A stretch of DNA of 64,000 bases, taken from contig CAMVGD010000005.1 in the NCBI GenBank assembly GCA_947166925.1, positions 425 to 64,424 on the forward strand, read 5' to 3'. Below the pieces are notes generated by a model. The model was not told where the DNA came from, did no database searches, and saw nothing but the letters and a program-made list of their open reading frames with translations. The DNA comes from an uncultured Clostridia bacterium (GTDB taxonomy: Bacteria; Bacillota; Clostridia; Christensenellales; CAG-138). This document shows positions 1 through 64,000 of this stretch, piece by piece. The first letter of the stretch is position 1, and each line of letters starts with the position of its first letter. The translations under genes and the position numbers were made by a program.

Positions 1-60
1 TGATATTTTGCCGATAATGTGATATACTGTATTTGCAGCAGGGAACAGGAGGAAACGACG

Positions 61-948
61 ATGAAGTATTTGTCAGTCGCGGAAGCAGCACATCTTTGGG
101 TGCTTTCTGAACGCAGTGTGCGGAACTATTGCGCGCAGGGACGGATCGAAGGGGCGTTTCTGACAGGCAAGACGTGGAACATTCCCGAGACGGCGGAGAA
201 GCCGGATCGGCTGAATAAACGCGCCGATCTGCCGATGGATCTTCTGTCCCGGCTGAAGGCAGAGAAGAAGACAAAGCTGCACGGCGGCATCTATCATAAG
301 ATCCAGATCGATCTGACGTACAATTCAAACCATATCGAGGGCAGCACCCTGACGCACGATCAGACGCGGTTCATCTTCGAAACCAATACGATCGGCATCG
401 GTACCGCTGTGAAGGTAGATGACGTTGTTGAAACGGCGAACCATTTCAAATGCATCGATATGATCATCGACAACGCTTCCTATGCGCCGAGCGAGAGCTT
501 CATCAAACAGCTCCATGCCGTGCTGAAAAACGGCACAAGCGATTCCCGGCAGGATTGGTTTGCAGTCGGCGATTACAAGCGCTTGCCGAATGAAGTAGGA
601 GGGAAGGAGACGACGCCTCCGGATCGTGTTGCATCGGAGATCAGAAAACTGCTCGCGGATTATAACGCCACAAAGGAGAAGTCCTTTGATGATCTCCTCG
701 ACTTCCATTACCGCTTCGAGTCGATCCATCCGTTTCAAGACGGCAATGGACGTGTCGGACGCCTTCTCCTTTTCAAAGAATGCCTCCGTAACCGCATCGT
801 TCCGTTTATCATCACGGACGATCTTAAGATGTTCTACTATCGCGGCTTAAGTGAGTGGCACAATGAGCGCGGCTATCTCCGCGACACCTGCCTCACAGCC
901 CAGGATCGCTTCAGAAAGATACTGGCGTATTTTAAGATCCCGGAATAA
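61..948 (+). CDS. Fic family protein with N-terminal HTH
   Basis: The Fic motif HPFQDGNGRVGRLL is present. The N-terminus (MKYLSVAEAAHLWVLSERSVRNYC) looks like a MerR/excisionase-type HTH. The ATG at 61 follows AGGAGG. Confidence 0.85.
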   Translation: MKYLSVAEAAHLWVLSERSVRNYCAQGRIEGAFLTGKTWNIPETAEKPDRLNKRADLPMDLLSRLKAEKKTKLHGGIYHKIQIDLTYNSNHIEGSTLTHDQTRFIFETNTIGIGTAVKVDDVVETANHFKCIDMIIDNASYAPSESFIKQLHAVLKNGTSDSRQDWFAVGDYKRLPNEVGGKETTPPDRVASEIRKLLADYNATKEKSFDDLLDFHYRFESIHPFQDGNGRVGRLLLFKECLRNRIVPFIITDDLKMFYYRGLSEWHNERGYLRDTCLTAQDRFRKILAYFKIPE

Positions 949-1173
949 AACGTACTTGACGAAAATGGGGGAAGGCATGGTATAGTGTAAGTGCGTTCTC
1001 GACAAGGAGGAGTCCTGACTTCTATCGGATAAGAACGGGGACTTGATATCCCGCAAAACGCGATCCACATGAAGCAGGAGCAAAGCACGGTTCGCTTCCG
1101 CAACGCACAGGTGACGCGCAAGGATATTATGCAAGCAAACGAATAACAAGAAAATGCAGTAAGGAGGATTCAC

Positions 1174-2115
1174 ATGGAAATCAAAGCAGTCAAATTCAGA
1201 AAAGACGGATTCTATTCGCAGCCGTTCGTGTTCGGCGGCGAAGAGGGCATGGACAAATTCGACAAGAACGTTCGTTATCGCGGCAGCTTGCAGAACTACC
1301 TGATCGACACCGGAGACGAGGTGATCCTGGTTGATACGGGGCTTCCTGCGGGTACGCCGGAGGAAGTACCGGATGAGACAAGTCTCGCTTTTACGGGTAA
1401 GGATATTGTTAGCTACATGGAAGCGTTTGCAGCCCTTGGATATAAGCCGGAACAGGTGACAAAGATCCTTCTGACGCACAAACACAGCGATCATTCTGGC
1501 GAGCTCAGATCCTTCCCGCACGCGCAGATTTTTGTCAATGCAGAAGAGCTCAGCGCCGCAGAGCTGCAGGGGATCGAGAACATCGTTCCCGTGACGTTCA
1601 CGGACGGCGCATATTATAACTTCCCGGAGACGCAGATCATCGCTCCCGGCATCCGCATGATCAAGGCGAAGGGACACACCAACGGCAACAGCATCGTTGT
1701 CGTGGAAAATGACGGCCTGTTCTATATGATTCACGGCGATATTACCTATGTCGATGAGGCACTGTATGAGAACAAACTGTCTGTCGTGTTTGACGATCTC
1801 GGCGCGGCACGAGTGACACAGGATCGGATCATCGAGTTCGTACGCAATCACCCGACTGTGTACTGCGGAACGCATACACCGCAGGGCTATGAGAACCTCG
1901 AAGCGAAGCGCGTGATGGATCTCGATCATCCGGTTCCCACTGTGTTCGCCGAAGTGGATTTCACAAAGACGCAGGCATCCGGCAAATACATCTGCTCCAT
2001 CTGCGGCTATGTCTACGATCCTGCAGAGCACGACGGCGTCGCCTTCGAGGATCTTCCGGACGACTGGAAGTGCCCGCGCTGCAAGCAGCCGAAGGACAAG
2101 TTCAACAAGGCGTAA
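1174..2115 (+). CDS. MBL-fold metallo-hydrolase fused to a C-terminal rubredoxin domain
   Basis: HKHSDHSG matches the HxHxDH metal motif. The C-terminus [10 protein letters not shown]...[15 protein letters not shown] is a classic rubredoxin CxxC...CPxC. An AAGGAGG RBS precedes the start. Confidence 0.8.
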
Positions 2116-2127
2116 CAACGAAACACC

Positions 2128-2165
2128 AAAGCCCGAAGCGCACAACCGCTCCGGGCTTTGTTTAT
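2128..2165 (+). terminator. Hairpin plus T-rich tail after the MBL-rubredoxin gene
   Basis: AAAGCCCG...CGGGCTTT stem followed by GTTTAT. Confidence 0.4.
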
Positions 2166-2408
2166 CTGTGTTCTCTCATTGATCGGTTCATTTTCCGATA
2201 AACGCGGTTACGCCTTCCGGAAAAGGATTCATCCGAGTCAGGCACTTGACTTCGCCGTTCGGCTGAATTCTGTTCCGAATCAGTAAAAATGAGCCGTTCG
2301 GCTTAGTTTTTGATCGTGGCAGCAGGTGGATGAAAGACTTTGATCAATAAAGCGCAGTACGGTTTTTCCGAACTGCGCAGTTTTGTGTACGGTTCTATTT
2401 AGAGATCT

Positions 2409-2684
2409 TTATTCCTTCTTCAAAATGCGATCCGGGAACATGGATGCATTGATCAATTCGGCAGGATCGATCTCCAAGGCGTCTGCAATGTTGTAGAAAA
2501 CGTCCATCGAAAAGGCGCGCACCATCCCTGGCGCTTCGATCGCGCTTAGGTGGGAACGGCTGATGTTTGCTTTCTCTGCAAGCTGCTCCTGTGACATCCC
2601 GCGCAATTTCCGAAGAGAGGAGATTGCAATTCCCATTTGAATGAACCGATCCCGGTTCTTGAAACTGATCGCATCCTTTGCCAT
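2409..2684 (-). CDS. XRE-family HTH transcriptional regulator
   Basis: LRKLRGMSQEQLAEKANISRSHLSAIE is a typical Cro/C1 HTH. I prefer the start at MAKDA (2684). The ORF could extend to 2747. Confidence 0.7.
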   Translation of the reverse strand: MAKDAISFKNRDRFIQMGIAISSLRKLRGMSQEQLAEKANISRSHLSAIEAPGMVRAFSMDVFYNIADALEIDPAELINASMFPDRILKKE

Positions 2685-2754
2685 GATCGCACCGCCTTTC
2701 CATCTAAAATTATAGACTTCCCCGAAAAGCGTTACAGCATTATACAATGAGCGA

Positions 2755-2784
2755 TTGACTTATTTATAAAGCAATATGTATAAT
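2755..2784 (+). promoter_or_regulatory. Sigma-70-like promoter, divergent from the XRE gene
   Basis: TTGACT, 18 nt, then TGTATAAT (extended -10). Confidence 0.45.
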
Positions 2785-2827
2785 AACAAAAGCAAATATA
2801 CTATTAGAGAGGCAGTTGCTTTATCAA

Positions 2828-3250
2828 ATGATCGTTACCTTTTGCGGACACAACGATGTGGTGAACCCGGACGATGTGCGGCGGTGGCTGGAACACACGA
2901 TAGGCAGTCTCATTCAAAGAGGCGCAACGACGTTCTATCTTGGCGGATACGGCGGCTTTGATCGGATGGCTGCTTTTGCTTTGCAAAAGGTGTCCGCTGA
3001 TAATCCTTCCATAGAATTGATACTCGTCCTCCCATATCTGAATTGGGATGTCGAGGACGATCTGTATGATGGTACAATCTATCCACCGCTGGAAAACGTC
3101 CCGAAGCGATTGGCGATCATAAAGCGAAACGAGTGGATGGTTGATCGTGCCAACGTGATCGTTGCTTATGTACTGCATGAATGGGGCGGGGCAAACGCTA
3201 TGCTCCAATATGCCATCCGTAAAGGAAAAGAGGTTATCAGATATACTTAA
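2828..3250 (+). CDS. SLOG/DUF1273 (YpsA-like) family protein
   Basis: The Rossmann-like N-terminus IVTFCGH...TTFYLGGYGGFDRMAA resembles the YpsA/DprA-type SLOG fold. The ATG at 2828 is preferred over the TTG at 2816. Confidence 0.5.
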   Translation: MIVTFCGHNDVVNPDDVRRWLEHTIGSLIQRGATTFYLGGYGGFDRMAAFALQKVSADNPSIELILVLPYLNWDVEDDLYDGTIYPPLENVPKRLAIIKRNEWMVDRANVIVAYVLHEWGGANAMLQYAIRKGKEVIRYT

Positions 3251-3683
3251 TATACTTGCAAACGAAGAAAACGTTAATGTGGTGAGCGGCAATAGACAGG
3301 AACATTCTTCTATTTCCAAAAATCGCAAAAATCTTGTTTTTGGGTAATAGGAATGGCAGACTATGCGTGAGGTGTTGAATGATGGACGATTTACAGTTGA
3401 AACTGAGTGATATTCAAACCAGTTTTTCCTGTGTTTCTTTTATGCATCGATTAACTCACCTGACTTTTTGTCATAATACAAGTGGAAGGGAAAACCGTGA
3501 AAACGGTGGACTGCGCTCGTTTCCCTCCGCTCCGATTATCAGAACCACTACTCAACGGGCGCAGAGCCATTAATCTGTAAGAAAATCTGCGGCAGGCTCG
3601 CTCTCTCACTGAGGGCGAGCTTTCCGCATTTTGGGCCTAATACGAGTCCCCTCGTTGGCAGACGCTGCCATTTGTTTTGCATG

Positions 3684-3857
3684 TCAGTGCTTTCTCTTCG
3701 CAGTTTTTCGTTTTTTACCCTTTGGCTTCTTCTTGTCACGGTTGTACCACCAAGGAGACATTCTGTAAGTACCTCCCACGCGATGATACGATGTGTTGTC
3801 GCCATAGGGATCATAATGATATACACCGTCTGATTCGAGATATGTTTTTTTGCTCAT
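3684..3857 (-). CDS. Small basic protein (57 aa), absent from the ORF track
   Basis: My hand translation gives MSKKTYLESDGVYHYDPYGDNTSYHRVGGTYRMSPWWYNRDKKKPKGKKRKTAKRKH. A strong TAAGGAGG RBS lies 6 nt upstream. It is co-directional with the Toprim gene and 11 nt downstream of it. Confidence 0.4.
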   Translation of the reverse strand: MSKKTYLESDGVYHYDPYGDNTSYHRVGGTYRMSPWWYNRDKKKPKGKKRKTAKRKH

Positions 3858-3868
3858 AGTAAACCTCC

Positions 3869-4807
3869 TTATAGAGCATTCATGTTGTTTTGTCGATTCT
3901 TCTTGTGCGCGACAAGGATATCATTCCAGTCTTTTTGATTTTCTGGGAAATGGGAGGGGTACTGAGGTAGCGACTCGGCAAAATGCCTGCCGGCGTCGTC
4001 ATTGTCGAAACAAAGATGCAGAACTGCGAATGGATACTGGCGCTGAACACGCTTTATTGCCTTTGTACACCCACATCCGCCGATCGAAACGAAGGCGAGA
4101 CTATACTTCTCGCAGTCATATCCGTTTAGCTGGTAGAGATTCATCAAGGAAAGCGCATCAATTGCAGCCTCACACACATATATTGTCATCGGATTGCGGC
4201 TGCCGACAATCCAGTATCCATCATGATCGCAGTGAGCGGCCTTTCCCTTAAAAGGAAGACATGGGCTCGTTCCACGGATCTCAGCATAGTTGCAGTCCCG
4301 GGAAAGGAATACCGCGTTCACATGTCCGTTAGAAATCGTCGGGTAGACAATCTCCGGATCAAGGAGTGCAGCGTCGATGCCGCGCTTGTCGCAGAGGTAC
4401 GTCCGTAATTCTACGGGACACAGTGCACGAGGCGGCGCGACGAAGGCAGATCCTGCATCTGAAGGAACAGGCACATTCTGCGCCGTAGATTTGGATACAG
4501 CAACAGAGGCACTTCCGTGGGAGCATAATTCCGGATCGCGGCCATCGTCGTAATCACAAAGAGCACGAACAGCATCTTGGAAGGGCATGTCGAGATACTC
4601 CACGAGAAAGGAGATCGCATTATCGGCTCTGCCCGTTGAATTGTCATAAAAGCCGTGATCCGAAAAGACGACTTTCCGGTTTTCAGTCCACCTCGAATGG
4701 TTCTTACCATCCGGCTGCGTTTGCTCAGGATATACATTGAGCATAAAGCGGTTGAGATCTACGCCACGGGCGCATTCAATTTGATTCTTTCCTACACGAT
4801 TGGACAT
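3869..4807 (-). CDS. Toprim-domain primase-like protein (DUF3991/Toprim type)
   Basis: The C-terminal Toprim signature (ICVCEAAIDALS...LCFDNDDAGRHF) is present. This architecture is common on mobile elements. A GAGGAGG RBS precedes the start. Confidence 0.7.
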   Translation of the reverse strand: MSNRVGKNQIECARGVDLNRFMLNVYPEQTQPDGKNHSRWTENRKVVFSDHGFYDNSTGRADNAISFLVEYLDMPFQDAVRALCDYDDGRDPELCSHGSASVAVSKSTAQNVPVPSDAGSAFVAPPRALCPVELRTYLCDKRGIDAALLDPEIVYPTISNGHVNAVFLSRDCNYAEIRGTSPCLPFKGKAAHCDHDGYWIVGSRNPMTIYVCEAAIDALSLMNLYQLNGYDCEKYSLAFVSIGGCGCTKAIKRVQRQYPFAVLHLCFDNDDAGRHFAESLPQYPSHFPENQKDWNDILVAHKKNRQNNMNAL

Positions 4808-4819
4808 TATTAATCCTCC

Positions 4820-5227
4820 TCATTTATATGATTCTTTTTTCTGACGTTTTGAAATCTCTTTGTAGCTTCCCAGCAGCATCATCCGTTTCTCGGAACTAAC
4901 GCGACATGCTAAGTCAGGGTGTACAAAATAGGTGCTTGTTGATTCCCTTATCAAGAGATTCCACGATCGAAGCTTTTTGATGGTAAGCTTCACAGTACTT
5001 TCGCAGACGCCTGCCTGTTTAGCCAGTTCCGGATATGTTCCGTGTACTTGATTGCCGAAGTTCATTTTGCTTAACATTTTGAGCAGCACTTTGCATTCAC
5101 CATGTCCGAGGCGCTCACATGTGTCAAACAGCAGTTTGAGATCAATTTTGGCAAAACCAAAGTCGTTCTTCATATCTCCGATTTCGCCGGTGTTTTTGTT
5201 TAGGCCGAACCAGGTTACAGTTCTCAT
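4820..5227 (-). CDS. Winged-helix replication/maintenance protein (RepL-like)
   Basis: YPELAKQAGVCESTVKLTIKKLRSWNLL is a wHTH. It lies upstream of the primase-like gene and next to the iteron-like repeats. Confidence 0.5.
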   Translation of the reverse strand: MRTVTWFGLNKNTGEIGDMKNDFGFAKIDLKLLFDTCERLGHGECKVLLKMLSKMNFGNQVHGTYPELAKQAGVCESTVKLTIKKLRSWNLLIRESTSTYFVHPDLACRVSSEKRMMLLGSYKEISKRQKKESYK

Positions 5228-5269
5228 AGGGATGTACCTCCATCATTTGTATTGAGCAAAGATCCAAAA

Positions 5270-5525
5270 CCTAAAGGCTGCTGCCGCAAAACCAAGATCC
5301 ACAATATGCTGCCAAAACCTAAAGGGCTGATGCCCATACCCCCGGCTTCCCCCCAACCCCCCGCGCCCCCAAAGGGAGCTACCGGGGGTGTACCTAAAGG
5401 AAAAAGAGTTGGGTACGCCTACTTGATTGCCTAATCGGTAAGCGCCGCTATCATGCTGCCGGCCGAAAGGCCTTTAGGTATACTTGGTACCGTCATGTGC
5501 CGCACCATGGCCTTTGGCCTTTAGG
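5270..5525. repeat. Iteron-like repeats (CCTAAAGG / CCTTTAGG, 5 copies)
   Basis: CCTAAAGG occurs at 5270, 5318 and 5393. The inverted form CCTTTAGG occurs at 5471 and 5518. The first two copies share the longer unit CCAAAACCTAAAGGnCTGnTGCC. Confidence 0.55.
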
Positions 5526-5756
5526 TGTTACAATCCGTATCAGTATCCTATTAGATAAGAGACACGTTTTTCCTTTTGCCCTATAAAGCCAGACAACATG
5601 CGGGTTTCAGAGCTTTGGCGGGTGGTGAGCCTCCACCAGGAAACTGGTGAGCATTCACCACCTTGCAGCGAATCGATCAGAAAGGCTGTTTCTTCACTCA
5701 CATTAAGTATGCGTCGAATATTTTTGGCCGAAATGCGTTGTGTACGAGTTTTTAGT

Positions 5757-5785
5757 TTGACGAAAAGGCAAATCCGTGATAAAAT
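5757..5785 (+). promoter_or_regulatory. Sigma-70-like promoter for the 5843 gene
   Basis: TTGACG, 17 nt, then TAAAAT preceded by TG. Confidence 0.4.
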
Positions 5786-5842
5786 ATCAATATCAGATAT
5801 ATCTAATATATCAAAAATAAATGGAAAGGAGGTAACTGCAGG

Positions 5843-6157
5843 GTGAGCGATCAAAGGGACTATGACTATATTACGGTTACAATCTGCGGAAAGGAGTATT
5901 TGTTGATGTGCAGTAAGCTTGACGATTGCACGCGTAGTTTTATTCAAACGCTTGCGCTTAGGTTCGTCGAAACGCTTAATGAAGATCTGGATCCAACAGA
6001 AAGGATGGTGTATTTGCAAGGAAAGAACGATCCGGATACCCTATATTATTTTTTCATCAGACACCTTTTGAAGCTTAACCCGGACGTCGATTTCGTTTTA
6101 AAGCCGATATCATTGCGGGTGTATCCGTCAACGGTATTGATTAACCAAAGCTATTAA
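5843..6157 (+). CDS. Hypothetical protein
   Basis: GTG start after GGAAAGGAGG. A terminator hairpin lies downstream. I recognise no family. Confidence 0.45.
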   Translation: MSDQRDYDYITVTICGKEYLLMCSKLDDCTRSFIQTLALRFVETLNEDLDPTERMVYLQGKNDPDTLYYFFIRHLLKLNPDVDFVLKPISLRVYPSTVLINQSY

Positions 6158-6229
6158 AGAGAGAGCTTCATTCTTTGTTTTTTATAATCATCATGCTACA
6201 AGGAAAACAATCTCAATCCTCCTTGTGAT

Positions 6230-6256
6230 GGCCCGCTGCCGGCGGGCCTTTCTTTT
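6230..6256 (+). terminator. Rho-independent terminator
   Basis: GGCCCGC-tgccg-GCGGGCC followed by TTTCTTTT. Two further hairpin+T structures occur at about 6335-6360 and 6367-6397. Confidence 0.5.
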
Positions 6257-6627
6257 AATCAAAGAGCTGTTTTGTCATTGTATCTACAGAAGGACAGATC
6301 TCCATCGCCTTCGGAACAATATGTCTCGCAGAGACGCTGCCGCATGGCGGCGTTTTTGCGCTTTCACGCCCTGCAGCGCTGTTTGCAGGGCGTTTTCATA
6401 TTTTAGGGCCCTCATATTTGAGATGAGCGAACGGCTTGTTAAACATTGTTTAAGACATCCTCATACGGCTTTTCTTGCGACGCAAAAATGTTTGGAAAAC
6501 TTGGTTTCCTGTCCGATTTATCGAATAGATGATATGCGAGAATGAGTCGAAGGAGTCGAAGGAGGACGAAGACGTCTATATTGCGTGCAATATTGGCAAA
6601 GGTGGGTTATTATTTGCGAACTTTTAT

Positions 6628-6656
6628 TTGCAGATCCGATCGTGATGTGGTATAAT
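6628..6656 (+). promoter_or_regulatory. Promoter of the XRE-hsd operon
   Basis: TTGCAG, 17 nt, then TATAAT. Confidence 0.5.
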
Positions 6657-6685
6657 ACAAAAAACACATCTCGGAGGATTTGCTC

Positions 6686-6904
6686 ATGGGCGTGAGCTAT
6701 AAAAAGCTTTGGAAACTGCTGATCGATCGTGATCTTAAGAAGCAGGATCTCGAAAGGCAAGCGGGGATCAGCCATTTTACAATGAACAAGCTTTATCATG
6801 GGAAAAGTGTTTCAACGGATATCCTCGTAAAGATTTGTACCGCGCTGAATGTCTCGATGGATGACATTCTGGATATCGTTCCAAAGCCGGAGGCAGAGAA
6901 ATAA
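6686..6904 (+). CDS. XRE-family HTH protein, candidate controller of the R-M operon
   Basis: LKKQDLERQAGISHFTMNKLYHGKSVSTDILVKICTAL is a Cro/C1 HTH. The GGAGG RBS sits 8 nt upstream. Its stop codon lies 1 nt before the hsdR ATG. Confidence 0.75.
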   Translation: MGVSYKKLWKLLIDRDLKKQDLERQAGISHFTMNKLYHGKSVSTDILVKICTALNVSMDDILDIVPKPEAEK

Positions 6905-6905
6905 C

Positions 6906-9632
6906 ATGTTGACACCGGAGCAGAGGGCAAGGCAGGTTATAGACAAGAAGCTGAGAGAAGCAGGCTGGGAGATTCAGGATCTGAATCGCATCAATCCGAT
7001 TGCGTCCCTCGGCGTTGCCGTGCGAGAGTATCCGACGAGCACCGGGCCGGTTGACTATGCACTGTTCGTGGACGGCTCGCCCGTTGGCGTGATCGAAGCC
7101 AAGCGCAGCGAAGCCGGGGAGCATATCACTGACGTCGAAACACAATCCGGACGCTATGCAAACAGCACCTTCCGGTATGTGAACAATCCAAAGATTCGCT
7201 TTGCGTATGAAGCAACCGATCAGTTGGTGCGTTTTACCGACTATGACGACGTCAATTATCGTTCCCGTGAGGTGTTCTCATTCTTCCGCCCGGAGACGCT
7301 GAAGCGTTTGCAGGGACAGCAGGGAACGATTCGGAACAATATGCGGCATTTCCCGGCGTTGGATGAAACCGGGTTCCGTAAATGTCAGGTTACAGCAATC
7401 AAGCGGCTGGACGAGTCCTTCTCTTTGAACAAGCCTCGCGCATTGGTGCAGATGGCAACCGGCGCGGGAAAGACGTTCACGGCAATCACAGCAGCATACC
7501 GCCTCTTGAAATACGGCAAGATGAACCGCATTCTGTTCCTTGTGGATACGAAGTCCCTCGGCGAGCAAGCAGAGCGCGAGTTCCTTGCCTATACACCGAA
7601 CGACGATCCGCGTTCCTTTGCACAGCTTTACGGCGTGTGCCGTTTGAAGTCGAGCTATATTCCCTCCGACGTGCAGATCTGTATCAGCACGATTCAGCGT
7701 ATGTATTCGATCCTGAAAGGCGAGCAGTTGGACGAGAAAGCGGAGGAGACGCCGTTTGCCGAATTGAAGATGGCGGACAGGCAGGCCCCAAAGGAAGTCG
7801 TCTATAACGAGAAGTATCCGCCGGAGTTTTTCGACTGCATCATCGTCGACGAGTGCCACCGCTCGATTTATAACGTCTGGAGCCAGGTGCTTACTTACTT
7901 CGATTCGTTCATCATCGGCTTGACAGCAACGCCGGATAAGCGTACCTTTGCGTTTTTCCACGAGAACATCGTCAGCGAGTATTCGCGTGAACAGGCAATT
8001 CTGGAAGGCGTCAACGTCGGCGAAGACATCTTCATGATCGAAACGGAGATCACCAAGAACGGCGCGCATCTGATGAAGCAGTACATTGAGACGCGCGATC
8101 GGCTGTCCCGTACACGGCGCTGGCAGCAGATGGATGAGGATATCGACTACGCTGCGCCGCAGCTCGACAGAGACATCGTGAACCCGAGTCAGATCCGTAC
8201 TGTGATTCGCTCGTTCAAGGAAAACCTGTTTACGATGCTTTTCCCGCGTCGTAAGGAAGTACCGAAAACGCTGATCTTCGCCAAAACCGACAGCCATGCG
8301 GATGATATCGTGCAGTGTGTGCGTGAAGAGTTCGGCGAAGGCAACGAGTTCTGCCGCAAGATCACCTATTCGGCGGAGAATCCGGAATCCGTGCTCAGCT
8401 CCTTCCGCAATGACTACTATCCCCGCATCGCCGTCACCGTGGACATGATCGCCACCGGTACCGACGTAAAGCCCATCGAGTGTCTGATCTTCATGCGCGA
8501 CGTCCGCAGCAAGAACTATTTCGAGCAGATGAAGGGACGCGGCACACGAACACTCGACAGGGACGAACTGCAGAAGGTGACACCCTCTGCCACGGAGAAT
8601 AAGGATCATTTTGTGATCGTGGACGCTGTCGGAGTAACCAAGTCCGTCAAGACAGAAACCCGTTCGCTGGAGCGCAAACCGTCTGTTTCACTGAAAGAGC
8701 TGATGCTTCTTGTCGCCATGGGAAGCAAAGACGAGGATACCTTGACGTCGCTTGCAAACCGTCTCACGCGTCTCGATAAGCAAATGACGCAAGCTGAACG
8801 CCGGGAGTTCGCGGCGCTTGCGGGTGTTGGGATCGGCACCATTGCGGAGCGTTTGCTGAATGCGTTTGATGAGGATGTGATCCGCGCAGCAACCGGCGAA
8901 GCAGAGCCAACCGAGGAGCAGATGCATGCGGCGCAGAAAGAACTGCTGCGGCAGGCGACGGAGCCGATCTATAACCCGGACGTGCGGGAACGCCTCGAAA
9001 ACGTGCGCCGCAGCCACGATCAGATCATTGACAACGTCAATCTGGATGAAGTGCGGTTCGCCGGGTTCGACACGCAGCAGGAACAACATGCAGAACAGAC
9101 GATCTCCTCGTTCCGTGCATTCATTGAGGAAAACCGGGACGAGATCATAGCGCTGCGCATCATCTACAGCGAAGCGTACAAAAACCGTCCGATGGCAATC
9201 GAACAGTTGAAAGCGCTGTATGAAAAACTGAAGGCAAGGGGCGTCACTATACAGCGGCTCTGGGATTGCTATGCGATCAAACAGCCGGAAAAAGTGAAGC
9301 GCGGAACGGTTGCACAGCTTACCGATTTGATTTCTCTGGTTCGATTCGAGCTCGGCTATACCGATCAGCTATCGCCGTTTGCCGACAAAGTAAACTATAA
9401 CTTCATGGAATGGACGTTGCGCCGGAACGCCGGTTCCGTCCACTTCACCGAGGAGCAGATGGAATGGCTGCGGCTCATCAAGGATCATATCATTTCGTCC
9501 CTGTCCGTCACGCCGGAGGATCTGGATCTGAACCCCTTTGATCGCAAAGGCGGCCTCGGCAGATTCTACGCGGTGTTCGGCAAGGACTATAAGGCGATCC
9601 TGCAGGAAATGAATACGGAATTGGTGGCGTAA
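6906..9632 (+). CDS. hsdR: Type I restriction enzyme R subunit (EcoEI/COG4096-like)
   Basis: The N-terminus EQRARQVIDKKLREAGWEIQ, Walker A TGAGKT, DEAH-like VDECH and TATP motifs are present. The long C-terminal domain is typical of EcoEI-type HsdR. Confidence 0.9.
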   Translation: MLTPEQRARQVIDKKLREAGWEIQDLNRINPIASLGVAVREYPTSTGPVDYALFVDGSPVGVIEAKRSEAGEHITDVETQSGRYANSTFRYVNNPKIRFAYEATDQLVRFTDYDDVNYRSREVFSFFRPETLKRLQGQQGTIRNNMRHFPALDETGFRKCQVTAIKRLDESFSLNKPRALVQMATGAGKTFTAITAAYRLLKYGKMNRILFLVDTKSLGEQAEREFLAYTPNDDPRSFAQLYGVCRLKSSYIPSDVQICISTIQRMYSILKGEQLDEKAEETPFAELKMADRQAPKEVVYNEKYPPEFFDCIIVDECHRSIYNVWSQVLTYFDSFIIGLTATPDKRTFAFFHENIVSEYSREQAILEGVNVGEDIFMIETEITKNGAHLMKQYIETRDRLSRTRRWQQMDEDIDYAAPQLDRDIVNPSQIRTVIRSFKENLFTMLFPRRKEVPKTLIFAKTDSHADDIVQCVREEFGEGNEFCRKITYSAENPESVLSSFRNDYYPRIAVTVDMIATGTDVKPIECLIFMRDVRSKNYFEQMKGRGTRTLDRDELQKVTPSATENKDHFVIVDAVGVTKSVKTETRSLERKPSVSLKELMLLVAMGSKDEDTLTSLANRLTRLDKQMTQAERREFAALAGVGIGTIAERLLNAFDEDVIRAATGEAEPTEEQMHAAQKELLRQATEPIYNPDVRERLENVRRSHDQIIDNVNLDEVRFAGFDTQQEQHAEQTISSFRAFIEENRDEIIALRIIYSEAYKNRPMAIEQLKALYEKLKARGVTIQRLWDCYAIKQPEKVKRGTVAQLTDLISLVRFELGYTDQLSPFADKVNYNFMEWTLRRNAGSVHFTEEQMEWLRLIKDHIISSLSVTPEDLDLNPFDRKGGLGRFYAVFGKDYKAILQEMNTELVA

Positions 9633-9633
9633 G

Positions 9634-11547
9634 ATGGAAGATAGAAAAGAAGTACCGCGCACCCTTCAGAAATACCTTAATGATAGTAAGGGGTTCATGT
9701 CCGCATTAGGAGATTCCGGTGAAATACAGAAATTCTGTTGGTTTATAAAAAACGGGGTTATCGTAACAACAGATCATCCGGATGCATTCGTAAAGATCGG
9801 GAATGAAATCCTGATTATCGAGCATTTTGCGATTGATGGATATGAGGAAAAGGAACATGCAGGCAGTTTAGCTGCATTCAACGAGAGAGCAATACACGCA
9901 AGATTTACAAAACAAGAGTCGGTTAACGGGAGCAAACAACTTACTGCTCGTTTGGGGGTTAAAAACTCATATCAACAGTTCCTGGACAATTGTTACCGAC
10001 GTTTTGAACATCATTATCAGCAAATAGAGAATTATAAGAATCACCTGCGAGAAGAACACATTGCTGACGATGATTCACAATACACGATTTGTTTCCTGAT
10101 GGATGAAGTATCGCCTCTCGGAACACTAACGGTGGATGATGACGGAAAGATCAATCCGGTTTGCTTGGGGTATTCAAAAGAGTTTTTAGATTATTTTGAC
10201 AATAAACCGTATGTGGATTGGATCATATCGGCAATCATAAAGCCGGGCGAAGACTCCGTTGGATGGAAGTATCAGTCATATTTCTTCTCTCGAAATGATA
10301 TTTCCAAATGCAGAGAACGGATTGTTGATTATGCAAGGTTCCAGTTTTTAGAAAGTGATCCTTGTATTACAGAAGTCGAGCTTGAGATAAGAAAACAGTA
10401 CGCTCGAGTCGGAGATATTCTCCATATGGAAAAAGGTAAAATTCCTTCTGCCACGGCTATTGCTCCTAAGGAAGGTTATTTGCCCTATGTGGATATTAAA
10501 GCGTTTGAAAAGGGGATAGTAGATCGTTACGCATCGGTTCAGAACGCCGTCTTGTGCAATGATGGTGATCTGTTGATTGTTTGCGACGGATCAAGATCCG
10601 GGTTGACAGGGAAAGCAATCAAAGGAGTTGTTGGATCTACGCTTTCAAAGGTATATGCAGACGGACTGACAACAGATTATTTGAGATATTATCTGCAAAG
10701 CAAGTATGAACTGCTGAATACACGGAAAAAAGGGACGGGTACGCCTCACCTCAATGCCGACTTAATCAAGGAAGCCAGTATTTATGTGCCTTCTGTTGAT
10801 GAGCAAAATCATATCGTTTTAAAGATCGAGGAACTGTTCTCAGAACTGGATGCAGGCGTGGAAACGCTGCAAAAAATCAAGCAGCAGCTTTCGGTGTATC
10901 GCAGAGCAGTATTGAAAGAGGTTTTTGAAAGAGATTTCCCCAAGAAACAACTAAAAGACTTTTCAAAAGCCATTAGCGGATATGCATTCAAGAGCAGCAA
11001 GTATTCTCAAGATGGGGGTTATATTGTTGTTAAAATTGGGAATGTCAAAGATAAATACTTCGATTTTTCAAGAGATTTAACGAGAACTAATGAGACAGAT
11101 GATTCAATTCTCAATAAATACTTACTAAAACGTGGTGATTGTCTTATCACATTAACTGGATCAAGGGGAAAACGAGATTATGGATTCGTAGCTATGATTA
11201 CGGATCAGAGCAATTACCTCCTCAATCAAAGGGTTGCCGCTTTGCGCTTTGATCAATCGGTTGCGTATCCTCTCTTTTTTCAATATTACTTGGCTTCACC
11301 TGTGTATCGAGACATGTTTTTTATGTATGAAACCGGAAATGTTGGACAAGGTAATGTAGGTATAAAGGCACTTCTTGATCCTCAGGTTCCATTGCCAAGT
11401 ATTAAAGCACAGATGCAAATCGTTGAAGAACTTGAATCGCGTTTGTCTATATGTGATAGTATCGAACAAACAGTGAAGCAGGCATTGCAACAATCAGCAG
11501 CCATGCGCCAAAGCATTTTGAAACAAGCGTTTGAGGGAGGGCTATAA
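9634..11547 (+). CDS. hsdS: Type I specificity subunit with an extra N-terminal domain of about 255 aa
   Basis: Residues about 256-637 hold two TRDs and two coiled-coil conserved regions (EQNHIVLKIEELFSELD...; IKAQMQIVEELESRL...AFEGGL). Residues 1-255 have no HsdS-like sequence. The ATG lies 1 nt after the hsdR stop. Confidence 0.85.
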   Translation: MEDRKEVPRTLQKYLNDSKGFMSALGDSGEIQKFCWFIKNGVIVTTDHPDAFVKIGNEILIIEHFAIDGYEEKEHAGSLAAFNERAIHARFTKQESVNGSKQLTARLGVKNSYQQFLDNCYRRFEHHYQQIENYKNHLREEHIADDDSQYTICFLMDEVSPLGTLTVDDDGKINPVCLGYSKEFLDYFDNKPYVDWIISAIIKPGEDSVGWKYQSYFFSRNDISKCRERIVDYARFQFLESDPCITEVELEIRKQYARVGDILHMEKGKIPSATAIAPKEGYLPYVDIKAFEKGIVDRYASVQNAVLCNDGDLLIVCDGSRSGLTGKAIKGVVGSTLSKVYADGLTTDYLRYYLQSKYELLNTRKKGTGTPHLNADLIKEASIYVPSVDEQNHIVLKIEELFSELDAGVETLQKIKQQLSVYRRAVLKEVFERDFPKKQLKDFSKAISGYAFKSSKYSQDGGYIVVKIGNVKDKYFDFSRDLTRTNETDDSILNKYLLKRGDCLITLTGSRGKRDYGFVAMITDQSNYLLNQRVAALRFDQSVAYPLFFQYYLASPVYRDMFFMYETGNVGQGNVGIKALLDPQVPLPSIKAQMQIVEELESRLSICDSIEQTVKQALQQSAAMRQSILKQAFEGGL

Positions 11548-11548
11548 G

Positions 11549-12526
11549 ATGCCTTATATTGCACATGCCGGTATCAAACTAAAAGATGACTATCCAAATA
11601 ACAAGAAGAATGAATGGCATTTCATCAAAACGATCAATGAGATCGAATACAGATGGCGTTTGGCCGATGATTCGACTTACGATGTCATAGCGGGACTGTT
11701 TTTTGATCGAAAAGCGGCGCTTGACTGCGCAAAGCAGTTGTATGTTGCGTTGTTGTATGACTTGCTGAGTGCAGGCTTTTCAATTGAGGATGCCGGTTGT
11801 GACTCTTACGAACCGATGCTTTATGTTAAAGAATTAGATGGAGCTTATGATAGTTGGTTAGCTAATGAAGAGTATTTCTTCTGGAACAAGAAAAAGCAAG
11901 GTGCCGGAAGAACTGGCCCTGGCGTGTTTGAAGCTGAGAATGGCATTGAGGAGTTTGCCGAGTATGATTTTTTTGATATGTCTGTGAAGAAATCATGGGG
12001 TGATGCCAATCTGGATTTTGAAAGTGTTGATACTTATCTGTTTGAGTATTCAGAGGAGACTCAACAATTGTTGAATACAGTTGTCGTTGCTGATTCTGTT
12101 TTTGACTTTGGGTTGCGGATGACACTATATTGCGGACTTCTCGAACACTTAGCGGAGGATGCACAGAAAGAACCTGAGGTTTTACAAGTTTTGGATCAAC
12201 TGATTAAGAACGTCGAAGAATCCGCCCTTTCTTTGGAGCAAAAGCAGTCCTTACAGAACTTCTTGACTGAGGGCAAAAGGCAATCTTCGCGCAAAAGAAT
12301 TAAGGCGCTATGCCAGAAGTATGCAAAGTCAATGTATCATAAATATTCGACTGACAAGATCGTCAGCAAGGCATACGATGCAAGAAGTGCTTATTCGCAC
12401 GGGAACACAGGTGGTTATAGCGATGAAGCATGGTATATTAAGTTTGTTGTACTGGATGTTGTAAAGAACTATTTACAGGAGAAAGAAGGAAACGCGCAAC
12501 AATCTACAACCAAGGAACACTTTTAG
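11549..12526 (+). CDS. Hypothetical protein with a C-terminal HEPN-like Rx4H motif
   Basis: The ATG lies 1 nt after the hsdS stop and follows GAGGGAGGG. The motif YDARSAYSHG (R279-x4-H284) sits in a predicted helical C-terminal region. The function is inferred only. Confidence 0.6.
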   Translation: MPYIAHAGIKLKDDYPNNKKNEWHFIKTINEIEYRWRLADDSTYDVIAGLFFDRKAALDCAKQLYVALLYDLLSAGFSIEDAGCDSYEPMLYVKELDGAYDSWLANEEYFFWNKKKQGAGRTGPGVFEAENGIEEFAEYDFFDMSVKKSWGDANLDFESVDTYLFEYSEETQQLLNTVVVADSVFDFGLRMTLYCGLLEHLAEDAQKEPEVLQVLDQLIKNVEESALSLEQKQSLQNFLTEGKRQSSRKRIKALCQKYAKSMYHKYSTDKIVSKAYDARSAYSHGNTGGYSDEAWYIKFVVLDVVKNYLQEKEGNAQQSTTKEHF

Positions 12527-12550
12527 ACAGGTACTTGAGGGAGGGGTATA

Positions 12551-13666
12551 ATGTTCTGCAGTCATAAGAATGTGTTTATTTCACATTCATCAGCCAATAA
12601 AGAAATCGTTGAGCAACTGAGCTCCTATATTGAGAAGCTTGGTGTTTCATCGGAGCATATCTTCTGTTCGTCAGTCATTAGTCAAGGAATTGATAATGGG
12701 GACAAGCTTGGGAGGGCGATCTCCGGAGCGATTGAACAATCAAGAATTCTTGTATTCTTGCTGTCTCGTGATTTTGTCAACAGCGTTTATTGTATGCAGG
12801 AATTAGGAGTTGGCTGGCATTTGTCAGAGCAAGGAAAAGCAAAGTGCTTCTGTTTGGTTTTGCCGGATATCAGTCTTTCGGAGATCAAAGGCTTTATCAA
12901 TTCGAGCCTTGTAAAGTTTACGTTCATCGACGAGTCGCATAAAGATGAGTTGGGCCTTTTCGCAGAGAATCTTTGCAATGCGCTTCATATAACGCCGCTG
13001 AAGCATTCTGCACAAGCAAATAATGAGAGCGTTTTTTATAGTGCCATCAAAGAAAAACTAAACGCCCTGATATTGAAAAAGAATATAGAATTAGCATTAG
13101 AAAGCGAAAAGAAAGAAACGATAGATAAACAGAAGCGAATAATCGAAGAAAAGGATAGAGCAATCGAAGCATTGAAAGCAGCGAATAGTATCAGCAGTGA
13201 ACGGCTTGCAAGAGAAATGTATTATATCGAAAAGCGAACAATGGAAAACGATTTTGAAGCTTTGGGATATACAAATGGGATAAGTAAAGAATTCTTTAGT
13301 GGGGTATTCAAAGATTTTTGGTACGATATTATTGCACGATATGAAGATATCCTGAAAGGACTCGAGTTATCCTCTGAAAACGAAAATATGGAGATGTTGT
13401 TTGCGACAATTTATGCTGCGGATAACAAAGAAACAGCGGCATACGAGCATATGAAAAAGTTCATTCAATTGAACAATATGCAATTAGCGGACTATCAATT
13501 TGAAAATTTCTTCAAGGGATACCATGGTACAATGCGAGAAGTAATTGACATGCTGAAAGAAAAGGCAGCAAAAGAAAGGGAAGGCAGCACAAAAGATTCG
13601 TATCTCGATACGATACAGTTTCTCGAAGACCGTGAAAAGCGGTTGGGGTTCATATCTGAGGGTTAA
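12551..13666 (+). CDS. TIR-domain protein with a coiled-coil/helical C-terminal domain
   Basis: The N-terminus VFISHSSANKE...ILVFLLSRDFVNSVYCMQELG follows the bacterial TIR pattern, with a candidate catalytic Glu at E84. Residues about 175-215 are heptad-rich (KKETIDKQKRIIEEKDRAIEALK). Confidence 0.8.
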   Translation: MFCSHKNVFISHSSANKEIVEQLSSYIEKLGVSSEHIFCSSVISQGIDNGDKLGRAISGAIEQSRILVFLLSRDFVNSVYCMQELGVGWHLSEQGKAKCFCLVLPDISLSEIKGFINSSLVKFTFIDESHKDELGLFAENLCNALHITPLKHSAQANNESVFYSAIKEKLNALILKKNIELALESEKKETIDKQKRIIEEKDRAIEALKAANSISSERLAREMYYIEKRTMENDFEALGYTNGISKEFFSGVFKDFWYDIIARYEDILKGLELSSENENMEMLFATIYAADNKETAAYEHMKKFIQLNNMQLADYQFENFFKGYHGTMREVIDMLKEKAAKEREGSTKDSYLDTIQFLEDREKRLGFISEG

Positions 13667-13683
13667 ACAAAGGAGAAAATGAA

Positions 13684-14232
13684 ATGAGAACGAGAGAAAA
13701 AAGGAAAGACAGTATACTGCCGAAGAAATATCCTTCCGCAGAGTTTTTACACAACGTTTGTCTTTACGACTATCAACGAGTTCTTGATTCATATGACAAG
13801 GTGTATGAAAAAACGAACATAGCATTAGGATTCAGTGGCGTAATATTACTCGTAATTGTTTCGAGCATTGATTATACGATGATTAAAAGAATTGCGACAG
13901 CGACTAATTTGGAGTTGTTTACTATTCTGATGCTGTTATTGTGTTCGGCAGGAAGTGCTATATGCATCGTATGGGCAGTAATACAACTCCTCTTGCTTAT
14001 GAAGAGCAGAGCAGTTACGGTTATGGATAGTATTTCGATTCGAAACGAGGAAATCTATAGAGAATCTAATGAAGATGCTGCACTGTGGATGATTGATAAA
14101 TATACGAAGGTGATCAATGAGATCCGTCCACAAATACAGAAAAAGCAGAAAACGTTTAATGCTGCAGTAATAAAAATAATAATAGCTGTCATTCTATATG
14201 CGATTGTGTTATTGATACAGAAAGGATTATAA
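13684..14232 (+). CDS. Small membrane protein (about 3 TM segments), candidate effector
   Basis: Hydrophobic segments lie at about aa 46-62, 77-106 and 160-178. An AAGGAG RBS sits 8 nt upstream. The gene begins 17 nt after the TIR gene. Confidence 0.7.
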   Translation: MRTREKRKDSILPKKYPSAEFLHNVCLYDYQRVLDSYDKVYEKTNIALGFSGVILLVIVSSIDYTMIKRIATATNLELFTILMLLLCSAGSAICIVWAVIQLLLLMKSRAVTVMDSISIRNEEIYRESNEDAALWMIDKYTKVINEIRPQIQKKQKTFNAAVIKIIIAVILYAIVLLIQKGL

Positions 14233-14235
14233 GAA

Positions 14236-14421
14236 ATGAGCGAAAAAGACAAAACAATTCAGGACATTAATTCTGGGAAGGGATTGCCTCCGCTTAATCC
14301 ACAATCTTCAGGCAATTCATCTGGGCTTACGACAGAGCAGCGTTCTGATGAGACAGGATTGAGAAAAGACTGGTATACACTAAATCGGCAAAGTGATTCA
14401 AAAGGTTATAAGAAACCATGA
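14236..14421 (+). CDS. Small low-complexity protein (61 aa)
   Basis: It starts 3 nt after the TM gene stop and overlaps the hsdM start (ATGA). Its S/G/Q-rich composition makes coding status uncertain. Confidence 0.4.
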   Translation: MSEKDKTIQDINSGKGLPPLNPQSSGNSSGLTTEQRSDETGLRKDWYTLNRQSDSKGYKKP

Positions 14422-15911
14422 CTGATCAAACATCCACCATTGCCTCCAAGGTTTGGAGCTTATGCAATCCGCTGCGCGACGACGGCGTATCCTACGGGGA
14501 TTATCTGGAGCAGTTGACGTATCTGATCTTTTTGAAGATGGCGGACGAGTACGCCAAGGAGCCCTATAACCTCGATATGGGCATACCGGAGGGCTTTACC
14601 TGGGCGGACATGAACACGCTGAAAGGCGCGGAGCTCGAAGCCCAGTACAAAGCGACGCTCGAAGCGCTCGGCGAAAAGGGTGGCATCCTGGGCAGGATCT
14701 TCAAGGGCGCCGTCAACAAGATCAACAACATCGCCATCTTCTACCGCGTCGTGCAGATGATCGACAGGGAGAACTGGGTTTCCATGGCTTCCGACGTCAA
14801 GGGCGTTATATATGAAGAACTGCTGCAGAAGAACGCAGAGGATATCAAGAGCGGCGCAGGGCAATACTTCACACCGCGTCCACTGATCAGAGCGATGGTG
14901 GAGTGCATCCGCCCGGAGCCAATGAAAACGATCGCGGATCCGTGCTGCGGCAGCGGCGGATTCTTCCTTGCTGCACAGGCGTTCCTTGCCGATCCGGCGC
15001 ATTATCAGTTGGATCGTGCGCAGAAGGAGTTTCTGAAAAAGGAGACGTTCTACGGCAACGAGATCGTCGCAGCGACGTACAAGACGGCGCTGATGAACCT
15101 GTTCCTGCACAACATCGGCGATATTTACAGCAACAATGTGCCGATCGCGTTTGGAGACGCGCTGCTGATGGATCCGGGTTATCGCGTGGACTACGTGATG
15201 ACAAATCCGCCCTTTGGCAAAAAATCATCGATCACGCTCACGAATGAGGAAGGCGAGCAGGAGGATGAGGATCTTGTCTATAACAGAACTGACTTCTGGA
15301 CGACGAGCTCGAACAAGCAGTTGAACTTTGTGCAGCATATCAATACATTGTTGAAGGCGACGGGCAAGGCGGCGGTTGTCGTCCCTGATAACGTGCTGTT
15401 CGAGGGCGGCGCGGGCGAAACCGTGCGCAAAAAGCTGCTGGAGACAACAGATCTGCATACGATCCTGCGCCTGCCGACGGGTATCTTTTATAAGCCCGGC
15501 GTGAAAGCAAATGTGATCTTCTTCGACAAGCGTCCGGCGTCTGCACAGCGACAGACAAAGGAAGTCTGGATCTATGATCTGCGCACCAATATGCATTTCA
15601 CCCTGAAGCAGCATCCGATGACGGACGCCGATCTGCAGGACTTCATTCGCTGTTACCACCCGGAAAACCGGTACGAGCGCACGGAAACCTATTCGGAACA
15701 GAACCCGGACGGACGCTTCCGCAAATTTGACGTCGAGCGCGATATCCTCACGCGGGACAAGACGAGTTTGGACATTTTCTGGATCAAGGACAAGTCGCTT
15801 GCCGATCTGGATAACCTGCCCGCGCCGGACGAGCTTGCGGCAGATATCATTGAAAACCTCCAGAGCGCTTTGCAGAGCTTTTCCGAACTCCAGGCGCAGT
15901 TGAAGGGATAA
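14418..15911 (+). CDS. hsdM: Type I R-M N6-adenine DNA methyltransferase subunit
   Basis: The HsdM N-terminal domain (LRDDGVSYGDYLEQLTYLIFLKM), the AdoMet motif DPCCGSGGF and the catalytic NPPFG are all present. Confidence 0.92.
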   Translation: MTDQTSTIASKVWSLCNPLRDDGVSYGDYLEQLTYLIFLKMADEYAKEPYNLDMGIPEGFTWADMNTLKGAELEAQYKATLEALGEKGGILGRIFKGAVNKINNIAIFYRVVQMIDRENWVSMASDVKGVIYEELLQKNAEDIKSGAGQYFTPRPLIRAMVECIRPEPMKTIADPCCGSGGFFLAAQAFLADPAHYQLDRAQKEFLKKETFYGNEIVAATYKTALMNLFLHNIGDIYSNNVPIAFGDALLMDPGYRVDYVMTNPPFGKKSSITLTNEEGEQEDEDLVYNRTDFWTTSSNKQLNFVQHINTLLKATGKAAVVVPDNVLFEGGAGETVRKKLLETTDLHTILRLPTGIFYKPGVKANVIFFDKRPASAQRQTKEVWIYDLRTNMHFTLKQHPMTDADLQDFIRCYHPENRYERTETYSEQNPDGRFRKFDVERDILTRDKTSLDIFWIKDKSLADLDNLPAPDELAADIIENLQSALQSFSELQAQLKG

Positions 15912-15931
15912 GAAGGAACGAGGCAGAGCGC

Positions 15932-16375
15932 GTGTACGAGAATCTGAAGGCATTTTTAGATGAATTACCGACAACAGAATATGGCAGGTGGCATTACGAT
16001 CGAGAGAACGATGGTTCGCTGGAGCATCCGTATCAGTTGCCATTTGTGATCTATAACCCAATCGTCGTAAAGCTTATGGAAGCCATTCAGCAATTCGTTG
16101 ACGATCACCCTGACATGGAGCTCACCCGATACGGAGAAATTCTGGAGCAGTCTGGCGTCAAATGGAACTTGGAATCTATGAGCAGTGCCAACGTCAGTAC
16201 GCTGGACGGCAGAACAGTAGTCGCTCTTTTAGTGGCAGCAATGCGCGCAGAACGTTTTTGCGACGGGGCATTCTTTGGCTTCTGCATAGACGGAAGCATT
16301 CAAAAGTGGCTCTTGCGACTGAAGGAGATAGATCAAGGATGCTTAAAAGTATCTTTTACCAAACACGCACCTTAA
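15932..16375 (+). CDS. Hypothetical protein, last gene of the hsd operon
   Basis: GTG start 20 nt after hsdM. A terminator hairpin follows at 16515. I cannot assign a family with confidence. Confidence 0.55.
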   Translation: MYENLKAFLDELPTTEYGRWHYDRENDGSLEHPYQLPFVIYNPIVVKLMEAIQQFVDDHPDMELTRYGEILEQSGVKWNLESMSSANVSTLDGRTVVALLVAAMRAERFCDGAFFGFCIDGSIQKWLLRLKEIDQGCLKVSFTKHAP

Positions 16376-16514
16376 TGCATGATTGAAATAATAGGAAATA
16401 GACGAAGAAAACCCAATAATATTAGCATTTAGTTTGTTTTCTTAAAAGTATCTTTTCTCACGTGTCTTTTTTTCGCCGGAAAACGTATAAAACAATGAGG
16501 TTTACACGACACGC

Positions 16515-16549
16515 AATCCCCGCCAATTAACCGGCGGGGATTAGTGCAT
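16515..16549 (+). terminator. Rho-independent terminator ending the hsd operon
   Basis: AATCCCCGCC-aattaacc-GGCGGGGATT is a 10-bp perfect stem. Confidence 0.55.
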
Positions 16550-16687
16550 TTTCAGTCGCTTCTTTGCCTGCTGACACGTTTAGTTTAAAGTACGACACTT
16601 CAAGCAGAATCATGGAAGCAACATCATGTTACAATCGTGATTCAATAGCGTGTTTTTCATACTAAGACTGAGAAAGGAGGTGAGATC

Positions 16688-17041
16688 ATGGCTCAATTAT
16701 CTGTAAATAAAGAAGTCTGCATCGGCAGTTTCTTGCAGTTATCAGATTCAGCGAAAGCGTGCTATTTCGTTCTGCTGCTTTTCGCGGATCGCGCAGGCTT
16801 TTGTGATAAAGCAATCATTTTAAGAGTCAGCGGAGATCGCGCAGACTCTGCGCTTAAAGAACTGGTTACAACCGGATTCATTTTGGAAATCGAAGACGTC
16901 CTCGTCATTCGTCATTGGTACCTTCACGACGCAAATCGCAAGACGAATAACCCAACTATGTTTACGGAAATTCGTAACAGGCTTGTGATAAAGGAATGGA
17001 TTTACGATCTCAAAGGGGCAAAGCATGTAGCAAAGGGATAA
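16688..17041 (+). CDS. Hypothetical protein (weak resemblance to phage replisome-organizer N-terminal domains)
   Basis: It has a strong RBS (GAAAGGAGGTGAGATC-ATG). The resemblance is weak. Confidence 0.45.
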   Translation: MAQLSVNKEVCIGSFLQLSDSAKACYFVLLLFADRAGFCDKAIILRVSGDRADSALKELVTTGFILEIEDVLVIRHWYLHDANRKTNNPTMFTEIRNRLVIKEWIYDLKGAKHVAKG

Positions 17042-18217
17042 TTTGGAGATCAAAGCAATCTTAAAAATTGAGACAGTAAATTTTGAAGATCACCGTGTCT
17101 ATATTAGAAGAAAATTAGATTGTCATGGATTTGTCGTAAAAATCGCGGTATTTGCTGCAAAAGGGCAGTAGAAATCTTCATTCGAGTGCGATTTGATAAT
17201 CGAACGTTACAATATCCTATGCTTTTTAATGAATCAAAGCTTGGAGACTTTGTCTTATGAACCCCGTTGTATTTGCATACTAACAAAGAGCGGGGAGAGT
17301 CCCAAAGGGACATGCCGTGATGAGCTCTCGGCTCGTCGCTAATGTATTACGTCATGAACGGTATTCTCTCATCATGGCAAAGCCCATTCAAACTGATGGC
17401 AGCTTGGATGGGCTTTCTTTTTGGAATGAGCATCTGGCTGAAAAGCATCCCTGATCATCATAATACAAGTAGGAGCAGGCAAATTGCTGCGGTTGCTTAC
17501 CTCCAATCAGATACACCTCCGAGATCATCAAGGACGAATTACACTCTCATCGCAGCGAAAGAACCGCCTCGGGCACGGCATCCGGGGCGGTTTTCGCGTT
17601 TACTGGAAGATAGTGCTCTGCAAGGGCGTGTGGGATTCGCAAGGCCTCTCGATCATGGACACACGAATCAGATGTATAGGGTAATATGGTGCAAGGCGAC
17701 AGGATTGATCGCATGAAACATACAATACCATTAGGACAATGCCCAAACACGAGATTCCACCGGTTTTACTTGGCCGGCAGGATTATTACATTTTAATCGC
17801 CTATCTTACAAATGAATAAATATGAGGCGCGTGCATAAATTTTTGCGCACAAAGAAACCGTAATTTATGAACTGTATGTTGATGATTGTAGATCATAATA
17901 ATCGAATAACTATAATATAATTGCGGAATAATTGTAATATTGAAATGAACGAAAAATGAATAATGCATAAATGGTTGGCAAGATAAAACGCCATCGCAAA
18001 AATGAAATTGCAAAAAAATCCCTAAATATCTGGATAAATAGGACATGCAAGAATTATGATCGAGGCAATCGCACTTCGATAATGTATATATATGCACAGC
18101 TACGGCATGGTTGCGAGAGATCCAAAGTGTATGTTATACTTTCCACATTCCGAAGAGCTCAACGGAAACCGAACAAATAAACACAGGTTAGAACGTAAGA
18201 AAGCGAGGTACGTAAGA

Positions 18218-18535
18218 ATGAAGAATAACCTGGAAACCACCCCTTTGACGGCAGAGCAGCGAACCCTGCTGAAAAACTACGAATCGCTCCTGAAGCTTGC
18301 AGCAACAAAATTTTACGCTAACGCCGGCGATGTGGCACCGTATTTGGGAAGCAACGCATTTGACTTCCGTCATGCCTGCCTCGACGGGCAGTACCAGAGC
18401 GGATTTCCTTTTTTCGTGATCGGCAAAGATCGTCCGACGCTTAAGATCCCGATCGTACCATTTATTGCGTGGATCTCGGGGGCACAGGCATCAACGATCT
18501 ATGAATCGATCGAACTCGTCGCAGCAACGGCATAA
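18218..18535 (+). CDS. Hypothetical protein in the excisionase position, upstream of int
   Basis: The ATG at 18218 is preferred. Calling it an Xis rests on position only. Confidence 0.4.
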   Translation: MKNNLETTPLTAEQRTLLKNYESLLKLAATKFYANAGDVAPYLGSNAFDFRHACLDGQYQSGFPFFVIGKDRPTLKIPIVPFIAWISGAQASTIYESIELVAATA

Positions 18536-18642
18536 GCGAGCGAATCGTAGAGAAAGCAATGGGAGCCCGCGATACGGAACGGGCTCCCATCCATCCAATC
18601 CATGAACGTAAAAATGAAATGCACGAAAGCGAGGTAAAAAAC

Positions 18643-19785
18643 ATGGAAAACAGAATGAGCATGAAAAACGAAACACAGGCACCCAAGACGAGAAAGGCCA
18701 AGGCGTCGAACAATGGATCCGGAAGGACGTTTAAGCGCGGTAAATATTGGGCATATGAGATCCGCCGCAAATACTGGGACGGAAACCAAACAAGATATGT
18801 AAGCAGATACGAAGGCAGCTTCAAAACGAAAACGGAAGCCGACAAGGCGAGATACGCAGCACTTGAGGATGTTGAGAAGGAAATCGAAGCAGGCCGGCGC
18901 GGCGATTTGGTGGCGAAGGGAAAGGCGAAGATGACGTTCAGGGATATCGGAAAGGAATTTCTCGCGCTCCATCAGCATAGCTGGGGCAAAAAGACAAGAC
19001 AGTACATGCAAACGAACTTCGAGAAATGCAAAGACTACCATGATCGCGCATGGGACAGCATCACGATGACGGAGTTTCAGGATATCGTCAATATCGGAAC
19101 GACGTATTATACGGCGAAGAAATTGAAGCTTCTGTTGTCCGGTATGAGCAAGTGCGCTGTGAAGTATTACCCGCTGATGAGAGATTATATTCGGGAGTGC
19201 GTTCTTCCTCCGGAGCCAGAGGTGGAGAAACTCGTATTCGAAAGGGAAGAGAGGGACTTGCTTTGGAAGGCAGTCGATCGGAACAGCGAACTGAAGGATA
19301 TGAGCGACGATGATCGTTTTGCGGCAGCAGCATTGCTGATTATGATCTATTCAGGCATGCGCCCAGGCGAGCTTCAGAATATCAATCCGAAGGATATTGA
19401 TCTTGAGAGGAACAGAATCAGCAAAGGCGGGATCAAAACCAAGCGAGGGAAAACCGGTTCGATCTTCGTGATAGACAAGATTGCGCCCCTTGTCCGGGAA
19501 TGGATGCTGGGAAGCAACAGATTTTCGGAAGTGTCGATCGAAACGATCCGTAAAAGAGTCAATGCGCTGCAGGACAAGCTCGGAATGCCGCATCATGTGC
19601 TTTCAGGGAGCAGAACGACAACGGCAACGACACTTGCCGAAATGAGAACGAGCGAAGATGATCTTACTACGATCATGCGTCACACGAACGTAGCCATTAC
19701 GCGCAAGTATTATGACAAATCCGGCGATGACAACGCCATTGAAGCGCTGAGCCGGTTTGACAGAGAAACGACAGAAGAAAACTAA
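18643..19785 (+). CDS. int: Tyrosine-type site-specific integrase
   Basis: The N-terminus has an AP2-like arm-binding region (RGKYWAYEIRRKYWDGNQTRYVSRYEGSFKTKTEA). The C-terminal catalytic region contains SGMRPGEL and MRHTNVAITRKYYDKS (H...Y). The start could lie as far upstream as 18559. Confidence 0.85.
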   Translation: MENRMSMKNETQAPKTRKAKASNNGSGRTFKRGKYWAYEIRRKYWDGNQTRYVSRYEGSFKTKTEADKARYAALEDVEKEIEAGRRGDLVAKGKAKMTFRDIGKEFLALHQHSWGKKTRQYMQTNFEKCKDYHDRAWDSITMTEFQDIVNIGTTYYTAKKLKLLLSGMSKCAVKYYPLMRDYIRECVLPPEPEVEKLVFEREERDLLWKAVDRNSELKDMSDDDRFAAAALLIMIYSGMRPGELQNINPKDIDLERNRISKGGIKTKRGKTGSIFVIDKIAPLVREWMLGSNRFSEVSIETIRKRVNALQDKLGMPHHVLSGSRTTTATTLAEMRTSEDDLTTIMRHTNVAITRKYYDKSGDDNAIEALSRFDRETTEEN

Positions 19786-19823
19786 ATGAAAAATGATGTG
19801 CACGTTAGAAAGGAGATAAGACT

Positions 19824-20549
19824 ATGAGCAAAAAGATGGATTTAACGAATCAACGATTTGGCAGATTGACAGTGATTGGAGAAAACCCGGAACCGTATCG
19901 TTCACGTTCAGGAAGCATAACGCGAAGATGGAACTGCCGCTGCGATTGCGGAAAACTGGTGACGGTTCTACAAGGTTCGCTGACAACCGGTAACACAAAA
20001 AGTTGTGGGTGCCTATCAAGAGAAAAAGCTGCATCCAGGCACAAGGATTTAAGTGGAAAGCGTTTTGGGAAACTGGTTGTCGTTAAACGTATCCCGCTGG
20101 ATAATAGCCGCGCTGATGGATACCAAAATGGTTGGCTTTGCAAATGCGATTGCGGCAAGGAGGCTGTTGCATGTACAGAGGATTTAACAAGCGGCCATAA
20201 AAAATCGTGTGGATGTTATGCTGTAGAAAGTGCATCTGAATTAGCCAGGACTGATGGACGCAACGTATTCGGAAGATATGAAGGAACAATGATTTCTCAA
20301 ATCAAGCCGGGACGGAAACCGAGCAAGTGCAACAAGTCCGGTGTTGTAGGCGTTCATTGGAATGTTCGAAGACAAAGGTGGATTGCACGGATTGGCTTTC
20401 AAGGAAAGAAAATCACAATTGGAAGCTTTCAAAATCTTGATGAAGCAACGAGGGCCAGAAAGAAAGCGGAAGAAAAATACTTCGCGCCGATCATCGAACG
20501 GTGGAATGAAGAATTGAGAAAGAAAATGGGAGGGGCTCTTGCTTGTTGA
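19824..20549 (+). CDS. AP2-domain DNA-binding protein with two Cys-rich repeats
   Basis: Two FGRLTV/FGKLVV...WxCxCDCG...SCGC repeats are followed by an AP2-like segment GVVGVHWNVRRQRWIARIGFQGKKITIGSFQNLDEATRARKKAE. Confidence 0.8.
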   Translation: MSKKMDLTNQRFGRLTVIGENPEPYRSRSGSITRRWNCRCDCGKLVTVLQGSLTTGNTKSCGCLSREKAASRHKDLSGKRFGKLVVVKRIPLDNSRADGYQNGWLCKCDCGKEAVACTEDLTSGHKKSCGCYAVESASELARTDGRNVFGRYEGTMISQIKPGRKPSKCNKSGVVGVHWNVRRQRWIARIGFQGKKITIGSFQNLDEATRARKKAEEKYFAPIIERWNEELRKKMGGALAC

Positions 20550-20629
20550 AAAGCAAGAGCCCAAAGGAGGATAAGACGCGAAACATGAACGAACAGAATG
20601 AAATGCACGTTAGAAAGGATGAAAAGATA

Positions 20630-20923
20630 ATGAAGGAAGCCGCAACACTTACGCCTGAAATAAAGAGAACCAACGAGAAGGCAACGTTATATGAACATGG
20701 AGACTATCGCGTCTGTGTCATTGAAAAAGGTGATATGTTTGAAGCGTGGTTAGCGCATAAGGAATATGGAGTGGCATCGTTGATGTTCGGATGGCCCAAA
20801 GTGCAACCTGTGGAACCGGACAAAGTTTATAGCCTGAATGAATTTCTCGATATGGTGAAAAATTCGCTCGAAGAGCACAAGCGGATATACTTTGATGAGA
20901 TCGAAGATTTGGACTACCCCTAA
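20630..20923 (+). CDS. Hypothetical protein
   Basis: I chose the start at MKEAATL because it follows the same GCACGTTAGAAAGGA leader as the AP2 gene. Confidence 0.45.
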   Translation: MKEAATLTPEIKRTNEKATLYEHGDYRVCVIEKGDMFEAWLAHKEYGVASLMFGWPKVQPVEPDKVYSLNEFLDMVKNSLEEHKRIYFDEIEDLDYP

Positions 20924-21158
20924 TAATGCAGAGCGTTAAAAGGAAGTCTCCATGTATGAGAAATGTCGCCTCATCTTCGTATCTTTTGGAATAATGAACT
21001 TTTCAGCTAAAGCTTACGGGTATTTTCCCGTAAGTTTTCTTTTTTTATCTGCTGATTTGCCAGGTTATCGAAGCAGAAATCAGATTGTTGACGAAAACTG
21101 CTTCGATAACTCGCGTTTTGCGTAGGATTGAACTATGACAATAGAAATACTTGATCCA

Positions 21159-21467
21159 GTTACGACAGTGAGCTTCAGAAATGGTTTGAGCGGATTTCTT
21201 CTGTTTGTAATGCTGCAAACTGTCGTAACGCGAGGCGGTTTTCGTTACGACAGTTTTTTGCTTGCCGGGGAAGCCGGGAATCCTGATCATTTATCCTGAT
21301 TTCCATCTTTTATCCTTTGGTGTTGCCGAAAATAGAATTTTGATCGTGAAAAGATGCAGATACCGCGAAAAAGTCAGATATTATGGGCTTTTTCGTGGGA
21401 AGGATGAGGAGGAGACGGAAGGGCGAAAATGACGTCTGAAAAGTCTGTTACGACAGAGTTACGACAG
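21159..21467. repeat. Five copies of GTTACGACAG next to the tRNA end of the element
   Basis: Forward copies lie at 21159, 21244, 21447 and 21458. One inverted copy lies at 21220. Confidence 0.65.
21220..21259 (+). terminator. Hairpin plus T6
   Basis: CTGTCGTAACG-12 nt-CGTTACGACAG followed by TTTTTT. The stem is formed by two of the GTTACGACAG copies. Confidence 0.45.
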
Positions 21468-21474
21468 ATACAAG

Positions 21475-21501
21475 AAAAGTGCCCTGTTTTAGGGCACTTT
21501 T
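21475..21501 (-). terminator. Terminator hairpin downstream of tRNA-Asn
   Basis: On the minus strand: AAAAGTGCCC-loop-GGGCACTTTT. Confidence 0.5.
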
Positions 21502-21510
21502 CGGATGTTT

Positions 21511-21585
<75 letters not shown>

Positions 21586-21743
21586 ATGCTGCAAGCGTTA
21601 TAATAACAGCACGGCTGTCTTTTCGCAACGGCGAATATTCGTAAATATAAATAAATACAAATAAAAAGCTCGTTAAATCTCGTTAAATCTGACTATTTTG
21701 TGGATTGATTGACGAAGGGGCTTTTTTGTTGTACAATAACCGC

Positions 21744-22250
21744 ATGGAACGAAGAATGCCGCACATCGTACATACGGAACGCACAGAACCGAAACGGAGG
21801 CTGATCCGTACGGACGCCGCGCTGTACGTTTTGCTGCTGCTCGGCACGTTTGTCGTCATCTTCCTGTCGTTTTTTCTGGCGAACCGGCTCGGCGTGGAAA
21901 AGCTCTTTGTTCAGATCGGACTCTACGCGATCCTGCTGGGGACGGGGTATTGGATCTACCGCACACGGCTTGTCGAGTATCTGTATGAGCTGTACGACAC
22001 GGAACTGAAGATCATACAGGCGGTCGGCAATAAACAGAAGTCGATCCTTTCCGTGCCGCTTGCCTCGGTGACGGAGGTCGGCGCATACCGCAAAACCGAC
22101 GCAAAGCCGGACCAACGCACGTTCCACGGGGCGCGGAACGGGACGACCGCGGTCTGGTACCGGAAGGACGGCGAGCTGCGGGTGGTTTGCCTGAGCGCGT
22201 CGGAAGCGCTTCAAAGGAAGCTGACGGAGGCTGTGCATGCAAAGGAATGA
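21744..22250 (+). CDS. Hypothetical membrane protein (2 TM)
   Basis: It contains the TM pair LYVLLLLGTFVVIFLSFFL and IGLYAILLGTGYWIY. The promoter TTGACG-17-TACAAT at 21709-21737 ends 7 nt before this ATG, so the transcript may be leaderless. Confidence 0.45.
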   Translation: MERRMPHIVHTERTEPKRRLIRTDAALYVLLLLGTFVVIFLSFFLANRLGVEKLFVQIGLYAILLGTGYWIYRTRLVEYLYELYDTELKIIQAVGNKQKSILSVPLASVTEVGAYRKTDAKPDQRTFHGARNGTTAVWYRKDGELRVVCLSASEALQRKLTEAVHAKE

Positions 22251-23169
22251 CTGGATGGAGCGGATCGAACGCGGGGAGGTCCCGCATGCGATCCTGTTCG
22301 CGGGACCGAAGGAGGGCGGCGAGCTGATGCTTGCGCGCCGTGCCGCCGCGCGGTTTTTGCTGCATACGGACGACGTGAAGGCTTTGGAAAACTGCCCGTT
22401 TTATCTGGAACCGGAGGATTATCAGGTCAGGACGGTGCGGGACGCGCTTGCCGTGATCAATGCCGAAGCGTATGAGCAGGGACGGCACTGCATCCTGTTC
22501 CCGGACGCGCACACGATGAGCGAGGCGGCGCAGGACGTGCTTCTGAAAACGCTGGAGGAGCCCCCGAAGGACACGCTGCTTCTTCTGACCGGCGTTGAAT
22601 CCGGGTTCCGTCCGACGATCCTGTCGCGCTGCATGATCCTCAGAACGGAGACGGAGCCGTGGGAGGCGATCGCGGAGCGCCTGATAAAGAACGGCGCGGA
22701 CCGTGAAAAAGCGACGCTTGCGGCAAAGCTGTCCGACGGCGTATCCGGACGCGCGGAAGCCTTCTTGCGGGGGGATTCGCTTGCGTTCCGGCGCGAGGCG
22801 ATCGCATGCATCCGGCGGTTCGCATCGAAAAGCAAGCCGTACGCGGCGCTTTCCGCGCTGTGCACGGATACGGTGACGGAGGAGAACGAGGACGGCGCGA
22901 CGAAAAAGGCGAAAAAGGTCGTTCCGGCGCTGCTGGATGCTTTTCTGGACATATTCCTGTCGATCCTGCTGGATGTGCTGCGGCTGAAAAACGGCGTGCA
23001 GGAGATCCGGAACACGGATTGCGCGGAAGTCGCAACATTTTTCAATTCGACCTTTACAATCGGACAAATTCAAGGTATGATACAGATTGCGGTCGACGCA
23101 AAGGAGATGCTTGCCTACAAGGCGAGCCCCGCCATGACGATCGACTGGATACTGGCAAAGCTGCCGTAA
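22237..23169 (+). CDS. holB: DNA polymerase III delta-prime subunit
   Basis: PHAILFAGPKEGG...LLKTLEEPPKDTLLLLT matches the family. The conserved holB-yaaT synteny is present. Confidence 0.85.
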   Translation: MQRNDWMERIERGEVPHAILFAGPKEGGELMLARRAAARFLLHTDDVKALENCPFYLEPEDYQVRTVRDALAVINAEAYEQGRHCILFPDAHTMSEAAQDVLLKTLEEPPKDTLLLLTGVESGFRPTILSRCMILRTETEPWEAIAERLIKNGADREKATLAAKLSDGVSGRAEAFLRGDSLAFRREAIACIRRFASKSKPYAALSALCTDTVTEENEDGATKKAKKVVPALLDAFLDIFLSILLDVLRLKNGVQEIRNTDCAEVATFFNSTFTIGQIQGMIQIAVDAKEMLAYKASPAMTIDWILAKLP

Positions 23170-23178
23170 GGGGAAATT

Positions 23179-24414
23179 ATGGTCAGAGTTATCGAAGTAA
23201 AATTCAAAACAAGCGGACGCGTCTATTATTTTGATCCGCTCGATCTGCCGATACACGCAGACGACGGCGTGATCGTCGAAACGGCGCGCGGCATGGAATA
23301 CGGCGAGGTACAGGGCGAGCCGAAGGAGGTCGACGAAAGCGAAATCGTCGCGCCTTTGAAGCCGGTCGTCCGCATCGCCACGGATGAGGACAAGCGCCTG
23401 CGCGCGCAGTACGAGGCAAAGGAAGCCGAGGCGCTTGCGATCTGTCACGAAAAGATCGCGGCGCACGGGCTCGACATGAAGCTGGTGGACGTGGAGTATA
23501 CGTTCAACGGCAGCAAGGTCGTGTTCTATTTCACCGCGGACGAGCGCGTGGACTTCCGCGAGCTGGTCAAGGACCTTGCGTACGCGCTGAAAACACGGAT
23601 CGAGCTTCGGCAGATCGGCGTGCGCGACGAAGCGAAGATGCTCGGCGGACTCGGTCCGTGCGGGCGGCTCGTGTGCTGCAAGTCGTTCCTCGACGATTTC
23701 CGTCCCGTTTCGATCAAGATGGCAAAGGAGCAGAATCTTTCTCTGAGCCCGACAAAGATCTCGGGACTTTGCGGAAGGCTGATGTGCTGTCTGCAGTATG
23801 AGCAGAGCGCGTACGAGGAGATCCGCAGCAAGATGCCCAGACCGGGCAGGGAGGTCAATACGGTCGACGGCGTCGGCACGGTCGTGGAGAACAACGCGAT
23901 CACCGAGCGCACCAAGGTCCGGCTGACCATGGAGGACGGCTCGATCGACGTCCGCGAATACCCGTACACGCATCTTTCCGCACCGGGCGAACCGCTGCCG
24001 GAGGAGGCGCTTGCGGCGAAGAAGACCGAAGCGGCAAAGGAAACCGACGCGGACGCGCAGTTCAAGAAGGATGCGGCGAACAATACGCGCAGGGGCGGAC
24101 GCAATACGCCGCGCCGACCGGAGCAGCAGCGCCCCGCGCAGCAGGAGCAGCCGAAGCAAAGAAACGCGCAGAAGTCGAACGATCAGCCAAAGCCGGAGCA
24201 GAAGCAGCCGAAGACGAACGATCCGAAGCAGAAGCAGAATCCGCAGAAACAGCAGAATCCGCAGAAGCAGCAGAGACCGGAACAGAAGCCGGCGCCGAAA
24301 TCCGGCGAGCAGCCGAAGCCCGCGCAGAAGCAGGAAGGCAGCGGGGAAGGACAGAAAAAACAGTTCCGCCGCCGTCCGCGCCGCCCGAACAACGCCCCGA
24401 AAGAGGATTCCTGA
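23179..24414 (+). CDS. ricT: PSP1-domain protein (YaaT/RicT) with a long K/Q/P-rich tail
   Basis: The N-terminus VIEVKFKTSGRVYYFDP and the Cys cluster GPCGRLVCC...CGRLMCCL are present. The C-terminal 130 aa or so are low complexity. Confidence 0.85.
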   Translation: MVRVIEVKFKTSGRVYYFDPLDLPIHADDGVIVETARGMEYGEVQGEPKEVDESEIVAPLKPVVRIATDEDKRLRAQYEAKEAEALAICHEKIAAHGLDMKLVDVEYTFNGSKVVFYFTADERVDFRELVKDLAYALKTRIELRQIGVRDEAKMLGGLGPCGRLVCCKSFLDDFRPVSIKMAKEQNLSLSPTKISGLCGRLMCCLQYEQSAYEEIRSKMPRPGREVNTVDGVGTVVENNAITERTKVRLTMEDGSIDVREYPYTHLSAPGEPLPEEALAAKKTEAAKETDADAQFKKDAANNTRRGGRNTPRRPEQQRPAQQEQPKQRNAQKSNDQPKPEQKQPKTNDPKQKQNPQKQQNPQKQQRPEQKPAPKSGEQPKPAQKQEGSGEGQKKQFRRRPRRPNNAPKEDS

Positions 24415-24427
24415 TTTCCGAAACAGC

Positions 24428-24454
24428 AAAGCTCCCGAAACCGGGAGCTTTTTT
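24428..24454. terminator. Bidirectional terminator between convergent genes
   Basis: AAAGCTCCCG-aaac-CGGGAGCTTTTTT. A near-identical hairpin recurs at about 25465-25490. Confidence 0.6.
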
Positions 24455-24548
24455 GCGTACCAAATGCTTTTTCGGAATACAGACCGCCGGAACGGACGGA
24501 ATGCGCTTCACGGGAAGGAGCGTTTGTTTGAAAAACCGGCATTTGCCG

Positions 24549-25040
24549 CTAAGCTGTTCTTCCCGTTTGCATGAGATATCCCTCATGAACGGCGGCGACG
24601 GTTGCGACCGCGCAGACGACCGCCGCGCTGTATTTGAAATCGATGCATGTCAGCGTCAGCGGGAAAACGAACAGCAGCCCTCCGGTCACCTTGTTGAATA
24701 CGGAATGCACCGACAGGAATTCTTTCCGCCGGATAAAACCTGCTGCAAGATTTGCCGCCTTGATCACGGCGATGACGGCGATCCATACGCAGAGCCAGAC
24801 CGGAACATGCAGCACCGGCAGCAGCTTAATGAGGCATACCGCAACAAATACGACGTCCGCGACCGTATCCAGCTTTGCGCCGAACCCGCTGACGGTACCG
24901 GTCATCCTTGCCACAGCGCCGTCGATCATATCGGTGATCCCGGCGGCGAGATAGAGCGCCCAAAAGACCGGAGACAATGCCGGGCAAAACAGCAAAGCGG
25001 CGCTGAGCACGATCCTGATTCCGGTGATGAGATTCGCCAT
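24549..25040 (-). CDS. CDP-alcohol phosphatidyltransferase family protein
   Basis: DMIDGAVARMTGTVSGFGAKLDTVAD matches the D-x2-DG-x2-AR...G-x3-D-x3-D motif. Confidence 0.8.
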   Translation of the reverse strand: MANLITGIRIVLSAALLFCPALSPVFWALYLAAGITDMIDGAVARMTGTVSGFGAKLDTVADVVFVAVCLIKLLPVLHVPVWLCVWIAVIAVIKAANLAAGFIRRKEFLSVHSVFNKVTGGLLFVFPLTLTCIDFKYSAAVVCAVATVAAVHEGYLMQTGRTA

Positions 25041-25041
25041 G

Positions 25042-25404
25042 TTACATCGGCGTCCCCACTTCGATCAGATTGCCGTCCGGATCGTAGAAACGGATGACCT
25101 TCTGCCCCCAGCTGTGCGTCATGAGCCTGTTGACGTATTGCACTTCCGGGTAATACCTTTCAAGCTTTTCGATAAAACCTTCCAGGTCAGGCTCCTCGAA
25201 ATAGAGCTCGCAGGCATTGTTCCTCGGAATGATATCTCTCCCGAGGAACGCTTTCCAGTATTGTTCTTTCTGAAGGACCAGGCCTTCCGTCAGGATCATA
25301 TTTCCGTCATTGTCAAGGATCATCTCAAGACCGAACAGATCGTGGTAGAACCGTCTGGATCTTCCGATATCCTTCACGACGATCAGTATGTTTTTCAGTT
25401 TCAT
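25042..25404 (-). CDS. VOC/glyoxalase-family protein
   Basis: IVVKDIGRSRRFYHDLFGLE...VIRFYDPDGNLIEV fits the family. The start could be at 25428. Confidence 0.7.
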   Translation of the reverse strand: MKLKNILIVVKDIGRSRRFYHDLFGLEMILDNDGNMILTEGLVLQKEQYWKAFLGRDIIPRNNACELYFEEPDLEGFIEKLERYYPEVQYVNRLMTHSWGQKVIRFYDPDGNLIEVGTPM

Positions 25405-25495
25405 CGTTTTCCCTTTCTTCCTCGGCAAACCGCCTCGGATGATCGTTATTCAGACAGACGGAAAGCTCCCGAAGCCGGGAGCTTTTGCATTTCGG

Positions 25496-26821
25496 TTATT
25501 CCGGGATCACGCTGACGCGGTCGACGCCGTAATAGGCGAGCGCCGCAAGCGCCGCTTCGTCGATGCGTTCGCCGGGCATCAGGACGGGCACGGCGGGGGG
25601 ACAGCCGACGTCGGGCCTTGCAAGCGTGCGGTTGAGGCATTCGGAACGCGGGAGCACGACGCGCGGACCGAGCATCGCTTCCCGGATCGGACAGACGCGC
25701 TCCGGAACGGAGGGACGCGGGGGAAGCGCTTCGATCGGCGCGTGCGCAGGGATCGCGTGAAGCGCGCGTTCAAGCCGCAAAAGCCCGGTCCCGCCGTTGT
25801 CCGGCGTGAACATGCAGACCAGAAAATCGGGATCGGCAAACTCGCAGAAGATCCCCTGCGCCTCAAGAAGCCGCGCGAGCGCCGTTCCGGTACAGCCGCG
25901 GCGTTTCGGAAGCAGCGTCAGCTTCAAGGGCTCGTCGCCGGACAGCGTCCAGCCTGCGGCGGTCAGCCGCGCTTTCAGCGCGTCAAGCTGCGGAATGAAG
26001 GCGGAAAGCCGTTCGGACAATGTTTCGAGGATCGGATTCAAAAGATCGAGCGATTGCAGGATCAGATAGGAAGGACTGGTCGAACCGAACAGCAGCAGCG
26101 CGTCCTTCGCCTCGTCCGCAAGCGCGCCGAGGACGGGGGAAACGTGCAGATACGCCGCGCCGGTCAGCGCCGGCAGCGTTTTGTGCGCGGAATCGCAGCA
26201 GAGGTCTGCGCCGAGGTCGATCGGGTGCTGCGAGGGCGTGAGGAACCGGAGATACGCGCCGTGCGCGTTGTCAACAAGCAGCAGCACGCCGTGTTCATGG
26301 CAGATGCGCGCGATCGGCGCAAGGTCGATCCGGTTGCCGAGATAGTCCGGCGAGGTGAGATACAGCGCCGCAGGATGCGTCCGCCCGATCGCTTCCGCGA
26401 CCGTTTCGGGCGAAGGATTTGCCGAAAGGTACGACGGCGCGGGATCAAAGAGCCACTCGACCTCCGCGTCCAAAAGCGCGGCGGCGGACAGGAACGTCTT
26501 GTGCGCGTTGCGCGCGGCAAGGACGCGGAAGGGCTTATGTTCGCCCTGCGCGTGCCGCATTGCAAGGTACAGCATCGCGCGGATGCACTGTGAACTGCCC
26601 TCGGTCGAATAGAAGGTCGGACAGCCGAACAGCGCGGAGGCGTTCGCCTCGCTTTCCCGGATGATCCCGCTCGCTTCATACAGCGCGTCGGCGCCGGTGA
26701 TCTCCGTGATATCGCGATCTTCGCCCAAAAAGCGCGAACGCCCCTTGTGCCCGGGCATGTGCAGCCGGACCGGGGAGCGCTCGACGTATGCGGTTACGAA
26801 ATCGAAGATCGGCGTGTTCAT
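25496..26821 (-). CDS. PLP-dependent Orn/Lys/Arg decarboxylase-family enzyme
   Basis: HMPGHKG...YSTEGSSQCI...DSAHKTLPALTGAAYLH matches the major domain of this family. Confidence 0.8.
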   Translation of the reverse strand: MNTPIFDFVTAYVERSPVRLHMPGHKGRSRFLGEDRDITEITGADALYEASGIIRESEANASALFGCPTFYSTEGSSQCIRAMLYLAMRHAQGEHKPFRVLAARNAHKTFLSAAALLDAEVEWLFDPAPSYLSANPSPETVAEAIGRTHPAALYLTSPDYLGNRIDLAPIARICHEHGVLLLVDNAHGAYLRFLTPSQHPIDLGADLCCDSAHKTLPALTGAAYLHVSPVLGALADEAKDALLLFGSTSPSYLILQSLDLLNPILETLSERLSAFIPQLDALKARLTAAGWTLSGDEPLKLTLLPKRRGCTGTALARLLEAQGIFCEFADPDFLVCMFTPDNGGTGLLRLERALHAIPAHAPIEALPPRPSVPERVCPIREAMLGPRVVLPRSECLNRTLARPDVGCPPAVPVLMPGERIDEAALAALAYYGVDRVSVIPE

Positions 26822-26824
26822 GGC

Positions 26825-28204
26825 TTATTCCGTCTCTTTGAGCTGCCGCGCGACGGCGAGCATCAGCGCGCATTCCATGCGCTTCTTGAACAGGTCGCAG
26901 CCGTAGGCGTATACGCCGTTGATGCGTCCCGTGGCGTGGTATGCGTTCGCGGCGCAGCCGCCGGAGCAGTAGAGCCGCGCCCAGCAGGTGCGGCATTCCT
27001 CGCGCGCGTAGACGTTGCAGGCGGCAAACTGATCCTGTACGGCATGATTCGATACGCCGTGATAGATATCGCCGAGCCTGAACGCCTCCTCGCCCACGAA
27101 CTGGTGGCAGGGATAGAGGTCGCCCCACGGCGTGACCGCCATGTATTCGGTGCCGGAGCCGCAGCCCGAGATGCGCTTATAGATGCAGGGACCGCCTTTG
27201 AGGTCGATCATGTAGTGATAGAAGGTAAACGGCCGTCCCTCCGCGTCGCGCTCAAGCATCAGTTCGGCAAGCTTTTCGTACTGTTCCATGACGATCGGCT
27301 TGTCCGCTTCGGTCAGCGCCGAGGGATCGTCCGGCGCGCAGACGACCGGCTCCATGGAAAGCTCGGTAAAGCCGAGATCGAGCATCGCCTGAATATCCTG
27401 CAGAAAATCGGGGTTCGCGTGCGTGAACGTGCCGCGCATGTAGTAGCCTTTGCCGCCGCGCGCTTCGACGAATTTCTGAAACTTCGGCACGATCCGGTCC
27501 CAGCTGCCGTTGCCGGCGTAGTCCTTGCGGAAGCGGTCGTGGATCTCCTTCCGTCCGTCCAGCGACAGCACGACGTTGTGGCATTCGCGGTTCGCAAATT
27601 CGATCACGTCGTCATCCACGAGCATGCCGTTCGTGGTGAGCGTGAAGCGGAAATGCTTGCCGGTTTCCGGTTCGATCGAGCGCGCGTAGGCGACGAGGTC
27701 CTTCACGACCTGAAAGTTCATCAGCGGCTCCCCGCCGAAAAAGTCGACCTCGAGGTTTTTGCGGCTGCCCGAATGCTCGACCAGAAAGTCCAGCGCGCGC
27801 CTGCCGGTCTCGAAGGACATCAGCGCGCGTTCGCCGTGGTACTTGCCCTGGCTTGCAAAGCAGTAGGAGCAGTTCAGGTTGCACACGTGCGCGACGTGCA
27901 GGCACAGCGCCTTGATGACGCCGGCGGTCTTCGCCTTCAGTGCGCCCGCCATCGGCGCGTAGCTGTCCTCGGTAAAGAGCTTGCCCGCCGCCTTGAGGGC
28001 GAGCAGCTGTTCGTAGGCGCCGTTCAGCTCGTCCTCCGTCGTACGGTCGGCATAGCGGGAGAGAAGCGCTGAGATCAGCGCCTCGCGCGGCTCGCGTTCA
28101 AAGCCCGCGATCATGTCGTAGGCAATGTCGTCGACCGCGTGGATGGAGCCGGAGCAAACGTCCAGCACGATGTTGTATCCGCAGAGCTTATACTGGTGTA
28201 TCAT
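26825..28204 (-). CDS. Radical SAM/SPASM thioether-forming SCIFF peptide maturase
   Basis: The N-terminus MIHQYKLCGYNIVLDVCSGSIHAVDD is typical of SCIFF maturases. The CNLNCSYC radical-SAM motif and a C-terminal Cys-rich SPASM region are present. Confidence 0.85.
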   Translation of the reverse strand: MIHQYKLCGYNIVLDVCSGSIHAVDDIAYDMIAGFEREPREALISALLSRYADRTTEDELNGAYEQLLALKAAGKLFTEDSYAPMAGALKAKTAGVIKALCLHVAHVCNLNCSYCFASQGKYHGERALMSFETGRRALDFLVEHSGSRKNLEVDFFGGEPLMNFQVVKDLVAYARSIEPETGKHFRFTLTTNGMLVDDDVIEFANRECHNVVLSLDGRKEIHDRFRKDYAGNGSWDRIVPKFQKFVEARGGKGYYMRGTFTHANPDFLQDIQAMLDLGFTELSMEPVVCAPDDPSALTEADKPIVMEQYEKLAELMLERDAEGRPFTFYHYMIDLKGGPCIYKRISGCGSGTEYMAVTPWGDLYPCHQFVGEEAFRLGDIYHGVSNHAVQDQFAACNVYAREECRTCWARLYCSGGCAANAYHATGRINGVYAYGCDLFKKRMECALMLAVARQLKETE

Positions 28205-28211
28205 AATCCTG

Positions 28212-28241
28212 TTTCAAAAAAAGGCCGCCGAATCCGGCGGC
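28212..28241 (-). terminator. Intra-operon terminator/attenuator between the SCIFF peptide and its maturase
   Basis: On the minus strand: GCCGCCG-gatt-CGGCGGC followed by CTTTTTTTG. Confidence 0.5.
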
Positions 28242-28256
28242 TTTTCAACGGTTTGC

Positions 28257-28406
28257 TTATTTGCTTTCTTTCTTTTCGCAGTTCTGATTCGCAATGCCGC
28301 AGCTCGTCTTGCAGGCGGACTGGCAAGAGGTCTGGCATTCGCCGCAGCCGCCGTTCTTTGCGCTTTCGCAGAGATTGCGGGTCTCAACGGTTTTGATCTC
28401 GATCAT
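28257..28406 (-). CDS. SCIFF ribosomal peptide precursor (49 aa), absent from the ORF track
   Basis: My hand translation gives MIEIKTVETRNLCESAKNGGCGECQTSCQSACKTSCGIANQNCEKKESK. This contains the SCIFF core GGCGECQTSCQSACKTSC. The GGAGG RBS sits 7 nt upstream. Confidence 0.85.
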   Translation of the reverse strand: MIEIKTVETRNLCESAKNGGCGECQTSCQSACKTSCGIANQNCEKKESK

Positions 28407-28553
28407 GATGATGCCTCCGTAACAAATTGATTAACAGGATGAGCATAGCACAACGCGCCCGCAAAGTCAAGAGCTTTGCGCCTGCTGCGGGAATTGTTGC
28501 GTTTTTGCGGGAATCGCGGTACAATAAAGCAAACGAAATCCCCGGAGGACAGC

Positions 28554-29303
28554 ATGGACTATATTCGCGTCACGAAGGACAACCTGGAAAAAGAGCACAT
28601 CTGCTGCGCGATCTCGAACAATCGGGACGTGCAGGTCGCGTCGAAAAAGGCGTGGCTTCTCGACCGCTTCGACGAGGGTCTCGTTTTTCTGAAAAGCACG
28701 GAGCGCGGCAAGTGCTTCATTGAGTACCTGCCCGCGGAGGCGGCGTGGAACCCGATCGACGCCGACGGGTATCTGTATATCGACTGCCTGTGGGTCTCGG
28801 GCTCCATGAAGGGGCACGGGTATGCGAACGACCTGCTTTCCGCTTGCGTCGAAGACGGCAAAGCGCAGGGGAAGAAGGGCGTCTGCATCCTGTCCGCGGC
28901 AAAGAAGAAGCCGTTCCTTGCCGATCCGAAGTTTTTGAAATACAAGGGATTTACGGTCGCGGACGAAGCCGACAACGGCATTCAGCTCTGGTATCTGCCG
29001 TTTTCGCCGGACGCGGAGAAGCCGAAATTCAAGGCGTGCGCCGTGCATCCGCACGTCGACGAGCCGGGCTGGGTGCTCTACTACACGAACCAATGTCCGT
29101 TCAACGCAAAGTACGTGCCGATCGTGGAGGAGACCGCAAAGGCGCACGACATCCCGTTTCACGCGATCCGTCTAACCGGCCGCGAGGCGGCGCAGTCCGC
29201 GCCGACGCCGGTCACGACCTACGCGCTGTTCTTCAACGGGTCCTACGTCACGAACGAGCAGATGAACGATACGAAGTTTCTGAAGCTTGCCGAAGGGAGA
29301 TAA
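28554..29303 (+). CDS. GNAT-like acetyltransferase with a YoaP-like C-terminal domain
   Basis: WVSGSMKGHGYANDLL resembles an acetyl-CoA-binding segment. The C-terminal half resembles the YoaP family. This is a moderate-confidence call. Confidence 0.55.
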   Translation: MDYIRVTKDNLEKEHICCAISNNRDVQVASKKAWLLDRFDEGLVFLKSTERGKCFIEYLPAEAAWNPIDADGYLYIDCLWVSGSMKGHGYANDLLSACVEDGKAQGKKGVCILSAAKKKPFLADPKFLKYKGFTVADEADNGIQLWYLPFSPDAEKPKFKACAVHPHVDEPGWVLYYTNQCPFNAKYVPIVEETAKAHDIPFHAIRLTGREAAQSAPTPVTTYALFFNGSYVTNEQMNDTKFLKLAEGR

Positions 29304-29307
29304 ACGT

Positions 29308-29517
29308 ATGGATCTTTTTTGGGAGGAAGGCTTTCAAATCGACGTCCGCATCGAGAACGGCGCGGCGGTGATCCGCGCAAACCGCGAGGGGCTTTTGTCC
29401 CTTGCAAATCATCTGAAGGCGCTTGCGGGGGAGCCTGCGGGCAGCCACATCCATCTGGATCCGTGGAACGCGCTCGAGGACGGCTCGGCGGAGCTCATTC
29501 TGGAGCGGATCGATTGA
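29308..29517 (+). CDS. Hypothetical small protein
   Basis: The ATG follows GAAGGGAGA. I recognise no family. Confidence 0.4.
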   Translation: MDLFWEEGFQIDVRIENGAAVIRANREGLLSLANHLKALAGEPAGSHIHLDPWNALEDGSAELILERID

Positions 29518-29649
29518 GTACGGATCGCCGCATACGGGAAAATATATTTATTATAGCAACCCTTTTCGGTTGCTTTTCTTTTGCGGATGGTCTACAATGA
29601 TATCGTAAAAATATGGCATTTTTGCCAAGAATAAAAAAGGAGTATGCAA

Positions 29650-30738
29650 ATGAAGTACGATCGCGTTTACAATTTCTCCGCAGGTCCCGCCACGATGCCC
29701 GTTGAGGTGCTCGAGGAGATCCGTGACGAAATGCTCAACTACAAGGGCAGCGGCATGTGCGTCATGGAAATGTCGCACCGCAGCAAGGTCTTCCAGCAGA
29801 TCATCGACGAGGCGGAGGCGGATCTCCGCACGCTGATGGGCATCCCGGATAACTACAAGGTCCTGTTCATCCAGGGCGGCGCAACGCTCGAGTTCGCCAT
29901 GATCCCGATGAACCTCTGCAAGAACGGCGTATTCGATTACATCGTCACCGGCAACTGGTCCAAGAAAGCGGCGACGGAAGCCAAGAAGTACGGCAAGGTC
30001 AACGTCATCGCGTCCAGCGAGGATAAGAACTACAGCTACATTCCGGACTGCTCCGATCTGCCGATCGACGACGACGCGGACTACGTTTACATCTGCGAGA
30101 ACGAAACGATCCACGGCACGACCTATCCGGTGCTGCCGAACACCAAGGGCAAGATCCTCGTCTCCGACCAGAGCTCGATGTTCCTCTCTAAGCCCTGCAA
30201 CGTGTCCGATTACGGCCTGATCTACGGCGGCGTCCAGAAGAACGTCGGTCCCGCGGGCCTCGCGATCGTCATCATCCGCGAAGACCTCATCCGTGAGGAT
30301 CTCGATCCCAAAGTGCCGGTTTACCTGCGCTTCGACACGCATGCGAACAACGGCTCCATGTACAACACGCCGAACTGCTGGGCGATCTACGTCTGCGGCA
30401 AGGTCTTTAAGTACCTGCTCCGTACCGGCGGTCTCGAAGCGATGGCAAAGCGCAACGAGGAGAAGGCGAAGGTCATGTACGACTTCCTCGATTCCTCCAA
30501 GCTGTTCCACGGCACCGTTGAAAAGAAGGATCGCTCGCTCATGAACATCCCGTTCGTCACCGGCGACAAGGACAAGGACGCGGCGGTCGTTGCGGCGACC
30601 AAGGCGGCGGGCTTCGACAACCTCAAGGGTCACAAGAGCGTCGGCGGTCTCCGTGCTTCCATCTACAACGCCATGCCGAAAGAGGGCGTCGTAGCGCTGG
30701 TCGAGTTCCTGAAAAAGTACGAAGCGGAAAACGCATAA
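29650..30738 (+). CDS. serC: Phosphoserine aminotransferase
   Basis: YNFSAGPATMPVEVL at the N-terminus is characteristic. The ATG at 29650 has better RBS spacing than the one at 29644. Confidence 0.9.
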   Translation: MKYDRVYNFSAGPATMPVEVLEEIRDEMLNYKGSGMCVMEMSHRSKVFQQIIDEAEADLRTLMGIPDNYKVLFIQGGATLEFAMIPMNLCKNGVFDYIVTGNWSKKAATEAKKYGKVNVIASSEDKNYSYIPDCSDLPIDDDADYVYICENETIHGTTYPVLPNTKGKILVSDQSSMFLSKPCNVSDYGLIYGGVQKNVGPAGLAIVIIREDLIREDLDPKVPVYLRFDTHANNGSMYNTPNCWAIYVCGKVFKYLLRTGGLEAMAKRNEEKAKVMYDFLDSSKLFHGTVEKKDRSLMNIPFVTGDKDKDAAVVAATKAAGFDNLKGHKSVGGLRASIYNAMPKEGVVALVEFLKKYEAENA

Positions 30739-30748
30739 GGAGGCATTT

Positions 30749-31669
30749 ATGATTCGTATTCTGGCATCTGACGGTATGGACAAGAGCGCGATCGCCGCGC
30801 TCGAAGCAAAGGGCTGCGAGGTCGTTTCCCAGTTCTATGAGCCGGAAGACCTCAAGAAGGAGCTTGCAAATTACGACGTCATCGTCGTCCGTTCGGCAAC
30901 GAAGGTCCGTGAGCCGATCATCGACGCGGCGGTAGCGGCGGGTCGTCTCAGGATGATCATCCGCGGCGGCGTCGGCGTGGACAACATCGACGTGAAGTAT
31001 GCGGAAAGCAAGGGGCTGATTGTGAAGAACACCCCGCGCGCTTCCTCCCAGTCGGTCGCGGAGCTTGCGATGGGTCACATGTTCGCGTGCGCGCGCTTCC
31101 TGTCGATCGCGGGCTACACCATGCGCAACGACAAGTGGGAAAAGAAAGCCTACGCAAAGGGCATCGAACTGCAGGGCAAGACGCTCGGCATCATGGGCTT
31201 CGGCCGCATCGGTCAGGCGCTCGGCAAGATGGCGAAGGCGATCGGCATGAAGGTCATCGCGTACGATATCTTCCACATCCCGGGCATCGAGGAAGAACTC
31301 GGCATCCCGTACGTCGAGATGGACGAGCTTCTGAAAGAGGCTGATTTCGTCAGCGTCCATGCGCCGGCAGTCGACGGCGGTGCGCTGATCAACGCGGAAA
31401 CGATCGCGAAGATGAAGGACGGCGTCGTCATCATCAACACGAGCCGCGGCACGAACGTCGACGAGGACGCGCTCCTTGCGGCGCTCGAATCCGGCAAGGT
31501 CCGCGCGGCGGGTCTGGACGTCTGGGCGGTCGAGCCGGCGAACAACCACGCGCTGTACAGCCATCCGATGGTCTCCTGCACGCCGCACATCGGCGCGACC
31601 ACGGTCGAAGCGCAGAAGCGCATCGGCGCCGAGATCGTCGATCTCATCAGCAAGCAGTTCAATCTGTAA
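30749..31669 (+). CDS. serA: D-3-phosphoglycerate dehydrogenase (short form)
   Basis: The NAD motif GIMGFGRIGQALG and the catalytic ...SVHAP...TPHIGA are present. It is adjacent to serC. Confidence 0.85.
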   Translation: MIRILASDGMDKSAIAALEAKGCEVVSQFYEPEDLKKELANYDVIVVRSATKVREPIIDAAVAAGRLRMIIRGGVGVDNIDVKYAESKGLIVKNTPRASSQSVAELAMGHMFACARFLSIAGYTMRNDKWEKKAYAKGIELQGKTLGIMGFGRIGQALGKMAKAIGMKVIAYDIFHIPGIEEELGIPYVEMDELLKEADFVSVHAPAVDGGALINAETIAKMKDGVVIINTSRGTNVDEDALLAALESGKVRAAGLDVWAVEPANNHALYSHPMVSCTPHIGATTVEAQKRIGAEIVDLISKQFNL

Positions 31670-31682
31670 TTGACGCAACACA

Positions 31683-31718
31683 AAAAGGAGGTGCAGCCGC
31701 ATCTCCTTTTTTGTTTTG
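31683..31718. terminator. Terminator after serA
   Basis: AAAGGAG-12 nt-CTCCTTT followed by TTTGTTTT. Confidence 0.5.
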
Positions 31719-31784
31719 CAGGATACCGGATCCGATCGTAAAAAAACGCCCTGCGGCGATATCGCAGGACGTCGGTGTGAACGT

Positions 31785-32684
31785 TCACGGTTCGGGCGGA
31801 AGCACTTCCGCGCCGGGGTACATCTGCTGCGCGGCGTAACGCCGGAGCGCGTGGATCCAGATATCCTCGCCTGCCCGGCTCAGGTGAAACTGCTCGTCGC
31901 AGGACAGCGCGGGATCCAGATACCCGTTCGCGTCCATCAGCTCCTTCGAGAAATCCAGAAACGATACGCCGTGTTCCGCGCATACGTCGGACAGGACCTC
32001 GTTGAAGCTGTTGAAATACGCGATCTCGACGCCCTTCATGCGGCAGTACTGCCGCGTGATCGGAAGAACGCCCATCATGACGATCTCGGTGTCCGGGCAT
32101 TTTTCCCGGATCGTGTCGATCAGCTGCGCGAACTGCCCGCTTACGGTTTCAAACGGGCGGTCGGCGACGTCGTTCACGCCGAGCATGATAAAGACACGCT
32201 TCGGACCGCATGCATTGATGAGCCCCGTGATCGAGACCGCCTTGCCCCGATACCGGTAGGTGCGGTCGCCCGGGGACGCGAGATCCTGACACGCGATCTT
32301 GACGTTCATGCCCTTGACACCGAACATCTGCACGGAACCGAGCAGCCCCGGTTCGGTCTCCCTGCGTCCGCGCACGTAACCGGACAGCATTTCGGTGAGC
32401 GAATCGCCGATCAGCAGCGCGTCGTCGAAGTAGCTGTCGAATTCGCCGGACGCGAGACGCTCCTCCGTGATCGGCTCCGGCGTCGGCGCGGGCGTCGGTT
32501 CCGGCGTCGGGACGGGAGAGGGAGACGGGGTCGGCGCTTCGGTCGGATCGGGCGCTTCGGTCGGATCGGGCGTTTCGGTCGGAACGGGCGTGCTCTGCGC
32601 CGCTTCCGGCTGCGGCCGAACGAGGCAGCCCGCGGACGGCGTCAGCATGAGCAGGATGCAGAAAAAACAAAGAAATCGTTTCAT
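31785..32684 (-). CDS. SGNH/GDSL hydrolase lipoprotein with a Pro/Thr linker
   Basis: It has the lipobox LTPSAGC, a PT-rich linker, and the LIGDSLT and MLGVND blocks. Confidence 0.75.
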   Translation of the reverse strand: MKRFLCFFCILLMLTPSAGCLVRPQPEAAQSTPVPTETPDPTEAPDPTEAPTPSPSPVPTPEPTPAPTPEPITEERLASGEFDSYFDDALLIGDSLTEMLSGYVRGRRETEPGLLGSVQMFGVKGMNVKIACQDLASPGDRTYRYRGKAVSITGLINACGPKRVFIMLGVNDVADRPFETVSGQFAQLIDTIREKCPDTEIVMMGVLPITRQYCRMKGVEIAYFNSFNEVLSDVCAEHGVSFLDFSKELMDANGYLDPALSCDEQFHLSRAGEDIWIHALRRYAAQQMYPGAEVLPPEP

Positions 32685-32743
32685 GAATGTCTCCGATCGG
32701 AAAAATGCGCGCCGCCGTACGGACGGGCACGCAGGGCGTGCGG

Positions 32744-33655
32744 TCATGCGCCGGGCACAAGCACCTCGGCGTCCGGGTACATCTGCTGCGCGGCATAGAG
32801 CCGGAGGGCGCGGACCCAGATCGCGTTGCCTGCATCGTTCAGATGGTATTCCTTGTCGCTGGAAAGCGATCCCGGGAGATAGCCGTTTTCATCCATCAGG
32901 TCCGCCGAAAAATCCAGAAACGCCGCGCCGTGCTCCTCGCAGATCCCGGAAAGGACCTTGTTGAACCCGTTCCAGCGTTCGATCCCGACCTTCCGCGAAC
33001 GGCAGAACCGTTCCGTGACCGGCAGAACGCCCTGCATGACGATCTTGACGTCCGGGCATTTTTCGCGGATCACATCGATCAGCTGCGCGAAGTAGCCTTC
33101 CACGCTTTCCTGCGTGCGGCAGTCGAGATCGTTCACGCCGAGCAGGATGAAGACCGTATCGGCGCCGCTTTCGCTGATGTGCTCCGTGATCGAAACCGCG
33201 CGTCCGCGATACCGGAAGGAAATGCCGCCGTTTGAGGGGCGATCCTGACAGGCGAACTTGACGCTCATGGAGGTCGCGCCGAACAGCTGCGCGCCGCCGA
33301 GAAAGTCTTCGTCGGTCTGCCGGCATTTGCGGACGTAGCCGGCGAACATATCCGTAATGGAGTCGCCGAGGAACAGCGCGTTGTCAAAGCAGCTGTCGAA
33401 CTCACCGGAATCCAGGCGCTCCTCCGTGATCGGCTCGGGCGTAGGCTCGGGCGTCGGCTCCGGGGTGGGGGTCGGCGTCGGCGCTGCGGTCGGTTCCGGC
33501 GTGGGGTCCGGCGTTGGGGAAGGCTCCGGCGTCGGCGCGGGCGATTCCGGCACGGCGGTCGGGACCGCTTCCGAAGACGGCTCCGGCAAGGCAGAACAGC
33601 CCGCGCAGAGAATCAGCGCGAGCAGAACGCAGAACAGCCGCAACAACCGTATCAT
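32744..33655 (-). CDS. SGNH/GDSL hydrolase lipoprotein (tandem paralog)
   Basis: It has the lipobox LILCAGC, a PT-rich linker, and the LGDSITD and LLGVND blocks. It is collinear with the previous gene. Confidence 0.75.
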   Translation of the reverse strand: MIRLLRLFCVLLALILCAGCSALPEPSSEAVPTAVPESPAPTPEPSPTPDPTPEPTAAPTPTPTPEPTPEPTPEPITEERLDSGEFDSCFDNALFLGDSITDMFAGYVRKCRQTDEDFLGGAQLFGATSMSVKFACQDRPSNGGISFRYRGRAVSITEHISESGADTVFILLGVNDLDCRTQESVEGYFAQLIDVIREKCPDVKIVMQGVLPVTERFCRSRKVGIERWNGFNKVLSGICEEHGAAFLDFSADLMDENGYLPGSLSSDKEYHLNDAGNAIWVRALRLYAAQQMYPDAEVLVPGA

Positions 33656-33771
33656 AAGCGTCTCCGACCGGAATGGAATGACTGCATTATAGCAGATTCG
33701 ACAAATACCGTCAACGGGACGCAGACAAAACAAAAGCGCCCCGCAAATGCGCGGGGCAGTCGCTTTTCGGG

Positions 33772-34923
33772 TCATTCGATCCCGTACGGCTTCAAGAACG
33801 CCAGGATCTCGCCTGCGGAAAACGACGCAGCCGAAACGATCCGGTTATGACCGAAGCAGCGCCAACGCGCGACGGTGTGGATATAGCCCGCGCCGATCGG
33901 GGTTTCACGAACGATCCGGCCGTCTTCGCGCAAAGAAAACCACTGGTACGGCGATTGATCCGGATCGTATCCGTCGCGCACAAAGCGAAAGCGCAGAACC
34001 TCCTGCGCGGGATCGTCGGCGTCGACGAACAGTTCCGTCACGCAGGCAAAGCACGGTGCGTAGGTCTGGTCAGACTGATCCTTCGGAACCGATACGAGCG
34101 CAAGAAAATCTTCAAAGCACTCCCGCGGCAGTTCGACACGCGCGCCGTTTCGTTCGATCAGCAGATGAAAGGAATCGAACTCCTCAGGATGGGCGGGGCA
34201 GGGGTACTGGACCGCAGGCGCCATATAATACGCCTCGTACAGAAGATAGAGATAAGCGACCTGTTCCGGGGTCAGTGTTTCGACGCTGCGATAAACAGAA
34301 CCGTCCGCATCGGCGCGGATCACAGCGCCGTCCGGCCTGATCCAGTAGGTGCATACATCGTCGTCGATATAGTACGTCGTTCCGACTTCGTCCCAAATCG
34401 AGGTGGATGAGAGGCAGAGATCGCCTTTCCGTACGGTAAATCGCGGCGTCTGCATGTAGTATTGGGCGTTCGGATCGGCTTCGTATTCCCGCGAGAACAG
34501 CAGCGCATCGAGTCCGTTCCATTCCGCTTCGTCGCCGATGCAGCGACCCAAAAGACAGTTGTCCCAATCGCCGTCGCGGTCGTAGGTCATCCATACGCTG
34601 AGATCGTCCGCAAAGCGCATCGGGCTTGCGCAGCGGTCGATGGTATGCGGGGTCAACCCATCAAAGAGCACCGTCCATGCTCTCTGCCCGTCAAAATCGT
34701 TTGTACCCGCGTCAAACAGCGACAGCGCGACCGTCCGGTCGTTCGTGTCGGACGGTTCTTCGTCGAGAAAAACGGTGCGGCAGGGAAGCTCCGGCGCTGC
34801 GGTCGGCGCGGGCGTCGGTTCCGGCGTTGTCTCTGCGGCGGCGGTCGGATCGACCGACGGCTTGCATGCTGCACAAAAAAGAAAGACAGCCGCAAGGATC
34901 ATGGAAATAATGGATCGGTCCAC
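33772..34923 (-). CDS. Hypothetical lipoprotein
   Basis: A signal peptide with the lipobox FLFCAAC is followed by a PT-rich linker. Confidence 0.55.
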   Translation of the reverse strand: MDRSIISMILAAVFLFCAACKPSVDPTAAAETTPEPTPAPTAAPELPCRTVFLDEEPSDTNDRTVALSLFDAGTNDFDGQRAWTVLFDGLTPHTIDRCASPMRFADDLSVWMTYDRDGDWDNCLLGRCIGDEAEWNGLDALLFSREYEADPNAQYYMQTPRFTVRKGDLCLSSTSIWDEVGTTYYIDDDVCTYWIRPDGAVIRADADGSVYRSVETLTPEQVAYLYLLYEAYYMAPAVQYPCPAHPEEFDSFHLLIERNGARVELPRECFEDFLALVSVPKDQSDQTYAPCFACVTELFVDADDPAQEVLRFRFVRDGYDPDQSPYQWFSLREDGRIVRETPIGAGYIHTVARWRCFGHNRIVSAASFSAGEILAFLKPYGIE

Positions 34924-34968
34924 GGTACGTCCTCCGTTTCTGTTCGATGATGTTCGGTTTGTTTTTGT

Positions 34969-36204
34969 TTACCGGATCCTGCCGCTGGCTTCGAGCGCAC
35001 GGATGTCCGGCTCGCACAGGAACGGCTCTCCTGCGGCTCTCAAAGCGTTATTGACGTCCTTTAACCCGCTGCCGGTGGAGATGACCGTGACGGTCTCGTC
35101 CGGGCGGATAACGCCCTCCTGAACGGCTCGTCTGACGCCTGCCGTGGCGGTCACGCCCGCGGGCTCGCCGAACACGCCCTCGGTTCTGCCGAGGAGGCGC
35201 ATCGCGGCAAGGATCTCGTCGTCGGTCACGGCGATCCAGCGTCCGCCGCTGTTCTTTACGGCGCGCAGCGCTTTCTTCGGATTTCTCGGCACGCCGACTG
35301 CGATGCTGTCCGCAAGCGTGTTTTCGGGCGTCGGGATAAGGTCGCGATCGTTGTTCGCCGCGTCCACGAACGGGCAGCAGCCGGTGGACTGGACGCCGAG
35401 GATCTTCGGGATGCGGTCGATCATGCCCATTTCAAAGAGATCGTGGAAGCCGTTATACACGCCGCCGATCGTGCAGCCGTCGCCGACGGACACCGCGACC
35501 CAATCGCTCGGTTCCCAGTGCAGCTGCTCCGCGATCTCCAGCGCGACGGTCTTTTTGCCCTCGGTGAGGATCGGGTTGATGCCCGCGTTGCGGTTATAGA
35601 AGCCCCATTTTTCGATCGCGGCTTTGCTGAGCTCAAAGGTCTGCCGGTAATCGCCCTTGACGGAGATCACGTTTGCCCCGAAGATCAGAAGCTGTGCGAC
35701 CTTGCCCTTCGGCGCGCGCTCCGGCACAAAGATGACGGTCTTGAGCCCCATCCGCGCCGCGTTGCCCGCGCAGGAAGAAGCCGCATTTCCGGTGGAGGAG
35801 CAGCAGATCGTATCAAAGCCCAACTCGATCGCCTTCGCCACCGCCACGCCGCTTGCGCGGTCCTTCAAAGACGCGGTCGGATTGATGCCGTCGTCCTTGA
35901 TGAAAAGCTTTTTTAAGCCCAACTCGTCGCCGAGCCGCAGGCTTTCATACAGCGGCGTCCAGCCGATGCGCAAAAACTTCGATAAGCCTTCGCCGTTCAA
36001 CGGCATCAGCGCCCGATATCGCCACATGCTGTTGTCGCGGTCGGCTTTCAGCGTGTCGCGGTTCAGCTCCTTTCTAACCTCGTCGTAGTCGAACAGAATA
36101 TCGAGGATGCCCTTTTCGCCGCAGGCGGGGCAGGTCATAAGCTCCGGTCCATAGGGGTATTCCTTTCCGCAGATGGTGCAGCGGTAGCCGTATACGCGTC
36201 TCAT
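34969..36204 (-). CDS. thrC: Threonine synthase
   Basis: It has an N-terminal Zn-ribbon (CTICGKEY...CPACG) and the PLP lysine context NPTASLKDRA. The start at MRRVYGY follows AAAGGAGAAAAACC. Confidence 0.85.
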   Translation of the reverse strand: MRRVYGYRCTICGKEYPYGPELMTCPACGEKGILDILFDYDEVRKELNRDTLKADRDNSMWRYRALMPLNGEGLSKFLRIGWTPLYESLRLGDELGLKKLFIKDDGINPTASLKDRASGVAVAKAIELGFDTICCSSTGNAASSCAGNAARMGLKTVIFVPERAPKGKVAQLLIFGANVISVKGDYRQTFELSKAAIEKWGFYNRNAGINPILTEGKKTVALEIAEQLHWEPSDWVAVSVGDGCTIGGVYNGFHDLFEMGMIDRIPKILGVQSTGCCPFVDAANNDRDLIPTPENTLADSIAVGVPRNPKKALRAVKNSGGRWIAVTDDEILAAMRLLGRTEGVFGEPAGVTATAGVRRAVQEGVIRPDETVTVISTGSGLKDVNNALRAAGEPFLCEPDIRALEASGRIR

Positions 36205-36319
36205 GGTTTTTCTCCTTTTCGGTTCTCTTTTCATCTTACACCGAACCGGGATTCTTTGCAACATCCTTCTTGCGATACGGCGCGGTCCTTTCCGATCCGC
36301 GCCGTATGTGTCGTCTGCA

Positions 36320-36500
36320 TACGTTATAACGTACATACAGTATAACAATTGTATTTTATCTACATTTTTATCTACATACATTATAACAATTGTATTTCAT
36401 CTACATACATTATAATTACTTTTTGTAATCTATACACATTATAATTACTGTTTATAATCTATACAGATATAATTATAATAATATGTATCATATACAGATA
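36320..36500. repeat. Extremely AT-rich block of two tandem repeat pairs
   Basis: Unit A, ACATACA(G/T)TATAACAATTGTATTT(T/C)ATCTACA, occurs at 36333 and 36374 (period 41). Unit B, CATTATAATTACT(T/G)TTT(G/A)TAATCTATACA, occurs at 36408 and 36437 (period 29). The palindrome ACAATTGT lies at 36345 and 36386. Confidence 0.7.
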
Positions 36501-36627
36501 CGCCGCAAACGGCAAAAATCCTCTTTTTTTCCTGTGAACTTTTTCGCATCTTTTTCCCGGAATTCCGACGCCGCCGCGGGAGGGGCGAAAACGGAACGAA
36601 CGCAAAAAAACCGCGTTTCGAAACGGC

Positions 36628-36656
36628 TTGCCTTTCCATGCAAAATCATGTATAAT
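36628..36656 (+). promoter_or_regulatory. Promoter of the ssnA-ygfK-xdh operon
   Basis: TTGCCT, 17 nt, then TATAAT preceded by TG. Confidence 0.5.
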
Positions 36657-36692
36657 ATATTTATAAATATTACTTTGAGGGAGTGTGGCTTT

Positions 36693-38021
36693 ATGATCCT
36701 GATCGGAAACGGAAGACTGCTGACAAGGAACGGCACGGAATTTTATGAAAACGGCGCGGTCGCGGTCGAGGGACGCTATGTGAAAGAGGTCGGCGAGACG
36801 GCGGCGATGCGGGCAAAGTACCCGGACGCGGAATGGATCGACGCAAACGGCGGCGTGATCATGCCGGGTCTCATCAACATGCATAACCACATCTACAGCG
36901 CGTTTGCAAGAGGGCTCAGTATCCGCGGCTACAACCCGCATAACTTCAACGATATTTTGGAAGGCATGTGGTGGAAGATCGACCGCTGCCTGACGAAGGA
37001 GAACGATTACTGGTCCGCCAAAGCGGTCTACGCCGACTGCATCAAAAACGGCGTCACGACCGTGTTCGACCATCACGCAAGCTTTTTCGATATCCCGGGC
37101 TCTTTGGACGAGATCCATAAAGCCGCAGAGGAATCCGGCGTGCGCACCTCGCTCTGCTATGAGGTAAGCGATCGCGACGGCGAGGAGAAGCGCATGCAGT
37201 CGATCCTCGAAAATGAGCGCTTCATCCGAAAAGCGGCGGCGGACGACAGCGATATGATCAAGGGCATGATGGGTCTGCACGCGGCGTTCACGCTCTCCGA
37301 TAAGACCCTGGAGGACTGCCTTGTACACGGCGGAAAGGAAGCGGGCTTCCACGTCCACTGCGCCGAGGGACCGGGGGACCTTCAGGATTCTCTGGACAAG
37401 TACGGCAAGCGCATCATCACGCGGTTCTATGACGCGGGGATCCTCGGCAACAGGACGCTTGCGATCCACTGCGTGCACATCAACAAGGCGGAGATGGAGC
37501 TAATAAAGGCGACAGACACCGCCGTCGTGCACAATCCGGAGTCCAACATGGGCAACGCGGTGGGCTGCGGTCCGGTCATCCATATGAAAAAGCTCGGATT
37601 GCTTCTCGGTCTCGGCACCGACGGCTACACGAACGACATGCTCGAAAGCTACAAGGTCGGCAACATCATCCACAAGCACCATCTGTGCGATCCGACGGTC
37701 GCGTGGGGCGAGATCCCGGATATGCTGTTCAATGGAAACGCAGCGATCGCGGGGCGGTATTTCAACGCGCCTTTGGGCGTACTGAAGCCCGGTGCGTACG
37801 CGGATATCATCGTGACCGATTACGACCCGCTGACGCCGATGGACGGGAACAACGCAAACTCGCACATCCTGTTCGGCATGAACGGCAGAAGCGTCGTGAC
37901 GACGATGTGCAACGGCAAAGTTTTGATGAAGGATCGCGAGCTGCTCGTCTGCGACGAAACCGAACTCATGGCAAAGTGCCGCGAGAGCGCAAAGAAGCTC
38001 TGGGCGGCGGTCAACGCATAA
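36693..38021 (+). CDS. ssnA: Amidohydrolase-family putative aminohydrolase SsnA
   Basis: GLINMHNHIYSAF is an HxH metal site. Length and context (upstream of ygfK and xdh) fit SsnA. Confidence 0.75.
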   Translation: MILIGNGRLLTRNGTEFYENGAVAVEGRYVKEVGETAAMRAKYPDAEWIDANGGVIMPGLINMHNHIYSAFARGLSIRGYNPHNFNDILEGMWWKIDRCLTKENDYWSAKAVYADCIKNGVTTVFDHHASFFDIPGSLDEIHKAAEESGVRTSLCYEVSDRDGEEKRMQSILENERFIRKAAADDSDMIKGMMGLHAAFTLSDKTLEDCLVHGGKEAGFHVHCAEGPGDLQDSLDKYGKRIITRFYDAGILGNRTLAIHCVHINKAEMELIKATDTAVVHNPESNMGNAVGCGPVIHMKKLGLLLGLGTDGYTNDMLESYKVGNIIHKHHLCDPTVAWGEIPDMLFNGNAAIAGRYFNAPLGVLKPGAYADIIVTDYDPLTPMDGNNANSHILFGMNGRSVVTTMCNGKVLMKDRELLVCDETELMAKCRESAKKLWAAVNA

Positions 38022-38034
38022 TAAGGAGGTCAAT

Positions 38035-41010
38035 ATGTCCGATCGAATGACGCCGATCCCGTTCCGGGAGCTGATGGAGTGGGTTATATCTGAATACAAG
38101 ACCGGCAGCGTGTTCGGGGTGAAGCGCCCGTTTAGACCGATCCCCGGAAAGATGCTTTCGATCTTCGGCGAGAAGCTCGAAACGCCGTTCGGTCCCGCCG
38201 CGGGTCCGAATACGCAATTATGTCAGAACATCCTTGCCGCGTACTACGGCGGCAGCCGGTTTTTCGAGCTTAAGACCGTGCAGATCATGGACGGCGACGA
38301 GCTTGCCGCCTGCATCGGAAAGCCCTGCATCGTCGCAAAGGACGAGTGTTACAACTGCGAATGGTCGACCGAGCTCACCGTGCCGCAGGCGCTCGAGGAG
38401 TACGTCAAGGCATGGTTCATGCTGAAGCTGCTCACCAAGGAATACGGCTGGGGCGATCCGGACGGATTCATCTTCAACATGAGCGTCGGCTACGATTTCG
38501 CGGGGATCACGTCCCCGAAGATCGACGCGTTCATCGAAGGCTTAAAGGACGCGTCGAACACCGCGATCTATCAGGAGTGCATGGACTGGACGCGGGCGAA
38601 CCTTGATCGCTTCGAACACATTGACGAGGCGTATCTTGCCGCGATCAATCCGCACGTGTGCACCTCGATCACGCTCTCGACTCTCCACGGCTGCCCGCCG
38701 CAGGAGATCGAGCGGATCGCGGGCTATCTCATTGACAAAAAGCATCTGAACACGTTCGTCAAGTGCAACCCGACGATCCTGGGCTACGCCTATGCGCGAA
38801 AGACGCTTGACGAGCTCGGCTTCGACTATGTCGTGTTCGACGAGCATCATTTCAACGAGGATCTGCAGTATCGGGACGCCGTGCCGATGTTCCGGCGGCT
38901 CCTTGCGTTTGCCGCGGAAAACGGCGTGACCTTCGGGCTGAAGCTTTCTAACACCTTCCCGGTCGACGTCACGCAGGGCGAGCTTCCGAGCAATGAAATG
39001 TACATGTCCGGACGCGCGCTGTATCCGCTGACGATCGAGATGGCGAAGCGCATGAGCGAGGAGTTCGACGGCAAGCTGCGGCTTTCGTTCTCGGGCGGCA
39101 TCGACGCGTTCAACATCGCGCCGCTCTTTGCAGCGGGCGTCTGGCCGATCACGCTTGCCACGACGATTTTAAAGCCCGGCGGGTATCAGCGGCTGACGCA
39201 GCTCGGCGAGATCTGCGGCGCATTTGCCTACGAGCCGTTTACCGGGGTCAAGGTCGGCAAGGTCGCGCTGCTCTCGAGACAGGCGCGCGCGTCTGTGCGC
39301 AACACCAAGCCCCAGAAGCCGCAGCCGGAGCGCAAGCTCAAAGACAAGGTCCCGCTGTTCGACTGCTTCACGGCGCCGTGCACGCACGGCTGTCCGATCC
39401 GTCAGGACATCCCGCAGTATATCGAAATGGTCGGCAAGGGAAACTATGACGGGGCATTGAAGCTCATCGTCGAAAAGAACCCGCTGCCGTTCATCACCGG
39501 CACGATCTGCCCGCATCACTGCGCGGACAAGTGCACGAGACACTTTTACGAGGAATCGATCCGCATCCGCAGGGCAAAGCGCACCGCGGCGGAAAACGGT
39601 CTTGACGCGCTTTTGCGGGATCTCAAACCCGCTGCGCCGAACGGCAAAAAGGTCGCCGTGATCGGCGGCGGTCCCGCTGGGCTCGCGGCGGCGTTCTTCC
39701 TTGCGCGGCAGGGCGCGTCTGTCACGCTGTTTGAAAAGCGCGCAAAGCTCGGCGGCGTCGTGCGGTACGTCATTCCGGAATTCCGCATCGGCTCCGACGC
39801 GATCGACAACGACGCAAGGATCCTTGAAACCATGGGCGTCGAGATCCGCACGAACACCGAAGCGCCGAAGGCGGATACGCTGTTTTCGGAAGGCTTTTCC
39901 GATATCGTTTACGCGATCGGCGCGTGGGCGGAAGGCAGGATGCAGCTTGAAAAGGGCGAGGCGATGAACGTCATCCGCTTCCTCGAGGAAAGCAAGGCGG
40001 GCACGCTCGCGCCGATGGGCGAGAACGTGATCGTTATCGGCGGCGGCAACACCGCCATGGACGCGGCACGCGCCGCAAAGCGCGCAAACGGCGTCAGAAA
40101 CGTGCGGCTCGTCTATCGCCGCACCGCAAAGCAGATGCCCGCGGACGAGGAGGAACTGGAGCTTGCGAAGGAGGACGGCGTGATCTTCTGCGAACTGCTC
40201 GCGCCGGTCGCGCTCGAAAACGGAACGCTTCTCTGCAATGTCATGCGTCTCGGCGAGCCGGACGCGAGCGGCAGACGTTCCCCGGTCGAAACGGGCGAAC
40301 GGATCGGGCTTCCGTGCGACACGCTGATCGCGGCGGTCGGCGAGAAGGTCGAGACCGCGATCTTTACCGAAAACGGGATCGCGCTTTCCGAGCGCGGCAG
40401 GGTAATCACCGACGCGAACCTTATGACGTCCCGCGCGCATGTCTACGTGATCGGCGACTGCAGCCGCGGTCCCGCCACCGTCGTGGAGGGCATTGCGGAC
40501 GCGCGGACCGCTGCGGACGCGATCGTCGGCAGCTATACATACAGGATCTGCGCGTGCGGCAGCACGACCGAGGAAGCGTGCTTCGAAAAGCACGGAATCC
40601 TCAGAGATTACGAGCAGGCGGAAAAGGAGCGCGAGCGCTGTCTGAATTGCGGCACGGTCTGCGAATGCTGCGTGCAGGTCTGCCCGAACCGCGCAAACGT
40701 CGCGATTCGCGTGCCGGGAAAGGCGAAGCCGCAGATCCTGCACGTCGACCGGATGTGCAATGAATGCGGCAACTGCCTCGTGTTCTGCCCGTACGACTCG
40801 AAGCCGTACAAGGAAAAGTTCACGCTGTTCGCGACCGAAGCGGAGTTTACGGGCTCCGAAAACAAGGGCTTTCTGCCGCTGTCGGATCGCGTCGTGAAGC
40901 TCAGACTCGACGGCGTCCGCACGGTCGATCTCGACCGCGATCCGATCGATCCGGACGCAAAGGCGCTGATCGAAACGGTTCTTTCGGAGTATCACTATCT
41001 GATCGGCTGA
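38035..41010 (+). CDS. ygfK: YgfK-type Fe-S/FAD oxidoreductase (annotated elsewhere as putative selenate reductase subunit)
   Basis: It combines a DHOD/DPD-like N-terminal half, a GltD-like segment VAVIGGGPAGLAAAFFLARQG, and C-terminal ferredoxin Cys clusters CLNCGTVCECCVQVCP and CNECGNCLVFCP. Confidence 0.8.
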   Translation: MSDRMTPIPFRELMEWVISEYKTGSVFGVKRPFRPIPGKMLSIFGEKLETPFGPAAGPNTQLCQNILAAYYGGSRFFELKTVQIMDGDELAACIGKPCIVAKDECYNCEWSTELTVPQALEEYVKAWFMLKLLTKEYGWGDPDGFIFNMSVGYDFAGITSPKIDAFIEGLKDASNTAIYQECMDWTRANLDRFEHIDEAYLAAINPHVCTSITLSTLHGCPPQEIERIAGYLIDKKHLNTFVKCNPTILGYAYARKTLDELGFDYVVFDEHHFNEDLQYRDAVPMFRRLLAFAAENGVTFGLKLSNTFPVDVTQGELPSNEMYMSGRALYPLTIEMAKRMSEEFDGKLRLSFSGGIDAFNIAPLFAAGVWPITLATTILKPGGYQRLTQLGEICGAFAYEPFTGVKVGKVALLSRQARASVRNTKPQKPQPERKLKDKVPLFDCFTAPCTHGCPIRQDIPQYIEMVGKGNYDGALKLIVEKNPLPFITGTICPHHCADKCTRHFYEESIRIRRAKRTAAENGLDALLRDLKPAAPNGKKVAVIGGGPAGLAAAFFLARQGASVTLFEKRAKLGGVVRYVIPEFRIGSDAIDNDARILETMGVEIRTNTEAPKADTLFSEGFSDIVYAIGAWAEGRMQLEKGEAMNVIRFLEESKAGTLAPMGENVIVIGGGNTAMDAARAAKRANGVRNVRLVYRRTAKQMPADEEELELAKEDGVIFCELLAPVALENGTLLCNVMRLGEPDASGRRSPVETGERIGLPCDTLIAAVGEKVETAIFTENGIALSERGRVITDANLMTSRAHVYVIGDCSRGPATVVEGIADARTAADAIVGSYTYRICACGSTTEEACFEKHGILRDYEQAEKERERCLNCGTVCECCVQVCPNRANVAIRVPGKAKPQILHVDRMCNECGNCLVFCPYDSKPYKEKFTLFATEAEFTGSENKGFLPLSDRVVKLRLDGVRTVDLDRDPIDPDAKALIETVLSEYHYLIG

Positions 41011-41028
41011 ACGCCAAAAGGAGCGCTT

Positions 41029-43596
41029 ATGGCAAGCTTTTTCGTCAACGGACAGGCCGTGACCTGCCCCGAAAACAAAAAACTGATCCGCTTCCTTCGG
41101 GACGATCTGAAGCTCACGAGCGTCAAAAACGGCTGCTCGGAGGGCGCGTGCGGCACCTGCACCGTGCTGATCGACGGCAAGGCGACAAAGGCCTGCGTGC
41201 AGCAGACCGACCGCATGGAGGGAAAGCAGATCGTCACCTGCGAGGGGCTGACCCCGCGCGAGCGCGAAGTCTATGCCTATGCGTTTACCGAAGCGGGCGC
41301 GGTGCAGTGCGGCTTCTGCACGCCCGGCATGGTGATGGCGGCGAAGGCGCTTCTGGACCGGAATCCGGACCCGACGATTTCGGACGTCAAGGGCGCGATC
41401 CGCATGAACATCTGCCGCTGCACCGGCTATAAAAAGATCGAGGAGGCGATCCTGCTTGCCGCAAAGGTCTTCCGCGAGGGCGGAGACGTCCCGAAGCGGA
41501 CCTTAAAGGGGATCGTCGGCGAGAACCTCGACCGCGTGGACGCGCCGGCAAAGGCGCTCGGCGACGCAAAGTACGCGGACGATCTCTGGTTCGACGGCAT
41601 GCTTTTCGGCACGGCGAAGCGCAGCGATTATCCGCGTGCGCGGGTGCTTTCGATCGACACGCGCGAAGCGCAGGCGGCGCCCGGCGTTGTGTGCGTGCTG
41701 ACGGCAAAGGACATCCCCGGCACGGTCAAGATCGGGCATCTCAAGCAGGATTACGACGTGATGATCCCGGTTGGGAAAATCACACACTTTTTGGGCGACG
41801 CGATCGCGCTTGTCGCTGCCGAGACCGAGGAACAGGCGCGCGCGGCGGCGGCACTCGTTAAGGTCGAATACGAACCGCTTGAACCGGTCCTCGACATGAT
41901 GGACGGATTGAAGGACGAGATCCTTGTGCACGCATCGAACGGCACGAACGTGCTCTCGCACGAGCATCTTGTGCGCGGCAACGCCGACGAGGTCATCAAA
42001 AGCAGCAAATACGTCGTGACGCATCGCTATTCCACGCCGCCGACGGACCACGCTTTTTTGGAGCCCGAGTGCGCGGTGGCGTACCGCGAGGGCGACGGCG
42101 TGCGCATCTTCTCCGGCGATCAGGGGATCTATCAGACGCGCAAGGAATGCGCGCAGATGCTTGGCTTACCGCAGGACAAGGTCCGCGTGACCGCGATGAT
42201 GGTCGGCGGCGGCTTCGGCGGCAAGGAGGACATGAGCGTGCAGCATCACGCGGCGCTTTTGGCGTGGCACACGAACCGCCCCGTCAAGGTCGCGTTTTCG
42301 CGCGCGGAGAGCCTTCTGATCCACCCGAAGCGCCACGCGATGGAGATGGAATTCACGACCGCCTGCGACGAGAACGGATATCTCACCGCCATGAAGGCAA
42401 CGCTGATCTCCGATACCGGCGCGTACGCTTCGCTCGGAGGACCGGTGCTGCAGCGCGCGTGCACGCACGCCGCGGGACCCTATAACTATCAGAACATCGA
42501 CATCGACGGCAAGGCGATCTATACGAACAATCCGCCGGCTGGCGCGTTCCGCGGGTTCGGCGTGACGCAGAGCTGCTTTGCCACCGAGTGCAATCTGAAC
42601 GAGCTTGCGGCTCTGGTCGGCATCTCGGCGTTCGAGATCCGCTACCGCAACGCGATCCGCCCCGGACAGGTGCTGCCGAACGGACAGATCGCCGACGAAA
42701 CGACCGCTTTGGTCGAAACGCTCGACGCCGCGCGTCCGATCCTCGAACGCGATCCGAAGGCGGGCATCGCCTGCGCGATGAAAAACGCGGGTCTGGGCGT
42801 CGGCATTCCGGACACCGGACGCTGCCGCATCGAGGTTAAGGGCGGGGAAGTATACCTGCATTCGTCCGCGGCGTGCATCGGGCAGGGCATGGGCACCGTG
42901 CAGACGCAGATGGCGGCGGAGATTTTGGGGATCCCGCACGAGCGCGTGCATTACTGCACGCCCGACACCGCGCTTGCGCCGGACGCCGGCAACACGACGG
43001 CGTCGCGGCAGACGCTGTTTACCGGCGAGGCGGTCGTCCGCGCCGCAAAGCAGATCAAAGAAGCGCTGGAAAAAGAGGGCTCGTGGGAAGCGCTCGAAGG
43101 GCGCTCGTTCCTCGGCGAATATACCGGCGTGACCGACAAGCTCGGATCCGAAAAGCCGAATCCGGTCTCGCACATCGCGTACGGCTACGCGACGCACGTG
43201 GTCGAGCTGAACGACGACGGCACCGTAAAGCGCGTGACGGCGATCCACGATCTCGGCGTGGCGGTCAATCCGCGCGCCGCCGAGGGACAGATCGAGGGCG
43301 GTGTCGTGATGGGGCTCGGCTACGCGCTGACGGAGGATTTCCCCTTAAAGGACGGAAGACCGACTGCAAAATACGGCACGCTGGGACTTTTTCGCGCGGA
43401 CAAGACGCCGGAGGTACAGGCGATCCTTGTGGAGAAAGCGACGAAGGACGGGCTTGCCTGCGGCGCAAAGGGCATCGGCGAGATCTGCACGATCCCGACC
43501 GCGCCCGCCGTGCAGAACGCGTACCTGAACCGCGACGGGATATTCCGCACCGCGCTGCCGCTTTCCGATACGCCGTACAGCCGGAAACAAAAGTAA
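41029..43596 (+). CDS. Xanthine dehydrogenase-family molybdopterin enzyme with a fused N-terminal [2Fe-2S] domain (selenium-dependent XDH type)
   Basis: CSEGACGTCTV and CGFCTPG are the 2Fe-2S motifs. They are followed by aldehyde oxidase/XDH hammerhead and Mo-binding domains (GGGFGGKE). Confidence 0.8.
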   Translation: MASFFVNGQAVTCPENKKLIRFLRDDLKLTSVKNGCSEGACGTCTVLIDGKATKACVQQTDRMEGKQIVTCEGLTPREREVYAYAFTEAGAVQCGFCTPGMVMAAKALLDRNPDPTISDVKGAIRMNICRCTGYKKIEEAILLAAKVFREGGDVPKRTLKGIVGENLDRVDAPAKALGDAKYADDLWFDGMLFGTAKRSDYPRARVLSIDTREAQAAPGVVCVLTAKDIPGTVKIGHLKQDYDVMIPVGKITHFLGDAIALVAAETEEQARAAAALVKVEYEPLEPVLDMMDGLKDEILVHASNGTNVLSHEHLVRGNADEVIKSSKYVVTHRYSTPPTDHAFLEPECAVAYREGDGVRIFSGDQGIYQTRKECAQMLGLPQDKVRVTAMMVGGGFGGKEDMSVQHHAALLAWHTNRPVKVAFSRAESLLIHPKRHAMEMEFTTACDENGYLTAMKATLISDTGAYASLGGPVLQRACTHAAGPYNYQNIDIDGKAIYTNNPPAGAFRGFGVTQSCFATECNLNELAALVGISAFEIRYRNAIRPGQVLPNGQIADETTALVETLDAARPILERDPKAGIACAMKNAGLGVGIPDTGRCRIEVKGGEVYLHSSAACIGQGMGTVQTQMAAEILGIPHERVHYCTPDTALAPDAGNTTASRQTLFTGEAVVRAAKQIKEALEKEGSWEALEGRSFLGEYTGVTDKLGSEKPNPVSHIAYGYATHVVELNDDGTVKRVTAIHDLGVAVNPRAAEGQIEGGVVMGLGYALTEDFPLKDGRPTAKYGTLGLFRADKTPEVQAILVEKATKDGLACGAKGIGEICTIPTAPAVQNAYLNRDGIFRTALPLSDTPYSRKQK

Positions 43597-43740
43597 ACGC
43601 GGACAGGAACGGCTTTGCAGAAAAATCGTTTTGTTCAAATACTTGCTTCTGAGGAGATGCAGGGTCTTGAGTTGTCAACAGTCAACCGAACAGGACGCAA
43701 GATGGCCTGCGAGCCTAGATGATCGGAGGGACGGAATAAA

Positions 43741-44424
43741 ATGAAAAAGATAACAGTCGCTTTCTTTTTGTCTGTATTGCTCTTTGTGTGTGCGATCTCT
43801 CTTGCCTGTACGCCGGGGAAAGAGGATGAAGTCCTGTATTTGCTGCATGACAGCGGTATTTTGCATGAGGTCAAAAGAAAAGACGGCGATCAGACAGCAG
43901 GAGGTATTCAAATCAAGTGGTCAGGCAGCACCTGCAGCTTGAACGGCAAGATCGCTTTAAATCCCGGCGATGAAGCTGCGGTCGAAAACGGCGATCTTCC
44001 GCCGACCGAATACATAGCCTATTTGGGAAAGGAAGGCTGTCAACTGCCGGACGATATGGTCGCGATCATTCAGCGCGCCGAGAAGATCAGGGACGCGCAG
44101 AATGAATACGGTACAATCGATGCATACAGAGATACAAGGGATCGGGAAAAAGAAACAGCGATAATCCAACAGGCTATCGATCAAGCGGAATTGGACCTGT
44201 CAGCGGATAAGTGGTATGACTTTTTCATTGAGGCAACCTGGTATAACGGAGATCTTTCAATCGCTATCGTCGATGCAAGGGCAAGGCTGTTCAGCGATCC
44301 GGATTTGGTCGAAATCATCATCACGGACGGTGAGGGCAACGAAATGAACCTTGATGGATTCACGGACGATACGATGTTCGGCGTCGGCTACCGGGGAGAA
44401 GCGTATTACGGTCCGCTTGAATAG
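43741..44424 (+). CDS. Hypothetical lipoprotein
   Basis: It has a signal peptide with the lipobox ISLAC. Confidence 0.55.
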   Translation: MKKITVAFFLSVLLFVCAISLACTPGKEDEVLYLLHDSGILHEVKRKDGDQTAGGIQIKWSGSTCSLNGKIALNPGDEAAVENGDLPPTEYIAYLGKEGCQLPDDMVAIIQRAEKIRDAQNEYGTIDAYRDTRDREKETAIIQQAIDQAELDLSADKWYDFFIEATWYNGDLSIAIVDARARLFSDPDLVEIIITDGEGNEMNLDGFTDDTMFGVGYRGEAYYGPLE

Positions 44425-44733
44425 GCGCCGGTTGCCGAAAGCGAGGTCCTTCTGACAACGCCTTGGACTGTCAAGGCGTCGGGGGAACGGCGAAAAAACG
44501 ATCGCGGGATCAAGGGACGCTCCCTGCGTAAAAAACCATAGTCAATTCAGAGTAAAACGAAAAGCGCAGGCGTCCGGAGACCGCTGCGCTATACTTGCCA
44601 AAAAGCCTGAATGCTGAAATACCCCCTTGACAAACCGCCTTTGACGGCCTGTTTTCCGGCAGGCCGTTTTTCTTTGCGGCGTTTTGCGAAAAATGTCTTT
44701 TCTCGGCGAAGGAAATGTGGTAAACTGAATTTT

Positions 44734-46257
44734 ATGAAACGCATGGTTTTTTTGATTTGTATTCTGTCCGCCTGCCTGCTTCTGCCGCTTGCGTGCGGCG
44801 GGGAAGACGGGACGCAGGCGTATTCCGGAACGGAGGCGGTCGAAACGCTTACGCAATCGCCGACGCAGGCTCCGACGCCCACGCCGGAACCGTTACGATT
44901 TCTGCATGTGCAGGAGCCGACCGACGTGCAGACGCTGATGAACCGGATCATGGAATCGGACGCGCTCGAGGAGGTCGAGATCGACCCCGGCATGATGCGC
45001 AATGCGGACATTGCGGCGGTGATACGGATGTTCCCCGGCGTGACCTTCCGCTATCAGGTCGGGCTCGGCGGCGAGTTTCTGCCGCCCGACGTAAAGACGC
45101 TTTCGACCGGGACCGTGCCGCTGGAGGAGATCGTCGACGCGCTTCCTTGCCTGACGGCGCTTGAGACCGTGGAGCTCGGCGCGCGCACGCCGGAGGAGCT
45201 TGACCGGATCGCTGCGCAGCTTCCGGGGATCGGACTTTCGTACCGGGTGCGAATCTACGGCAGGGAGGTCGACCGCGACGCGGAGACGCTGGATCTTTCC
45301 GACCTGGAGACGCTTGCGCCGGACGAGCTTGCCGCGGCGCTGCCGTATCTTGATGCGCTCAGGACCGTATCGCTCGGCACGCGGGACGACGCCGAAGCAG
45401 CCGAAGCGTTCAAAACCGCGGTGCCGTCGGTCGAATGCAGCTATGTCCTGCAGTTCGTCTGCCTCGGACGGACGCTGACGAGCGATATGGAGACGCTCGA
45501 TCTTTCGCAGACGAAGATTACGGATCCCGACGAACTGAAGCGCGCGATCGAAAAGCTTCCGAAGCTCACGCGCGTTGAAATGATCGACTGCGGACTGGAC
45601 GACGAAACGATGGCGGGACTGTGCGACGCATTTTCAAACGTCCGCTTCATCTGGGAGATCGACCTCGGCTACTGGGGCAAGCTGCGTACGGACGCCACGG
45701 CGTTTTCCACGCGCTATCAGCGTTCAGAGGCGGCGGACAAGCACAGGATGACGAGCGAGCAGGTGCAGTACATCCGTTACTGCACGGACCTGATCGCGCT
45801 CGACCTCGGGCACCAGAAGCTGACCGACATTACGTTTCTGCGCCCGCTCAAAAAGCTGCGCGTCCTGATCCTTGCGGATAACTACATTTCGGAGATCGGC
45901 GTGCTCGCAGAGCTTTCGGAGCTTGAATACATCGAGCTGTTCATGAACCGGATCACCGATCTTTCGCCGCTTGAAAACCTCGCGTATCTGCACGACCTGA
46001 ACGTCTGCTCCAACAAGATCTCGGACTTTAAGCCGGTCTGCGCGATCAAGACGCTGGAACGGTTCTGGTACGCGAAGAACAACGCGACATCAAAGGATCA
46101 CAAGATGCTGCAGGAAGCGCTGCCGGACTGCGTGCTGAATCACACCGATACCGGGACGGACGGCGGATGGCGCTTCAGCGATAAGAACAAGAAGGAGAGA
46201 TCCGAGCGCGAAAAATGGAAGAATGCCTTCTTTGAAGGCGCGCCGAGATATACCTGA
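44734..46257 (+). CDS. Leucine-rich-repeat lipoprotein
   Basis: It has the lipobox LLPLACG. Its internalin-like LRRs include LDLGHQKLTDITFLRPLKKLRVLILADNYISEIGVLAELSELEYIELFMNRITDLSPL. Confidence 0.7.
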   Translation: MKRMVFLICILSACLLLPLACGGEDGTQAYSGTEAVETLTQSPTQAPTPTPEPLRFLHVQEPTDVQTLMNRIMESDALEEVEIDPGMMRNADIAAVIRMFPGVTFRYQVGLGGEFLPPDVKTLSTGTVPLEEIVDALPCLTALETVELGARTPEELDRIAAQLPGIGLSYRVRIYGREVDRDAETLDLSDLETLAPDELAAALPYLDALRTVSLGTRDDAEAAEAFKTAVPSVECSYVLQFVCLGRTLTSDMETLDLSQTKITDPDELKRAIEKLPKLTRVEMIDCGLDDETMAGLCDAFSNVRFIWEIDLGYWGKLRTDATAFSTRYQRSEAADKHRMTSEQVQYIRYCTDLIALDLGHQKLTDITFLRPLKKLRVLILADNYISEIGVLAELSELEYIELFMNRITDLSPLENLAYLHDLNVCSNKISDFKPVCAIKTLERFWYAKNNATSKDHKMLQEALPDCVLNHTDTGTDGGWRFSDKNKKERSEREKWKNAFFEGAPRYT

Positions 46258-46265
46258 GACGAACC

Positions 46266-47723
46266 ATGAAGCATTTACGCAGTATCATCATTTGCATTCT
46301 GATCGCGCTGCTGACGGCGTCGGTCCTGCCCGTGTACGCGGATTCGGAGAAGGCGGAGAACCTGACCGGCAAGTGCAGCTTTGACTTCGGCAGCTACAGG
46401 AACGCGCGGGGACGCGTGCTGGTCGATCCGGCGCACTACCAGATCTTTCAGCCGGGCGATTCCTTTTCCCTGACCTGGAAGGAGACGCTCGACGGAGCGC
46501 GCCTGTGCCTGACCTGGCAGGCTGCGCCGCACGGCGTCAGCGTCCTGCAGTACGACGAGGCGGACACGCTTCTGAAAACGGACGTGATCGATTGGTTCCA
46601 TGAGACCGCGACGCCGCTGCTGCCGAATGCGCGCAAGGCGGTCGTGCAGGCGGGTGACGCCGAAATGCGGGTCCGCTTCTGCGCCGTTTACGGCGCGGGC
46701 GAGCTGCCCGAGGTTTTCCATGCATGGCAGGAAACGCCGGATCATCTCGATTATCTGCTGATCTCGACGCATCCGGACGACGACGTGCTGTTCCTCGGCA
46801 GCATCCCGCCGACCTACGGCGCGGAGCAGGGATACGTCGGCACGGTCGCGTACGTGACGAAAATGCGGGACGAGAACGAGGGACGCATCCGCATCAGCGA
46901 AGCGGAGAACGCCGTCTGGGCGATGGGCGTGCGGTATTATCCCGTGTTCATCAATATGCCGGACGTCGCCGATTCCTCGTCGCAGGATAAGAAAAAGCTG
47001 TTTCGCTACGACGAGCTGCTTCTGAATCTCGTCCGCGTCTACCGTGAGCTGCGCCCGCTCGTCGTGTTCGCGCAGGACACGGAGGGGGAGTACGGACACT
47101 GGCAGCACAAGCTCGTCTCGAAGGCCTCGCGCGAGGCGTTCACGCTTGCGGCGGATCCGACCTTCGATCCGGAATCCGCGGAGGAATACGGCACATGGCA
47201 GGTGCAGAAGCTGTTCCTGCATCTCTATGCGGACAATCCGATCCTGGTCGACTCGCATACGCCGCTGTCGTTCTTCGACGGCAAAAACGCGTTTGAGGTC
47301 GCATGCGAAGCGTATACGAAGCATGAATCGCAGCAGCGTATGTGGTTCAGGGTCGAACAGGACGACGACCGGTATGCGTTCAACCGGTTCGGCATGGCGG
47401 AGGGCGTCGTGCCGGTCGGGGAGGACGTGTTCGACAACATCGACGAAACGCTTTTCTGCGGCTATACGCCGCCGACCCCGGAACCCACGGAGGAGCCGAC
47501 CCAGGAACCCACGGAGGAACCGACGCCGGAGCCCACGGAGGAACCGGCGCCTTCCGCGGAGCCGACCGCCGCGCCCGAAACGCCCGCGGCGACGCAGGCG
47601 CCCACGACCCCGGAACCGGTCAGGTCGGACAGTACGATACCGATCGTGCTCTGCGCGGCGGGCGTCGTTTCGGCGGCGCTGCTGATCCTGCTTCTCGTGC
47701 TGAAGAAGCGGAACGCGCGGTAA
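46266..47723 (+). CDS. Secreted PIG-L/LmbE-family deacetylase with a PT linker and a C-terminal TM anchor
   Basis: The motif LLISTHPDDDVLFLG, a signal peptide, a PT-rich segment and a terminal hydrophobic helix are present. Confidence 0.75.
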   Translation: MKHLRSIIICILIALLTASVLPVYADSEKAENLTGKCSFDFGSYRNARGRVLVDPAHYQIFQPGDSFSLTWKETLDGARLCLTWQAAPHGVSVLQYDEADTLLKTDVIDWFHETATPLLPNARKAVVQAGDAEMRVRFCAVYGAGELPEVFHAWQETPDHLDYLLISTHPDDDVLFLGSIPPTYGAEQGYVGTVAYVTKMRDENEGRIRISEAENAVWAMGVRYYPVFINMPDVADSSSQDKKKLFRYDELLLNLVRVYRELRPLVVFAQDTEGEYGHWQHKLVSKASREAFTLAADPTFDPESAEEYGTWQVQKLFLHLYADNPILVDSHTPLSFFDGKNAFEVACEAYTKHESQQRMWFRVEQDDDRYAFNRFGMAEGVVPVGEDVFDNIDETLFCGYTPPTPEPTEEPTQEPTEEPTPEPTEEPAPSAEPTAAPETPAATQAPTTPEPVRSDSTIPIVLCAAGVVSAALLILLLVLKKRNAR

Positions 47724-47772
47724 AAGTCGGTTTTACGGTTATTTTGCATCAAAAACGGTTATCCTGCTGTGT

Positions 47773-49206
47773 ATGAAGCACATTCGCATTCTGTTCATCT
47801 GCATCCTGATCCTGCTTTTCGGCGCGCCGGTCCTGCCGGCGCGTGCGGACGTGCTGCAGGCGGAGGACCTGACCGAAGGGTTTCGCTTTGATTTCGGCAG
47901 GTATGCGAATGCGGCGGAACGCGTTCTGCACGACAGGGAACGGTATCAGACCTTTCAGGAGGGCGAGTCCTTTTCTCTCGCATGGGACGCGCCGTGCGTG
48001 GACGCGCGGCTGTGCCTGTCGTGGCAGGAGCCGCCGGAGAACGTCTGCGTTCTGCAGTATGCCGCGGACGGCGAGACCCTCGGACGGGAGACGCTCGTTC
48101 CGCATCCGGATTCGATCGTGCCGCTGCTGCCGGAAGCGCGCCGGGTCGTCGTGCAGAGCGGTGAAGCCGGCATGAAGGTCCTGTTCTGCGCGGTGTACGG
48201 CGCGGGCGAGCTGCCCGAGCCGTTCCATGCATGGCAGGAGACGCCGGATCATCTGGATTATCTGCTGATCTCGACGCATCCGGACGACGACGTGCTCTTT
48301 CTGGGCAGCATCGTGCCGACCTACGGCGCCGAGCGGGGCTACGTCGGCTCGATCGCCTATGTGACCTGCCAGTACCGCATCCGCGCGGACGAGGCGGAGA
48401 ACGGCGCATGGACGATGGGCTTAAGATACCGCCCCGTGTTCCTCGGCATGAAGGACGTCCGCAACGGCGCGCCGAGCGAGGAAAAAGCCGCGTTCCGCTA
48501 CGACGACCTGCTGATCAACACCGTTCGTACATTCCGGAAGCTGCGTCCGCTCGTCGTGTTTGCGCAGGATCTGAACGGCGAGTACGGACACTGGCAGCAT
48601 AAGCTGACGGCAAAGGCCGCGCGCGAGGCGTTTTCGCTTGCGGCGGACCCGGCATTCGATCCGGAATCCGCGGACGAATACGGCACATGGCAGGTGCAGA
48701 AGCTGTATCTGCATCTGTTCCCGAAAAACAAGCTGACGGTCGACGCGCACGCGCCGCTTTCGGCCTTCGACGGCAGAGACGCCTTCGAGGTCGCCTGCGA
48801 AGCGTATCTGAAGCACGCTTCGCAGCAGCGCTACCGGTTCAAGGTGCGCAGAGACAGCGGGAAGTATGCCTTCAATCGCTTCGGCATGGCGGAGGGCGTC
48901 GTGCCGGTCGGGGAGGACGTATTCGACAACATCGACGAACGGCTGCTGTTCAACTACGTCGAACCGACGCCTGCGCCGACGGCCGCGCCGACGCCGAAGA
49001 TCACGGCAGAGCCGACGAAGACCGCCGATCCGCCGAAGCCGACGGACGCGCCGCCGACGCCCGAACCTGCGCCCGAAACGCCCGCGCCGGATCTTTCGCC
49101 GCTCATCACGATCGGCGCAGTCACCGTTTTCGCTTCGGCCGCCGTCGGCGTCGTCGCGTATTTCTGGAAGAAACGGCAGCTCCGAAAGCATCCGCCGGAG
49201 GAGTGA
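47773..49206 (+). CDS. Secreted PIG-L/LmbE-family deacetylase (tandem paralog)
   Basis: It has the same architecture and the identical LLISTHPDDDVLFLG block. Confidence 0.75.
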   Translation: MKHIRILFICILILLFGAPVLPARADVLQAEDLTEGFRFDFGRYANAAERVLHDRERYQTFQEGESFSLAWDAPCVDARLCLSWQEPPENVCVLQYAADGETLGRETLVPHPDSIVPLLPEARRVVVQSGEAGMKVLFCAVYGAGELPEPFHAWQETPDHLDYLLISTHPDDDVLFLGSIVPTYGAERGYVGSIAYVTCQYRIRADEAENGAWTMGLRYRPVFLGMKDVRNGAPSEEKAAFRYDDLLINTVRTFRKLRPLVVFAQDLNGEYGHWQHKLTAKAAREAFSLAADPAFDPESADEYGTWQVQKLYLHLFPKNKLTVDAHAPLSAFDGRDAFEVACEAYLKHASQQRYRFKVRRDSGKYAFNRFGMAEGVVPVGEDVFDNIDERLLFNYVEPTPAPTAAPTPKITAEPTKTADPPKPTDAPPTPEPAPETPAPDLSPLITIGAVTVFASAAVGVVAYFWKKRQLRKHPPEE

Positions 49207-49229
49207 CCGGATCGTATTGCGATACACAG

Positions 49230-49511
49230 GGGATGTTAAGAAAGTGCTCAGCATTTCTTAACATCCCTATGAATTGCAGCATGGCTGCATGAATTGGCTT
49301 CGCCGTGAATTGCACTGCGCGCATGAATAGACAACTTCGTTGTCATTGATGAAGGTTTTCCGGACGGAAAACCAACCTTCATGACGGCTCCGCCGTCAAT
49401 TCATGCGCCGCAAGGCGCAATTCATGTCCAAAGGACAATTCACGGAGCGAAGCGAGAATTCATAAAGAGGGTGTTAAGAAAACGTGTTGCGTTTCTTAAC
49501 ACCCCTTTTTT
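49230..49511. repeat. Composite palindromic element of two GTTAAGAAA hairpins enclosing 4+4 ATGAATTG/CAATTCAT motifs
   Basis: Hairpin 1 spans 49230-49267. Forward motifs lie at 49269, 49289, 49305 and 49323. A central bulged hairpin spans 49347-49384. Inverted motifs lie at 49397, 49418, 49436 and 49456. Hairpin 2 spans 49469-49504 and is followed by T6. Confidence 0.7.
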
Positions 49512-49612
49512 CGCGTATTGTTTTCACAGAAATTACATTTTGATTACATCCGTTCGTCCCGCGTGTGCGCGAAATATGGTAAACTTTAGACAACGAATCG
49601 AAGGAGAATGCT

Positions 49613-50278
49613 ATGAAGAACAGGATTCTTGTGGTGGAGGACGACGCGGCGATCCGCGACGCCGTGCTTCTGAACCTGCAGTTTGCGGATTACGACGCTG
49701 TCGCGTTTGATGACGGCAGAAAGGCGGCGGACGCGCTCGAAGAAGATCACGCGTTCGACCTTGCGCTTCTGGACATCATGCTGCCGGGGATGGACGGATT
49801 CGAGCTGTTTTCGATCATGGAGCGGTTCGGGATCCCCGTGATCTACATGACCGCAAAGACCGATTCCGCGTCCGAGATCAAGGGGCTTCGCGACGGCGCG
49901 GAGGACTACATCGTCAAGCCGTTCGATCCTTTGACGTTGATGGTGCGCATCGAGAAGACTTTGAAACGCCTCGGCAAGTGGAACGCCGTCTATCGCTTTC
50001 GCGATATCGTCGTGAACACCGAAACGCATACGGTGACGAAGGGCGGTGAGCCGGTCGTGCTGCAGCCGCTCGAGTTTGACGTGTTCGTCGCGCTTTTAAG
50101 GCACAAAAATATGACCGTCTCGCGCGAGCGGCTTCTTTCGGAGGTATGGGGCTTCGACTATCTCGGCGAAACGCGCATGGTCGACGTCAAGATCTCCGCG
50201 CTGCGCCGAAAGCTCGATCTCGAAGATGCGATCCGCTCGATCCCGAAGCTCGGCTATCGGCTGGAGGACGAACGATGA
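49613..50278 (+). CDS. OmpR-family response regulator
   Basis: It has a receiver domain (ILVVEDD...DIMLPGMDG) and a winged-helix output domain (LEFDVFVALL...GYRL). Confidence 0.9.
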   Translation: MKNRILVVEDDAAIRDAVLLNLQFADYDAVAFDDGRKAADALEEDHAFDLALLDIMLPGMDGFELFSIMERFGIPVIYMTAKTDSASEIKGLRDGAEDYIVKPFDPLTLMVRIEKTLKRLGKWNAVYRFRDIVVNTETHTVTKGGEPVVLQPLEFDVFVALLRHKNMTVSRERLLSEVWGFDYLGETRMVDVKISALRRKLDLEDAIRSIPKLGYRLEDER

Positions 50279-51657
50279 AGCTTTCCAAACGTATTGCGCT
50301 GCTCGTTTCGATCGTACTCGCCGCGGTCATCGTCGGCGTATCGCTGTCGCTGCTGCTGTTTGCAAGGAATACGATCCTGTCGCTGTCGACGGAGCAGGTG
50401 CAGCGGAAGCAGAGGACGCTGCGCACGTCATTTTCCGAAATGGCGAACTATTACGCCCGCGGCGACGATTCTGAAGCCGTGCACGATTCGCTCATACAGT
50501 ACTGCTTCACACGGTTTTCGGATCAGACGTCCGTGCTGATGCGCGACGGCAAGCCGGTCTATACCGGCGTGACGGTCGATCCGTCCGCTTACATCCCGAT
50601 CGACACCGAACCGTACAACGACGGAACGCCGGTCGCGGTCAGGACGCAGGGCAGAAACCTTCTGATCGCCGGCAGCAGGGTCACGGTCAACGAACGGTCC
50701 TATGACGTTTACGTCGTCGAGGACGTCACGGACGTCTATACCCGCATCCGGCGCATGGCGTGGATCTTTGCGGGCGTGAGCCTTTCTGCGATCGCGCTCG
50801 GCGCAGGCGCCGTTACTCTGCTTGTCCGGCGCAGCACGAGACCGATCATGGCGCTTTCCGACGCTGCGAGGGAGATCGCCGACGGCGCGTACGAGAAGCG
50901 CGCCGACGTCAAGACAAAGGACGAGATCGGAACGCTCGGCGCGGATTTCAACCGTATGGCGGAAGCGGTCGAGACGAAGATCTCGGAGCTCGAGGAGCGC
51001 AACGAGCGGCAGCGGCTGTTCATCGGCGGCGTCACGCACGAGTTCAAAACGCCGATGACGGGGCTTTTGCTCCACGCGGGACTGCTGCGCCGCGCGAACC
51101 TGAGTGAGCAGGAGCGCGACGCGTCGCTTGCGCATATCGAGGCGCAGACGGCATGGCTTGAACGGCTGACGCAGAACCTTCTGAAGCTCACGACATCCGA
51201 CGAGGAGATCGAACTGCAGCCCGTCCATATCCCGGATATTCTGGACGCGGTCAAAGACGGCGTCAAACCGAAGCTCGACGCATGCGGCGCCGTGCTTTCC
51301 GTGCGCTGCGAAACGGATACGCTCACACTGAATCCAGATTTGATACACTCCCTTCTCAACAATCTGATCGTCAACGCGGCGAACGCCTACGACGCGGACG
51401 CGCCCGAAAAGCCGATCGTGCTTTCCGTCACCGGCAGGACGTTCTCGGTCTCCGATCGCGGGCGGGGCATTCCGAAGGAGGTACAGGACCGCATCTTCGA
51501 GCCGTTCTTCCGCGTGGACAAGAGCCGCAGCAAGAAGCAGGGCGGCAGCGGTCTCGGGCTCGCGCTCGTCAAAACGATCGCCGACGCGCACGGAGCGACG
51601 ATCACCGTGGACAGCGAACCCGGCAAGGGTACGACGGTTTCCGTTACGCTGCCGTAG
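50275..51657 (+). CDS. Sensor histidine kinase (2 TM, HAMP, HisKA, HATPase_c)
   Basis: The H-box is HEFKTPMT. The N/G boxes are NLIVNAANA, DRGRGI and GGSGLGLALV. Its start overlaps the RR stop (ATGA). Confidence 0.9.
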   Translation: MKLSKRIALLVSIVLAAVIVGVSLSLLLFARNTILSLSTEQVQRKQRTLRTSFSEMANYYARGDDSEAVHDSLIQYCFTRFSDQTSVLMRDGKPVYTGVTVDPSAYIPIDTEPYNDGTPVAVRTQGRNLLIAGSRVTVNERSYDVYVVEDVTDVYTRIRRMAWIFAGVSLSAIALGAGAVTLLVRRSTRPIMALSDAAREIADGAYEKRADVKTKDEIGTLGADFNRMAEAVETKISELEERNERQRLFIGGVTHEFKTPMTGLLLHAGLLRRANLSEQERDASLAHIEAQTAWLERLTQNLLKLTTSDEEIELQPVHIPDILDAVKDGVKPKLDACGAVLSVRCETDTLTLNPDLIHSLLNNLIVNAANAYDADAPEKPIVLSVTGRTFSVSDRGRGIPKEVQDRIFEPFFRVDKSRSKKQGGSGLGLALVKTIADAHGATITVDSEPGKGTTVSVTLP

Positions 51658-51672
51658 GCATATGCGCACAGC

Positions 51673-51835
51673 GCAATGCATGTGCGGAGCACAATTCACG
51701 GCGCAGCCAATTCATGCACAACGGGCAATTCATGCGGCTGCACCGCAATTCATTCCAATATCGATAACGGATCAATTGCATTCGGCATGAATTGACCTTA
51801 CGGTCATGAATGGATCATTGATCGTCCGAATTGCT
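51673..51835. repeat. Second array of the CAATTCAT/ATGAATTG motif
   Basis: CAATGCAT lies at 51673 and CAATTCAC at 51692. CAATTCAT lies at 51708, 51726 and 51746. Then come ATGAATTG at 51787, ATGAATGG at 51806 and CGAATTGC at 51828. Confidence 0.65.
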
Positions 51836-51971
51836 GCTTCGGCGGACGTGCAATGCACGTCCCTACAAATGATACCATGACGCAACTTGATTACACTTTC
51901 ATTACATTTTGGTGATGTTTTTTGCATCGGCGGGCGCTATGCTGAAGGCAGAAAGGGAAAGGAGAAACCCC

Positions 51972-53534
51972 ATGAAAAAACATGTTTTCATCATTCTGCT
52001 TGCAGCGCTGCTGCTTTTTGTCGCCTGCCAGCCGACGCCGGAAAGTCCGATCGTGATCGGAAAGGACAACGAGGCAATGATCGAAAAAGCGAAGGAGACG
52101 AGCGCACCCGTACCGGTCGGGACCGCATTACGGGAGCAGCTCGGCTGTCCGGAAGTGTTTTCGGTTTCGATTGCCGATGAAGCGAAAAAGATCAGGATCA
52201 CCGGCGAAGCCCCGATCATGCTGCCGGATACGGATGCAATGCCGCTTCTGTACGTGCAGGCGGGCAGATTCGGTCAGGAACAGGTATACGCTTTCTTCCG
52301 CACGCTTACCGCTGGGCAGGAAATGTACGAGCTCCCGACCGCTACGCCCAAAGAATACATTGCGAAACACATTCAGGAGGAACAGGAACAGTTGGATCAG
52401 CTCTTAGCGGACGGCAAGGGCGAGGACGACTTTGAGGTCCGCGCATACCGGGAGAACATCCAGGCGCTTGAGAAGGAGTATCAGACGGCGCCCGAAACGG
52501 TTGCGCTCGTGCCGAACGACGGCACGCTGAAGCCATACGAATACACGTTTGCGGGCAAGCAGCGCGGAACGGGAACCTCGGTTCTGGCGATCGGCAAGCC
52601 CTTTACAAACGAAGGCAGCTGGTTTCAGGTGACCAACGACGCCGATTATGCCGACGCAGGCAGCTATACCTTTATCGACGAGGACGGCAACGAGCAGTCT
52701 TTATCGCCCATGAGTTCGTCCAATCTGGAGTATGCCCGGGAGAGCGGTCATATGGTCGGCTCTTATACCGGGAGTACCGCCCTGCTGGACGTCACCGGGC
52801 AAAGCGAAACCGGTGAAGCCGCCGTGCTTCCGGACGGAGTCATGATAACTGGGTATTTGGAGCCGGAAACCCTGCTTCTTTCCGTCACGCCCGCCGAAGC
52901 CAGACGGCAGGCGGAAACGCTGATGCAGGAATGCGGGGTGACGGATATGTTCGTGGACGGCGTATATCTTCTGACCGATCGGCAGCATATCGATCCCGAA
53001 TGGTGGCGGGAGGAAGACCTTGCGGAACTGCGCGCCAAGCCCGAGCAACAGGTATACGCCGTGCGTTTCTTGCGGCAGGCGGAAGGCGTTCCGGTGGAAG
53101 GCTATTTCGGCGCCAGCCAGGCGCGGACCGACGACAGCGGCTACGGACCGGAGTGGTTTTATGAGGTGCTGGAGGTTGGCGTCGACGACGGCGGCATACA
53201 GTCCGTATACTGGGTCGCGCCGCTGACGACGGAATCCGTCATCACCGATCACGCCGCGCTCCTGCCGTTTTCCGACGTGCGCGGGATCTTTGAAAAGATG
53301 CTGCCCGTACGCTATGCAAACTATGCGGCGGATCTGGAATGGGATATCGAAATCGAGGAGGTACGGCTGTGCCTGTGGCGTATCTTTGATCGGAATTCCT
53401 TTACCCGCGGAATTCTGGTCCCGGCATGGTGCTTCTACGGCAGGATCAACGGGGACAGCGGCACCGAGTTTCAGCCGATCCTGATCGTCAACGCCGTCGA
53501 CGGCACAATCATCGACCCGCTGCTCGGATACTGA
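51972..53534 (+). CDS. Lipoprotein, paralog 1 of 3 (PepSY-like C-terminus)
   Basis: It has the lipobox LLFVACQPTP and the C-terminal motif NAVDGTIIDPLLGY. Confidence 0.65.
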   Translation: MKKHVFIILLAALLLFVACQPTPESPIVIGKDNEAMIEKAKETSAPVPVGTALREQLGCPEVFSVSIADEAKKIRITGEAPIMLPDTDAMPLLYVQAGRFGQEQVYAFFRTLTAGQEMYELPTATPKEYIAKHIQEEQEQLDQLLADGKGEDDFEVRAYRENIQALEKEYQTAPETVALVPNDGTLKPYEYTFAGKQRGTGTSVLAIGKPFTNEGSWFQVTNDADYADAGSYTFIDEDGNEQSLSPMSSSNLEYARESGHMVGSYTGSTALLDVTGQSETGEAAVLPDGVMITGYLEPETLLLSVTPAEARRQAETLMQECGVTDMFVDGVYLLTDRQHIDPEWWREEDLAELRAKPEQQVYAVRFLRQAEGVPVEGYFGASQARTDDSGYGPEWFYEVLEVGVDDGGIQSVYWVAPLTTESVITDHAALLPFSDVRGIFEKMLPVRYANYAADLEWDIEIEEVRLCLWRIFDRNSFTRGILVPAWCFYGRINGDSGTEFQPILIVNAVDGTIIDPLLGY

Positions 53535-53616
53535 GCGGGGCTTACCCAAACGATGTGCAACAACTCTGCGGGGCGCCGGGGACGTCGCCCCCTACTGCGC
53601 GGCAACATCAGATTCG

Positions 53617-53686
53617 TGTCATCCTGAACCGCGAAGCGCGAAGGATCTTAAAGATGCTTCGTCATGATATTCCTCAGCATGACACA
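53617..53686 (+). repeat. 70-nt nested-hairpin intergenic element, copy 1
   Basis: GTGTCATCCTGA...CGAAGGATCTT-A-AAGATGCTTCG...TCAGCATGACAC. Confidence 0.6.
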
Positions 53687-53701
53687 TGAACGGAGGTATT
53701 T

Positions 53702-55222
53702 ATGAAACGCATCATTTCCATGTTTTTGTTTTTATTGCTTCTTGTCGCCTGTCAGCCGACGCCGGACAAGCCCGCCGTGATGCAGAAAAGCTTCGACCGG
53801 CTGATCGAGCAGGCGAAGACGACCCCTGACCCAAAGATTGGGGAGGACACCGTAAAGGCGGAAGCGCATCCGACCGCACAAGGCCCGGACACGGCGACGT
53901 CCGCCGGACCCGAAGCGACCGAGACGCCGCAGGGCGAGCACATTCAGGAGACTTTTACCGGCAGAAGCGACACGTTTACGGTTTCGATCGACGCGGACGT
54001 CGAAAAGACAGAGCTTCCGATGCCGATCGTGCGCGTGTACCCGGGCGATATCGACGACGCTGCGGCGCAGCGGTTCTTCGACGTGCTGACGAAAGGGCAG
54101 AAGCTCTATACGGAAGAAGGGCTGAACTGCAAGCCCTACTATGACCGTCAGATTGCGATCGTGATGGAGGAGATCTCCTATATGGAGTCCATCAAGGACG
54201 ATCCGCTCTTTTCGCAGGAATCGCTCGATGACTCGAAGCATTACCTGCGTGAGCTGCAGAAAAAGCGCAAAAAAGCGCCGGACGAACCGGGCGCGCCGGT
54301 CGAAACGGTTCACCTCGAATATAACGTGCCGACCAAGTATACGGACTTCACGAGAGGCGACTTCAGCAGCATGAGCGAGGACGAGCAGATCCGTTTCGAT
54401 GTCTGCACAAATTGGAAGGGCGTAAAGAGCGACGCATTCAGCATGCGCGGTGCATGGATCGTCTATCAGAACGAGACGCCGCTGATCTTTGATCAAAAGC
54501 ATATAGAACGCGTATCCTGCGCCAGAGTGACCGGACAGACGACCAAGACGCCGGACAATCCGCTGACGATGACCCCGCGCGAGGCGGAGCAGAAGGCGGC
54601 GGAGATCGTCGGCGCGTGCGGTCTTACGGACATGGCGCCGACCGCAACGTGGCTTGTTTACATCAACACCGGGGACTACGGCTCGCCGGTCCGGAACCAC
54701 CCGGGAAACTATGTGTACGGGATCGAGTTTTCGCGGCTGGTGAACGGTGTGCCGGTCGCGCATCCGGCAGGCGAATCGTTCAGCGGGGACGAGGCGACGC
54801 CGCGCCCACGCTGGGTCTATGAATCCCTGTACATCGAAATCGGGAACGAAGGCATCGTGAATTTCAGCTATCGCGCGCCGCTGATCCTCGAGAATACGCT
54901 GGTCGAAAGCGCAGCGCTGATGCCGTTTTCCGAGATCATGGACATCTTCCGCAAGATGACGCCGGTGGTCTATGAATACGAATTGACGAATTCCGAGAAC
55001 CTCAAGCGGATCGAGATCAAGGTGGACCGGATCACGCTATCCTTGCAGCGCGTTGCCGAACAGGACAACATTGACAGCGGACTTCTGATCCCGGTCTGGA
55101 ATTTCTGGGGTGAACGAAACTATATCTATTCCGAAAGCACCTGGGATTGGGCACAGGGCGCGTCCCTGCTCAGCGTCAACGCGGTCGACGGCAGCATCAT
55201 CGACGCGAAGAAGGGATACTGA
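53702..55222 (+). CDS. Lipoprotein, paralog 2 of 3
   Basis: It has the lipobox LLLVACQPTP and the C-terminal motif NAVDGSIIDAKKGY. Confidence 0.65.
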   Translation: MKRIISMFLFLLLLVACQPTPDKPAVMQKSFDRLIEQAKTTPDPKIGEDTVKAEAHPTAQGPDTATSAGPEATETPQGEHIQETFTGRSDTFTVSIDADVEKTELPMPIVRVYPGDIDDAAAQRFFDVLTKGQKLYTEEGLNCKPYYDRQIAIVMEEISYMESIKDDPLFSQESLDDSKHYLRELQKKRKKAPDEPGAPVETVHLEYNVPTKYTDFTRGDFSSMSEDEQIRFDVCTNWKGVKSDAFSMRGAWIVYQNETPLIFDQKHIERVSCARVTGQTTKTPDNPLTMTPREAEQKAAEIVGACGLTDMAPTATWLVYINTGDYGSPVRNHPGNYVYGIEFSRLVNGVPVAHPAGESFSGDEATPRPRWVYESLYIEIGNEGIVNFSYRAPLILENTLVESAALMPFSEIMDIFRKMTPVVYEYELTNSENLKRIEIKVDRITLSLQRVAEQDNIDSGLLIPVWNFWGERNYIYSESTWDWAQGASLLSVNAVDGSIIDAKKGY

Positions 55223-55258
55223 GCGCGGAAACCGTCTTTCCGGACCGTGGAACAATAC

Positions 55259-55328
55259 GTGTCATCCTGAGCCGCGAAGCGCGAAGGATCTTAAAGATGC
55301 TTCGTCATGGCATTCCTCAGCATGACAC
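55259..55328 (+). repeat. 70-nt nested-hairpin intergenic element, copy 2
   Basis: It is nearly identical to 53617-53686. The following RBS and the signal-peptide codons are also duplicated. Confidence 0.6.
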
Positions 55329-55344
55329 AGGAACGGAGGTATTT

Positions 55345-56847
55345 ATGAAACGCATCATTTCCATATTTTTGCTTTTATTGCTGCTTATCGCCTGTCAGCC
55401 GACGCCTAACGAGCCGGTGGTGGTCGGCAAGGATCAAAGCAAGATGATCGAACAGGCAAGGCGGGAAATCCCGGAGGAGCAGCGTGCGATGCCGATCCGG
55501 GAACGGCTCGGCGTACCGGAGCGGCTCACATATTCCTATCACAAGGGCAATCTTACGATCGAAGCGGATGCGAAGATCGTCGTGCCGGACGGAGAGCTGC
55601 CGATCGTGCGGGCGTTTCCGACCGATTTCAGTCAGCAGACCGTGACGGACCTTTGGAACGCGCTGATCGGCGACATGCCGATGACCGCGATCGTTTATCA
55701 GCGTGCCAAACCGGAGATCGAGCAGACGATCGAAAAACTGCTTGCCGCGATCGACGGCGGCAAGTATACAGAATACGGATTTGCTTCCGAAGAAGAAGCC
55801 AAAAGCGCAATGAAGGCACTGCAGAAGATGTACCTGGAAGCGCCTGACGTCATCTCCGGCGATCCGGCGGACAGCACGCTCCGAAGGGGCGTGATTCTGG
55901 ACGACGACGGAAAGGAAGTCGCGTCCAATACCTACCTGTACGCAGAATCCCAAAAGACCGGGTATCGGTTCAGCGTTTCCAACAACACGAGCAACACCGT
56001 CCCGATCGTGACAGCCTCCTATGACGAAATGGGCAGACCGGTTGGGACCGCCGTCCGCGAGGTCGGCCGCAGGGCGGGCTTTACGTTCATCAAAAACAGC
56101 GAGGCGCAGGCGCCCTGTTTTATCTGGGGCGATGAGCTGTCCTTTAACGATCCATGCCCCGCGGGAATCCCGGGAACGGTCACCGTGACGCCGCAGCGCG
56201 CAAAGGAGTACGCCGAGGCGTTTCTGAAGGATGCGAGGCTGGACGGCGCCTATGCCGTGCGGCGTGTTTTTGTCATCACGGACAGCGACGCGACCGAATT
56301 TGCCTATCGGATCGTCTGCACGCATACGGTCGGCGGCTGTCCTGTTCTGATGACCGGGAACACCGGTGAAGCCGAAAATGCCGACATGGATTTCGGCGAG
56401 GACGAAAACGACGACTATGCGGAGATCTGGCAATATGAGCAGTTCTGGATCGACGTGAACGACAGCGGCGTATATTGCGTACAGATGCATCAGCCGCTTG
56501 CGATCGGAGACGTTGTGACGGAGCGGTCGTATCTGCTGCCGTTTTCCGAGATCCGAAAGATCATGGAGAAGATGATGCCGATCATCTATGAGACGGAAGC
56601 GAAAAATCCGAGCGGCGAAAACAGCGATATACGCTATGAAAAGAGGATCAACCGCGTGGAGCTCGGACTTTGGCGCGTACGGGAACAGAACCGGATCGAC
56701 CGAGGATTGCTGATTCCCGTCTGGGCGTTCTATGCGAACACCACGGAAACGTATCCGGAAATCGGCTATTCGTGGCAAACGTACCTCCCGATCCTTCTGG
56801 TCAACGCCGTCGACGGCAGCATCATCGACCCGCAGAAGGGATATTGA
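55345..56847 (+). CDS. Lipoprotein, paralog 3 of 3
   Basis: It has the lipobox LLLIACQPTP and the C-terminal motif NAVDGSIIDPQKGY. Confidence 0.65.
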   Translation: MKRIISIFLLLLLLIACQPTPNEPVVVGKDQSKMIEQARREIPEEQRAMPIRERLGVPERLTYSYHKGNLTIEADAKIVVPDGELPIVRAFPTDFSQQTVTDLWNALIGDMPMTAIVYQRAKPEIEQTIEKLLAAIDGGKYTEYGFASEEEAKSAMKALQKMYLEAPDVISGDPADSTLRRGVILDDDGKEVASNTYLYAESQKTGYRFSVSNNTSNTVPIVTASYDEMGRPVGTAVREVGRRAGFTFIKNSEAQAPCFIWGDELSFNDPCPAGIPGTVTVTPQRAKEYAEAFLKDARLDGAYAVRRVFVITDSDATEFAYRIVCTHTVGGCPVLMTGNTGEAENADMDFGEDENDDYAEIWQYEQFWIDVNDSGVYCVQMHQPLAIGDVVTERSYLLPFSEIRKIMEKMMPIIYETEAKNPSGENSDIRYEKRINRVELGLWRVREQNRIDRGLLIPVWAFYANTTETYPEIGYSWQTYLPILLVNAVDGSIIDPQKGY

Positions 56848-56868
56848 GCGGCGTCGCACGGAAACGCA

Positions 56869-56896
56869 GGGGCGCCGGACGCGGGTCCGGCGCCCC
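56869..56896. terminator. Bidirectional terminator hairpin between convergent genes
   Basis: GGGGCGCCGGAC-gcgg-GTCCGGCGCCCC is a 12-bp perfect stem. Confidence 0.6.
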
Positions 56897-56901
56897 TTCG
56901 G

Positions 56902-57699
56902 CTATTGCCGGACCTTTTTTTCGAGGAATGCGACGGCATAGTACATCAGCGCGGCGAGAACGCAGAGGATCGCGACGGACGCCATGACGAGGTCGAGCTT
57001 GAAGACCTGCCCGCCGTAGACAATGAGGTAGCCGAGACCCGCTTTGGAAACGAGATATTCGCCGACGATCACGCCGACCCAGCTCATGCCGACCGAGATC
57101 TTCAATGCCGAAATGAGATCGGGAACGCCTGCCGGAAGCACGACCTTTGTGAAGATCTGCAGCTTCGTTGCGCCGAGCGTGCGCATCAGGAGCTGCTTTT
57201 CGTCGGTCGCGGCAAGGAAGCCGTTCAGCACTGTCACGGTCGTCACGACGAGCGAAACGAGCACGCCCATGACCACGATCGACGCCATGCCCGCGCCGAT
57301 CCAGACGATCAGCACCGGACCGAGCGCGATCTTCGGAAGCGCGTTCAATACGACGAGGTACGGATCCATGACGCGGCGGAGCTTCGGCATCCACCACAGC
57401 AGCACGGCAAACAGCGCGCCCAAAAAGGTGCCGAGCAGAAACCCGAGCACGGTTTCGAGCAGCGTCGTACCGACGTGCAGCCAGAGCGAGCCGTCCGCAT
57501 ACAGCCGTGCGATCGCGGAGAACACCCGCGAGGGCGACGAAAGAATGAACGGATCGAACCACTTGAGGTCCGCGCCGAGCTCCCAAAGGAGCAGAAAACC
57601 CAAAAGCACGGCGATCCGGGAAAGAACGACGATGCGCGCGTCGCGGCGGATGCGGCGGAGATACTGCGCGTGCGCCTCTGAAACAGCGGTTTTTTTCAT
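56902..57699 (-). CDS. ABC transporter permease (NitT/TauT family)
   Basis: It is multi-TM. The EAA-like region LMRTLGATKLQIFTKVVLPAGVP is present. Confidence 0.85.
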   Translation of the reverse strand: MKKTAVSEAHAQYLRRIRRDARIVVLSRIAVLLGFLLLWELGADLKWFDPFILSSPSRVFSAIARLYADGSLWLHVGTTLLETVLGFLLGTFLGALFAVLLWWMPKLRRVMDPYLVVLNALPKIALGPVLIVWIGAGMASIVVMGVLVSLVVTTVTVLNGFLAATDEKQLLMRTLGATKLQIFTKVVLPAGVPDLISALKISVGMSWVGVIVGEYLVSKAGLGYLIVYGGQVFKLDLVMASVAILCVLAALMYYAVAFLEKKVRQ

Positions 57700-58442
57700 G
57701 GCTGAAGCTCCTTCCAGATGCGGTCGAAACGGTCGTGAAACTGCGGCTGACTGCGCCGCAGAAGCGGCGGCATATCGGCGGGGAAGCCGGTTTCGATCAG
57801 CTCCCTGAGCCTTGCGGGACGCGCGGAAAACACCGCGACGCGGTCCGCCATCGACACCGCCTCGGAGATATCGTGCGTAACGAGGATCGCGCTCTTGTGC
57901 TCGCCGCGAATGATGCGGTAGACCTCGTCGGAGAGGTTCAGCCGCGTCTGATAGTCAAGCGCGGAAAACGGTTCGTCCAGAAGCAGCAGATCCGGCTCAA
58001 GCGCAAGCGTGCGGATCAGGGCCACCTTCTGCCGCATGCCGCCCGAAAGCTGCTGCGGCTTATAGGCGCGGAACTCCGAAAGCCCGTATTTGTCGAGAAG
58101 CGCGAACGCGCGCGCCCGGCTTTCCCCGGTGAGGCGGTGCTGGACCTCGAGCCCTAAAAGCACGTTTCTTTCCACGGTGCGGTGGTCCAGAAGATGATCG
58201 CGCTGCAGCATGTATCCGAGCCGAAGCCCTTCGCGCGAAAAGCGGACGCCGCCGGACGAGGGGGAAAGCAGCCCCATGATCAGCGAGAGCACCGTCGTTT
58301 TTCCGCAGCCCGAGGGACCGACGATCGCCAGAAATTCCCCTTCGTATACGGTCAGATTCAGATCCTGTATGGCAAGCGTTTCGCCCGTGACCGTATGATA
58401 AGCGAGCGAAACGTCGGTCAGTTTCATCAATTCGGATTGCAT
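57696..58442 (-). CDS. ABC transporter ATP-binding protein (NitT/TauT family)
   Basis: Walker A GPSGCGKTT, the signature LSGGMRQKV and Walker B LLLLDEP are present. Confidence 0.9.
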   Translation of the reverse strand: MQSELMKLTDVSLAYHTVTGETLAIQDLNLTVYEGEFLAIVGPSGCGKTTVLSLIMGLLSPSSGGVRFSREGLRLGYMLQRDHLLDHRTVERNVLLGLEVQHRLTGESRARAFALLDKYGLSEFRAYKPQQLSGGMRQKVALIRTLALEPDLLLLDEPFSALDYQTRLNLSDEVYRIIRGEHKSAILVTHDISEAVSMADRVAVFSARPARLRELIETGFPADMPPLLRRSQPQFHDRFDRIWKELQP

Positions 58443-58554
58443 ACCCGATCTCCTTGTTGTGCTGATAAACTATCGTATTCCGGTTTTGATCGCGGCGTTC
58501 CGTCACAGTTCGCAGCCGTTTCGCGTATGATACAGAAAAAGAGGAGGGAAGCGT

Positions 58555-58719
58555 ATGCGAAAACTGTGCGAACGGAAATGCAGGGCAAGACGGCTGCTGT
58601 ACGTCGCGATCGGCATGGGCGCGGCGGCGCTGGTGTTCTATTGCGTGCCGTGGTGGGTGTTTCTGCTGATCGGCGTCGTTTCGCTGCTGGCGGCGGGATT
58701 CCTGCTTTTACGGCAATAG
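58555..58719 (+). CDS. Possible small membrane protein (54 aa), absent from the ORF track
   Basis: My hand translation gives MRKLCERKCRARRLLYVAIGMGAAALVFYCVPWWVFLLIGVVSLLAAGFLLLRQ, following AGAGGAGGGA. Confidence 0.35.
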   Translation: MRKLCERKCRARRLLYVAIGMGAAALVFYCVPWWVFLLIGVVSLLAAGFLLLRQ

Positions 58720-58793
58720 TTAACCGAAAATTCACCTTCCGCGCGGAAAAGCTGTGGTATACTGTATGTTGTAAAGGTATATCGGAGGCGGAA

Positions 58794-59627
58794 ATGCGGA
58801 AGCTTTGGAAAATGAGACCGATGTGGATCGCGCTGATCGCGATCGTTCTGCTGATCGTTCTCGCGGCGTTCACTGCAAACGGCAGGGGGTCCGGGGACGG
58901 TCTGTTCCGCACGGCGCTGACGCCGGTCGCAGACTTTCTGCATTCCGTGCAGAAGGAGGTCGGCGGCTTCTTTACGCGCGTGTTCACGCCGGACACGCTC
59001 CGGGAGGAGAACGAACAGCTCAGGGAGACGGTGCTTCTGCAACAGCAGCAGCTTGCGCTTCTGGACGAGACCGAAAAGGAAAACGCAAGGCTGACCGAGC
59101 TGCTGAACTACGTCGAAACGAATCCGAACCTGCGCTTTGTGACCGCGTCCGTCATCGGGCGCGACAGCAATCCGTATATCGATACGATCACGCTGAACGC
59201 CGGCTCGCGCAGCGGCGTGACCGAGAAGATGGCGGTCATCACGCCGGACGGCGTCGTGGGGCGCGTTTCGGAGGTCGGTCCGAACTGGTGCCGGGTCAAG
59301 ACGATGTGCGACGAAAAGATGCGCATCAGCGTCATGGTGCAGCGCACGCGCGACGAGGGCATGCTCGGCGGGCTCTATGAGCAGGACGGCGAGCTGATCG
59401 GCACGCTTCTCTATTATCTGCCCGGCAAGGCGGACGTGCGCACGGGCGATACGATCCGTACGAGCGGCATCGGCGGATTCTTCCCGAAGGGGTTATATGT
59501 CGGAACGGTCATCGCGGTCAACGAGGAGGGCAAGGGCACGCATGACGCGATCGTTTCGATGGACGTGGATTTTCTGCATCTTGAGGAAGCGCTGATCGTA
59601 GTCGGCGTGGATGAGGCGATCGGATGA
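58794..59627 (+). CDS. mreC: Rod shape-determining protein MreC
   Basis: It has an N-terminal TM and a coiled coil (LREENEQLRETVLLQQQQLALL). MreC-like beta domains follow. The GGAGG RBS is present. Confidence 0.85.
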   Translation: MRKLWKMRPMWIALIAIVLLIVLAAFTANGRGSGDGLFRTALTPVADFLHSVQKEVGGFFTRVFTPDTLREENEQLRETVLLQQQQLALLDETEKENARLTELLNYVETNPNLRFVTASVIGRDSNPYIDTITLNAGSRSGVTEKMAVITPDGVVGRVSEVGPNWCRVKTMCDEKMRISVMVQRTRDEGMLGGLYEQDGELIGTLLYYLPGKADVRTGDTIRTSGIGGFFPKGLYVGTVIAVNEEGKGTHDAIVSMDVDFLHLEEALIVVGVDEAIG

Positions 59628-60112
59628 AGCGGCGGCTTCTGCTCATACCCGCGGCGCTGATCGCGGTATTCCTGGACGCGTTCGTGCTGCCGGCGCTGTC
59701 GCAAAACGGGATCCGTCCGCTGTTTACGCTGAGCCTTTCGATGGCGGCGTCGGCGGCGATGTCGGTGCAGGACGGCATGCCGGTCGCGTTTTTCTGCGGA
59801 CTGCTGACCGATCTGTTCTGCAATCCGTATATCGGACTGTCTGCGGCGGCGTATCTGACCGCCTGCGCGATCATGTACGGCTTTGTGAAAAAATGCGGAC
59901 AGCAGCGCGGGCTGTTCATCCCGTTCGCGCTGGTCGGCGCGGTCGCTGCGGAAACGCTGATCTTTGCATTCTCGCTTGCGATCGGCGCGCGGTTCGACGG
60001 GCTTCGGCTGCTCTCCGCGACCCTTCCCTCGATCGTGCTGGAATCGCTTCTGGTCTATCCGATCGCGGCGCTGTTCCGTGCAAGGGAGAAAGGCGGCTTC
60101 GCGCACAGATGA
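59624..60112 (+). CDS. mreD: Rod shape-determining protein MreD
   Basis: It is a polytopic small membrane protein. Its ends overlap mreC and the PBP2 gene. Confidence 0.75.
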   Translation: MKRRLLLIPAALIAVFLDAFVLPALSQNGIRPLFTLSLSMAASAAMSVQDGMPVAFFCGLLTDLFCNPYIGLSAAAYLTACAIMYGFVKKCGQQRGLFIPFALVGAVAAETLIFAFSLAIGARFDGLRLLSATLPSIVLESLLVYPIAALFRAREKGGFAHR

Positions 60113-62643
60113 AACGCGGTGAAAAGGGAAAACTGAATACCCGCATCTGGATCCTGATCGGGATCTTTGTCGTCATGCTCGCCGTGCTGCTGATCTTCCT
60201 GGACAAGCTTGCCATCCGCGAGACGGAGGCGTATTCGGCGGCGGTGCAGCAGACGACGGAGGTCACGACCTACCAGTCCGGCAACCGCGGCACGATCACC
60301 GACCGCAACGGCGTCGTGCTCGCCTATGACGAGACGACCTACAACGTACTGTTTTACCGCGATCCCTCTAACCGCACGCCCGTCGACAGCGCGCGCTACA
60401 CGCATTCGCTGATCGAAGCGATCCGCATCATCGAGGAAGGCGGCGGCAAAACGATCGACACGTTCTATATCAATATGCTTTCCGACGGCACGTTCGTATA
60501 CGACTTCCGCACGTCGGATCCGTCCGTCGCGGCGGCGCGCAAACGGAACTTCGTCGACGCATGCAACTTTTCAAATCCGGACCTTTCCGCGGAGGAGGCG
60601 TACCGCATCCTGCGCAATTCGTGGTGCATTCCCGACAACATGCCGTTCGACGAGGCGAAGAAGATCATGTCGATCCGGCAGGAAGCCGTCATGAACAGCT
60701 ACCGCGCGTTCGAGGGCGTTCGCATCGCATACGACGTTTCGCTGGCGGTCGTGACGGAGCTCGATATGGCGAGCGACCGGCTCACCGGCATCCTCACCGA
60801 AAAGAGCAGCTACCGCGTATACCCGTACGGGCATACGGCGTCGCATATCATCGGGTATCTTTCCAAGCAGGTCACAAAGGATATGACCTCCATCGGCTAT
60901 TCCTATGAGGATTTCCGACCGTTTGACGGGAAGGGGAAGGAGACCCGAAGCATGCTGGATCTCGGCTATTCCTACAACGATCTCGTCGGCGTGGCGGGCG
61001 TGGAAAAGACGATGGAAGCGTACCTCACTCCGCATCTGTACGGGCGGCTCGGCACGACGCGTATTCTGAAGAACAAGCGCGGCGCGATCGTCGAGGTGCT
61101 GGATTCCACGCAGCCGACCGACGGCATGAACGTACAGCTCACCATCGACATCGAGCTGCAGAAGGTCTGCGAGGAGGCGCTGCTCGAAAACATCGCGGAA
61201 ACGCGCACAAAGCAGGAGCGGCGCATCCAGTCCGATCTCGATCGGTACGAAAGGCTGAGCGGCGGGCATGTGGAGAACATCAAGCTTGCGGAGACCGGCG
61301 CGGTCCTCGTCATGAACGTGAAGACCGGCGAGATCCTTGCGCTTGCGTCGTACCCGGATTACGATCCGAACATGTTCACCGACGGGATCGACGAAACGGA
61401 ATATGAACAGCTGTTCGGCGCAAAGAGCAATCAGCCGACGCTGAACCGCGCGATCGGCATCCGCACAGCGTCCGGCTCCGTCTTCAAGATGGCGACCGGG
61501 CTTGCGGGACTGATGGAAGGCAAGCTTACCGTGAGCGAAATGATCTCCGACCATTCGCCGTACTACTACTTTGTCGACGATCCGACGACCAAGGTCGAAC
61601 AGAACGCGCCGAGCTGCTGGATCACGAATACCGCAAAGCACGCGAACCTGACGCTGTCGCGCGCGCTGACCGTTTCGTGCAACTATTTCTTCTACACCGT
61701 GGCGGACCGCGTCGGGATCGAGCGGCTGAACTACTGGGCGGGCATGCTCGGCATGAAGGGCACGACCGGCGTCGAACTCCCCGGCGAGCTTTCGGTGCAG
61801 ATCGGCGGTCAGAAGGCGCGCTACGACTGCGAGAAGCCGCTTTCCGAACAGACCTCGGCATTGCCGCGGCTGATCTATAACCGCATCTACAATCTGCTGC
61901 GTTCGATCCGCGATCAGCGGGAGCTGCAGATCTCCGACGAAAAGCTCAGAACGTGCGCCGACCGGCTTTTGCGGCTGATGGACGGCGAGCAGCGCGAGCG
62001 CGGCGCGGAGATCCGCGAGATCCTCAAGGAGGAAATGAACATCCCGACCGGCGTGTCCTACGCGCATACGAGCTGGATCGTTTCGATCTCGACGTGGCTG
62101 GAGGAGCTTCGCTGGAAACCGACCTACACGATCCAGACGGGGATCGGGCAGGGCGTTATGCTGGTCACGCCGATCTCGATTGCGCGGTACGTCGCGGCGA
62201 TCGCAAACCGCGGAACGGCTTACCGCGCGACGGTGCTCAAGGAGGTCGACAGCGCGGACGGGACGGTCTGGTTCCGGAATCAGCCGGAAGCGGTCGAATC
62301 CATCGACGCGCCGGACGCGTACTGGGACGCGATCCTCGAGGGCATGCGCGGCGTCGTTTCGCCGGAGGACGGCGGCACGGCATCGTCGGTCTTTTCGATG
62401 GCGTTCGCGTACAAGGGCTATCTTGAGCGCATCAGCGGCAAAACGGGAACCGCGCAGACCGCGGCGACGAACAACATCGATATCGAGAACACGTGCTGGT
62501 TTGCGGCGATCACCCCGCGTGAGGATCCCGAGATCGCGATCGTCGTGTTCATCCCGAACGGGCTTTCCGGAAGCTCCGGCGCGACGGCGATCGAACGCAT
62601 CGTGACCTACTGGTACGAGCGGCAGGAAGCGCCCGCGGAATGA
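60109..62643 (+). CDS. mrdA: Penicillin-binding protein 2 (class B transpeptidase)
   Basis: It has a TM anchor and a dimerisation domain. The motifs SGSVFK (SxxK) and KTGTA (KTG) are present. It follows mreCD. Confidence 0.85.
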   Translation: MKRGEKGKLNTRIWILIGIFVVMLAVLLIFLDKLAIRETEAYSAAVQQTTEVTTYQSGNRGTITDRNGVVLAYDETTYNVLFYRDPSNRTPVDSARYTHSLIEAIRIIEEGGGKTIDTFYINMLSDGTFVYDFRTSDPSVAAARKRNFVDACNFSNPDLSAEEAYRILRNSWCIPDNMPFDEAKKIMSIRQEAVMNSYRAFEGVRIAYDVSLAVVTELDMASDRLTGILTEKSSYRVYPYGHTASHIIGYLSKQVTKDMTSIGYSYEDFRPFDGKGKETRSMLDLGYSYNDLVGVAGVEKTMEAYLTPHLYGRLGTTRILKNKRGAIVEVLDSTQPTDGMNVQLTIDIELQKVCEEALLENIAETRTKQERRIQSDLDRYERLSGGHVENIKLAETGAVLVMNVKTGEILALASYPDYDPNMFTDGIDETEYEQLFGAKSNQPTLNRAIGIRTASGSVFKMATGLAGLMEGKLTVSEMISDHSPYYYFVDDPTTKVEQNAPSCWITNTAKHANLTLSRALTVSCNYFFYTVADRVGIERLNYWAGMLGMKGTTGVELPGELSVQIGGQKARYDCEKPLSEQTSALPRLIYNRIYNLLRSIRDQRELQISDEKLRTCADRLLRLMDGEQRERGAEIREILKEEMNIPTGVSYAHTSWIVSISTWLEELRWKPTYTIQTGIGQGVMLVTPISIARYVAAIANRGTAYRATVLKEVDSADGTVWFRNQPEAVESIDAPDAYWDAILEGMRGVVSPEDGGTASSVFSMAFAYKGYLERISGKTGTAQTAATNNIDIENTCWFAAITPREDPEIAIVVFIPNGLSGSSGATAIERIVTYWYERQEAPAE

Positions 62644-62735
62644 GATGCAACAGAAATGCAACATAGTTATGAAATTTTGTTGAACAACGGATATTTACGC
62701 TTGCGCATTTTTGAAAAGCGCGATACACTTTCGGT

Positions 62736-64000
62736 ATGGAAAAGCAAAAACTGACGATTCCTTACATCATTCGCAACTGGAACAGCCTCAGCGTCGCGAA
62801 GAAACGCGCGATCCTGACGGTGTTGATTTTTGCTGTCGCTTTATTGCTGATTGTTGTCGCCCTGATCATCGGAATATCCTCCTGCTCGTGCGCGGGCAGG
62901 GCGCAGAGCGCTTCCGAGCCCGCAGCGGAGATCCCCGCGCTTTTGCGCATGCCGGAGACGGATCGGTCCGCGGAGGCGGAGCCGGTCGAGCCTGCGGACA
63001 ATACGGACCCGAACGCGCCGGACGATCCGTATGAACCGGGCGAGGATCCGACCGAGCCGGGCGATTCGCAGACGACCCTGTACGAGACGCTGAAGAAGCA
63101 CGACAAGGGCGAAAGCGTCATGAATCTGCAGTCGCGGCTGATGGATCTCGGGTATCTCGAGATCGAGGAGCCGACCGATTATTACGGAAATTCCACCGAA
63201 TACGCCGTGTCGCTGTTCCAGCGTCAGCACGGACTCAAGCAGGACGGCGTAGCGGGAGAGCAGACGCAGAGCCTGCTGTACAGCAGCGAGGCGCAGCACT
63301 ATATGCTGCTCGAGGGCGCAGAGGGCCGCGACGTCAAGATGCTGCAGGAGCAGCTGGTCGATCTCGGCTATATGGATGAAAGCGACGTCGACCGCGTATA
63401 CGGCGAAAAGACCGTCGAGGCGGTCAAGGCGTTCCAGAAGCGCAACGGACTGACCGCGGACGGCAAGGCGGGCGAGAAGACGCTTGAAAAGCTGTTCGGC
63501 GAGGATCCGAAGATCTCGAAATCGCTGGAGGCAAAGCTGAAGGAGGAGTCCAAGAACACCTCCAGGAGCACGCCCAAGACCACGCCGAAGGCGACGGCGA
63601 AGCATACGTCCAAGGCCACGGCGAAGGCGACCTCGAAAGCGTCCTCCAAGACCACGTCCAAAGCGACGGCCAAGGCGACGCCGAAGCCGACGCCGAAGGT
63701 CACGCCGACGCCGAAATACGACACCAGGATCGACACGCTCATCAAGGTCGCGAAGTCCAAGCTCGGCTGCGAATACGTGCTCGGCGACAAGGGACCGGAT
63801 TCGTTCGACTGCTCCGGCTTCGTCTATTACTGTCTGAAGCAGGCGGGGGTCAGCGTGAGCCGCATGGACGCCAACGGCTTTTCAAAGGTCAGCCGCTGGA
63901 AGAATATCTCGAGCATCAGCGATCTCAAGAAAGGCGATCTGGTGTTCTTCTGCAGTGAGAAATCCAGCCGCGTCAGCCACGTGGGCATCTACATCGGCGG
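62736..64000 (+). CDS. Cell-wall hydrolase with a TM anchor, two PG-binding repeats, a K/T/A-rich linker and an NlpC/P60 domain (3' partial)
   Basis: I translated it by hand. The PG_binding_1-like repeats are ...VMNLQSRLMDLGYL...QRQHGLKQDGVAGEQT and VKMLQEQLVDLGYM...KRNGLTADGKAGEKT. The catalytic Cys context is DCSGFVYYC. The frame is open to the end of the window, so it is absent from the track. Confidence 0.8.
   Translation, partial: MEKQKLTIPYIIRNWNSLSVAKKRAILTVLIFAVALLLIVVALIIGISSCSCAGRAQSASEPAAEIPALLRMPETDRSAEAEPVEPADNTDPNAPDDPYEPGEDPTEPGDSQTTLYETLKKHDKGESVMNLQSRLMDLGYLEIEEPTDYYGNSTEYAVSLFQRQHGLKQDGVAGEQTQSLLYSSEAQHYMLLEGAEGRDVKMLQEQLVDLGYMDESDVDRVYGEKTVEAVKAFQKRNGLTADGKAGEKTLEKLFGEDPKISKSLEAKLKEESKNTSRSTPKTTPKATAKHTSKATAKATSKASSKTTSKATAKATPKPTPKVTPTPKYDTRIDTLIKVAKSKLGCEYVLGDKGPDSFDCSGFVYYCLKQAGVSVSRMDANGFSKVSRWKNISSISDLKKGDLVFFCSEKSSRVSHVGIYIG

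Follow-up and report, generated by a model that had tools for sequence, protein, structure and literature searches.

The anticodon nucleases PrrC and RloC are encoded in type I restriction-modification (R-M) loci, as suicide-type accessory genes placed between core hsd genes, and PrrC has been reported almost exclusively embedded there (10.1101/2024.01.29.577857). The nesting of defence genes in R-M and BREX operons has already been described, under the term “guilt-by-embedding” (10.1101/2024.01.29.577857) and in PMC3710099, which noted ApeA-family genes inside R-M operons. The PDC “guilt-by-embedding” candidates of PADLOC (Payne et al. 2024 preprint), i.e. genes of uncharacterised function that lie within type I R-M or BREX operons and are predicted to be defences, represent the same phenomenon as the locus described here. 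Two further described proteins resemble parts of this locus. The first is ApeA, a HEPN defence protein that cleaves tRNAs in the anticodon loop. Its representative Ec2ApeA (~580 aa) combines helical N-terminal and Mid domains with a 250-residue split HEPN (10.64898/2026.01.26.701840). The other is SpbK, the abortive-infection protein of the Bacillus subtilis element ICEBs1, in which an N-terminal portal-binding domain precedes the TIR domain. SpbK-type TIR domains produce N1-cADPR, without known target (PMC12847820).

The window, i.e. the whole 64,000-nt stretch of DNA analysed, carries an XRE-led type I R-M operon with four extra genes between hsdS and hsdM. All ORFs are on the + strand, and the ORF calls give the order XRE, hsdR, hsdS, a 325-aa gene, TIR, a membrane protein gene (TM), a 61-aa gene, hsdM and DUF6508. 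The R-M backbone is complete: hsdR, hsdS and hsdM lie together in one operon, and the PADLOC models REase_I, Specificity_I and MTase_I all match. The first gene encodes an XRE/HTH_26 regulator (6680–6904, +; HTH_26 6.3e-20) and also precedes hsdR in related loci (L010, L026, L056, L071 and L108; L numbers designate loci of the comparison set). The operon is part of a small integrative element that also has genes for RepL, Toprim and integrase.

All six junctions listed in an earlier note on this DNA were confirmed by reading the sequence directly. Gaps of 1 nt separate hsdR from hsdS and hsdS from the 325-aa gene; 24 nt, including GAGGGAGGGG, lie between the 325-aa gene and TIR, 17 nt, including AAGGAG, between TIR and TM, and 3 nt between TM and the 61-aa gene, which itself overlaps hsdM by ATGA. 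The four genes embedded in the R-M operon are probably co-transcribed with it, as had been proposed. A promoter-like site (6627–6656, +; TTTGCA, 18-nt spacer, TG, TATAAT) lies upstream of the operon, this being a consensus match only, of a kind no more frequent in the region than in shuffled sequence. Strong terminator-like hairpins occur only at 6366–6393 and at the operon end (16515–16542, +; ten pairs, seven of them G-C, then a T-rich tail).

The backbone genes delimit a variable region. Its left conserved flank is hsdR (6906–9632, +), coding for an EcoEI-type R subunit (ResIII and EcoEI_R_C), and its right conserved flank is hsdM (14418–15911, +; N6_Mtase 9e-68, HsdM_N). The last gene of the conserved backbone is the DUF6508 gene (15932–16375, +; DUF6508 6.6e-10), which follows hsdM in L104 too. 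By blastn hsdR has 95% nucleotide identity to L104 up to 9633, where similarity ends, and the 94% identity of hsdM begins exactly at 14418. The AT-richness of the cassette, formerly judged by eye, holds when computed: GC is 0.35–0.43 in each 500-nt interval from 9751 to 14500, against 0.52–0.57 in hsdR (7001–9250) and 0.51–0.57 in hsdM (14251–16000). The segment 9634–14421 is the hypervariable centre of the R-M operon, whose core order is hsdR-hsdS-hsdM. This centre may have been exchanged as a block via recombination within hsdR and hsdM, its conserved neighbours, which would produce the sharp breaks in identity and GC at 9633 and 14418.

The “hsdS” ORF (9634–11547, 637 aa) is itself composite. 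Methylase_S matches are confined to residues 256–637, in two stretches, which correspond to hsdS proper with its two target-recognition domains (10399–11547, +; Specificity_I 4e-76). The unrelated 255-residue domain fused in frame at the N-terminus (9634–10398, +) has no match in Pfam or PADLOC. Its homologues are separate genes in relatives, located upstream of hsdS in L106 (28% identity, 2e-30) and L011 (32%). The fusion is the same in two independent assemblies.

The cargo of this slot has domains of defence or abortive-infection type according to domain scans, and the gene combination matches no named system among the PADLOC v2, Pfam and NCBIfam models; both points agree with the earlier note. 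The first cargo gene (11549–12526, +) encodes the 325-aa protein, a predicted RNase in which an alpha/beta domain is followed by a C-terminal helical domain of ApeA-like HEPN type. The AF2 model (pLDDT 89.5) places the alpha/beta domain at 1–140 and the helical domain at 169–323, and Foldseek returned no match for it at E<=1e-3. The HEPN-like label given earlier is supported by an Rx4H motif (R279-S-A-Y-S-H284) that is invariant in 29 sequences, as is MTLYCGLLEH, but the support is weaker than was implied, since the HEPN_Apea match (5.5e-5) scores 24.0 bits, just below the Pfam cut-off of 24.4. At E<=0.1 this model matches 19 of 29 family members, 5.5e-5 being the best value. The protein resembles ApeA in its Rx4H motif, in the sub-threshold HEPN signature around it and in the single-gene organisation. 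It differs in its small alpha/beta N-terminal domain, which takes the place of the N-terminal/Mid/split-HEPN architecture of ApeA (~450–580 aa), and the PADLOC ApeA system model does not match it, the only matches being weak “Cas13-ApeA” ones. By analogy with ApeA and PrrC, this first module may act as an infection-activated RNase that halts translation. The gene is the sole cargo of the hsd slot in L007-9 and L012 and occurs outside hsd operons in L004 and L013-16, in L013 near a PDC-S53 gene.

The TIR protein (12551–13666, +) consists of an SpbK-like TIR domain (1–145), an 88-residue helix (152–239) and a helical bundle (246–364). It matches TIR_2 of Pfam (3.5e-13) and spbK of PADLOC (1.4e-22). 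Against the SpbK structure (PDB 9phb) the profile value is 1e-15, and Foldseek gives 2.6e-5 with a TM-score of 0.73. SpbK is the nearest TIR domain by both sequence and fold, and the catalytic Glu and active-region W/G residues are kept; E84, aligned with SpbK E192, is invariant in 30 sequences. Both proteins are encoded by single genes borne on mobile elements. The domain order is nevertheless reversed compared with SpbK, the TIR domain coming first, and no similarity to the SpbK N-terminal domain is detectable, the sole alignment outside the TIR scoring -1.8 bits. The C-terminal coiled-coil/helical domain may bind a phage protein and cluster the TIR domains, which could then deplete NAD+ as SpbK does. 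As in Thoeris, the TIR protein adjoins a putative effector. In contrast to Thoeris, this pairing is not conserved, and Pfam and PADLOC scans of the operon revealed no ThsA-type effector domain (SIR2, SLOG or Macro). The ThsB matches are weak (Pfam ThsB_TIR 0.036, PADLOC ThsB1 2.1e-5), far weaker than that of spbK.

The third module comprises two genes. The 182-aa TM protein (13684–14232, +) has 3–4 hydrophobic segments (hydropathy segments at ~46–68, 76–110 and 158–180), is distantly PycTM-like and is predicted to be a membrane-disrupting effector. The PADLOC PycTM model (PDLC02364) matches 27 of 30 members of its family, at best with 2.6e-8 and typically with 1e-3 to 1e-5; the match of the window's own protein is weak (E 0.009), and that of remoter members is no better. 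For the 2TM effector model of CBASS the count is 12 of the 30. The likeness to Pycsar PycTM and CBASS 2TM effectors, which are multi-pass membrane proteins of about the same small size, spans the whole TM protein at the profile level. The difference lies in the constant partner, here a hydrophilic protein of ~60 residues, and the domain scan found no cyclase (PycC) domain in the window's operon.

This partner, the 61-aa protein (14236–14421, +), has a GRAVY of -1.47, is devoid of hydrophobic segments and matches no family among the Pfam, PADLOC and NCBIfam models. Its gene directly follows TM in 77 loci, with 43 distinct sequences that retain the motifs DI(K)SGKGLPPL, G(I/L)TTEQR and GIxxExF(T); judged by this conservation the ORF is a real gene. 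In most loci its start lies at -8 to +3 nt relative to the TM stop, and on this spacing the 61-aa gene is translationally coupled to TM. The TM/61-aa pair is the novel part of the cassette. It lies inside hsd or BREX operons in 74 of 80 TM-centred metagenomic loci, 20 hsd and 54 BREX (BREX genes checked by Pfam), 35 of these 54 falling into one 80% cluster and many being near-identical human-gut contigs. Grouping at 80% identity yields 16 clusters, of which 14 are embedded, and an independent test with a 47%-identical homologue gave the same arrangement. The pair is located after hsdS in type I R-M and between pglX and pglZ in BREX. On at least one side it is flanked by an identified hsd or BREX gene in these 74 loci and in L106-L111, and no cyclase or CD-NTase gene was identified beside it in the loci compared. 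It is the sole cargo of the hsd slot in L020, L022, L025-27, L031, L056, L067, L071 and L108-111. In functional terms the TM protein could be a lethal membrane effector, with the 61-aa protein either restraining it or sensing the trigger; such a module may fire once the methylation-based system around it has been disabled.

How these genes relate to each other was addressed in a set of >100 related loci, retrieved via the cargo genes themselves. The earlier note had raised the possibility of a single combined defence made up of all four genes. In its fullest version, the TIR protein would sense infection and make a nucleotide signal (e.g. a cADPR isomer) that opens the PycTM-like effector and might also switch on the HEPN RNase, with the 61-aa protein as a regulator. 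The genes are indeed tightly linked and co-oriented, PycTM-type effectors in Pycsar are nucleotide-gated, and the order TIR, TM, 61-aa gene seen in the window recurs in L106/L107 (TIR 78% and TM 74% identical), in other surroundings. The production of N1-cADPR by SpbK-type TIR domains (PMC12847820) would also fit such signalling. The distribution of the genes makes this nonetheless quite improbable. Each of the three modules is found alone in the hsdS/hsdM slot of related operons (TIR in L104; the 325-aa gene in L007 and L012; the TM/61-aa pair in L020, L025, L056 and L108, among others). The TIR gene alone in the slot of L104 is 82% identical; remoter TIR homologues are lone genes without TM, and outside hsd operons (L099, L101, L103 and L105). 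TIR and the 325-aa gene appear in the opposite order in L010 and L011, and L106 lacks the 325-aa gene while having TIR, TM and the 61-aa gene. The TIR/TM pairing drawn earlier gives way to that of TM with the 61-aa protein: the neighbours of TIR differ from locus to locus, and a TIR gene is absent from 79 of the 80 TM-centred loci, among them every one of the 54 BREX loci, the single exception being 99% identical to the window. A published operon does encode TIR and PycTM proteins, but a TIR-PycTM chimera was not protective (PMC13069673). Overall, TIR stands next to TM in just two arrangements, that of the window's lineage and that of a relative (L106), which leaves room for an optional functional tie between the two proteins. 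We therefore favour, with a probability of roughly 60%, a cassette of three independently mobile candidate anti-phage modules stacked in the hsdS/hsdM slot; all three would be expressed from the R-M promoter.

The role of the TM/61-aa pair can be read in several ways. It could be a toxin-antitoxin-like addiction pair that helps to maintain its host operon (R-M or BREX) or the mobile element and senses no phage, HEPN and TIR being possibly selfish toxins too. A translationally coupled two-gene unit on mobile or variable DNA would suit this role, as would its make-up of a predicted membrane-active protein and a small companion that is probably disordered and labile. We consider it unlikely, because a near-exclusive fixed place after hsdS or pglX in methylation-based defence operons is unexpected for a pure addiction module, no relatives were found on plasmids or viral contigs, and small genes of this kind less often come after the putative toxin gene, as the 61-aa gene does here. 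Alternatively the pair could be an accessory subunit of its host system, e.g. localising or regulating the methyltransferase-specificity complex at the membrane, rather than a killing module of its own. Across three operon architectures the pair invariably comes immediately after the specificity or methylase gene, with the next core gene behind it, which points in this direction. But most type I R-M and BREX systems function without such genes, the pair is missing from operons closely related to this one (L104, L007, L010 and L012) and the TM protein resembles the cell-killing effectors PycTM and CBASS 2TM, so that this role is improbable, clearly more so than addiction. Within the three-module reading, the pair might be a previously undescribed “guard” of methylation-based immunity, which would monitor the integrity of the complex and kill by membrane disruption once that complex is disabled, for example by the DNA-mimic anti-restriction proteins that hit both type I R-M and BREX. 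This proposal is speculative and we regard it as doubtful, if slightly less so than addiction. In both types of operon the pair immediately follows the specificity or methyltransferase gene. If the guard proposal is right, it would represent a membrane-acting equivalent of PrrC or PARIS, with a PycTM-like effector operating without any cyclase.

The parallel with PrrC and RloC drawn in the earlier note fits the genomic arrangement: a suicide-type accessory gene between core hsd genes, with an inferred co-transcription and second-line role. Like PrrC, the TM/61-aa pair occurs almost only embedded. The parallel does not extend to homology, none of the four proteins being a PrrC or RloC homologue; domain scans found in them neither the ABC-ATPase with C-terminal HEPN architecture nor any ATPase domain. 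The slot differs furthermore in holding three unrelated modules, and the TM/61-aa pair in being present in BREX operons too. The PDC models of PADLOC-DB v2.0.0 do not match the 325-aa, TM or 61-aa proteins, and the TIR domain gives a weak match to PDC-S66 (1.2e-5).

The R-M operon of the window starts with an XRE gene (6680-6904), followed by hsdR (6906-9632), a 637-aa "hsdS" ORF (9634-11547), the four cargo genes (325-aa, 11549-12526; TIR, 12551-13666; membrane protein, 13684-14232; 61-aa, 14236-14421), hsdM (14418-15911) and a DUF6508 gene (15932-16375), all head to tail on the + strand in the ORF map and the raw sequence. Both confirm the gene order and the junctions of the earlier note (1, 1, 24, 17 and 3 nt, then an ATGA overlap), and the ribosome-binding sequences it named are found in the raw sequence. 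The AT-rich centre that it had described is also real: GC is 0.35-0.43 throughout 9751-14500 vs 0.52-0.57 in hsdR and hsdM. In a consensus scan, a promoter-like site lies at 6627-6656 and strong terminator-like hairpins only at 6366-6393 and 16515-16542, a pattern compatible with a single transcription unit. The promoter-like match at 12524-12552, though strong, was rejected as an internal promoter of the TIR gene because its -10 element overlaps the start codon and promoter-like sites are not commoner than in shuffled sequence.

The four genes had been read as one unnamed system, a combined backup defence with the TIR and membrane proteins paired. This unit does not survive comparison with related loci (L-numbers; coordinates internal to each locus), where it splits into three modules, i.e. 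the 325-aa protein, the TIR protein and the membrane/61-aa pair, each found without the others in the hsdS/hsdM slot. Among loci retrieved with the 325-aa family, that gene is the sole cargo of the slot in L007-9 and L012, and in L004-6 and L013-16 it is not part of an hsd operon. In L010 and L011 it follows the TIR gene, in reversed order vs the window, and L106 carries the TIR, membrane and 61-aa genes without it. In L104, whose operon is 94-95% identical to that of the window, the hsdS/hsdM slot holds a TIR gene (82% identity) and nothing else. Thus the three modules assort independently, and all three bear signatures of cell-killing effectors. The relatives are Clostridia of gut and rumen. 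Since the loci were found through their cargo genes, slot occupancy is a biased estimate.

One integrated system, with signalling from TIR to membrane protein, would agree with the adjacency of these two genes in two arrangements. We nevertheless consider it very doubtful: the co-occurrence data argue against it, the TIR gene adjoining the membrane gene in only one of 80 membrane-centred loci, itself 99% identical to the window, and a published chimera of TIR with PycTM, the Pycsar membrane effector, gave no protection (PMC13069673). An apparent single operon-encoded system can therefore be a stack of unrelated modules, a point that counts when defence systems are named automatically.

The 325-aa family is small (36 clusters, every one full length). 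The earlier note had called its member HEPN-like, a call that proved weaker than implied there, although R279-x4-H284 is invariant in the family, together with the segment MTLYCGLLEH. HEPN_Apea is the best Pfam match, at 24.0 bits just below the cut-off of 24.4, and is matched by 19 of 29 family members at E<=0.1. The HEPN call lacks structural confirmation, because the family profile retrieved nothing from PDB sequences at E<=1 and Foldseek with the confident model (alpha/beta domain, then helical domain; pLDDT 89.5, pTM 0.85) retrieved nothing from PDB and BFVD at E<=1e-3. The protein is probably a compact variant among ApeA-like HEPN proteins. By analogy with ApeA, in which deoxydinucleotide binding leads to cleavage of tRNA anticodon loops (10.64898/2026.01.26.701840), and with PrrC, which is kept inactive by its R-M partner (PMC3710099), it would be an RNase activated by infection. 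In L013 a gene matching PDC-S53, a PADLOC model for embedded candidates, lies close to the 325-aa homologue.

The TIR protein matches TIR_2 (3.5e-13) and the PADLOC spbK model (1.4e-22). Its closest solved relative is SpbK, the abortive-infection protein of ICEBs1 of Bacillus subtilis (profile 1e-15; Foldseek 2.6e-5, TM-score 0.73). Residues E84, G86 and W89 align to E192, G194 and W197, which were mutated in the SpbK study (PMC12847820); within the family E84 and W89 do not vary and G86 hardly does. SpbK thus provides the nearest TIR domain by sequence and fold, but the putative sensor part differs: C-terminal to the TIR domain are an 88-residue helix and then a helical bundle. Among single-protein TIR systems it is probably a new member, set apart by this putative sensor. 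Just as SpbK is clustered by the YonE portal protein (PMC12847820), its C-terminal domain might be clustered by a phage protein, leading to NAD+ depletion. More distant family members occur singly, amid housekeeping genes, within defence islands or on a different mobile element.

In the membrane protein, hydrophobic segments span about 46-68, 76-110 and 158-180. The PADLOC PycTM model is matched by 27 of 30 family members (best 2.6e-8) and the CBASS 2TM effector model by 12 of 30, the window's own protein reaching only 0.009 with PycTM. Searched as a profile against 1.84 billion representative proteins, the family gave 290 clusters; among the 150 listed, nearly all are 170-200 aa or shorter fragments. 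Several homologues carry a precomputed Pfam tag, PF18967, which was not reproduced, no family member matching it in the Pfam copy searched. We take PF18967 to be the Pycsar-effector family and set it aside as support. The 61-aa protein is strongly hydrophilic, without a hydrophobic segment, and matched nothing in any library searched. Rst_2TM_1TM_TIR was set aside as an identity, because no PADLOC model so named matched and the 61-aa protein lacks such a segment. As a pair the two proteins fit no PADLOC v2 model, the PDC models included, and no cyclase partner was seen in the window's operon.

In the 80 metagenomic loci retrieved with the membrane-protein family, a 61-aa homologue lies directly 3' of the membrane gene almost everywhere (43 distinct sequences sharing three conserved motifs), with a gap of -8 to +3 nt in most loci. 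The pair is embedded in BREX in 54 of the 80, many of them near-duplicates from human-gut metagenomes, in the order BrxC-PglX-[pair]-PglZ-BrxL (genes verified by Pfam). It is embedded in type I R-M in 20, with two architectures, hsdR-hsdS-[pair]-hsdM and hsdM-(RhuM)-hsdS-[pair]-hsdR; the other six are for the most part short contigs. Of the 16 clusters that the membrane proteins form at 80% identity, 14 are embedded; the other two are one too short for a decision and one on its own. A prediction test outside this set found a 47%-identical homologue in a chromosomal XRE-hsdR-hsdS-[TM, 59-aa gene]-hsdM operon. A tblastn search of plasmids with the membrane protein found nothing, nor did scans of viral contigs with the TIR, membrane and 325-aa family profiles.

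Embedding in type I R-M and BREX operons is in itself an already described phenomenon, with PrrC and RloC as known examples. It includes ApeA-family HEPN genes in R-M operons (PMC3710099), and a "guilt-by-embedding" survey yielded the PDC models (10.1101/2024.01.29.577857). The membrane/61-aa pair is the novel element; its distribution resembles that of PrrC but spans two system types. By analogy, the membrane protein would disrupt the membrane, and the small partner would restrain it or sense the trigger. In two different methylation-based systems the pair keeps a fixed position behind the specificity or methylase gene, which suggests a connection with the state of the host system, a speculation to which we give about one chance in four. 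A toxin-antitoxin addiction role seems rather unlikely, and a function as accessory subunit quite improbable. The pair is the most useful outcome, a compact two-gene unit with a clear conserved genomic signature and a striking, directly testable distribution. Should inactivation of the host system trigger it, type I R-M and BREX would be linked by a common back-up mechanism, and anti-restriction proteins of phages from gut and rumen could be assayed simply with the pair.

Nucleotide similarity of the window to L104, L010 and others ends at 9633 and restarts at 14401-14418. These sharp breaks coincide with the GC step; therefore the specificity gene and cargo behave like a block that can be replaced, flanked by the conserved hsdR and hsdM and probably exchanged by recombination in these flanks. 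In L108-L111 (7734-9008) the membrane protein is identical and hsdS lengths differ (404 and 424 aa), and the hsdR of L110 and L111 is broken into two ORFs, which suggests ongoing specificity-gene replacement and decay in this operon family.

Cargo genes accumulate at two junctions, hsdS/hsdM in this R-M family and pglX/pglZ in BREX, and both slots can be mined for further candidates. The R-M operon also varies at a second position, between hsdR and hsdS. The first 255 residues of the window's "hsdS" (9634-10398) are a domain of no assigned family, without Pfam or PADLOC match, fused to hsdS identically in two independent assemblies; in L106 (28% identity) and L011 (32%) its homologues are free-standing genes, upstream of hsdS. 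Genes of 263 and 273 aa in L007 and L010 were rejected as further homologues, the alignment showing unrelated membrane-anchored proteins. Relatives including these two carry at this position at least two further unrelated families of 260-273 aa with an N-terminal hydrophobic helix (L007 6043-6834, L010 4624-5445, L020 2641-3438, L104 6966-7787) and no match in any library. A 233-aa gene with no family match on record, between hsdS and the TIR gene of L011 (1663-2364), is another cargo type for the hsdS/hsdM slot. The type I operons of L032, L033 and L035 have a RhuM-family gene (Virulence_RhuM, 4.5e-112) between hsdM and hsdS (e.g. L033 3584-4678) and also carry the pair. In the largest BREX group (L036-L066, e.g. 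L062 8700-11850) an extra 3-4.5 kb of genes separates the 61-aa homologue from pglZ, so the BREX slot also stacks cargo; among these genes is a 399-aa protein with an N-terminus resembling that of a 451-aa protein of L013.

The whole R-M unit is carried by a small integrative element (2800-21600), recovered identically in two independent assemblies, with genes for Toprim (3869-4807, - strand), RepL (4820-5227, - strand) and an integrase (18559-19785), and a tRNA-Asn gene (21511-21585, - strand) near its right end. Flanking direct repeats marking its ends were searched and not found. Related elements in L104 and L010 carry different cargo. The DUF6508 gene immediately 3' of hsdM is kept with it in L104 (94% nucleotide identity) and therefore seems to be part of the operon backbone. 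A perfect 16-nt direct repeat, CTTAAAAGTATCTTTT, occurs at 16342-16357 and 16441-16456, spanning the end of the DUF6508 gene and the spacer ahead of the terminator-like hairpin.

Follow-up and report, generated by a model that had tools for sequence, protein, structure and literature searches.

The window, the whole 64,000-nt stretch of DNA analyzed here, carries an EcoEI-type Type I restriction-modification (R-M) operon on an integrative element, and between hsdS and hsdM of this operon sits a gene for a TIR-domain protein (Table 1). The host is a ruminant-gut Clostridia bacterium. No tRNA-Asn att repeats that would delimit the island were found within the window. The open reading frame of the TIR gene is real at exactly the coordinates given in the preliminary description, with 371 aa and an ATG start, and its ribosome-binding site, GAGGGAGGGG, lies ~6 nt 5' of the start codon. 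This site is supplied by a relic duplicate of the 3' end of hsdS, which at the same time is the right repeat of the preceding cassette, which encodes a HEPN-like protein.

Table 1. Features of the hsdR-hsdM interval of the window and of the TIR gene within it
Feature	Position	Strand	Description and basis
hsdR	6906..9632	+	EcoEI_R_C type, conserved left anchor; Pfam ResIII, EcoEI_R_C, HSDR_N
hsdS	9634..11547	+	637 aa, fused 255-aa N-terminal extension; Pfam Methylase_S
HEPN-like cassette	11549..12526	+	Apea-like, 325 aa; Pfam HEPN_Apea E=5.5e-5
Relic copy of hsdS 3' tail (TTGAGGGAGGGGTATAA)	12535..12551	+	16/17 direct repeat with 11531-11547
TIR gene ORF	12551..13666	+	371 aa, ATG start; TIR / helical stalk / distal helical domain
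TIR domain, SpbK-like	12551..12994	+	residues 1-148; Pfam, PADLOC, PDB, Foldseek matches
E84 codon (GAA)	12800..12802	+	predicted catalytic glutamate; aligns with SpbK E192
Single long alpha-helix	13004..13267	+	residues 152-239, TIR-to-distal linker; AF2 DSSP
Local heptad segment	13088..13213	+	residues about 180-221, about 50% charged; windowed period-3.5 power
Distal helical bundle, putative sensor	13268..13645	+	residues 240-365; AF2
PycTM-like membrane protein and 61-aa ORF	13684..14421	+	182 aa, cassette; TM gene 13684-14232
hsdM	14418..15911	+	conserved right anchor; Pfam N6_Mtase E=9e-68

The operon and its cargo slot

The outer genes of the operon are conserved among sister loci. DNA identity to L007, L010 and L011 is 90-95% in hsdR, the start of which was placed at 6906 from homolog lengths and from the stop of an HTH gene at 6904 (the listed ORF starts at 6849), and 93-95% in hsdM. 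Homology ends at 9632-9644 and resumes at 14401-14418, and GC3 as well as DNA identity break where hsdR stops and hsdM starts. Among loci in which hsdR and hsdM are conserved, the slot was seen with nine different contents. Apart from the TIR gene, the cargo between hsdS and hsdM includes Mrr_cat, an OLD-like ATPase, two HEPN families and the PycTM-like protein, and the presence of unrelated cargo in the same slot points to a general hotspot. The N-terminal extension of HsdS in the window resembles a separate 266-aa ORF of L011 (28% identity over 239 aa).

Contigs from runs X4 and X7, at least 95% identical to the window, join exactly at the hsdS-tail repeat and skip 1004 nt, so that the HEPN-like gene is precisely absent; DNA homology of the TIR cassette to L007, L008 and L011 begins at 12535, the first nucleotide of the relic tail, and the start codon of TIR directly adjoins the stop codon of hsdS, or overlaps it, in sister loci. 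The TIR gene is mobile and cassette-borne, and it is also low in GC and mosaic. From consensus scans and the tight gene spacing it is probably co-transcribed with the R-M operon. Promoter-like sites are no more frequent than chance predicts (15 against 17.1 expected), and the best consensus match for an internal promoter (12524-12552) was rejected, since its -10 box covers the start codon and the site cannot serve the TIR gene.

The HEPN_Apea score of the protein encoded upstream of TIR is 24.0 bits against a cut-off of 24.4, and the R279x4H284 motif of this protein reaches at least 95% conservation across 35 sequences; the gene is found by itself in the slot in L032-36 and 3' of TIR in L010. 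The downstream 182-aa protein has 3-4 hydrophobic helices. Together with a ~60-aa ORF it fills the slot in the absence of TIR in L024-L031, its own family in L028-31 being accompanied by the ~60-aa ORF alone, and no cyclase domain of the Pycsar type was found in the window operon. TIR and TM genes occur together only in the window and in L022/23; TIR homologs have no TM neighbor in L007, L008/9, L010, L011/12, L020 and all 12 loci outside R-M operons. The TIR, HEPN-like and TM genes each occur with or without the others and hence are independent cassettes. An obligate partnership with TM, HEPN-like, NUDIX, TipAS, OLD-like or Mrr neighbors was rejected for each of these, which by tblastn over all loci are present in only a subset.

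The TIR head

The N-terminal part of the protein, starting at residue 5, is a canonical TIR_2 domain whose nearest relative by sequence and fold is SpbK of B. subtilis. The preliminary description had recognized a bacterial TIR domain from motifs that are indeed present, and this assignment is borne out by four kinds of search: Pfam TIR_2 (E=3.5e-13, residues 8-108, 50.6 bits vs a cut-off of 28) and TIR (E=9.5e-8, 32.5 bits vs a cut-off of 21.3); the PADLOC SpbK model (E=1.4e-22, 78.5 bits); the PDB sequence match to SpbK 9phb (E=9.4e-11); and Foldseek of the protein model against 9phb (E=1.5e-5, target TM 0.71). The full-length AF2 model has a mean pLDDT of 88.4, and in residues 8-125 it alternates between helices and a total of five strands; Foldseek returns TIR structures for it. 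DNPH1-type nucleoside hydrolases are also listed by Foldseek, at E ~0.007-0.03. In general, TIR BB-loops become ordered only upon assembly, and the BB-loop of the model (residues 43-48) has low pLDDT.

Residues of known role in SpbK, including the catalytic E192 (PMC12847820), can be transferred to the TIR protein by subtracting 108. E84, the glutamate of CMQELG that had been singled out beforehand as the candidate catalytic residue, aligns with E192 and is invariant in 37/37 representatives, as are S13 (SpbK S121), S40 (T148), I57 (L165), Y80 (Y188) and W89 (W197), whereas S14 (S122) and G86 (G194) are each conserved in 36/37. The alpha-C interface motif retains its G86 (36/37) and W89 (37/37), with SpbK N191 replaced by Q/E83. 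One interface position differs: D158, which is essential for the SpbK BE interface (PMC12847820), aligns with an invariant glycine, G50, and for this reason the assembly geometry may differ from that of SpbK, although the adjacent D/E51 might substitute.

An E84K allele (G12800A) is present in runs X4, X5 and X6, three sheep-gut samples. Such a natural allele is expected if the active enzyme is costly, and its circulation hints at a fitness cost; it also offers a ready-made natural control for the active enzyme. Among the 23 listed runs that contain the sequence there are 21 DNA runs, two runs of unknown type and no run labeled RNA.

Stalk and distal domain

C-terminal to the TIR head the AF2 model consists of a single long helix, with 10-residue block means of pLDDT of 89-97 along residues 152-239, followed by a seven-helix bundle at residues 246-365. 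The preliminary description had called the C-terminal half a heptad-rich coiled coil with a helical, repeat-like region. The helical character stands, whereas a heptad signal is significant only locally: over the whole helix (152-239) a coiled coil was rejected, period 3.5 being reached by 336/1000 shuffles, while in windows spanning residues 180-221 the period-3.5 power is reached by only 0-2/500 shuffles. Conserved hydrophobic columns in this segment fall at 191, 194, 198, 205 and 208; in eight homologs exactly seven residues, one heptad, are deleted at 197-203. Residues 176-222 are the least conserved part of the protein, at 27% mean pairwise identity.

Modeled by itself (residues 222-371), the distal domain is predicted with a pLDDT of 96.3 and a pTM of 0.90. 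Its repeat-like nature finds some weak support in marginal matches of the distal-domain profile to designed TPR proteins in the PDB (E=4e-4) and in the TPR proteins that appear in the tail of the profile search. However, Pfam gives no TPR match in the TIR protein, and TPR structures in the PDB are all non-significant in Foldseek of the distal domain (E>=0.64, TM<=0.5). More generally, Foldseek of the domain returns no significant match among PDB and BFVD (viral) structures; Pfam, NCBIfam and PHROGs contain no match to it, and the profile does not recover SpbK from the PDB. Among 1.84 billion representatives the profile finds 37 proteins at E<=0.001, the strong matches being fragments or proteins with this same layout and the weakest ones TPR proteins with multiple repeats. 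The sole genuine alternative head is that of P0060, in which the distal domain is fused to DUF4062; P0050, P0051 and P0058, considered as further N-terminal partners, turned out to be merely N-terminally truncated TIR proteins. The distal domain is described here as a putative, weakly TPR-like helical sensor, a label given by analogy. The C-terminal half as a whole plausibly mediates oligomerization and sensing.

Homolog family and gene context

The family set comprises 37 full-length homologs with 37-100% identity to the TIR protein. Family members share on average 64% pairwise identity in the TIR head vs 36.5% in the sensor half, and by this measure the sensor half evolves faster than the head. 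The two parts are also exchanged. In P0009 the head is 81-91% identical to the window clade and the sensor merely 33-35%, and P0001 and P0002 share 84% identity in the head and 96% in the sensor, a mosaic pattern showing that the sensor half recombines independently of the head.

Nineteen distinct TIR loci were found, seven of them inside Type I R-M operons and 12 with no R-M genes nearby. The preliminary description had tied a defense role to the finding of homologs in defense islands, and homologs do occur in defense settings, namely the seven R-M-embedded loci and the defense islands of L003 and L005; the L006 locus lies in mobile-element surroundings that include NACHT and toxin-antitoxin genes. 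For about half of the distant homologs the neighbors are ordinary genes instead of defense genes, such as methyltransferase, GNAT, MerR, GntR and PlsY/GpsA genes. The TIR gene is the sole hsdS-hsdM cargo in L007 and L020, and it has no recognizable partners in L001, L006, L013-16, L019 and L021. Gene context in this way supports a TIR gene that would be autonomous.

Proposed mechanism and alternatives

The reading favored here, with a probability of roughly 0.6, is that the TIR gene encodes an NADase of the SpbK type that works by abortive infection as one self-contained polypeptide; compared with SpbK its domains stand in reverse order and its sensor is a different one. The resting protein would be inactive, possibly a dimer held by the alpha-C face of the TIR, by the short heptad segment or by both. 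Upon infection the distal TPR-like domain (residues 240-365) would bind a phage protein that is probably multimeric; this would concentrate several copies of the TIR protein, and the N-terminal TIRs would then assemble head-to-tail to create composite active sites around E84. NAD+ would be hydrolyzed, with ADPR and nicotinamide as the chief products and a cADPR isomer as a possible further one, and NAD+ depletion would halt both the infected cell and the phage. In the cargo slot the gene would behave as an autonomous cassette, independent of its neighbors. The sequences and models show the TIR fold, the conserved catalytic and interface residues, the domain anatomy, the independent assortment of the cassettes and the head/sensor mosaicism, whereas NADase activity, oligomerization-driven activation, a phage-protein trigger and abortive infection are inferred. 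In favor of this reading are the kinship with SpbK and the residues shared with it, the low-pLDDT BB-loop, the apparent autonomy of the gene, the fast-evolving and separately recombining sensor half, the fusion of the distal domain to DUF4062 in P0060, the defense settings and the E84K allele; the glycine at the D158 position, the change of N191 to Q/E83 and the distant homologs among ordinary genes speak against it.

Other readings draw on the neighboring genes. The preliminary description had left the choice between an NADase effector and, by Thoeris-like logic, a signal synthase that feeds the adjacent TM protein; in the fuller Thoeris- or Pycsar-like form of the second option the TIR would make a cADPR-type nucleotide that activates the PycTM-like protein, which would permeabilize the membrane. 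The two genes are only 17 nt apart and are found together again in L022/23; some TM homologs match PF18967, a Pycsar effector family, the window TM protein itself has a weak PADLOC PycTM match (E=0.009), and SpbK makes N1-cADPR, for which a receptor, if any exists, is not known. The idea is nevertheless disfavored because the TIR, HEPN-like and TM genes assort independently: TIR occurs in the absence of TM in five R-M-embedded contexts and 12 outside, and TM with the 60-aa ORF in the absence of TIR in L024-L031. In addition, ThsB models match the TIR at 22.1 bits vs 78.5 for SpbK, and no SLOG, Macro, SAVED or CARF nucleotide-binding domain was detected in the 182-aa TM protein, so that a signaling pair is unlikely. 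A two-component system in which the TIR works with a HEPN RNase is very improbable indeed. HEPN does adjoin TIR in three contexts, upstream in the window and downstream in both L010 and L011/12, with the Rx4H motif conserved, and the L010 protein belongs to the same family (68% identity); that of L011/12, however, is HEPN_Cthe2314, which is unrelated to the family in the window, and the gene order is not conserved. The HEPN-like gene moreover fills the slot by itself in L032-36, exactly its cassette is missing from the near-identical X4 and X7 contigs, and TIR dispenses with HEPN in L007, L008, L020 and L022 as well as outside R-M operons.

The TIR protein could also be a guard of the Type I R-M complex. 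In this PrrC/EcoprrI-like reading the distal domain docks on HsdS/M/R, and a phage anti-restriction protein that disables the complex fires the NADase. The embedding between hsdS and hsdM persists across considerable divergence (TIR 42-100% and HsdR 72-98% protein identity, 69-95% for the DNA), the TIR start touches or overlaps the hsdS stop in sister loci, and PrrC provides the precedent of a latent effector inside Type I R-M (Payne et al.). R-M genes are missing from the vicinity of 12 of the 19 distinct loci with TIR, though, and the same slot is also used by unrelated cargo; HsdS, the likeliest docking partner, is merely 33-36% identical between the window and sister operons where the TIR proteins are 81-84% identical, and a guard role appears improbable. 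An extended form, in which the guard is joined to hsdS-tail repeats acting as a dedicated cassette exchange signal, is likewise a doubtful proposition. The TIR would then be translationally coupled to hsdS, with its distal domain on the methylase/specificity core, and upon disabling or displacement of this core the released TIRs would cluster and burn NAD+. If true, it would mean a PrrC-like second line of defense with an NADase output, and back-up effectors that are swappable between operons. Finally, the protein could be no immune NADase at all, but a non-catalytic scaffold, or a different kind of nucleotide or nucleoside hydrolase whose role is housekeeping or regulatory. Many distant homologs do sit amid ordinary genes, DNPH1-type nucleoside hydrolases reach E ~0.007-0.03 in the fold search, and the E84K allele persists in nature. 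Set against these points, the catalytic glutamate and the NAD+-pocket residues are invariant in the 37 representatives, the closest relative SpbK is a proven defense NADase, and a mobile, low-GC, cassette-borne and mosaic gene is typical of defense, so that a non-immune role is quite improbable.

Comparison with known systems

The single-polypeptide NADase reading agrees best with SpbK of the B. subtilis element ICEBs1 (9phb), the closest TIR by HMM, sequence and fold. Common to both proteins are the catalytic glutamate, the Ser-Ser/Tyr pocket and the alpha-C G..W interface motif, and each is the product of a single gene on an integrative mobile element and carries a non-TIR helical domain, whose roles in SpbK are binding of the phage portal and clustering of the TIRs. 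The arrangement differs: SpbK is sensor-TIR, whereas the window protein is TIR-stalk-sensor. The N-terminal YonE-binding domain of SpbK is absent here (the sole non-TIR alignment scores -1.8 bits) and the PADLOC model is matched only in its TIR half, positions 148-307 of 308; conversely, the 88-residue helix and the 125-residue TPR-like bundle are missing in SpbK. Thoeris ThsB also has a TIR with a catalytic glutamate, and its HMMs match weakly (E=2e-5), but the stalk and sensor are not ThsB features, and neither the window operon nor any fetched TIR locus contains a ThsA-type effector (SIR2, SLOG, Macro).

Embedding in Type I R-M operons has been described for PrrC, TgvAB and RloF as "guilt-by-embedding" (Payne et al. 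2024; PMC11411939, bioRxiv 10.1101/2024.01.29.577857). The TIR gene resembles these in lying inside a Type I operon alongside other defense-type cargo; in the window, however, three cassettes are stacked, one of them bounded by a duplicated hsdS 3' tail. A literature search found no report of the TIR-stalk-sensor family as R-M-embedded cargo. The cassettes stacked between the hsdR and hsdM anchors give a concrete, testable picture of how embedded defense cargo is gained and lost, in ruminant-gut Clostridia whose phage defense is little studied.

In overall design the protein is also close to Swarozyc and Vulcan, single genes whose products end in a C-terminal sensor of helical or HEAT type and whose N-terminal DUF4062 (NIR) head is an experimentally shown TIR-like NADase and which are triggered by the portal (Swarozyc) or lambdap79 (Vulcan) to cause abortive infection via NAD+ depletion (bioRxiv 10.64898/2026.05.01.722283, 10.64898/2026.09.04.749371). 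By the AF2 map and the published descriptions, all have an N-terminal TIR or TIR-like head with a catalytic glutamate, an NADase in Swarozyc and Vulcan and a predicted one here, followed in one polypeptide by an alpha-helical domain for protein binding, putatively so here, and the relative P0060 joins DUF4062 to the very distal domain of the window protein. Unlike theirs, the head here is TIR_2 with no PF13271 match; the Swarozyc AUX and Vulcan HEAT domains were compared with the distal domain (~125 aa, on a long stalk) by description only. The TIR-stalk-sensor gene is plausibly a new single-gene variant of defense and no new kind of system. If the prediction is true, it would be the third single-protein NADase-sensor architecture, after SpbK (sensor-TIR) and Swarozyc/Vulcan (DUF4062-sensor), and its small, well-folded putative sensor, found on two different NADase heads, would make it a clean model of sensor/effector recombination.

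TIR domain and conserved residues

Both the reading frame and the N-terminal TIR domain proposed in the preliminary description are confirmed, by the ORF list and by several lines of comparison. Pfam TIR_2 matches residues 8-108 (E=3.5e-13, 50.6 bits, cut-off 28) and a second Pfam family, TIR, likewise matches the 371-aa protein. The top defence-family model is PADLOC SpbK (E=1.4e-22), with ThsB far behind (E=2e-5), and by sequence the nearest solved structure is that of SpbK from B. subtilis (PDB 9phb, E=9.4e-11), with Cat1 next. SpbK is also the top Foldseek match of the AlphaFold2 model (E=1.5e-5, target TM 0.71), ahead of plant TIR, MAL and SPARTA TIR domains.

The family is small and has no description in the literature searched: only 37 full-length relatives (37-100% identity, about 355-436 aa), all with the C-terminal half in common, were found among 5.8 billion proteins searched. 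Relatives stem from MAGs of Clostridia (Oscillospiraceae, Acutalibacteraceae) and from gut metagenomes of cattle and sheep. In SpbK the functional residues (PMC12847820) are the catalytic E192, the NAD+-pocket residues S121, S122, T148, Y188 and L165, and the alpha-C interface residues N191, G194 and W197, which were mapped here by pairwise alignment with SpbK (offset +108). E84, a Glu within CMQELG that had been put forward as the catalytic residue, indeed aligns with E192 and is invariant in the family alignment (37/37), as are S13, S40, Y80, I57 and W89; S14 and G86 are each conserved in 36/37. The N191 position is Q/E83, and that of the BE interface residue D158 is an invariant G50 adjoined by D/E51. 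The catalytic apparatus is thus conserved, with one known interface residue being different.

Helical stalk and distal domain

With the family alignment, AlphaFold2 gives a three-part model of the TIR protein (mean pLDDT 88.4; see table), in which the BB-loop at residues 43-48 is of low confidence. The heptad-rich coiled coil of the preliminary description holds locally but not along the whole helix; i.e. a period of 3.5 is at chance level over its full length (reached by 336/1000 shuffles) but significant in windows across residues 180-221 (0-2/500 shuffles), a segment that is about 50% charged with conserved hydrophobic columns at 191, 194, 198, 205 and 208. Eight homologues have a one-heptad deletion of exactly residues 197-203.

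The distal domain, for which a sensor role as first suggested is plausible, is modelled with very high confidence when taken alone (pLDDT 96.3, pTM 0.90). Comparison of its structure with the PDB (best E=0.64) and with viral structures yields nothing significant; its profile matches designed TPR proteins weakly (E=4e-4). A search of 1.84 billion representative proteins with its HMM yields only 37 at E<=0.001, the strong matches having the same architecture or being fragments and the weakest being multi-repeat TPR proteins. The informative exception is the related protein P0060, in which this distal domain (28% identity over 147 aa, E=9e-14) follows DUF4062 and a short helical linker. Two 2026 preprints demonstrate DUF4062 to be a TIR-like NADase of single-gene abortive-infection systems (bioRxiv 10.64898/2026.05.01.722283, 10.64898/2026.09.04.749371). 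The distal domain, found on TIR and in P0060 on DUF4062, therefore behaves as a module attachable to two different NADase heads.

Host operon and mobile element

Type I R-M operons are already known to harbour embedded defence genes (PMC11411939; Payne et al., bioRxiv 10.1101/2024.01.29.577857). The TIR gene sits in a tight run in which neighbouring genes, from hsdR to DUF6508, overlap or lie <=24 nt apart. Consensus scans alone place terminator-like hairpins at 6230-6393 and 16515-16542, nothing of that strength between them, and a promoter-like site at 6627-6656. The start of hsdR is probably 6906 rather than the listed 6849; if this is accepted, the larger apparent HTH/hsdR overlap vanishes. 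The HTH_26 gene occupies the same place in two homologue loci (L010, L028) and may encode a regulator of the operon comparable to RptR (PMC12255303).

The length of HsdS is due to a fused N-terminal domain of 255 aa (9634-10398), without a match in Pfam or PADLOC, whose counterpart is a separate 254-273-aa ORF between hsdR and hsdS in L007, L010, L011, L022, L024, L028 and L032 (28% identity over 239 aa to that of L011). The DUF6508 gene also follows hsdM in L007 (94% identical), and its product weakly matches a PHROG that carries a DNA methyltransferase annotation (E=1e-4). Over its first 22 kb the window has 36-55% GC, and beyond that 60%; the Fic, RepL and Toprim genes and a tyrosine integrase beside tRNA-Asn mark the low-GC part as an integrative mobile element, and a search of the window for att repeats gave none.

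Features of the window and predicted parts of the TIR protein
Feature	Position	Strand	Remarks
Fic	19-948
MBL-rubredoxin protein	1174-2115
Toprim_2	3869-4807	minus
RepL	4820-5227	minus
HTH_26	6680-6904		74 aa, Cro/C1-type; directly 5' of hsdR
hsdR	about 6906-9632
hsdS	9634-11547		637 aa
Apea-like HEPN	11549-12526
TIR gene	12551-13666	+	371 aa; ATG start, preceded by GAGGGAGGGG
PycTM-like membrane protein (TM182)	13684-14232		182 aa, 3-4 TM helices
61-aa ORF	14236-14421		hydrophilic; stop overlaps hsdM start
hsdM	14418-15911
DUF6508	15932-16375
Tyrosine integrase	18559-19785		adjoins tRNA-Asn
tRNA-Asn	21511-21585	minus
TIR fold	residues 1-148		AlphaFold2
Single unbroken helix	residues 152-239		AlphaFold2
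Seven-helix bundle (distal domain)	residues 246-365		AlphaFold2

Cassette exchange between hsdS and hsdM

The region illustrates very clearly how cassettes are exchanged within a Type I R-M operon. The hsdR and hsdM DNA (GC3 0.69 and 0.74) is 90-95% identical to L007, L010 and L011, and this homology ends about the hsdR stop (9632-9644) and restarts at 14401-14418, where hsdM begins or just before it; GC3 in the intervening block is 0.32-0.43. The window carries HEPN-like, TIR, TM and 61-aa genes in the slot between hsdS and hsdM; homologue loci carry there TIR only (L007, and L020 with TIR 42% and HsdR 72% identical), TIR with a 235-aa protein (L008/9), TIR with a downstream HEPN-like gene of the window's family (L010), TIR between an OLD-like ATPase and HEPN_Cthe2314 (L011/12), TIR and TM (L022/23), Mrr_cat, TM and 61 aa (L024-27), TM and 59 aa only (L028-31), or HEPN-like only (L032-36). 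The TIR cassette has discrete DNA limits (12535-13653). Contigs of two sequencing runs (X4, X7; >=95% identical to the window) omit exactly 1004 nt (11530 to 12535 or 11542 to 12547), i.e. the HEPN-like cassette, and X7 has a different 1707-nt insert at this site. A 16/17 direct repeat, TTGAGGGAGGG[C/G]TATAA, flanks this cassette at 11531-11547 and 12535-12551; its sequence is that of the hsdS 3' tail and doubles as the RBS of the next gene. Slot contents, DNA breaks and skips together show the three cargo units to be independent.

The HEPN protein is borderline in Pfam (24.0 bits, cut-off 24.4), and across 35 homologues R279x4H284 shows a conservation of at least 95%; the TTG at 11531 that is listed as its start is probably incorrect, and the ATG at 11549 comes after an RBS. 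TM182 and the 61-aa ORF (13684-14421) recur as a pair just 5' of hsdM with or without TIR, and some TM182 homologues match PF18967 (Pycsar effector) with no cyclase nearby. In one distant subclade a NUDIX hydrolase (PADLOC candidate PDC-S07, E=2e-45) and a TipAS-like protein flank TIR (L003 7164-9550, L005 7158-9550, L017 3659-5602), L003 and L005 having an additional upstream 143-aa ORF; beside a predicted ADPR-producing TIR the NUDIX enzyme could be a partner or regulator.

Head and sensor mosaicism

Mean pairwise identity in the family is 64% for the TIR head vs 36.5% for stalk and distal half. The two halves have also had separate histories: the related protein P0009 shares 81-91% identity with the window clade in the head and only 33-35% in the sensor, and P0001 and P0002 share 84% in the head and 96% in the sensor. 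In agreement with such mosaicism, contigs of X10 and X13 break near 12790-12820 (the alpha-C motif), with a near-identical head and the rest 90-95% identical. X7 and X8 show a diverged 70-nt patch within the TIR gene (12591-12662), and such patchy replacements suggest intragenic recombination among co-existing alleles. An immune sensor-effector would be expected to look like this, with an effector that is conserved and an exchangeable sensor that diversifies.

G12800A (GAA to AAA, E84K) occurs in X4-X6, three sheep-gut samples of one study (depth 7-11x), in contigs with only 8 differences from the window over 1,166 bases; other changes listed in the TIR gene are G54G, L170L, E318D and G371S. 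Contigs of X1, X3, X8, X10 and X13 covering 12800 retain E84. X4-X6 probably represent one lineage with a predicted catalytically dead allele, consistent with the active enzyme being costly; the allele also serves as a natural negative control.

Proposed function and alternatives

The TIR protein is best read, with a probability of about 0.6, as an autonomous abortive-infection NADase working like SpbK. The distal domain would bind a phage protein, the raised local concentration would lead to head-to-tail TIR assembly around E84, and NAD+ would then be depleted. To the fold, residues, anatomy and mosaicism observed for the protein, and to the autonomy that gene context supports, this adds a putative NADase activity, trigger and outcome by analogy with SpbK and Swarozyc/Vulcan.

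The preliminary description's TIR domain, E84 and plausible helical sensor stand, but its Thoeris-like signal from the TIR protein to the adjacent TM protein is unlikely; the two genes recur side by side, but since the cargo is independent this adjacency is no evidence of a functional pair, and independent cassette assortment disfavours coupling. A joint action of TIR and HEPN, neighbours in the window and L010, is very unlikely, and the HEPN-like cassette is what X4 and X7 lack. Just as unlikely as signalling to TM is a PrrC-like role in guarding the R-M complex in whose operon the gene lies; 12 further TIR loci are without any R-M genes. Among these 12, many have ordinary gene surroundings (L001, L013-16, L019, L021) and L003, L005 and L006 lie in defence islands or mobile elements; a non-immune role is judged quite unlikely.

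Comparison with known systems

Thoeris is excluded for the TIR gene by the lack of ThsA, and Pycsar by the lack of a cyclase. Although a working mode similar to that of SpbK is proposed, the TIR protein is not a SpbK family member: it matches the SpbK PADLOC model over the TIR half only, lacks the N-terminal YonE-binding domain, and has the reverse domain order. Swarozyc and Vulcan, triggered by phage portal and lambdap79 respectively, pair an N-terminal NADase with a C-terminal helical sensor; the TIR protein has the same layout and differs in its head (TIR_2, not DUF4062). The link to these systems is P0060, with the TIR protein's sensor domain on a DUF4062 head. A compact orphan sensor domain common to two NADase heads is one main value of the present case, the cassette exchange in the R-M operon being the other.
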